Shown piece after piece: positions 1-32,000 of a stretch of DNA of 32,000 bases; position 1 is the stretch's first letter; each line of letters starts with the position of its first letter. Source of the DNA: Cupriavidus basilensis (GTDB lineage Bacteria > Pseudomonadota > Gammaproteobacteria > Burkholderiales > Burkholderiaceae); the NCBI RefSeq assembly GCF_029335485.1, contig NZ_JARJLM010000036.1, forward strand, positions 31,287 to 63,286, written 5' to 3'. The notes below the pieces were generated by a model. It ran no database searches. It was given only the letters and a program-made list of their open reading frames with translations, and had not been told where the DNA came from. A program made the position numbers and the translations under genes.

Positions 1-1
1 C

Positions 2-703
2 GGCCTGCTGCTACACGGACCCTGGGATGTGGAAGGTGTGGACGAACTGCGCTATGCTGGCTGGTATCTGGTGAATTGCAACCATCGCTCCTGGGTCGAT
101 ATCTTTGTGCTCCAGCGCGTCTTGAACCGACGCATCCCGCTGTTGAAATTCTTCCTGAAACAGCAGTTGGTCTATGTGCCGGTGATCGGCCTGGCATGGT
201 GGGCGCTGGATTTTCCGTTCATGCGCAGGCATTCCAAGGCGGCGCTGCGCAAGCGTCCGGCATTGCGCGCGCAAGACCGCGAGACCACGCGGCGTGCCTG
301 CGCCAAGTTCGCCCTGGTGCCGACCAGCGTAATGAACTTCGCCGAGGGCACGCGCTTTACCCCGGCCAAGCACCAGACCCAGTCTTCGCCCTACCGGCAC
401 CTGCTCAAGCCGAAGGCCGGCGTACTGGCGCTGGCGCTCAACACGATGGGCCCGCGGTTCAGTGCGCTGCTGGACGTCAGCATCGTCTATCCCGACGGCA
501 CTCCAAGTTTCTGGCAACTGGCCTGCGGCCGATCCGGGCGCGTCGTCGTGCGTACTCGCGAACTGCCGATCCCGTCCAATCTCTGTAGAGGTGACTACGA
601 CGGAGATGCCGCGTTCCGCGCCGAGTTTCATCGCTGGCTCACCCAACTGTGGGAAGAAAAGGATCGGCAAATCGAAACAATACTGGCCCAAGCCGGACGC
701 TAA
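2..703 (+). CDS. Glycerolipid acyltransferase (PlsC/lysophospholipid acyltransferase family), 5' end cut by the window edge
   Basis: The frame is open from base 2. It carries the HX4D motif 'NHRSWVD' and the 'FAEGTRF' block typical of this family. TAA stop at 701-703. Confidence 0.8.
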   Translation, partial: GLLLHGPWDVEGVDELRYAGWYLVNCNHRSWVDIFVLQRVLNRRIPLLKFFLKQQLVYVPVIGLAWWALDFPFMRRHSKAALRKRPALRAQDRETTRRACAKFALVPTSVMNFAEGTRFTPAKHQTQSSPYRHLLKPKAGVLALALNTMGPRFSALLDVSIVYPDGTPSFWQLACGRSGRVVVRTRELPIPSNLCRGDYDGDAAFRAEFHRWLTQLWEEKDRQIETILAQAGR

Positions 704-1065
704 CGCAGCGGCGAAGAGTGTGGCCATGTCCCGGTCAGTGCGGGGACGATCCGGCGTCAAGAAATCAAGGACCCGGAAAGCCAGAACGGGTAGCCTGCGC
801 CTGCGGCAGGTTGGGGGAGGGGGCACATCGTTTTGGATAGTGCCGCGCTTGAGTCCAATGACTTGCCATCCCCGTTTCCGCTTGTCGCCGATGTCCGGCA
901 AGGACATCACGTGCCAAGGCCACGCAGGCCGCAACCGGCGCCGTTACGGGCGGCAAGACACGCGTGAACGGACACCGTTCTCAGCCGCTCCGGACAGAGC
1001 CAGAGGGATGCGATTCGCGCGCGGGCTTTGTCTGCCTCGTTCAGGCTGCGAGCATACTTGTCAGG

Positions 1066-1530
1066 CTAGCGGCCGAAGCGCGTCCACAACCACCGGTCCA
1101 CGGACCAGTCGCCCGCGCCTCGGCTCAGCAGTACCAGCAGCATCGCCGCCCACTGAATGTGCGTGGGCCAGGCCTGTGGATAGACAAACACCTCGATGAC
1201 CGCAGTCATGCCGAGCAACACCAGCGCTACGGGCCGTGCGGCCAACCCGAGAACAAGTAGCACGGGCGTCGTCAACTCAATTGATACCGCCAGATAAGCG
1301 GCCAGTTCGGGCGGCAACAGAGGTACCCGGTACTCCTCCCTGAACAGCTCGAGGGCGGTATCCCAGTTAGCCAGCTTGCTCATCGCCGAGCTCCAAAAGA
1401 CTGTGGCCACCGCGAGTCGCAGCGGGATCGCAAGGACTGAGTACGGAATACGCTCAAGGCACGCGACCGCGTGCAGCGCGCGCTGGACCGCGGTCGTGCG
1501 GGTGTGAGCGGACGGTGCTGGATTTGTCAT
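1066..1530 (-). CDS. DoxX-family membrane protein, last gene of the bufferin-type operon
   Basis: The multi-TM sequence ('LRLAVATVFWSSAMSKL...', 'GAGDWSVDRWL') is DoxX-like. I chose the ATG at 1530 because it overlaps the stop of the upstream gene (ATGA at 1527-1530). The longer listed ORF (to 1701) has an Arg-rich, non-protein-like N-terminus. Confidence 0.8.
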   Translation of the reverse strand: MTNPAPSAHTRTTAVQRALHAVACLERIPYSVLAIPLRLAVATVFWSSAMSKLANWDTALELFREEYRVPLLPPELAAYLAVSIELTTPVLLVLGLAARPVALVLLGMTAVIEVFVYPQAWPTHIQWAAMLLVLLSRGAGDWSVDRWLWTRFGR

Positions 1531-2342
1531 GACGAAACGTCCCGGGTGCATTGATCGAAGGTCTGGGCAGCGATGCTGAAGCGCGTGAAGCATCCGCCGG
1601 CCAGAAGCGTGGCGAGCAAACTGTGTATCTCTGCCGGCGTTGTCTCGTCGAGGCAAGCATGGAGCGGCCGCCCCGCGAAAAGAGATGCCGCGATGCGCCA
1701 TTGGCAGCCGTGGAGCCGGTCGATAGCGATGCCGGACTCCGTATGGCGGATAAGCAAGCAGACCGGATCGCCGGCAATGTCGATTGCCTCTAGAGCGTCA
1801 TCGTCGTGGGCCAGCACCGCGCACCAGATAGCGTCCACCGGGTACTCGGATCGCATCAGTTGTGCCGCGGGATGCCTCTCGAAACACGTGCGCCCCATCT
1901 CGGCGTCCGTGAGGCACGTGAGTTGCGCCAATGCAAGGGGTGTGGCCTCAGGGGCATGCTGCACGGTGTTAATGGTCCATTCGAGCCGGGCAGTATCTGG
2001 CAGATAGGAAAGTGTCGCGGCTCGCGGCAGTTGCTCCAGGAAGTCCGGGAATGTCGAGCCGTATTCATCCAGCCACGCGCTCTGCGGTGGAGAAGCTTCC
2101 AGGAAGAGCCTGGCGGCTCCCTCGAAGAATTCCTCGCCGACGAGCGCCTGGACAGCCGGGTAGGAGAGGCGCAGTGCCGTGGATAGCACGCTGATGGCGG
2201 TGTTACGGTAGATGTTCAGCCGCGCTTGCGGTGCCAGGCCACCCGCGACTACGTAGGCCGTCACGCCATTATCGGCGCCGCGTAGCAGGCTCTGGCCGAA
2301 TGCGCGCTGGAGCTCAAGCAGAGTAGGGGCGGTCTGCGTCAT
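1527..2342 (-). CDS. bufC: DUF2063-family protein (BufC-like partner of the MNIO enzyme)
   Basis: 'LLELQRAFGQSLL...LNIYRNTAISVLSTALRLSYPAVQALVGEEFFEGAARLF' matches the DUF2063 N-terminal signature as I remember it. The ATG at 2342 overlaps the 3' end of the DUF692 gene by 29 nt. The stop overlaps the DoxX start. Confidence 0.8.
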   Translation of the reverse strand: MTQTAPTLLELQRAFGQSLLRGADNGVTAYVVAGGLAPQARLNIYRNTAISVLSTALRLSYPAVQALVGEEFFEGAARLFLEASPPQSAWLDEYGSTFPDFLEQLPRAATLSYLPDTARLEWTINTVQHAPEATPLALAQLTCLTDAEMGRTCFERHPAAQLMRSEYPVDAIWCAVLAHDDDALEAIDIAGDPVCLLIRHTESGIAIDRLHGCQWRIAASLFAGRPLHACLDETTPAEIHSLLATLLAGGCFTRFSIAAQTFDQCTRDVSS

Positions 2343-3204
2343 GGCGTTGGTGCTCCAGAGCTGTTTCGGCAATAGCAGCCTCACTCATCAGGACATCGAG
2401 CGCCGGCACATTGGTGTCCCATTCGATCAGCGTGGGAATCGGTCCGAACCGCTTGAGGGCTGCGCGATAGAGCTTCCAGACTTCCGGTGCAACACGCGAG
2501 CCATGGTCGTCGATGAGGATCGTTGGCCCCTGCTCGATTTGCCTGACGCTGTGACCGGCAAGATGGATCTCGCCGACCACCTCCGGCGGCAGCGCTGCAA
2601 TGTAAGCTGAGGCATCCCAGCCATGATTGCTTGCACTGACATAGACGTTATTGACGTCGCACAGAATGCCGCAGCCAGTGCGGCGCGCGACCGCGGAGAG
2701 AAACTCCCACTCCGGAATGGTGGAGTGACGAAAACGAAGGTAGGTCGAGGGATTCTCAACCAGGATGCGCCGCCTCAGGTGGGTCTGGACCTGATCGACG
2801 TGGCGGCATACGATGTCCAGCGCCTCTTCGGTCATGGGCAGGGGCAACAGGTCGCCAAGATACGTCCCGCCGGCGACGCTCCATGACAGGTGCTCCGACA
2901 CCAGTCCGGGCTCGATCCGCTCGACGACATTCCGTATTCGCGCAAGATGGGCCGGAACTAGCCCCTCGGCACTGCCCAGGGACAGGCCGACCCCATGCAG
3001 CGAGATGGGGTAGTCCCGGCGAATCGCGTCCAGGTAGCGCGCCGCCGTGCCTCCGCCCATGTAGTTCTCGCTATGTACTTCGAACCAGGCGACGCCAGGC
3101 CGTTCTCCGAGGACCTCTTGATGGTGCCGGAAGCGCAGTCCGACTCCCGCGCTGGCCGGAATCAGACCGAATGCGCCTTGCTTTGCCGCAATTGACGTAC
3201 GCAT
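2314..3204 (-). CDS. bufB: DUF692 / MNIO (MbnB-like multinuclear non-haem iron oxidative) enzyme
   Basis: 'GVGLRFRHHQEVL...WFEVHSENYMGGG...LHGVGLSLGS...SEHLSW...LVENPSTYL...IHLAGH...LIEWD' is the DUF692 TIM-barrel pattern. I chose the ATG at 3204 (MRTSIAAKQ). The upstream part of the 430-aa listed ORF overlaps the precursor gene in another frame and looks non-coding. Confidence 0.85.
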   Translation of the reverse strand: MRTSIAAKQGAFGLIPASAGVGLRFRHHQEVLGERPGVAWFEVHSENYMGGGTAARYLDAIRRDYPISLHGVGLSLGSAEGLVPAHLARIRNVVERIEPGLVSEHLSWSVAGGTYLGDLLPLPMTEEALDIVCRHVDQVQTHLRRRILVENPSTYLRFRHSTIPEWEFLSAVARRTGCGILCDVNNVYVSASNHGWDASAYIAALPPEVVGEIHLAGHSVRQIEQGPTILIDDHGSRVAPEVWKLYRAALKRFGPIPTLIEWDTNVPALDVLMSEAAIAETALEHQRHDADRPYSA

Positions 3205-3218
3205 CTGCAGGCACTCGC

Positions 3219-3539
3219 TTATGTGGCCTTCAGCTTGCCGCCTTGAATCTTGGTGCAGTCTCCTGCTGGCAACAGCACGAAAGATCTCGAATCGCGAGCT
3301 TGGGTGGATTGCCCGGCACAGGAATGGGCTCCTTCGGCGCAATCGTTCTTGGCCACGGCGTTGATCCCATAGCACTTTTCGAGCTTGCCCTTCTCCATCC
3401 TGGCCATGTTGTCCTTGACGATCTGCGGCATACCGCTCATGTCCTTCATGGCCTGTGCCTGAGCTGGCGCGGCCTGCATGGCGAGCGCCAGGCCAATCGC
3501 TGTCGACAGGGACGAGGCGGCCAATACATGCTTGTTCAT
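3219..3539 (-). CDS. bufA: DUF2282-type secreted RiPP precursor (bufferin BufA1-like), 106 aa
   Basis: There is a GGAGGA Shine-Dalgarno sequence upstream of the ATG at 3539. The Sec signal peptide is 'MNKHVLAASSLSTAIGLALAMQAAPAQA'. The four-Cys core is 'EKCYGINAVAKNDCAEGAHSCAGQS...LLPAGDCTKIQGG'. The gene lies 14 nt upstream of the MNIO gene. Confidence 0.8.
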   Translation of the reverse strand: MNKHVLAASSLSTAIGLALAMQAAPAQAQAMKDMSGMPQIVKDNMARMEKGKLEKCYGINAVAKNDCAEGAHSCAGQSTQARDSRSFVLLPAGDCTKIQGGKLKAT

Positions 3540-3593
3540 CTTGCATCCTCCGCACGCTTTTGCGGCCCCGGGGATTGGGGTCGTGTGAAGAGA

Positions 3594-3619
3594 TTCGGCG
3601 TGGCAAGGTAAAAGGTTAC
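3594..3619 (-). promoter_or_regulatory. Candidate ECF (SigF-type) promoter, GTAACC-N16-CGAA, upstream of the precursor gene
   Basis: The minus strand reads GTAACC (3619-3614), then exactly 16 nt, then CGAA (3597-3594). This is about 55 nt upstream of the bufA-like ATG. It matches the motif I recall for Caulobacter SigF-dependent promoters, a recollection that needs checking. Confidence 0.4.
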
Positions 3620-3802
3620 CTGCGGTATGAATATTTTTTGCGCGACAGAATTTCATCTTCGAAGCAAAATCCGAACATGCCCCAACATCCGGATCGTCGT
3701 GGCGCTCTCCACAGCCTCGTGAAGGAGGCTGCGGACTCGCTTGCGCCTGATCGCCAGCCGGAGCTGCCGGCAACTCGCCCCGACGGGACGCCCGATTGGT
3801 CT

Positions 3803-4327
3803 ATGGAAATGGAGCGGGCACAAGGTGGCGACCGCGGCGCCTACCGCCGTCTTCTGGAGGACATCACGCCCTACCTGCGGGCGCTCGCCGCGCGCCAGAT
3901 GCACAACCGGAGCGACATCGAGGACGCAGTACAGGACATCCTGCTAACGGTGCATTCGGTACGCCATACCTATGACCCTAGCCGCCCGTTCGGCCCCTGG
4001 CTAGTCGCCATTGCCAACCGGCGCATCGTCGACGGACTACGCAGGAGAGGGCGCACGGGGATTCACGAAACGCCGTTTGAATCCGAGAACGAAACCTTTA
4101 TGGATCCAGCCGCGAACCTGCAGGAAGAAGCGGTGGATGCGCGTACCGTACGCGAGGCCGTTCAACAGCTGCCGGCCGGACAGCGCGATGCGCTTCGCAT
4201 GCTGAAGCTTGAGGAGATGTCCCTGAAGGAGGCGTCGGCAGCTAGCGGTATGTCGGTCGCGGCGTTGAAAGTGGCCGTCCACAGGGCTTTGAAAACGCTG
4301 CGTAGATTGATAGGCCCCGCGAGGTAG
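3803..4327 (+). CDS. sigF: ECF-family RNA polymerase sigma factor (SigF-like)
   Basis: Region 2 is 'DIEDAVQDILLTVHSVRHTYDPSRPFGPWLVAIANRRIVDGLRR'. Region 4 is 'LPAGQRDALRMLKLEEMSLKEASAASGMSVAALKVAVHRALKTLR'. The start is uncertain. ATG 3803 (MEMERAQGGD) gives a typical ECF length. ATG 3677 is an in-frame alternative with weaker third-position GC. Confidence 0.85.
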   Translation: MEMERAQGGDRGAYRRLLEDITPYLRALAARQMHNRSDIEDAVQDILLTVHSVRHTYDPSRPFGPWLVAIANRRIVDGLRRRGRTGIHETPFESENETFMDPAANLQEEAVDARTVREAVQQLPAGQRDALRMLKLEEMSLKEASAASGMSVAALKVAVHRALKTLRRLIGPAR

Positions 4328-4333
4328 CGAAAG

Positions 4334-4987
4334 ATGATTCCGACCGCCGACTTGATCGACTCTCTCGTTGAAAATGCACCGCCCATACGACGGCTTCGCT
4401 CACCTGTCGTGCGCGCAGCGTGCTGGCTGCTGTTTGCTGTGTTGGTGCTCGCGCTTGTCGCCGTTGGTCATGGCGTGCGGTCGGATTTGGCGCTCAAGCT
4501 TCATCAGCCCGCGTTTGTGATCAGCATTGCCAGTGCATTGGCGACGGGCGCGATGGCAGCGGTAGCGGTATTCCTTGCCAGCATCCCGGGCCGGTCTCGG
4601 CGATGGCTGCTATTGCCGGCACCGGCAATGCTCGTCTGGATCTCCACAATCGGCTACGGCTGCCTGACTGGCTGGATAAGCATCGGCCCGGATGGTCTGA
4701 ACCTTGGCGAGACAGCACGCTGCTTTGCGACATTGGCAATGGTAAGCATACCGCTGTCGCTAGCGTTGCTGATCATGCTGCGCTATGTGGCGCGGTTGGC
4801 GCCAGCGTCGATCGCAATGGTGGCCAGCCTGTCGATCGCCGCCATGGCAGCGACTGCCCTTTCACTCCTCCACCCGTTGGATGCTACGCTTATGGTCCTT
4901 ATCTCGAATCTCGGCGTCGCAGCCCTTTTTTTACTGGCTGGTGGCCTATTGGGTCACCGGCTCTTCGGGTGGGTAGCTACGGTGTGA
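4334..4987 (+). CDS. nrsF: DUF1109 / NrsF-like six-TM anti-sigma factor
   Basis: It starts 7 nt after the sigma gene, with a GAGG RBS. The N-terminus 'LIDSLVENAPPIRRL' is followed by about six hydrophobic segments, and Cys residues sit in loop regions ('GYGCLTGW', 'ETARCFATL'). This is the typical NrsF architecture. Confidence 0.8.
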   Translation: MIPTADLIDSLVENAPPIRRLRSPVVRAACWLLFAVLVLALVAVGHGVRSDLALKLHQPAFVISIASALATGAMAAVAVFLASIPGRSRRWLLLPAPAMLVWISTIGYGCLTGWISIGPDGLNLGETARCFATLAMVSIPLSLALLIMLRYVARLAPASIAMVASLSIAAMAATALSLLHPLDATLMVLISNLGVAALFLLAGGLLGHRLFGWVATV

Positions 4988-5179
4988 GGGCCTTCATGCA
5001 AGAATCATGCGGGCTGTGCGGATGCGGTGTGCCAAGAAGATTAAGAAACGCAATGGCGTGTGTATCACTCCGATGATTGCGGACCTTGCGAAAGCGCTCC
5101 CGGCACTGTTAGAAAAATGTCGTGAAATGCATCCGAGCCCGCGAGCCGAATCGTCAATGCCTGCAGTCAACGATCAAGT

Positions 5180-5494
5180 TCAGTCATCGTCGTCGTGCCA
5201 ACGATGCCAATCGCGGTGTCGCTCGCGCCATTCGCGTTCTCTCCAGCGTCTTTCACGCCATTGCTGTTCGCGCCATGCACGGGCTTGCCAATCGTCGTAG
5301 TAGCCGGGCGCAACCACGACCGGCTGGGGGGCGACATAAACGGGCGCCGGCTCATAGTAAACGGGCGGGGGAGGCGCAACCACGGCCGGCCAAGGCAGGC
5401 CGATGCCAATTCCTACGTCGACTCGTGCCTCGGCGACGCCTGAGATAAGGCCGGCGGCGCCAGCCAGCAGGCCAATTGCCAAGATCTTTCGCAT
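5180..5494 (-). CDS. Small secreted protein with a Pro/Val-rich (PXPV-like) segment and a W/R/E-rich, acidic C-terminal tail
   Basis: AGGAG RBS is present. The signal peptide is 'MRKILAIGLLAGAAGLISGVAEA'. It is followed by 'PPPPVYYEPAPVYVAPQPVVVAPGYY' and then 'WREQQWRERRWREREWRERHRDWHRWHDDDD'. Confidence 0.6.
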   Translation of the reverse strand: MRKILAIGLLAGAAGLISGVAEARVDVGIGIGLPWPAVVAPPPPVYYEPAPVYVAPQPVVVAPGYYDDWQARAWREQQWRERRWREREWRERHRDWHRWHDDDD

Positions 5495-5986
5495 GATGCT
5501 GCTCCTGATGATTCTGCAAGTACTCTATGCCGCCATTGTTCAGTTGCGTATTCGCAGAATTAAAGACGGGTTACCGTCTGTAACGATGCGCATGCTGCAG
5601 CGTTGACGCCTTGGCCGATGGAAGGGCGCCAATCGTGTAAGCAGGTGTATCAGGAGCGCATGCACCTATTGCCGACCCATAGCGTTGCCGCTGCAGAATA
5701 CATATGACATCAATATTGCTTGTCATTAAATAAAAACATTTAACGTCTTATGGGATGTTTCAATCTACTGACAACTTTCGCCTTCAAGCGTTAAATAGAT
5801 CTCTTTTTCGGTCAATATTTGCATCCGAGCAACACTTTCTCTCCTGGCTAAACTTTCGGGCGAAGTGGGCTGTGAACTTGCTGGTCGTCTCTCTATAATC
5901 CGGAATGCAAATTATTTGTATTCGTCTTTCGATGCGAATGCAGATGTACCGACCATAAGAAATCGCGCGCGACGCGCACCAGGGAT

Positions 5987-6682
5987 ATGACAACAAGAGC
6001 CAGCCGCGCGCAACGGCATCAGGGGAGGAGACGTGGGCGTGGATTGGCCAGCTGGGCCGCGACGGCCACGTGTAGCTTCCAGCCTAGTGGCAAGGCGGTG
6101 GACGGCTTCTTCCGCGATGGCCGCGCGGCCTCGCTGGCCGATCAGGCCGAGTTGCCGTTCACCACGCTTTTCGAGATGGCCAATGCCTCGGCGGACGAAG
6201 TGCTCGCGCGATTGCTGACGCACCCCTACCTGGCTGAGTTCACTGCGGTCCCGATCCGCACGCGTTTGTGCGGCCCATTCAAGGTGCCGGCCCTGCGCGA
6301 GATCGCGCTGACCGCACCGTATTTCCACAATGGCGTGTTCGAGACGCTTGAGGAAGCCGTGACGTGGTACATCACGCGCGATACCGATTCCACGCGCTGG
6401 TACCTCAAGGCTGACGGCACCCCCGGCATCCCTTGCAACGACCTGCCCACGGCTTATGTCGGCCATATCAACGTGGCCGAAGTGCCCTACATCCCCCGCC
6501 TGGCCCCGACTCTGACCAATAGCGAGATCGCCGATCTGGCGCGTTTCCTGTGCGCCCTGACCGACGGGTTCGATGTCACCAATCCGGCGGCCTGCCAAGT
6601 ACCGGCGCAATGCCAGTCCACCGCGGCCAGTGTGGCCGCTACGCGCGCCGGAGCGGCTGCGCTTGCCACGCAAAGCAACTAA
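5987..6682 (+). pseudogene. Di-haem cytochrome c peroxidase (CCP/MauG family) remnant lacking both CXXCH haem motifs
   Basis: It keeps 'FFRDGRAASLADQAELPF..EMANAS' and 'FKVPALREIALTAPYFHNGVFETLEEAV', both CCP hallmarks. There is no CXXCH anywhere. Only about 60 aa separate the two blocks, which are far further apart in the CCP-family layout as I recall it. The N-terminal third is replaced by AT-rich DNA. Confidence 0.5.
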
Positions 6683-6697
6683 ACAGGAAGGAGAGAG

Positions 6698-8083
6698 ATG
6701 AAACGAACCATGATTGCCGCGGCGGTGCTCGCCGCGGTGGGGACGCCTGCGCTTGCCGCACCGGGCAATGCCAGCCCGGTGGTGGTGCAACAGCTCGAGC
6801 GCAGGATTGACGACATGGCCAGCCAGCTCGACGCCCTCAAGGCCGAACTCAAGGCCATGAAGGCGCAGAACACGGCGCTGGCGACGCAGCAGCAGACGCA
6901 GGCCAGGCAGCAAGCCGACCAGACCGCCCAGGTTGCGCAGCTGCAGGCCTCGCAGGAAAGCCTGCAGCAGGTCGCCGCCAAGCCGTCGCCGCTGGATAAC
7001 CTGAGCGTGTTCGGCTACGGCGAGATCAACTATTCGCGTCCGACCCGCAACACCAACGATACCCGCGCCGATATCGGGCGTGCCGTGTTCGGCTTCGGCT
7101 ACCGCTTCGACGAGAAGACCCGCTTTGCCTCCGAGTTCGAGGTCGAGCACGCAATTGCCTCTTCGTCCGATCCCGGCGAGTTCGAGGTGGAGCAGTTCTA
7201 CGTCGACCACATGTTCACCCCCAAGGTCGGCATGACCGCCGGCCTGTTCCTGATGCCGGTCGGTCTGATCAACGAGCATCACGAGCCCACCGCGTACTAT
7301 GGCGTCTACCGCAACTTCGTCGAGACCCTGATCATCCCCAGTACCTGGCGTGAAGGCGGTTTTGCCCTGCACGGCAATACGGATATTGGTCTCGACTGGA
7401 ACGTGGGCCTGACCACCGGGCTCGATCTGGCCAAGTGGAATTTCGCGACACAGACCCCACTCTACAATTCCGCGCTGGAACTGCAAACCAATAGCGTGGC
7501 GCCAATGCAGGCGACCCACCAGGAAATGGCCCTGGCCAATGCGAAGAACGCCTCGCAGTATGTGTCGCTGAACTATCGCGGCGTGCCCGGGATGCTGCTG
7601 GGTGGCTCGGTGTTTACCGGTAACGCAAACCCGGCGCCAGGCGCCGGCAGCCAGCGTGCGACCCTCTGGGAGACCCATGCGCGCTGGACACCAGGCAAGT
7701 GGGACCTGTCCGCGCTCTATGCGCAGGGCAGCATCAGCAATACCGCCAAGGTCAACGCCCAGTTCCCCGGCACCGCGAACCCGATGCCAGCCTCCTTCTA
7801 CGGCTGGTACCTGCAGGCTGCATACAGCCTGTGGCAGCACGGCAGCTATCGTGCTGTGCCGTTCGCGCGCTATGAGCGCTACAACATGGGCGCCAAGTAT
7901 GACGGCATCGCCCCGGACTTCTCGGCGCAGGCAACGGGGTTCCCCAAACCGTACGATACGGTCTGGACGGCAGGTCTGAACTTCTACCTGAACCCGAACG
8001 TGGTGTTCAAGGTCGATTACCAGCGCTTCCGAACCAACCGCGATTTCAGCCGGTTTGACCTGGGTCTGGGCGTTTATTTCTGA
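6698..8083 (+). CDS. Outer-membrane beta-barrel porin with an N-terminal coiled coil
   Basis: Strong RBS (GGAAGGAGAG). Signal peptide 'MKRTMIAAAVLAAVGTPALA'. A Q/A/L-rich heptad segment follows. Alternating beta-strand pattern ends in a C-terminal 'LGLGVYF' with terminal Phe. Confidence 0.75.
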   Translation: MKRTMIAAAVLAAVGTPALAAPGNASPVVVQQLERRIDDMASQLDALKAELKAMKAQNTALATQQQTQARQQADQTAQVAQLQASQESLQQVAAKPSPLDNLSVFGYGEINYSRPTRNTNDTRADIGRAVFGFGYRFDEKTRFASEFEVEHAIASSSDPGEFEVEQFYVDHMFTPKVGMTAGLFLMPVGLINEHHEPTAYYGVYRNFVETLIIPSTWREGGFALHGNTDIGLDWNVGLTTGLDLAKWNFATQTPLYNSALELQTNSVAPMQATHQEMALANAKNASQYVSLNYRGVPGMLLGGSVFTGNANPAPGAGSQRATLWETHARWTPGKWDLSALYAQGSISNTAKVNAQFPGTANPMPASFYGWYLQAAYSLWQHGSYRAVPFARYERYNMGAKYDGIAPDFSAQATGFPKPYDTVWTAGLNFYLNPNVVFKVDYQRFRTNRDFSRFDLGLGVYF

Positions 8084-8155
8084 CCGTTCACCCGCTACCC
8101 CGGCACACCGGCGCCTTCACTGTGCGTCGATTTGCCGGCGACAAAGGAAGCATCG

Positions 8156-8716
8156 ATGCGTTACCAGTCTGTTCCTACCGTTCTCGTCTGTGCCGCCGCG
8201 GCGGCCACTGCGGGATTCGTCGTGACCAAAGTGCACGCGGCGGAATACATGAGCGTGGCCGACAGCCAGAGAGTGATGTTCGCCGACGCCACTGAGTTCG
8301 TGCCGCTGGTAGTGGCGCTTAACCCGGACCAGCTCAAACAGCTCGCGGAACGAGCGGGCGGGCCGCCGCGCATGGGTGCATGGCGGATCTGGCAGGCACG
8401 TCAGGGCAGCAACCTGCTCGGCTATGTGGTGGCAGACGCTGTCATCGGAAAGTTCGAACTGATCAACTACGCGGTTGCGCTGAGCCCGGCTGGCGAGATC
8501 CGGGACGTGGAGATCCTGGCCTATCGAGAAAGCCACGGCTACGAGGTTCGCAACAAGCCTTGGCGTAGCCAGTTCACCGGCAAGTCCGCCCAGTCCCCGC
8601 TGCGCATCGGCGATGATATCCAGAACATCAGCGGCGCCACGCTTTCGTGCACCCATATCACCGACGGTATTCGCCGCATCGCAGTGATGGCGCAGATGGC
8701 GCTGGCGAAGGGCTGA
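8156..8716 (+). CDS. Secreted FMN-binding domain protein (flavinylation substrate)
   Basis: RBS AAGGAAG. Signal peptide ends 'VHA/AE'. FMN_bind-type motif 'DIQNISGATLSC', where the Thr of SGAT is the usual FMN attachment site. Confidence 0.8.
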   Translation: MRYQSVPTVLVCAAAAATAGFVVTKVHAAEYMSVADSQRVMFADATEFVPLVVALNPDQLKQLAERAGGPPRMGAWRIWQARQGSNLLGYVVADAVIGKFELINYAVALSPAGEIRDVEILAYRESHGYEVRNKPWRSQFTGKSAQSPLRIGDDIQNISGATLSCTHITDGIRRIAVMAQMALAKG

Positions 8717-8723
8717 GCGCATC

Positions 8724-9530
8724 GTGGGCAATGTCGCCGATCTTGCGCAATGCCGCCGCGCTCGCCCTTTGTTGGGCACGCTGGTTGAGATCCAGGCGCG
8801 CGGCGCCGGCGCCGCCGAGGCGGTGCGCACAGCATTCGGTCAGATTGAAGAGATACATCGCCTGATGAGCCGTTACGAACCAGCCAGCGATATTGGCCGT
8901 TTCAATGCGGCCCCGGTGGGCTGGCCGATCGAGATGGATGTGCGCACGCTTGCCGTGCTTGCCGTCGCGGCCGAGTTGCAGGTGGCGAGCGATGGCGCCT
9001 TCGATTGTGAGCGAAGTCCGGCGCAGTCGCCCTCCGGCTGCCCCGGCTGGACCCTCGAAGGCGCGGTGCTGCGTAAGCATCGGCAAGTGCGTCTCGACCT
9101 GGGTGGTATCGCAAAGGGCTACGCGGTGGATTGCGCTATCGAAGCCTTGCGCAGCTTCAGCCTCGACTACGCGCTTGTCAACGCGGGCGGCGACATGCGT
9201 CATGCCGGTGCAGCGCCGGCACGGGTTGCGCTGCGCGAGCCGGGTTCGCCGGCACGCACCGCCATGATGTGGCAACTCGATAACGCGGCGCTCGCGAGTT
9301 CAAGTGTGGGGGGCCTGGCGCCACCGCCCGGCGCGGCGCCGCGCATTTTCAGCCGACGGGAACCCTTGGAGCTGCCGGCAGCAGCCGGCGCCACCGTGCT
9401 GGCACCTTCGTGCATGCTGGCAGATGCCCTGACCAAGGTGGTCCTGGTCTGCCGCGCGCCGCGGCATCCGCTGCTGGCGCGGTATGGCGCCTGTACGCTG
9501 CTCTATCGCGATGGCAAACTACGCGGCTAG
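8724..9530 (+). CDS. apbE: ApbE-family FAD:protein FMN transferase with no recognisable signal peptide or lipobox
   Basis: 'LLGTLVEI', 'LDLGGIAKGYAVD', 'VNAGGD' and 'LADALTKV' are ApbE signature blocks. GTG start sits 8 nt after the FMN-binding gene. Confidence 0.85.
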   Translation: MGNVADLAQCRRARPLLGTLVEIQARGAGAAEAVRTAFGQIEEIHRLMSRYEPASDIGRFNAAPVGWPIEMDVRTLAVLAVAAELQVASDGAFDCERSPAQSPSGCPGWTLEGAVLRKHRQVRLDLGGIAKGYAVDCAIEALRSFSLDYALVNAGGDMRHAGAAPARVALREPGSPARTAMMWQLDNAALASSSVGGLAPPPGAAPRIFSRREPLELPAAAGATVLAPSCMLADALTKVVLVCRAPRHPLLARYGACTLLYRDGKLRG

Positions 9531-9549
9531 CAAATCCCCATCCGAGCCG

Positions 9550-10008
9550 ATGTCCAATCTCCACTCCCACCAGCCTCGCTGGACTTTCCGCATCAGTCGA
9601 CAGCGGCTTTGGGCCTTGTATGCTGCGTTCACGCTGCTGTTGCTGACCGGCTTGACGTGGCTACTTGTGCGCTTTCTGGCGGCTGAGCCCGAGACGCTGG
9701 CACCGTGGCAAGCGTGGAGCATGAAGTTGCACGGTGCGGCGGCGCTGATCGTCATGTTTCTGCTTGGAATGATCTGGTCGGCGCATATCCGTCACGCTTG
9801 GATCCGGCGTCACAACCGCCTGGCAGGCGGGCTGTTTGGAGCCGTCATCGTACTGCTGGTCGCCAGCGGTTATGGCCTCTACTATTTCAACGGTGAAGGC
9901 CTGCGCAGTCTGACCGAGTGGCTACACTGGCTTTGCGGCGTCGCCATTGGCGGGCTGTTCTGGGTTCACTTGGCCGCAGGGCGTCGTTCTGTGGCTGGCC
10001 GCAAGTGA
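9550..10008 (+). CDS. Four-TM His-containing membrane protein (DUF4405/cytochrome b-like candidate)
   Basis: ATG at 9550 (MSNLHSH). Four hydrophobic segments carry conserved-looking His residues ('KLHGAAALIV', 'SAHIRHAW', 'EWLHWLCG', 'FWVHL'). It lies directly downstream of apbE. Confidence 0.55.
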   Translation: MSNLHSHQPRWTFRISRQRLWALYAAFTLLLLTGLTWLLVRFLAAEPETLAPWQAWSMKLHGAAALIVMFLLGMIWSAHIRHAWIRRHNRLAGGLFGAVIVLLVASGYGLYYFNGEGLRSLTEWLHWLCGVAIGGLFWVHLAAGRRSVAGRK

Positions 10009-10200
10009 GCCCACGGCTCCGGTCGGATACCGCATCCACTTCTCCACTTGCTGGTTTCTCGCCGCACCCACGCGACCCGCCGCGTAATCCGAATGGCATG
10101 GGTCGATGATCATTTGCCTGCGCCATCGCAATCTGTGCCCTCTAGCCGCCTCGAAAGCCAGCGGTGACCATGGCTCGATCCCAAGGACAAGGGGCAAATC

Positions 10201-10473
10201 CTAGAACGTCGTGCACTGGAAGAAGCCGCGATGCCCGAAGCAAGTTGTCGAAGTTGGGTAACGGCTGTAGCGCTCAGTGCTTTCCTTGGCATCCAGGCTC
10301 AAAACGCAGTCCCTCCATGGGTCGGAGTTGCCCTTATATCCGAGCTTCTCGCACGCCGGGCCATACACACTGATCATTTGGTCGACTTGGCGTTCCGCCT
10401 GAGCGGTGCGTTCGGCTTGGGTCGTGCAACCGACGAGCAGGGCGGTCAAAGCAATGTGCAGCAATATGCGCAT
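10201..10473 (-). CDS. Small lipoprotein with four Cys in the mature part
   Basis: GGAGG sits 5 nt upstream of the ATG at 10473. The lipobox is 'LLVGC'. Confidence 0.6.
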   Translation of the reverse strand: MRILLHIALTALLVGCTTQAERTAQAERQVDQMISVYGPACEKLGYKGNSDPWRDCVLSLDAKESTERYSRYPTSTTCFGHRGFFQCTTF

Positions 10474-10674
10474 GACAACCTCCATCTCACTCTATGTATT
10501 TGAGGTGGAAATTGCCTCCCAAGTTTCCGTTGAAGTCGATCGGGCGGACCAGTGGGCATGGATGCGCCAAGGGGGAATCGAATAGAAGGGACTCCCCCGT
10601 CCCGAGTCTGCGCCACCGGCCAGCGCCGGTGCTTACCAGGCACTGATCGGTCAGTTCGGAATGCAAGATTTATA

Positions 10675-10692
10675 GCCGCTCTGCGGAGCGGC
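10675..10692 (-). terminator. Hairpin downstream of the TonB-dependent receptor gene
   Basis: GCCGCTC-tgcg-GAGCGGC stem-loop. On the minus strand it is followed by the A/T-rich 'TATAAATCTT'. Confidence 0.4.
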
Positions 10693-10816
10693 CAGCGATG
10701 CTGGCCTACCCTTGCATGCTTTGCTGGCGCGGCTGCAAGCGAACCGATCGCGCGGCGCGCCTAGTCGGAACCCGACGGCCGCCGAAGCCATTTACCTCTG
10801 TGGCCGTACCCGGTGC

Positions 10817-12937
10817 TTACATGCGATAGCGGAGAGTCGCCATCACACTGCGCGGCGCACCCGGCATATTCAGGTTCGCGTTCGAACCGTGCGCCGACAC
10901 GATGTAGCTCTTGTTGAACAGGTTGTACAGGTTCAGTTGCGCCTCGAACGGTCCGTGGCGATACCAGGCCATCATGTCCGCCGTGACGTAGCCCGGCAGC
11001 GTGACCGTGTTGGCCTGATCGGCCATCCGCGGGCCCACCATGTTCAGGCCGCCGCCAACGCCGAAGCCATGGCCCAGGGCCTTGGTCAGCCAGAAGTTGC
11101 CGGAATGGCGCGGCGTGAGCGTCGCGCGCTTGCCCTGGAAGGCGGCCGTCGACCTGGTGACCGCTGCATCCAGGTAGGCATAGCCGGCCAGCGCGCGCCA
11201 GCCGCTGCCGAGCTCGGCGGCGGCGCTCAGTTCCGCGCCGTCCGTGCGCTGCTCGCCGACCGGGATCAACGCCGTGCCGGTTGCATTCGCGATCTTCATA
11301 TTGTTCCGCTCAAGCCGAAATACCGAGATCGTCGTGCTTGCCTTGCCGTCGAGCCAGTCGTATTTGGCGCCGACCTCCGTATTGTTGGTCTTCTCGGGCG
11401 CCAGTTCGGCGTTGTTGGCCGCCAGCGCGAAGGTTTCGCCCGACGGCTGGAACGACCGGCTCCACGACACGTAGTACGACTGCGCCTTCGACGGCTGCCA
11501 GACCAGGCCCGCGCGGGGGCTCCAGGCGTTGTCGGTGCGCGACAGATTTGGCTGGCCGGCCAGGCGCTGCATCGCGTCCTGCTGGAAATTGTCGTAACGC
11601 ACGCCGAACAGCGCCTTCCACTGCTCGGTGAAGGCGATCATGTCTTGCGTATAGAACGCCAGGGTCTTGGCGGTGGCCAGGTTGCTCGTGGCGGGCGTGC
11701 CACCGATCAGGCGCGGCAGCGTCGGCAGCACCGGATTGAACAGGTCGAAGCGCCCCGGAACAGCGCGGGAGTAGTTCACCAGGTCCTTGTTCTGCTGGCC
11801 AACCTCCATGCCGTACAGGATTTCATGCTTGGTGCCGAAGATCGTCGCCTTCTGCGTCAGGTCGGTCTGATTGAACCAGCCGTGCTCCTCCCGAAAGACG
11901 TTGGAGTGCGACATCGTCAGCGTCTTGGTCGCTTCGATGACCGAGTTGGTCAGCGTGTTATTGCGGTCGAGCGAGTAGTGGTAATACCGCGTGGCGTTGC
12001 GGATAGACCAGTTGTCGTTGAAGCGATGGTTGATCGTGGCCGTGCCCGAGTACACGCGCGATTGGGAGTAGTCGGCGTCGCGCGCATTGGCCGCGCCGTA
12101 GTACCGGGACGCCGGTACGTCGACCGGCCTGCCGTTGTACGCCGGGATGCCGAAGTCGGTCACCCGGCGGTCTTCCAGATAGTCGGCCTGCAGCAGCACG
12201 GTGGTCTGCGGCGCGATACGCAGTTCCAGCGACGGCGCGACGGCCGCGCGGTCCAGGAACTGCTGCGAGCGGTAGCTGTTCGCTTTCTCCACGGCGCCCG
12301 TCACGCGGAAGGCGGCGGCGCCGTCGGCAAACACGCGGCCCACGTCGGCCTCCGCGCGCCGGTCGGCCCACATGCCGTAGCTCAGGGCGAAGTCGGTCAC
12401 GTCGAGCCCCGGCTTCTTGGTCACGCGGTTGATCAGGCCGCCCGACGAGCCGCGACCGTACAGCACGGCTGCCGGCCCCTTGATGACCTCCAACCGGTCC
12501 ACGTTCGACAGGTCACGGAAGTACAGCGCGTCATCGCGAATGCCATCGACGAACTGGTCGGCGATCGCCGAGAAACCGCGGATCGACACTTGGTCGCGCT
12601 GCCCGTCGCCCGTGGAGAACGACACGCCCGGCACATTCTTCAGCGCGTCCTGCATCGAATTGGCGTGCTGGTCGCGCATGACGTCGGCCGTCACCACATT
12701 CACGGTCTGCGGAGTATCGCGCAGTGGTGCCTCGGTCTTGGTCGCACTGACGGCGGTCGGCGGGTTGTAGCCCTCGCCCAGTTCTCGGCTCACATCGGCC
12801 TTGATGGTGACTTCCGGCAGGCTCTGCGCGGTGGTCGCCCGGCTGGCTTCCTGTGAATTGGCGATGCCGACGAGCATCGGCTGGCAGGCGAATGCGGCAA
12901 GAACGGCGCACTGCGTCGCGTGAAGATTTAGGCTCAT
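10817..12937 (-). CDS. TonB-dependent outer-membrane (siderophore-type) receptor
   Basis: Signal peptide is present. Plug-domain motifs are 'ATKTEAPLRDTPQTVNVV', 'DALKNVPGVSF', 'IRGF' and 'LEVIKGPAAVLYGRGSSGGLIN'. A long beta-barrel follows. Confidence 0.9.
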   Translation of the reverse strand: MSLNLHATQCAVLAAFACQPMLVGIANSQEASRATTAQSLPEVTIKADVSRELGEGYNPPTAVSATKTEAPLRDTPQTVNVVTADVMRDQHANSMQDALKNVPGVSFSTGDGQRDQVSIRGFSAIADQFVDGIRDDALYFRDLSNVDRLEVIKGPAAVLYGRGSSGGLINRVTKKPGLDVTDFALSYGMWADRRAEADVGRVFADGAAAFRVTGAVEKANSYRSQQFLDRAAVAPSLELRIAPQTTVLLQADYLEDRRVTDFGIPAYNGRPVDVPASRYYGAANARDADYSQSRVYSGTATINHRFNDNWSIRNATRYYHYSLDRNNTLTNSVIEATKTLTMSHSNVFREEHGWFNQTDLTQKATIFGTKHEILYGMEVGQQNKDLVNYSRAVPGRFDLFNPVLPTLPRLIGGTPATSNLATAKTLAFYTQDMIAFTEQWKALFGVRYDNFQQDAMQRLAGQPNLSRTDNAWSPRAGLVWQPSKAQSYYVSWSRSFQPSGETFALAANNAELAPEKTNNTEVGAKYDWLDGKASTTISVFRLERNNMKIANATGTALIPVGEQRTDGAELSAAAELGSGWRALAGYAYLDAAVTRSTAAFQGKRATLTPRHSGNFWLTKALGHGFGVGGGLNMVGPRMADQANTVTLPGYVTADMMAWYRHGPFEAQLNLYNLFNKSYIVSAHGSNANLNMPGAPRSVMATLRYRM

Positions 12938-12953
12938 TTTCCCTGTAATACGT

Positions 12954-12990
12954 TGTAATGAATATTAGAATGCGACGCATTATTATTTGC
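12954..12990 (-). promoter_or_regulatory. Fur-box-like AT-rich element upstream of the receptor gene
   Basis: 'TGTAATGAATATTAGAATG' and 'GCATTATTATTTGC' lie 17-53 nt upstream of the ATG. Each matches about 11 of 19 positions of GATAATGATAATCATTATC by hand alignment. Confidence 0.4.
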
Positions 12991-13034
12991 AAGCATGGCT
13001 GCGGTCAACGCATATCGTGTACACGTGTGCGGAA

Positions 13035-13081
13035 GGGGTGACGTACAGGCATCGCAATATGCCGAAAACATCACCATTGAG
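13035..13081. repeat. Candidate Tn3-family terminal inverted repeat (degenerate)
   Basis: It starts GGGGT and contains 'CGAAAACATCACCATTGAG', which resembles the inner part of Tn3-family IRs (CGAAAACTCACGTTAAG). It sits exactly where the tnpA remnant ends. It is longer than the canonical 38 bp, so indels are implied. Confidence 0.35.
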
Positions 13082-13797
13082 CGCTGGAAGCCATCCGTCG
13101 TCCGACGGCTCCCCCTCTCGGCCGAGCGGTGACGGCAACAAGGCCGTGTCAACTGGACATGCCGCGGCCAACCATCGCCTCGACAGCCCGTTCGAGGTAG
13201 CCCGTAATTCCACAACGATCGCTGCCGTGACCAGATTGAAGCCGCTGGCGCGGTACCGCTCTTGGTGTTCGAAGCAGTGCGCATGGATCTCACCGCGAAG
13301 ATAGAAGAAGGCTCCGAGCGCGCGAGGGCATTGCGCGCCTTGCCCTTGTTGAGCCTGGCATGGGACAGCGACGCAGCCAAACCAGCGTGAACAAAGGACA
13401 GCGGTGATGGAGCCCGCAGGCTCAATGACGCCAGGTTCTTCGGGAGGGATCACGCCTCGGCCCAACGCAGCCGGCGCCTTCTCCTCGCGCCTTGCATATT
13501 GGCGGCAGTCGCGCGGCTTTCGCTGACGTCGAACGTGCGGCCCGCACGCACTGGCGATATCGCCGGGTTGCATCCAGACCTAAAGGCATTCGTGATGGCA
13601 GGAAGCGCGGCAATCCGGCAGCGCGAGGCACGTCGCATGCTGCGGGCGGGGGCGGGCGTCCTGCTAAACATGAAAGCAGGCGTTGGCTCCGCCTGCGCAC
13701 GCTGGATCAGCTCATCGTCTGGCGGTGTGTTGAACAGGTTGGAAAGTCTGAAGACTCGATTCTGCGCGGCCTCGCCAATATCGACGCCGGACCCCAA
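13061..13797 (-). mobile_element. tnpA: Decayed 3' portion of a Tn3/Tn21-family transposase gene (tnpA pseudogene, multiple frameshifts)
   Basis: Across three minus-strand frames I read 'LNKGKARNALAR', '[33 protein letters not shown]', 'LWNYG' and 'PVDTALLPSPLG..LNGD'. These parallel the Tn21-type TnpA C-terminus ([70 protein letters not shown]), which I recalled from memory. Confidence 0.55.
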
Positions 13798-14012
13798 CAG
13801 ATAGGTCCGATAGACTAGAATTATTCAAAGTCGCCCCTATGCGGAGGAGGCTATCGCCACTGTGCAAAATTCAATGCGCAGAGGTAGGTAAGATTGGATG
13901 CGCAGTGGGCACCTAAGATAATAAATGGGGCGCCTGCAATGCTTATATTGAGTGCCTTTTCGCGTTGAAGCATTGGGCAGCCGGGGTGTTGCGAAAAAGA
14001 AGGAGGTGCTCA

Positions 14013-15182
14013 ATGAACGCTTCGCGTCGCTTCTCTGCCTTGGAATCACCCACGCGGTTTATCCATGTGCCGAAAGGCCTTCTCCCAACCCGGTTCGTGC
14101 TCCGCCATTTACGCGGCGTCATATATGGCGTCGGCCTCCTTGTACTGTCGTTCGGAGCCTCCCTTGCAGGTGGAGAACCGATCATTCCACCAACATCCAC
14201 GGTCGCGTCGACCGTTCCGACCAACCACGACCTCAATCCCTACGGCATTGCTTTCGTGCCTGGCGGCGTACCGTCGGGGAGTGCACTGAAGCCGGGGGAC
14301 GTCTTGGTGTCCAATTTCAACGCCGCTTCCAACAAACAAGGCACGGGAACGACCATTGTGAAGCTTGTGACCGACGGCAAGCCAGTCACCTTTTTCCAGG
14401 GGCAAAATCGGGGGCTCACCACCGCCCTGGCTGTGCTGAAGAGCGGGTTCGTGCTGGTCGGCAATCTTCCGACGACGAATGGCACAGCCATCACCTCGAA
14501 CAGCTCACTATTGGTGATCACTCCTCAAGGAAGGCTTCTCAGCGAGCTGAACGATCCAATCCTCCTGGACGGGCCGTGGGACATGACGGTCGTCATCGAT
14601 CAAGGACCGCAGGTCACGGCGTTCGTATCGAACGTGTTGAACGGAACGGTGGCAAGGATCGATATCAACATTGGCGCGAGTGGCGCGACGCTCTTGAATA
14701 GCTCGCATATCATTGCGTCCGGCTACTCGCACCGAACCGATCCCGCAGCGCTCGTTGTTGGCCCAACAGGACTGGCCTATGACGCGGCCCATGATGTGCT
14801 TTATGTCGCATCAACCAACGACAATAAGGTGTTCGCAGTATCGCGCGCTGCGGCGCTCGCGCGCGACAATGGACCGGGAACGGTAATCTATCAAGACATT
14901 GACCACCTTCGCGGGCCGTTGGCATTGGCGCTTGCGCCGAATGGAGATCTGGTGACAGCGAACGGCGATGCCATTAACCCTAATGCGCAACATGCCAGCG
15001 AAATCGTCGAGTTCACGCCCGATGGGCGTTTCATCGCGACGATGCAGGTCGACCCGTCACCTGGCTCCGCATTCGGCCTCGCATTCGGACTGAGCAGCAG
15101 TGGCCAGCCACAATTCGCGGCGGTGAACGACAACACGAATACGGCAACCGTCTGGACGTTGCGCCCGATCGGCGGCAATTGA
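14013..15182 (+). CDS. Membrane-anchored or secreted beta-propeller (NHL/YncE-like repeat) protein
   Basis: Strong RBS GAAGGAGG before the ATG at 14013. There is an N-terminal hydrophobic anchor. Repeated strand-rich units include 'PYGIAFVP', 'GPWDMTVV', 'PTGLAYD..DVLYVAS' and 'GPLALALAPNGDLVTAN'. Confidence 0.65.
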   Translation: MNASRRFSALESPTRFIHVPKGLLPTRFVLRHLRGVIYGVGLLVLSFGASLAGGEPIIPPTSTVASTVPTNHDLNPYGIAFVPGGVPSGSALKPGDVLVSNFNAASNKQGTGTTIVKLVTDGKPVTFFQGQNRGLTTALAVLKSGFVLVGNLPTTNGTAITSNSSLLVITPQGRLLSELNDPILLDGPWDMTVVIDQGPQVTAFVSNVLNGTVARIDINIGASGATLLNSSHIIASGYSHRTDPAALVVGPTGLAYDAAHDVLYVASTNDNKVFAVSRAAALARDNGPGTVIYQDIDHLRGPLALALAPNGDLVTANGDAINPNAQHASEIVEFTPDGRFIATMQVDPSPGSAFGLAFGLSSSGQPQFAAVNDNTNTATVWTLRPIGGN

Positions 15183-15203
15183 CCAGGAAGGCGCATCAAT
15201 ACT

Positions 15204-15239
15204 CCCGCCGCTAAAGCCTTAGGCTTGTAGCGGGGGTTT
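15204..15239. terminator. Hairpin between convergent genes (beta-propeller + / MFS -)
   Basis: CCCGCCGCTA...TAGCGGGGG outer stem with an inner AAGCCT/AGGCTT palindrome. It is followed by TTT. Confidence 0.4.
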
Positions 15240-15369
15240 CCGGGTTCGGCGACTCATGCACCGTGCGGTTGCCCGCCCGGTGTCATACTCGATCCATGAT
15301 GCGCAACACCGTTCGTCCCTGAACATTCTTAGAAAGGTGTTCATGCCTCTGGACAGGATTGGAGCTCGG

Positions 15370-16656
15370 TCAATCGGCCGGCTTGATATGTCGAAATGCG
15401 CGCAGGAGCGCCAGATCATAGGTAATCTTGAGTAGGCCGCAGGCGACCAGCGGTGCGCCGACCCAGCCCATTGCCAACAGCGCGCCCGCGAGGGTCGGAC
15501 TAAGCGCGGAAGCCAGGCTCCTGGGTACTGCGGTCAGGCTCGCGGCAGCCGGTCGCTCGGGGGGCGTTACCACGGCCATCACATAAGCGGTACGGGTCGG
15601 TACGTCCATCTGGGACAGTGCGCTGCGCACCAGCAGCAGGGCCAGGGTCGCCATCAGGGATGTGGAAAATGCAGCCCCGATCAGGCAGAGGCTGGATGGA
15701 ATATGGGTGAACACCATTGTGTTCAGCAAGCCGAACTTGCGAGCCAGCGGCACGGCAACGAGTTGGGAGCCTGCGGTGAGCAACCCCGCCCAGAAGAAGA
15801 ACTGGCCGGCGATCCCCGGGGAAAGACCGAAGCGCTGCATCAACCACAGCGCCAGCAAAGAGTTCACCACCAGGCCACCAGCGAAGGCGTCGACGCTGAA
15901 GAGCAGTGCAAGGCGGGTGACGATCCGGCGAGACGGGCCAAGCGGTACTGTCGCCGAGACGGTCTCCGGGTGTAGCTCTGGCAAGCGGGCATAGATAAAC
16001 CAGAGCGCGACGCCGGTCAAAGCATAGAAACTGAACATGGCGCGCATTGCGCTGAGGAACGATATTCCCAAGTGCGTGGTGAGCCAGTCCGGAAGGGCCG
16101 CGGCCAGCGCACCAATGGCGGCAGAGAAGGCGCCGGTCAGACTGTAACGGGCGAAGAGCGCCGTGCGGGCATCAGAGGTAGACGAGTCAGCCAGGCGAGC
16201 CTGCTCCAGTGGCAGGAATACGCTGACGTCCCCAGAGCTTGGGTTGAGCGTACCGACGAATGCAACGAGCAACAGCGGCCATAGGGAAGACAGACCGGCA
16301 AAGCCGATGCCGGTCGCGGCCATCAATGCAGCCGCCAACACCAGCAGGCGGCGTTGCGGGAAGCGATTGCCGAGGACTCCGACCAGTATCGTTGCCAGTG
16401 CAGAGCCGGTCAGGGTGGCACTGCTGATGAACCCGACTGCCAGTTGTCCGAAACCGAGCGCAAGAAGGTACGCAGGCAACAGAACGGCGATGAACCCGTC
16501 ACAGAAGGCGCGTAGCGCGCGGCCGATGAGAAGCGGTAGAGCGCTGGCATGGACCCCTGCGGGCAGTAGCAGGCGCGCGAGCCAACTTTGGCGGGTAGTG
16601 AAAGCCGGGTCCTTAAGCGTGTACATCGCAAAGGTACCATCCACGCTGCGTGTCAT
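15370..16656 (-). CDS. MFS transporter
   Basis: About 12 hydrophobic segments are present. The loop 'GVLGNRFPQRRLL' is an MFS motif-A-like element. An alternative ATG lies at 16626. Confidence 0.85.
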   Translation of the reverse strand: MTRSVDGTFAMYTLKDPAFTTRQSWLARLLLPAGVHASALPLLIGRALRAFCDGFIAVLLPAYLLALGFGQLAVGFISSATLTGSALATILVGVLGNRFPQRRLLVLAAALMAATGIGFAGLSSLWPLLLVAFVGTLNPSSGDVSVFLPLEQARLADSSTSDARTALFARYSLTGAFSAAIGALAAALPDWLTTHLGISFLSAMRAMFSFYALTGVALWFIYARLPELHPETVSATVPLGPSRRIVTRLALLFSVDAFAGGLVVNSLLALWLMQRFGLSPGIAGQFFFWAGLLTAGSQLVAVPLARKFGLLNTMVFTHIPSSLCLIGAAFSTSLMATLALLLVRSALSQMDVPTRTAYVMAVVTPPERPAAASLTAVPRSLASALSPTLAGALLAMGWVGAPLVACGLLKITYDLALLRAFRHIKPAD

Positions 16657-16958
16657 AGTCGGCTGTGCGGTAGGGGAAACGGTCTAACCCGGCACGTTCG
16701 CGCGTGATCGGCTTCATGAGGATTTCCCGTGCAGCAGGGGATCTTATCCGACCAATGGGCACCGTCAGTGGCGATCTTGCCAACAAGCCCCTTCTTGATG
16801 CCGGCGACAGACAGGCGCTTGAATGCGCCTTCGGCCAGGACCGCGGTAGCAGAGCGGAGGATCGCGATGCCGATCCATATCCTGGCACTCGCGATTGGAG
16901 ACTGACCGGGGCCGGATTTGCCTTCGCCAGTCGCGACGTTCCTGCCTTCGCTTGCCAT
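16653..16958 (-). pseudogene. Possible 5' fragment of a short-chain dehydrogenase/Rossmann-type gene (very tentative)
   Basis: 'GKSGPGQSPIASARIWIGIAILRSATAVLAEGAFKRLSVAG' loosely parallels the SDR N-terminus (GK.alVTGas.GIG.aiA..La.eGA.V.v.g). The first ~75 codons have coding-like third-position GC, and the sequence then degenerates. The stop overlaps the MFS ATG (ATGA). Confidence 0.25.
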
Positions 16959-17036
16959 TGCGGGTTGCTGGCGATGCTTCTGGTTTGCTCTGATGTGATC
17001 ATTGGTTTTACTATTTCTTGGTGCTTTTCTTCGGTG

Positions 17037-25182: not shown

Positions 25183-25334
25183 CGACCCTTCCCAAGAAAA
25201 CCGCCCGCTGCACCAAATACGCCCAACAGAATGCACATCAACCCGACGCCGAGCACGAACTTTACGTACTGCGAATACCCTGCCACTTGAAGGCAAACAG
25301 CAAAAATCAGCAGCACGAAAGACGCAAAGATCAT
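25179..25334 (-). CDS. Unlisted 51-aa two-TM peptide (hand-translated)
   Basis: Hand translation gives MIFASFVLLIFAVCLQVAGYSQYVKFVLGVGLMCILLGVFGAAGGFLGKGR. The stop overlaps the next ATG. The Shine-Dalgarno is weak and distant. Confidence 0.35.
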   Translation of the reverse strand: MIFASFVLLIFAVCLQVAGYSQYVKFVLGVGLMCILLGVFGAAGGFLGKGR

Positions 25335-25453
25335 TTTCACTGTTAGCTCCCAATCAGATTCTTCGTTACGTAACGTTTAACAGCCATTAAATCTATTTTA
25401 TGTTACTAGTAACGAATAATCAATATCCGTTACATTTCTAACCGTAACGAAAA

Positions 25454-26605
25454 TTAGCGTCGATACCCAAACCGAGGTTTTTCCGGCTGATCGAGCGCTT
25501 CGAGATCCATCGCAGACGGTGACCGGCGATTGTCTAGCACCACGAACTGCGGCATTGGCGCGGGCTTTGCCGCTTCCGGTGGCGGAGCCGGCGCCACGAC
25601 CGGGACCGGCTGCGCAACCTGTTGCGGACGCTCCCCATCCGGATCAAACGCCATGAAAAACCCGGTCTGCACGATCTGCGCGCATTGATCCTTCTGAACC
25701 GGCAACCGCGTGCCCTGCTGCGTGTAGCAATTGCAACCGCCCTTGAACGTGACACACGCCGCAGGCACCGGCACCCGCTTTGGCTTGGTCAAGTCATCGT
25801 AAGCCGGCGCGGTGTAGTCCAGCCCAGGAATCCGCGGCGTGTACGACTGCACATACTCCGCAGTGGTCAGCGGGCGCGCACGCCGATCCCCTTCCGTGCC
25901 ATACGCAATCTGCCCGCCCTTCTGCGAACCTGCCGCCTGCGTGAGCTCAGCCTCGCCGTGCATCGGCTTGTAGACCTTGCGATAGCCCACATACCCCAAC
26001 AGCACCAGCGCGGCAATCGAGAGCGGCACAATGGCCATCACCTTGGGAGGAATCTTCCGCTTGACGGTATGCACCTCCGCAGACTTGTACAGGCCATACA
26101 CCGACTTGGGAAACTTGAAAGTGGAGCGTTGCGAATCCTTCCGTCCGGCCGGCTTGTCGCAGTTCTCCCGCACCGCATTCCACTCGTGCAAGCTCGACGC
26201 CTGCGCGCCAAACTTGCGCACCAGATGGATATGCCGACCGCACAGCCGGCGCACATTGTTGTCCAGCAACATCGGATGCTGCGTGAACAACCACAGCCGA
26301 ATCCCGCGATGACGCAATGTCTCCAACTCACTCACCCAACGCGGCACCGCTGCACCGTTGGCACGCACCCGAAACAGCTTCTGTGCCTCATCAATGAACA
26401 CCACCGAGCCATCCGGCACGTCCGGCCAGTCCTCCGGTTTTTCCAAAGGCAACCACGGCAACACAAGCTCATTGATCCCGTGATAGAACACTGCCCCCTC
26501 CTTCGCGCCCTCCTCTTCCCAAAGCTTCTTGACCGAGTGAATGCCAAAGAGGGTTTTGCCATTCCCTTGCAGACCCGTAACCAGGGTAACAACCGAGGTA
26601 CTCAT
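25454..26605 (-). CDS. Zot/pI-family filamentous phage assembly ATPase
   Basis: The ATG at 26605 overlaps the pVI-like stop (ATGA). Walker A is 'GLQGNGKT'. 'VFIDEAQ' is Walker B-like. A central TM segment and a Pro-rich C-terminus follow. Confidence 0.9.
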   Translation of the reverse strand: MSTSVVTLVTGLQGNGKTLFGIHSVKKLWEEEGAKEGAVFYHGINELVLPWLPLEKPEDWPDVPDGSVVFIDEAQKLFRVRANGAAVPRWVSELETLRHRGIRLWLFTQHPMLLDNNVRRLCGRHIHLVRKFGAQASSLHEWNAVRENCDKPAGRKDSQRSTFKFPKSVYGLYKSAEVHTVKRKIPPKVMAIVPLSIAALVLLGYVGYRKVYKPMHGEAELTQAAGSQKGGQIAYGTEGDRRARPLTTAEYVQSYTPRIPGLDYTAPAYDDLTKPKRVPVPAACVTFKGGCNCYTQQGTRLPVQKDQCAQIVQTGFFMAFDPDGERPQQVAQPVPVVAPAPPPEAAKPAPMPQFVVLDNRRSPSAMDLEALDQPEKPRFGYRR

Positions 26606-26901
26606 TTCAGCACCATCTTGGTAATTTTGTCTGAGGTCAAACCAGACAACACCAGACGCGCCGCCACCGCCGAAAAGAAGATGCTGACGCACACATCAAG
26701 CTTCACCAGCGCAAGCACCTGGACGAACTCAATCGGCAGCGCGCCCAGGTTCGACAACACCTGCGCCTTGTAAGAATCGATCAGCACCGACAAGCCACTG
26801 TAGGTCACGTAAGAAATGCTCAGCGCGATCAACACGCGCCCCACCATCGAGGCCGCAATGGACACCAACCCGCCAAGCAGAGACAGTAGAAATACCGGCA
26901 T
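26602..26901 (-). CDS. pVI-like minor coat protein (DUF2523-like)
   Basis: A 99-aa hydrophobic protein, 'MPVFLLSLLGGLVSIAASMVGRVLIALSISYVTYSG'. It sits between the pIII-like and Zot genes, with overlapping start and stop codons. Confidence 0.65.
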   Translation of the reverse strand: MPVFLLSLLGGLVSIAASMVGRVLIALSISYVTYSGLSVLIDSYKAQVLSNLGALPIEFVQVLALVKLDVCVSIFFSAVAARLVLSGLTSDKITKMVLK

Positions 26902-28298
26902 TATTTAACCCCTCCCATTACGATCTTCGCCGCACCCAACATCGAAATGGCCACGAACAGCGTGCCGATGTAGGACAGATACTGATTCAGCCGAGAGAAC
27001 GGAAACGTGATCGCCTGACCCGACACAGTGAACGTCTTGTCTTGCAACCCGCCGCTACCCGCCAAGAACGCCGACTGATCGATCGAACTACTCAACGCTA
27101 AGGTAGTCCGTTGGGTCGCATCCGCCGGATTTGACACCGTATCGTTGCCAGCAAGAATGTTCCCAGCAAGGGCACTCTGTGGGTTCGCCTTCTGGTTATC
27201 GCACCGCGTCCCATATTCCTGCTTAACCATCATGCACTGCACCGCATCACCGTTGCACACCGGCGGCGATGTGCAGTCATCCCCGCCCGATGCTTGGCTT
27301 TGATCCGTGCCCTTGCACACCTTGTCGTTCGGGTTCGTTGCGCAAAAACTGTCCTTCGGTTCCGTGGTCGAAGTTTTCGTGCCGTCCGGATTCGTCTTCG
27401 TCTGCGTGACCGACTGCACGCCATTCACGTTACTGACATTGGTCACCGTATTCGTGGTCTGAGCCGCAGCCTGAACCCCGCTCGCATCGGTGGCCTGCGT
27501 AGTCTGCGACGTGTTCTGCTGTACTGTCGAATTCGGAACGGTCCCAGCCTGGGCGCACATCCCAACGCCGTTCACCGTGCCGTAAATCAAACCACGCTTC
27601 TGGCAACTGACCAGCGACGGCGGATCGGTCGCCTTGGTCGTCGTATCGATGGTGTCGTAATTCGCCCCGCTACAGGTAGCCCCGGTCCCCATGCCGATAT
27701 CAGAGGCATAGCTCGTGCCGGACTGCACACCAACCGAGCCTCCAGGGTAGGCGCAACCCTGAATGCAGATCGTGCTCGGCAAGGACGTTGCCGTGCCCTG
27801 TACCGAAGCCCCCAGGTACTTCGACTTGACAGCAGCATCCGTACATACAGGCCCAGGCGAAGAACACTGATTCGCAAGCGGCTTCGTTGTATCCGGTGCA
27901 ACACCATTCGCGCACCAAGCCCCAAAGGTATAAACAGTCCCCTGATTGGCTGTTTGCACGAACCCATCACTATTACGCTTCATAGTGACTGAACACGCCG
28001 AGACCCCAGCCACATACCCAGGCGTGCCTTGCATAGTCCAACCAACCATTGCAGTAGCCCATGGCCCTGGCAAGACATCCGAACACACAGCCGCTTGGGA
28101 TGTGCGGATATAGGACGCATCCTTGTAGTTCACATTGTTGTAATTCAGGTAATAGCCCGTCACGGGCGCATCAGCACGAGCCTCAGAATCCCAAATCAGG
28201 CCACAGGCACACAGAGCCAAGATAATGAGACTGACACGAGCCAGGAGGCGACTTGTCCAAAGCAGCGCACCCCGAAAGCACCAACACGACCAAAACAT
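26901..28298 (-). CDS. pIII-like adsorption/minor coat protein
   Basis: GAGGGG RBS. It has a signal sequence, a Cys-rich N-terminal domain, a T/Q/N-rich low-complexity linker and a C-terminal membrane anchor ('YIGTLFVAISMLGAAKIVMGG'). Confidence 0.7.
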   Translation of the reverse strand: MFWSCWCFRGALLWTSRLLARVSLIILALCACGLIWDSEARADAPVTGYYLNYNNVNYKDASYIRTSQAAVCSDVLPGPWATAMVGWTMQGTPGYVAGVSACSVTMKRNSDGFVQTANQGTVYTFGAWCANGVAPDTTKPLANQCSSPGPVCTDAAVKSKYLGASVQGTATSLPSTICIQGCAYPGGSVGVQSGTSYASDIGMGTGATCSGANYDTIDTTTKATDPPSLVSCQKRGLIYGTVNGVGMCAQAGTVPNSTVQQNTSQTTQATDASGVQAAAQTTNTVTNVSNVNGVQSVTQTKTNPDGTKTSTTEPKDSFCATNPNDKVCKGTDQSQASGGDDCTSPPVCNGDAVQCMMVKQEYGTRCDNQKANPQSALAGNILAGNDTVSNPADATQRTTLALSSSIDQSAFLAGSGGLQDKTFTVSGQAITFPFSRLNQYLSYIGTLFVAISMLGAAKIVMGGVK

Positions 28299-28310
28299 AG
28301 ACGACCCCTC

Positions 28311-28373
28311 TCATTTGTGCGTGAACATGATCCAAGCCGCGCCAACCAGCGCCAGAATGACGAAAACACCCAT
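28311..28373 (-). CDS. Unlisted 20-aa hydrophobic peptide (pVII/pIX-like position)
   Basis: Hand translation gives MGVFVILALVGAAWIMFTHK. GAGG lies 5 nt upstream. It sits between the coat terminator and the pIII-like gene. Confidence 0.3.
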   Translation of the reverse strand: MGVFVILALVGAAWIMFTHK

Positions 28374-28384
28374 AGGAGCCTCGC

Positions 28385-28410
28385 AAAAAAAATGGGGACC
28401 ATCGGCCCCC
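28385..28410 (-). terminator. Rho-independent terminator immediately after the major coat gene
   Basis: The minus strand reads GGGGGCCGATGGTCCCC followed by T8. Filamentous phages classically have a terminator after gene VIII. Confidence 0.7.
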
Positions 28411-28437
28411 GAAAAACTAAAAGAGCCCGCTAGAGCC

Positions 28438-28626
28438 TTACAGCGCCGAACGCAGCCACTTCACAGCCTTGACCGCCAACACGATCAGGATCACACCGGC
28501 CCCGACCGTGGCCGCATCCGTCGCACCGGTGCTCAGTGCCGTGCTGACAGCCGGATCGATAGCAGCATTGGCAGCGCCAGCAGCCATCAGGGGAACCGCA
28601 TAGCCCAGCTTACGAACAAGTTTCAT
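28438..28626 (-). CDS. Major coat protein (pVIII-like)
   Basis: 62 aa. The signal peptide ends 'ANA/AIDP'. The mature part has an acidic N-terminus, a hydrophobic core 'VGAGVILIVLAV' and a basic C-terminus 'KAVKWLRSAL'. Confidence 0.8.
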   Translation of the reverse strand: MKLVRKLGYAVPLMAAGAANAAIDPAVSTALSTGATDAATVGAGVILIVLAVKAVKWLRSAL

Positions 28627-28667
28627 TTTTCCAACTCCCGAAAATGCCGGAATGCCCCGGCAGGCTC

Positions 28668-28916
28668 TCAGCTAAGCGCCGAGGTATCGTCGCCCGACGC
28701 CAGAGCGCCAAGCACTGCACGTATCGCGTACGCAACCGCCCAAACCAAGAGAATCGCCGTACCGATCGTTTGCCCATCGCCCGCTGACAACGCCAGCGGA
28801 TTGTTCAGAAACTCCGACGACGCCTGCACCACATAGGCACAGGTGCTCAAGTCAGCCGGCTGCGGGCTGACCGCAACCAAAGCACCGGAGCCGTTGACCT
28901 GAACACATAGCGCCAC
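28668..28916 (-). CDS. Small phage membrane protein (hypothetical)
   Basis: GTG start. C-terminal TM segment 'IGTAILLVWAVAYAIRAVLGAL'. It lies in the structural module upstream of the coat gene. Confidence 0.45.
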   Translation of the reverse strand: MALCVQVNGSGALVAVSPQPADLSTCAYVVQASSEFLNNPLALSAGDGQTIGTAILLVWAVAYAIRAVLGALASGDDTSALS

Positions 28917-28919
28917 GAC

Positions 28920-29162
28920 TCACCCCTCCTGCATGTCTTTCAGCAGCTCATCGACACACGCATTCAAGGCTTCGACATGCACCTCAACGTCGCAATCGCC
29001 TTGAATCAGCCCGCGCAGATACGCACACGCCTGCACAAGCTTCGGACCACCATAACGACCCACTTCCAGCAGAATCGCCAGCAGCGTCGCTATCTCGACC
29101 GGCCTGAGCGAAATCGAAAAATTCCGCTCCTGCTGATGCAAAAAATCTTGCGTATCTTCCAT
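28920..29162 (-). CDS. Phage hypothetical protein
   Basis: 80-aa ORF tightly packed in the module (3-nt and 6-nt gaps) with an AAGGG RBS. I recognise no domain. Confidence 0.45.
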   Translation of the reverse strand: MEDTQDFLHQQERNFSISLRPVEIATLLAILLEVGRYGGPKLVQACAYLRGLIQGDCDVEVHVEALNACVDELLKDMQEG

Positions 29163-29168
29163 AGCCCT

Positions 29169-29363
29169 TTAACCCCTCTCGTTGAAAACGGCCACCACGT
29201 CGAACGCTTCGTCGCAGTGATCGCTCGCGGTCTCAAATGCCTCTTCACGCGATTCGAACGTGCCCGCTTCCTTCAGGCGGTGCGTGAAGCCCACGTCCCC
29301 GGAATACGGGCACAGGAACATGCCCGAATCCACCTCCTGAACAACGAACACAACCGCGCCCAT
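29169..29363 (-). CDS. Phage hypothetical protein
   Basis: 64-aa acidic ORF starting 2 nt after the preceding gene. I recognise no domain. Confidence 0.45.
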   Translation of the reverse strand: MGAVVFVVQEVDSGMFLCPYSGDVGFTHRLKEAGTFESREEAFETASDHCDEAFDVVAVFNERG

Positions 29364-29365
29364 GG

Positions 29366-29659
29366 TTAGGCCGCCTTGATAGGCGAGAGGCTGTGCACGA
29401 TGGTCTTGGAGGTCTTGCCGTTGCTGACGATCTCCATGTCAGCCTTCGCCATGAACGGGAAAGGCAGCTTTTCGTACTTGGCGAATTCGTCGGAGGTGCC
29501 AACGTTGTATTCACCCGCCGCCATCCCCTTGGCCGTACCCTTCGACGCATCCAGCGGCGTCACGATGTACGCCTTCGTGCTGTCGTATGTCTGGCCGTTG
29601 TCCATCGCACCCTTACTCGACTTCATGCCGAGCACTTGAACTTCCGTCGTAAAACGCAT
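29366..29659 (-). CDS. Probable ssDNA-binding protein (gV-like by size and position)
   Basis: 97 aa, AGGGGAAG RBS, immediately downstream of the Rep gene. The sequence is beta-rich. The assignment is positional only. Confidence 0.5.
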   Translation of the reverse strand: MRFTTEVQVLGMKSSKGAMDNGQTYDSTKAYIVTPLDASKGTAKGMAAGEYNVGTSDEFAKYEKLPFPFMAKADMEIVSNGKTSKTIVHSLSPIKAA

Positions 29660-29679
29660 CTGACTTCCCCTAAGCGCGG

Positions 29680-30936
29680 CTATACGACCATGCCCAGCGC
29701 GCCGCTATAGTCGCTGGAGTCGAGCTTGAATTCGTTGAAAGACTTCCGGCGTTCCTGGCGATGCACAGGAGTATCCGCATAGAAGTAGTCGGGCACCTTG
29801 AGCCGCTTGGGCCAATCGCCCAGCCTGTTGCGCGTCTTCTGCACAAGCTCTTCCGCACCGAAGAAATCGGCCAACACACCGATGTACTTGCCGAACTGCG
29901 TGTTGAGCAGCTTGAGCGATGCATCCACGCTAATTTCCGCATTCTTGCGCTTGATCTCGGCCCGCTGCGGCGTCACCGTCAGATTCAGCAAGGCAAACGC
30001 CTTCTTGTACGCACCCATGAAATAGCCGCTCGGATCGACCAACACATCGAACGGAATCAGGCGCGATTTGTTCGACATTTCCACTTCGCCACGCACCCAT
30101 GGCGAGGTACTGTCACCCTGCTCCATGCCCTTCTCATACCCACGGAACATCAGGCCCGCCTTGCGCGTGCCGATATACACCGTGCGGCCCTTACCACTCG
30201 GATTCTTCCAGTCCCCCGCATGCTGGCAGCAAGGAATGGTGTACGCATTGGTAAAGAATCCATCCGTGTGCATCTGGTCAAGCTGATCCACCGTGACTTC
30301 ACCGTGAAACCAGTCATGCGCGAGATCAACACGCGTAATCACCGGACGCCTTGCCCGCGTGGTCAGGAACGTATGCAAGCGCCCTTCCCATCCTGGCTTT
30401 GCCGCGATGGTCCCCTGCCCCGCCAGCGAAATCAGAATGGTGCTGTTCTGCTTGGCTCCGCCGAAACCCACGTGCCCCCAGTTGTCGCCTAGCTCCCACG
30501 TTTCGCCGTAGAAGTCCCGGCGCTGGCCGAGGTTGCGCGTCAAGCCGAAGCCAAACACCTCTTCGAGTGCTGCGCTGGTAGCCCGCACAAACGCTTCATC
30601 GTCCACGCCATCGACCACCGGCAAGAACGTTTCTTCGCCGATCACCACCCGCAGCCCGTCGATGATGGCAACCTGACCGTTCGTCGGCACACGCACCGAT
30701 ACCACTTTCAACTCGCCAGAATCAGCCATCACGAGGCTGACATCGCTGTGGTCCGCAATCGCGAGCGCTTCTAGTTCCCCCCTATTAGTAAGGGGGGAAC
30801 TTCCGGTCCCCACCGCCGACATGGTGGGGTGTCCTTCGCTCCGCTCGGCGCTGGCGCGCGCCGCAAGCGTCGCGCCACCATCGCCGCGCTTCGCTGCGGG
30901 ACGTGCTTCCGAAACGGTCGCTTTGAGCTTGCCCAT
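29680..30936 (-). CDS. Rolling-circle replication initiator (Rep_trans / RstA-pII type)
   Basis: 'ITRVDLAHDWF' and 'GRTVYIGTRKAGLMFRGYEKG' are typical Rep_trans blocks. I chose the ATG at 30936, which has GGGGAG upstream. The listed start at 30945 is a GTG. Confidence 0.85.
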   Translation of the reverse strand: MGKLKATVSEARPAAKRGDGGATLAARASAERSEGHPTMSAVGTGSSPLTNRGELEALAIADHSDVSLVMADSGELKVVSVRVPTNGQVAIIDGLRVVIGEETFLPVVDGVDDEAFVRATSAALEEVFGFGLTRNLGQRRDFYGETWELGDNWGHVGFGGAKQNSTILISLAGQGTIAAKPGWEGRLHTFLTTRARRPVITRVDLAHDWFHGEVTVDQLDQMHTDGFFTNAYTIPCCQHAGDWKNPSGKGRTVYIGTRKAGLMFRGYEKGMEQGDSTSPWVRGEVEMSNKSRLIPFDVLVDPSGYFMGAYKKAFALLNLTVTPQRAEIKRKNAEISVDASLKLLNTQFGKYIGVLADFFGAEELVQKTRNRLGDWPKRLKVPDYFYADTPVHRQERRKSFNEFKLDSSDYSGALGMVV

Positions 30937-30938
30937 GC

Positions 30939-31112
30939 TTACCACTCCCCCATCAAGCCGCCGAGCATGAACAACTCATGACAAAGACCAACCTCAACAT
31001 CGCACCCGATTGCAATCGAATCACGACAAGCCGAAACCGTGACCTCACGCTCCCACAGCAGCCGAAGCAGGCGATCCCGATTGATTTCCATCAACAACGT
31101 GTAGGCGTCCAT
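30939..31112 (-). CDS. Small phage ORF (57 aa) ending ...LGGLMGEW
   Basis: The ATG at 31112 overlaps the preceding stop (TGATG). It is a paralogue-like partner of the upstream 40-aa ORF. Confidence 0.4.
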   Translation of the reverse strand: MDAYTLLMEINRDRLLRLLWEREVTVSACRDSIAIGCDVEVGLCHELFMLGGLMGEW

Positions 31113-31234
31113 CACCACTCCCCCATCAGGCCGCCGAGAGCGTGCAGGCAAGCCCGCGCACCAGCCCGGTTATCACCATGCTCAAGCGCGGAGCACAGGA
31201 CCGAATACAAGACATTCGCGCCAATCACTCGCAT
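31112..31234 (-). CDS. Unlisted small phage ORF (40 aa) ending ...LGGLMGEW
   Basis: Hand translation gives MRVIGANVLYSVLCSALEHGDNRAGARACLHALGGLMGEW. Both its start and its stop overlap the neighbouring ORFs. Confidence 0.3.
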   Translation of the reverse strand: MRVIGANVLYSVLCSALEHGDNRAGARACLHALGGLMGEW

Positions 31235-31440
31235 CACGCTGCCCCCTCCAACCAACTCGGACGCCGACCGCAACCATGCCCACCCGCGACCACCATCCCA
31301 AACGGCCCAGACAAGCCTTCACCGCGCAGGAGCATCTCCACTGCTGCGCAGGCGTGCGCACCATCGATCGCGTAGACCTCAAACGACCGTTGACCGGTCG
31401 GAAGCGCCACAACGATGACAAAGACCCGTTGCCCACTCAT
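31234..31440 (-). CDS. Small phage ORF (68 aa)
   Basis: ATG at 31440 (MSGQRVFVIVVALPTGQRSFEVYAIDG...). It is start/stop coupled on both sides. Confidence 0.4.
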   Translation of the reverse strand: MSGQRVFVIVVALPTGQRSFEVYAIDGAHACAAVEMLLRGEGLSGPFGMVVAGGHGCGRRPSWLEGAA

Positions 31441-31571
31441 CAGGCACCCCTCCGCACGTCCACAAGCGCCGAGGCGATGCGCGTAGCGGCCCACAGGCCC
31501 GCCCACGCACCCACAGCGGCGGCGGCACCCACGCCCGCTGCAACAGCCAGTAGCAAGCCCATTTGCGCCAT
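31440..31571 (-). CDS. Unlisted 43-aa single-TM peptide, first ORF after the operator region
   Basis: Hand translation gives MAQMGLLLAVAAGVGAAAAVGAWAGLWAATRIASALVDVRRGA. GGGG lies about 8 nt upstream. Confidence 0.3.
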   Translation of the reverse strand: MAQMGLLLAVAAGVGAAAAVGAWAGLWAATRIASALVDVRRGA

Positions 31572-31610
31572 TCGTTTACCCCTGTTCGTTTACCGACTAC
31601 ACTCCGGCCT

Positions 31611-31679
31611 GTGTAACCCGACTCTGGGTTACACAGAACTGTGTGACGTATGGCGCGAAGATTACACAGAACTGTGTAA
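31611..31679. promoter_or_regulatory. Three related operator-like palindromes between the repressor gene and the divergent phage operon
   Basis: GTGTAACCC-N6-GGGTTACAC spans 31611-31634. TTACACAGAACTGTGTGA spans 31629-31646 with one mismatch. TTACACAGAACTGTGTAA spans 31662-31679 and is a perfect 8+2+8 palindrome. Confidence 0.6.
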
Positions 31680-31700
31680 CCAACAAAAGAGGAATTTTCT

Positions 31701-32000
31701 ATGAGCTACAGTGAATTGATAGATAAGGCGCTTCATGGCCGGAGCGTCAACAGCGTGGCGAAGGCCATCGGAATGAAGCAACAGACGCTCGACAGGTACG
31801 TCAAGGGCCAGACTCTGCCCGACTACACAAGCGCGTTTTTGCTGGCCCGAGAAGCAGGCATCGACCCCCGCGAGATGTTCCTCGCGCTGGTCGAAGAAGA
31901 GGCCAAAAAGAAGGGGGTATTGGAAAAAATTTCCAAGGGTTTTGAATCGCTGCTATCGCTCGTCAAGCCGCGCCGGTATTGGGGTCCGGCGTGGCGATAG
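31701..32000 (+). CDS. XRE/Cro-CI-type HTH repressor of the prophage
   Basis: AGAGGA RBS. The HTH is 'VNSVAKAIGMKQQTLDRYVKGQTLP'. It is divergent from the phage structural and replication genes. TAG stop at 31998-32000. Confidence 0.7.
   Translation: MSYSELIDKALHGRSVNSVAKAIGMKQQTLDRYVKGQTLPDYTSAFLLAREAGIDPREMFLALVEEEAKKKGVLEKISKGFESLLSLVKPRRYWGPAWR

Follow-up and report, generated by a model that had tools for sequence, protein, structure and literature searches.

Operons of the DUF2282-DUF692-DUF2063-DoxX type are known from homologous systems in which they are controlled by SigF, and SigF in turn is restrained by NrsF (PMC3511200). The thiooxazoles require BufB and BufC, and these two proteins suffice to form them; the precursor is exported via Sec (PMC11626156). 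The affinity of Buf1 for copper is high (Kd of ~6e-15 M for Cu2+), and growth under copper stress is improved (PMC11626156). Furthermore, a genome-wide census from 2025 catalogued thousands of bufferin clusters with sigma/NrsF genes and counts these two genes among the usual members of Buf1 clusters. In Cupriavidus metallidurans, the gigPABT/rpoQ-rsqA genes have been studied with knockouts, reporter fusions and transcript mapping (PMC10304878 and PMC13492112). In this species, which is the nearest betaproteobacterial relative studied so far, Gig contributes little to copper resistance, and no dependence of gig on RpoQ could be demonstrated (PMC13492112 and PMC10304878), two observations that weigh against the reading preferred below.

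An earlier note on the DNA analyzed here had called its bufferin-type locus a poorly described system whose betaproteobacterial version had not been tested. The first is an overstatement, since work from 2024 onward has covered the chemistry of bufferins, their copper affinities and their reconstitution in vitro (PMC11626156). The second is wrong: in addition to the work on C. metallidurans, BvgAS control is cited for an operon of Bordetella pertussis (PMC11626156), and SigF/NrsF was analyzed in detail in Azospira suillum, also a betaproteobacterium (PMC4436054). Novelty claims for the locus are not supported; its gene arrangement has been studied for years in C. metallidurans.

The window is a stretch of 32,000 nt from Cupriavidus basilensis, and the locus occupies positions 1066 to 4987. 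All six open reading frames proposed earlier are present and intact, at the correct coordinates. The minus strand carries bufA, bufB, bufC and bufD, and the plus strand carries, in divergent orientation, an ECF sigma gene and an NrsF/DUF1109 anti-sigma gene:

1066-1530, minus strand: bufD, DoxX-family membrane protein, 154 aa
1527-2342, minus strand: bufC, DUF2063, MNIO partner protein, 271 aa
2314-3204, minus strand: bufB, MNIO (DUF692) enzyme, 296 aa
3219-3539, minus strand: bufA, DUF2282, bufferin-1 (BufA1) precursor, 106 aa
3594-3619, minus strand: ECF16/SigF-type promoter of the buf operon, with the -35 element GTAACC (3619..3614), a 16-nt spacer and the -10 element CGAA (3597..3594)
3677-4327, plus strand: ECF sigma gene, 216 aa, sigma2 and sigma4 only
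4334-4987, plus strand: nrsF (DUF1109), polytopic membrane anti-sigma factor, 217 aa

Judged by their spacing, bufABCD are tightly coupled genes: a 14-nt gap lies between bufA and bufB, the end of bufB overlaps the start of bufC by 29 nt, and the bufC stop codon and the bufD ATG share an ATGA overlap (4 nt). The sigma gene and nrsF are 6 nt apart. An identical sequence of the locus was recovered from a second contig (Logan), on which the gene call for bufC has the same start. Among related loci whose upstream flank is complete, the divergent sigma-NrsF pair was kept in 43 of 56, and therefore the juxtaposition is not due to chance.

Pfam profile searches placed all six proteins in the proposed families above the curated cut-offs. 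BufA matched PF10048 (DUF2282) with 73.8 bits (cut-off, 22.4; E = 1.1e-20). It starts with a Sec-type signal peptide, which has a basic N terminus, a hydrophobic core (residues 5 to 19) and two AXA sites (residues 26-28 and 28-30). The DUF2282 core residues Cys56, Cys67, Cys74 and Cys95 were invariant in 58/58 homologs, which share the conserved core LEKCYG.N...KNDC..G.HSCAGQ. The NDC and HSCAG contexts agree with the residues flanking the heterocycles reported for Buf1. BufA also has a Met-rich linker, MKDMSGMPQIVKDNMARM, with 5 Met per 18 residues. A ribosome-binding site, GGAGGA, was read from the sequence at 3546-3551. The computed monoisotopic mass of signal-cleaved BufA is 8086.93 or 8286.03 Da, and the modified form is expected to be ~10.08 Da lighter.

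BufB matched PF05114 (MbnB_TglH_ChrH; 3.4e-106) and, with 385.5 bits (cut-off, 310), the NCBIfam equivalog model NF050167 (MNIO_BufB). Among the NCBIfam models it exceeded only the BufB cut-off and remained under those of HvfB, MbnB, ApyH and ChrH. The nearest solved structure by sequence is 3BWW (1.3e-37), while TglH and MbnB are further off. BufC matched PF09836 (DUF2063) at residues 10 to 102 (1.4e-23), and its length fits the DUF2063-RRE partner class of ~250 to 260 aa (PMC12452194). BufD matched PF07681 (DoxX) at residues 36 to 117 (4.5e-16); the automatic gene call of 105 aa would lose the first part of this domain. That standard annotation labels all these genes as DUFs holds for the 2024 RefSeq plasmid annotation, but NCBIfam now has an "MNIO family bufferin maturase," and precomputed Pfam labels read BufA1, HvfC_N and NrsF.

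The ECF16/SigF promoter consensus was taken from PMC3511200 and PMC8315932. Across the 32 kb, GTAACC-N16-CGAA matches exactly at a single site (chance expectation, 0.11), which precedes the bufA ATG by 55 nt. The motif is found at the same position, with the 16-nt spacer, in 58 of 80 related loci, and the family consensus of the buf promoter is cGTAACCTTt-N13-CGAAc. The sigma factor matched Sigma70_r2 (3.1e-13) and Sigma70_r4_2 (3.3e-11), and its start at 3677 is backed by an N terminus (M.RHP..., DG..DWS) conserved in relatives. By its sequence it is SigF/EcfF/RpoQ-like, with the ECF16 assignment made by partner and promoter. No ECF16 motif lies upstream of the sigma gene on the plus strand, which counts against the main reading.

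NrsF matched PF06532 at residues 11 to 213 (3.9e-28). Its conserved residues C110, C130 and H180 are predicted by a hydropathy profile to lie on the periplasmic side. This pattern was present in 86 of 106 full-length cluster representatives, and the three residues are within the 12 most conserved NrsF positions. Cys179/181 are necessary for the signal response in OsrA and NrsF. At the position of this experimentally defined signal-sensing Cys (C179/C181), the protein has the conserved His, and C110 is an additional conserved Cys. Therefore, this sensor may respond to another signal or work by another chemistry. The lack of a Cys179/181 equivalent is a further observation against the main reading.

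Taken together, the family assignments, the conserved synteny and the conserved ECF16 promoter before bufA support the view, already put forward in the earlier note, of a bufferin-type operon under a SigF/NrsF-like pair. The locus is very probably a complete buf1/gig-type bufferin cluster that carries a dedicated ECF16 sigma/anti-sigma switch. By analogy with Caulobacter NrsF and Bradyrhizobium OsrA, the sigma factor would be held at the inner membrane by the polytopic NrsF. Envelope stress may free it, candidate signals being copper or gold, Cr(VI) or Cd, and oxidants such as hypochlorite. With RNA polymerase, it would then act at GTAACC-N16-CGAA in the cell and transcribe bufABCD as a single unit. 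BufB, a multinuclear iron oxidase, and BufC are predicted, from Caulobacter Buf1, to act in the cytoplasm and convert Cys67 (in NDC) and Cys74 (in HSC) of BufA to 5-thiooxazoles. The precursor would be exported via Sec and cleaved by signal peptidase after Ala28 or Ala30, and Cys56 and Cys95 would form a disulfide. The resulting periplasmic mini-protein of 76 to 78 residues would chelate surplus copper. From these homologs, we infer expression, modification and metal binding in C. basilensis.

The same cluster could instead serve mainly in defense against reactive chlorine and oxygen species, with NrsF as an oxidant sensor of the kind found in Azospira, Brucella and Bradyrhizobium. In that case, the peptide would be a sacrificial scavenger, via its thiooxazoles and Met-rich linker, or a limiter of copper-catalyzed oxidative damage. 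Indeed, ECF16 systems react to hypochlorite/chlorite in A. suillum (PMC4436054) and Brucella melitensis (PMC8315932) and to H2O2 in Bradyrhizobium, and MKDMSGMPQIVKDNMARM resembles the Met-rich MXKDX-type scavenger peptides under ECF16 control in Azospira and Brucella. Moreover, transposon fitness data tie DUF692/DUF2063 operons to chlorite, not copper, resistance in three gammaproteobacteria, Pseudomonas stutzeri, Kangiella and Shewanella, where the operons are important for it; this also speaks against copper buffering as the main reading. However, the very high copper affinity of Buf1 and the better growth under copper stress (PMC11626156) argue for copper. In addition, the NrsF analyzed here has no equivalent of the oxidant-sensing Cys179, and no methionine sulfoxide reductase gene (yedYZ/msrPQ) with an ECF16 promoter was found in the window. 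We consider a main role in oxidant defense possible but unlikely.

It is considerably less probable that the buf operon is independent of the adjoining sigma/NrsF pair and is transcribed through another sigma factor or from a distant promoter, as proposed for C. metallidurans gig. There, gig was found to lack RpoQ dependence and was assigned a far-upstream RpoH promoter (PMC13492112), and an rpoQ deletion mutant shows gig upregulation (PMC10304878). However, the exact ECF16 promoter lies close to bufA and is conserved among relatives, and no sigma-70-like promoter was found in 800-5600. Furthermore, the gigP/rpoQ intergenic region of strain CH34 itself holds two exact ECF16 motifs, one of which lies upstream of the rpoQ transcription start site reported in PMC13492112, with its end 9 nt away. 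That publication gives the ECF16 consensus in reverse-complement order, which may account for an overlooked motif. A silent or decaying copy with no present function is scarcely credible: nothing specific favors it beyond the many bufferin clusters of unclear functionality in some genomes, while the six reading frames, promoter and ribosome-binding site are intact, the motifs are conserved, the Cys residues are invariant and an identical sequence exists on the second contig.

The bufferin cluster with its ECF16 switch can be compared to described systems at several levels. HvfABC/oxazolins (Haemophilus), methanobactin MbnABC and TglHI belong to the same PF05114 superfamily as BufB and share its logic, in which an MNIO and a partner protein modify Cys of a ribosomal precursor. 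The precursor here is a DUF2282 protein, not an EGKCG-repeat protein or MbnA. EcfF-OsrA (Bradyrhizobium), SigF-NrsF (A. suillum) and BcrS-AbcS (Brucella) resemble the window in having an ECF sigma gene with a six-TM DUF1109 anti-sigma gene immediately downstream, a GTAAC-N16/17-CGAA promoter and a small envelope-stress regulon. However, they control methionine sulfoxide reductases and Met-rich scavenger peptides instead of a bufferin operon, they respond to H2O2 or hypochlorite, and OsrA and AbcS have C129/C179 where NrsF here has C110/C130/H180.

C. metallidurans CH34 gigPABT/rpoQ-rsqA (Rmet_4682-4687) is betaproteobacterial, has the identical divergent six-gene layout and, like the window, has ECF16 motifs in the shared intergenic region. 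It represents a different lineage, with protein identities of 30 to 54%: BufD/GigT, 54%; BufB/GigA, 47%; BufC/GigB, 46% (N-terminal part only); BufA/GigP, 37%; sigma/RpoQ, 35%; and NrsF/RsqA, 30%. RsqA has the classical C130/C180 pair (Cys in the H180 column) without C110, GigP has no Met-rich linker, and CH34 has an exact ECF16 motif facing rpoQ, which is absent from the window.

Caulobacter vibrioides buf1ABCD (CCNA_03363-03366/CC3254-3257) with sigF-nrsF (CC3253-3252) has the same four biosynthetic genes in the same order. As in the window, it adjoins an ECF16 sigma gene and a DUF1109 anti-sigma gene and has GTAACC-N16-CGAA upstream of the precursor gene. Both precursors carry a Sec signal peptide and four Cys, and in both, the two Cys that are modified in Buf1 stand in NDC and HSCAG contexts. 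The sigF promoter of Caulobacter resembles the CC3254 promoter (PMC3511200), whereas no SigF-type promoter was detected for the sigma gene here. BufA differs from Buf1 in its Met-rich linker and longer mature peptide (76 to 78 versus 68 aa), and NrsF differs in having His at the functional C181 position and the additional conserved Cys110. We conclude that the locus is an intact, ordinary copy of a bacterial system already described and that, at the sequence level, the altered NrsF residue pattern is the one real difference from characterized systems.

The earlier note had read positions 1066 to 4987 as a bufferin operon divergent from a SigF/NrsF-like pair, and this reading was borne out: the locus comprises six intact ORFs. 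When the six ORFs were compared with profile HMMs, a check proposed in that note, each had a significant match (Pfam; NCBIfam for BufB), and all six products exceeded the curated Pfam cut-offs (DoxX, DUF2063, MbnB_TglH_ChrH, DUF2282, Sigma70_r2/r4_2 and NrsF). The genes are as follows.

3219-3539 (-), bufA, DUF2282/BufA1 (ORF listing and translation)
2314-3204 (-), bufB, MNIO
1527-2342 (-), bufC, DUF2063
1066-1530 (-), bufD, DoxX (PF07681), 59.7 bits
3677-4327 (+), ECF sigma factor gene, Sigma70_r2 and Sigma70_r4_2
4334-4987 (+), nrsF, NrsF/DUF1109

The buf genes are adjacent on one strand, from 3539 to 1066, in the bufferin core order precursor-MNIO-DUF2063-DoxX. A gap of 14 nt separates bufA and bufB, the end of bufB shares 29 nt with bufC, and bufC and bufD overlap in an ATGA; on the opposite strand, nrsF begins 6 nt past the stop codon of the sigma factor gene. 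A Logan assembly contig with identical sequence (L001) carries the same gene calls, with the exception of a shortened DoxX. This 105-aa DoxX call (L001 6733-7050) is probably wrong, since its start Met lies downstream of the point where the Pfam DoxX domain begins; the bufD ATG that overlaps the bufC stop codon gives a protein of 154 aa (window 1066-1530, minus strand). We conclude that the locus is a typical bufferin cluster of the buf1/gig type, intact and equipped with an ECF16 sigma/anti-sigma switch of its own.

Among the MNIO models, BufB passed the NCBIfam equivalog "MNIO family bufferin maturase" (NF050167; 385.5 bits, cut-off 310) and stayed below the cut-offs of HvfB (222.5/360), ApyH (80.7/400), MbnB (42.7/325) and ChrH (32.1/600). 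BufB has the motifs LHGVGLS, SEHLS, VENPS, DVNNVY, HLAGH, DDHG and IEWD, all of which align with 3BWW and among which are the putative iron ligands of the MNIO fold. The best BufB relatives in species-representative genomes share 74-79% identity and belong to Cupriavidus, Polaromonas, Paraburkholderia and Caballeronia. Close relatives of the window proteins are also found on Burkholderiales plasmids and chromids. The DUF2063 domain of BufC (PF09836; residues 10-102) scored 83.4 bits against a cut-off of 27.2. With 271 aa, BufC is compatible by length with the two-domain (DUF2063 plus RRE) class of approximately 250-260 aa, and a sequence search of the PDB found no relative of it.

The precursor BufA is 106 aa long and carries the DUF2282/BufA1 domain (PF10048) at residues 54-103 (73.8 bits; cut-off 22.4). 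By a heuristic check it has a Sec signal peptide, in which a basic N-terminus (Lys3/His4) precedes a hydrophobic core with a mean hydropathy of 1.84 (residues 5-19) and two possible signal-peptidase sites of the AXA type end at 28 and 30. An alignment of 58 sequences (the window, 56 related loci and GigP, the precursor of Cupriavidus metallidurans) revealed the conserved core LEKCYG.N...KNDC..G.HSCAGQ...R...SFV..P.G.C.KI.G. The residues Cys56, Cys67, Cys74 and Cys95 are invariant in all 58, GigP included. Bufferins are Sec-exported RiPPs with 5-thiooxazoles made by the MNIO and its DUF2063 partner; they bind copper tightly and help growth in copper stress (PMC11626156). In the same work, Lys24, Ser30 and Ala32 are direct neighbours of two heterocycles and their NMR signals vanish with copper, and a predicted disulfide and a product at -10 Da are also given (PMC11626156). 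By homology, the predicted thiooxazole sites of BufA are Cys67 (in NDC) and Cys74 (in HSCAG), and the predicted disulfide is Cys56-Cys95. The predicted mass shift of the modified peptide is -10.08 Da relative to a computed 8086.93 or 8286.03 Da. A PDB sequence search with BufA returned nothing usable.

A Met-rich linker, MKDMSGMPQIVKDNMARM (residues 31-48; gene at window 3219-3539, minus strand), joins the signal peptide of BufA to its DUF2282 core. The linker is kept in most of the aligned relatives shown, namely Cupriavidus, Polaromonas and Paraburkholderia loci and several alphaproteobacterial MAGs, but GigP is without it. It could supply candidate Cu(I)-binding thioethers or serve as an oxidant sink like MrpX. 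A serious alternative, or an additional role, for the cluster is defence against reactive species of chlorine or oxygen. Elsewhere, hypochlorite or H2O2 triggers ECF16 switches, and their targets are methionine sulfoxide reductases and Met-rich scavenger peptides, which the BufA linker recalls (PMC4436054, PMC8315932). Furthermore, transposon fitness data link DUF692/DUF2063 operons to chlorite resistance.

A DUF1109 partner is the hallmark of ECF16 (PMC8315932). The sigma factor consists of sigma2 and sigma4 domains only (Sigma70_r2, Sigma70_r4_2); a start at the internal ATG 3803 was rejected, because the upstream residues (M.RHP..., DG..DWS) are kept in relatives. The binding sequence of SigF in Caulobacter is GTAACC-N16-CGAA (PMC3511200), and the ECF16 consensus in the Brucella study is (T/C)GTAAC-N17-CGAA (PMC8315932). 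The 32-kb window contains a single exact GTAACC-N16-CGAA, at 3619..3594 on the minus strand, within the 137-nt divergent intergenic region and 55 nt upstream of the bufA ATG. The chance expectation for the exact motif is 0.11, and it turned up at least once in 10 of 100 shuffles. Since the motif count alone is a weak statistic, its conservation was tested in related loci. Among 80 loci encoding BufB relatives, taken from species-representative genomes, 58 have the exact motif on the BufB strand, approximately 400-450 nt upstream of bufB, i.e., just upstream of bufA. The spacer is 16 nt in 45 of 47 extracted promoters, and the consensus extends to cGTAACCTTt-N13-CGAAc. The divergent sigma factor and NrsF pair is kept in 43/56 loci with a full upstream flank. 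An idea from the literature on C. metallidurans CH34, that the adjoining regulator does not drive the buf operon, is weakened by this promoter evidence upstream of bufA. Nothing supports the view that the cluster is silent.

In two Paraburkholderia loci (L008 and L028), the exact ECF16 promoter is kept at approximately 3599-3624 with no sigma/NrsF pair within 3 kb upstream, which suggests ECF16 control in trans, as for Caulobacter buf2. The conserved promoter provides a simple sequence rule that predicts ECF16-controlled bufferin operons, even with the regulator encoded elsewhere. Extra exact ECF16 motifs were detected a few kb from the buf operon in the related loci L002 (255-280, +), L015 (412-437, -, and 1087-1112, +), L034 (3132-3157, +), L042 (2627-2652, +) and L059 (2394-2419, +); they may belong to further regulon members or tandem precursor genes.

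Allowing up to one mismatch gave four motif matches in the window, a number reached in just 2 of 100 shuffles (expected 1.05). The three matches with one mismatch (4091, 8453 and 31613) were considered as further ECF16 promoters, assigned to coding sequence and treated as noise. No autoregulatory ECF16 motif was found upstream of the sigma factor gene (3677, plus strand) at 0 or 1 mismatch. Such a promoter is present in Bradyrhizobium and C. metallidurans and partly in Caulobacter, but is not universal in the family. A scan of 800-5600 detected no sigma-70 promoter, and terminator-like matches were at background level.

The NrsF domain (PF06532) of the anti-sigma factor scored 99.1 bits (cut-off 26.8) with 204/204 profile positions covered. 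In a crude hydropathy scan, five TM segments were clear and the expected TM3 (approximately 92-110) was below threshold; a PDB sequence search with NrsF gave nothing usable. Restraint of SigF by Caulobacter NrsF depends on C131 as well as C181 (PMC3511200). In Bradyrhizobium OsrA, C129 is required to hold EcfF, and C179 is essential for the H2O2-triggered release. The Brucella protein AbcS conserves C129 and C179 (PMC8315932), and the C. metallidurans orthologue keeps both Cys residues (PMC3511200); its anti-sigma factor RsqA has C130 and C180 and represented the classical Cys/Cys type in our alignment. Cys130 of the window NrsF matches the first conserved Cys (C129 of OsrA, C131 of NrsF); it is invariant (46/46), and the position is Cys in 101/108 sequences of a larger alignment. 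The second one (C179 of OsrA, C181 of NrsF), which is needed for the signal response, is absent from the window NrsF, which has His180 instead. In the column of RsqA C180, His is found in 45 of the 46 aligned sequences, the exception being RsqA, and the next residue, Pro, aligns in both. We infer that H180 occupies the column of Caulobacter C181, on the basis of RsqA, the 50-residue spacing and the statement in PMC3511200. An extra Cys, C110, is present in 45/46 aligned sequences and missing from RsqA.

C110, C130 and H180 are among the twelve most conserved NrsF positions. A HMMER scan of 1.84 billion cluster representatives detected 1079 NrsF-like clusters. The top 150 include 106 full-length proteins, with 31-58% identity to the query, and 86 of these 106 carry the C110/C130/H180 pattern. 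The window NrsF thus appears to belong to a large subfamily with sensing residues unlike those of every tested homologue. Judging from the crude hydropathy and the positive GRSRRW loop, the three residues would be on the periplasmic side, with C110 and C130 probably at either end of the loop between TM3 and TM4, and H180 within that between TM5 and TM6. Tentatively, and as a rather unlikely case, they could form a Cys2His site that coordinates copper or another thiophilic metal with no thiol oxidation, making the pair a dedicated metal-sensing bufferin switch. Since NrsF of the window lineage is without the sensing Cys used or conserved by four characterised homologues, the Cys/Cys/His set is a target for mutagenesis, and such mutagenesis bears on what the ECF16 switches beside bufferin operons sense.

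Copper and flavin redox genes lie on both sides of the bufferin locus on the source contig. Upstream of the window (L001 1-5272) are NosR, the copper enzyme NosZ (N2O reductase), a cytochrome c and ApbE; window positions 5987-10008 encode a CCP_MauG-like protein, a porin, an FMN_bind protein, a second ApbE and a cytochrome b561-like protein. A gene convergent with nrsF (5180-5494, minus strand) encodes a small secreted PXPV-repeat protein, the C-terminal tail of which, WREQQWRERRWREREWRERHRDWHRWHDDDD, is rich in Trp, Arg, Glu and His. A chromate resistance pair is located 13 kb from the bufferin locus (18105-20492, minus strand), with the ChrA transporter at 18105-19307 (PF02417, 2.8e-78) and ChrB at 19338-20492. 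Its presence is notable, as Caulobacter SigF/NrsF is chromate-responsive; no ECF16 motif was found upstream of the pair. From approximately 23000 to 32000, the G+C content is 0.54-0.60 vs about 0.62-0.65 elsewhere, and the GC skew is strongly negative from approximately 24 kb. This region encodes a Zot-like ATPase (25454-26692, minus strand) and a Rep_trans replication initiator (29680-30945, minus strand) and resembles an integrated filamentous (Inovirus-type) prophage; no genome in a phage collection matched 23.2-32 kb by megablast.

In Caulobacter, the SigF regulon has DUF2282-DUF692-DUF2063-DoxX operons at its core (PMC3511200). A census of 2025 gives DUF2282, MNIO, DUF2063 and DoxX as the bufferin cluster core, and sigma factor and NrsF genes accompany the Buf1 clusters. 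The locus is one more intact example of a family counted in thousands and has little weight on its own. Its sole feature absent from the literature consulted is the Cys/Cys/His variant of NrsF, which is widespread and not special to the window. A literature search, which was not exhaustive, found no experimental work on the window lineage.

Two boxes were detected in the gigP/rpoQ intergenic region of CH34, the closest studied betaproteobacterial relative. They are exact GTAACC-N16-CGAA motifs, at 2644-2669 (-) and 2704-2729 (+) of a CH34 chromid stretch (L082, NC_007974.2 1312500-1318000); one faces gigP and the other faces rpoQ. On L082, the rpoQ start site published as TSS_1315237 falls at position 2738, 9 nt past the CGAA of the plus-strand box. 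According to PMC13492112, there is no ECF16 motif there or upstream of gig. The table in PMC13492112 lists the ECF16 consensus as -35 AATTCG and -10 GGTTAC, which is the reverse complement of the Caulobacter/Brucella consensus with the boxes swapped, and the motif may have been missed because the consensus was given in this form. The two boxes suggest that the reported lack of such a promoter in C. metallidurans deserves re-examination.

The statement in the earlier note that the betaproteobacterial version had not been tested is wrong. The gigPABT/rpoQ-rsqA genes of CH34, which are also betaproteobacterial and have a divergent arrangement identical to that of the window locus, have been studied by deletion and lacZ fusion; operon structure and induction by gold and copper were demonstrated, and the contribution to copper resistance was small (PMC10304878); the gig and rpoQ transcription start sites were mapped (PMC13492112). 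The window and CH34 proteins are not orthologous: DoxX is 54% identical between them, the MNIO 47%, the DUF2063 protein 46% (N-terminal part), the precursor 37%, the sigma factor 35% and the anti-sigma factor 30%.
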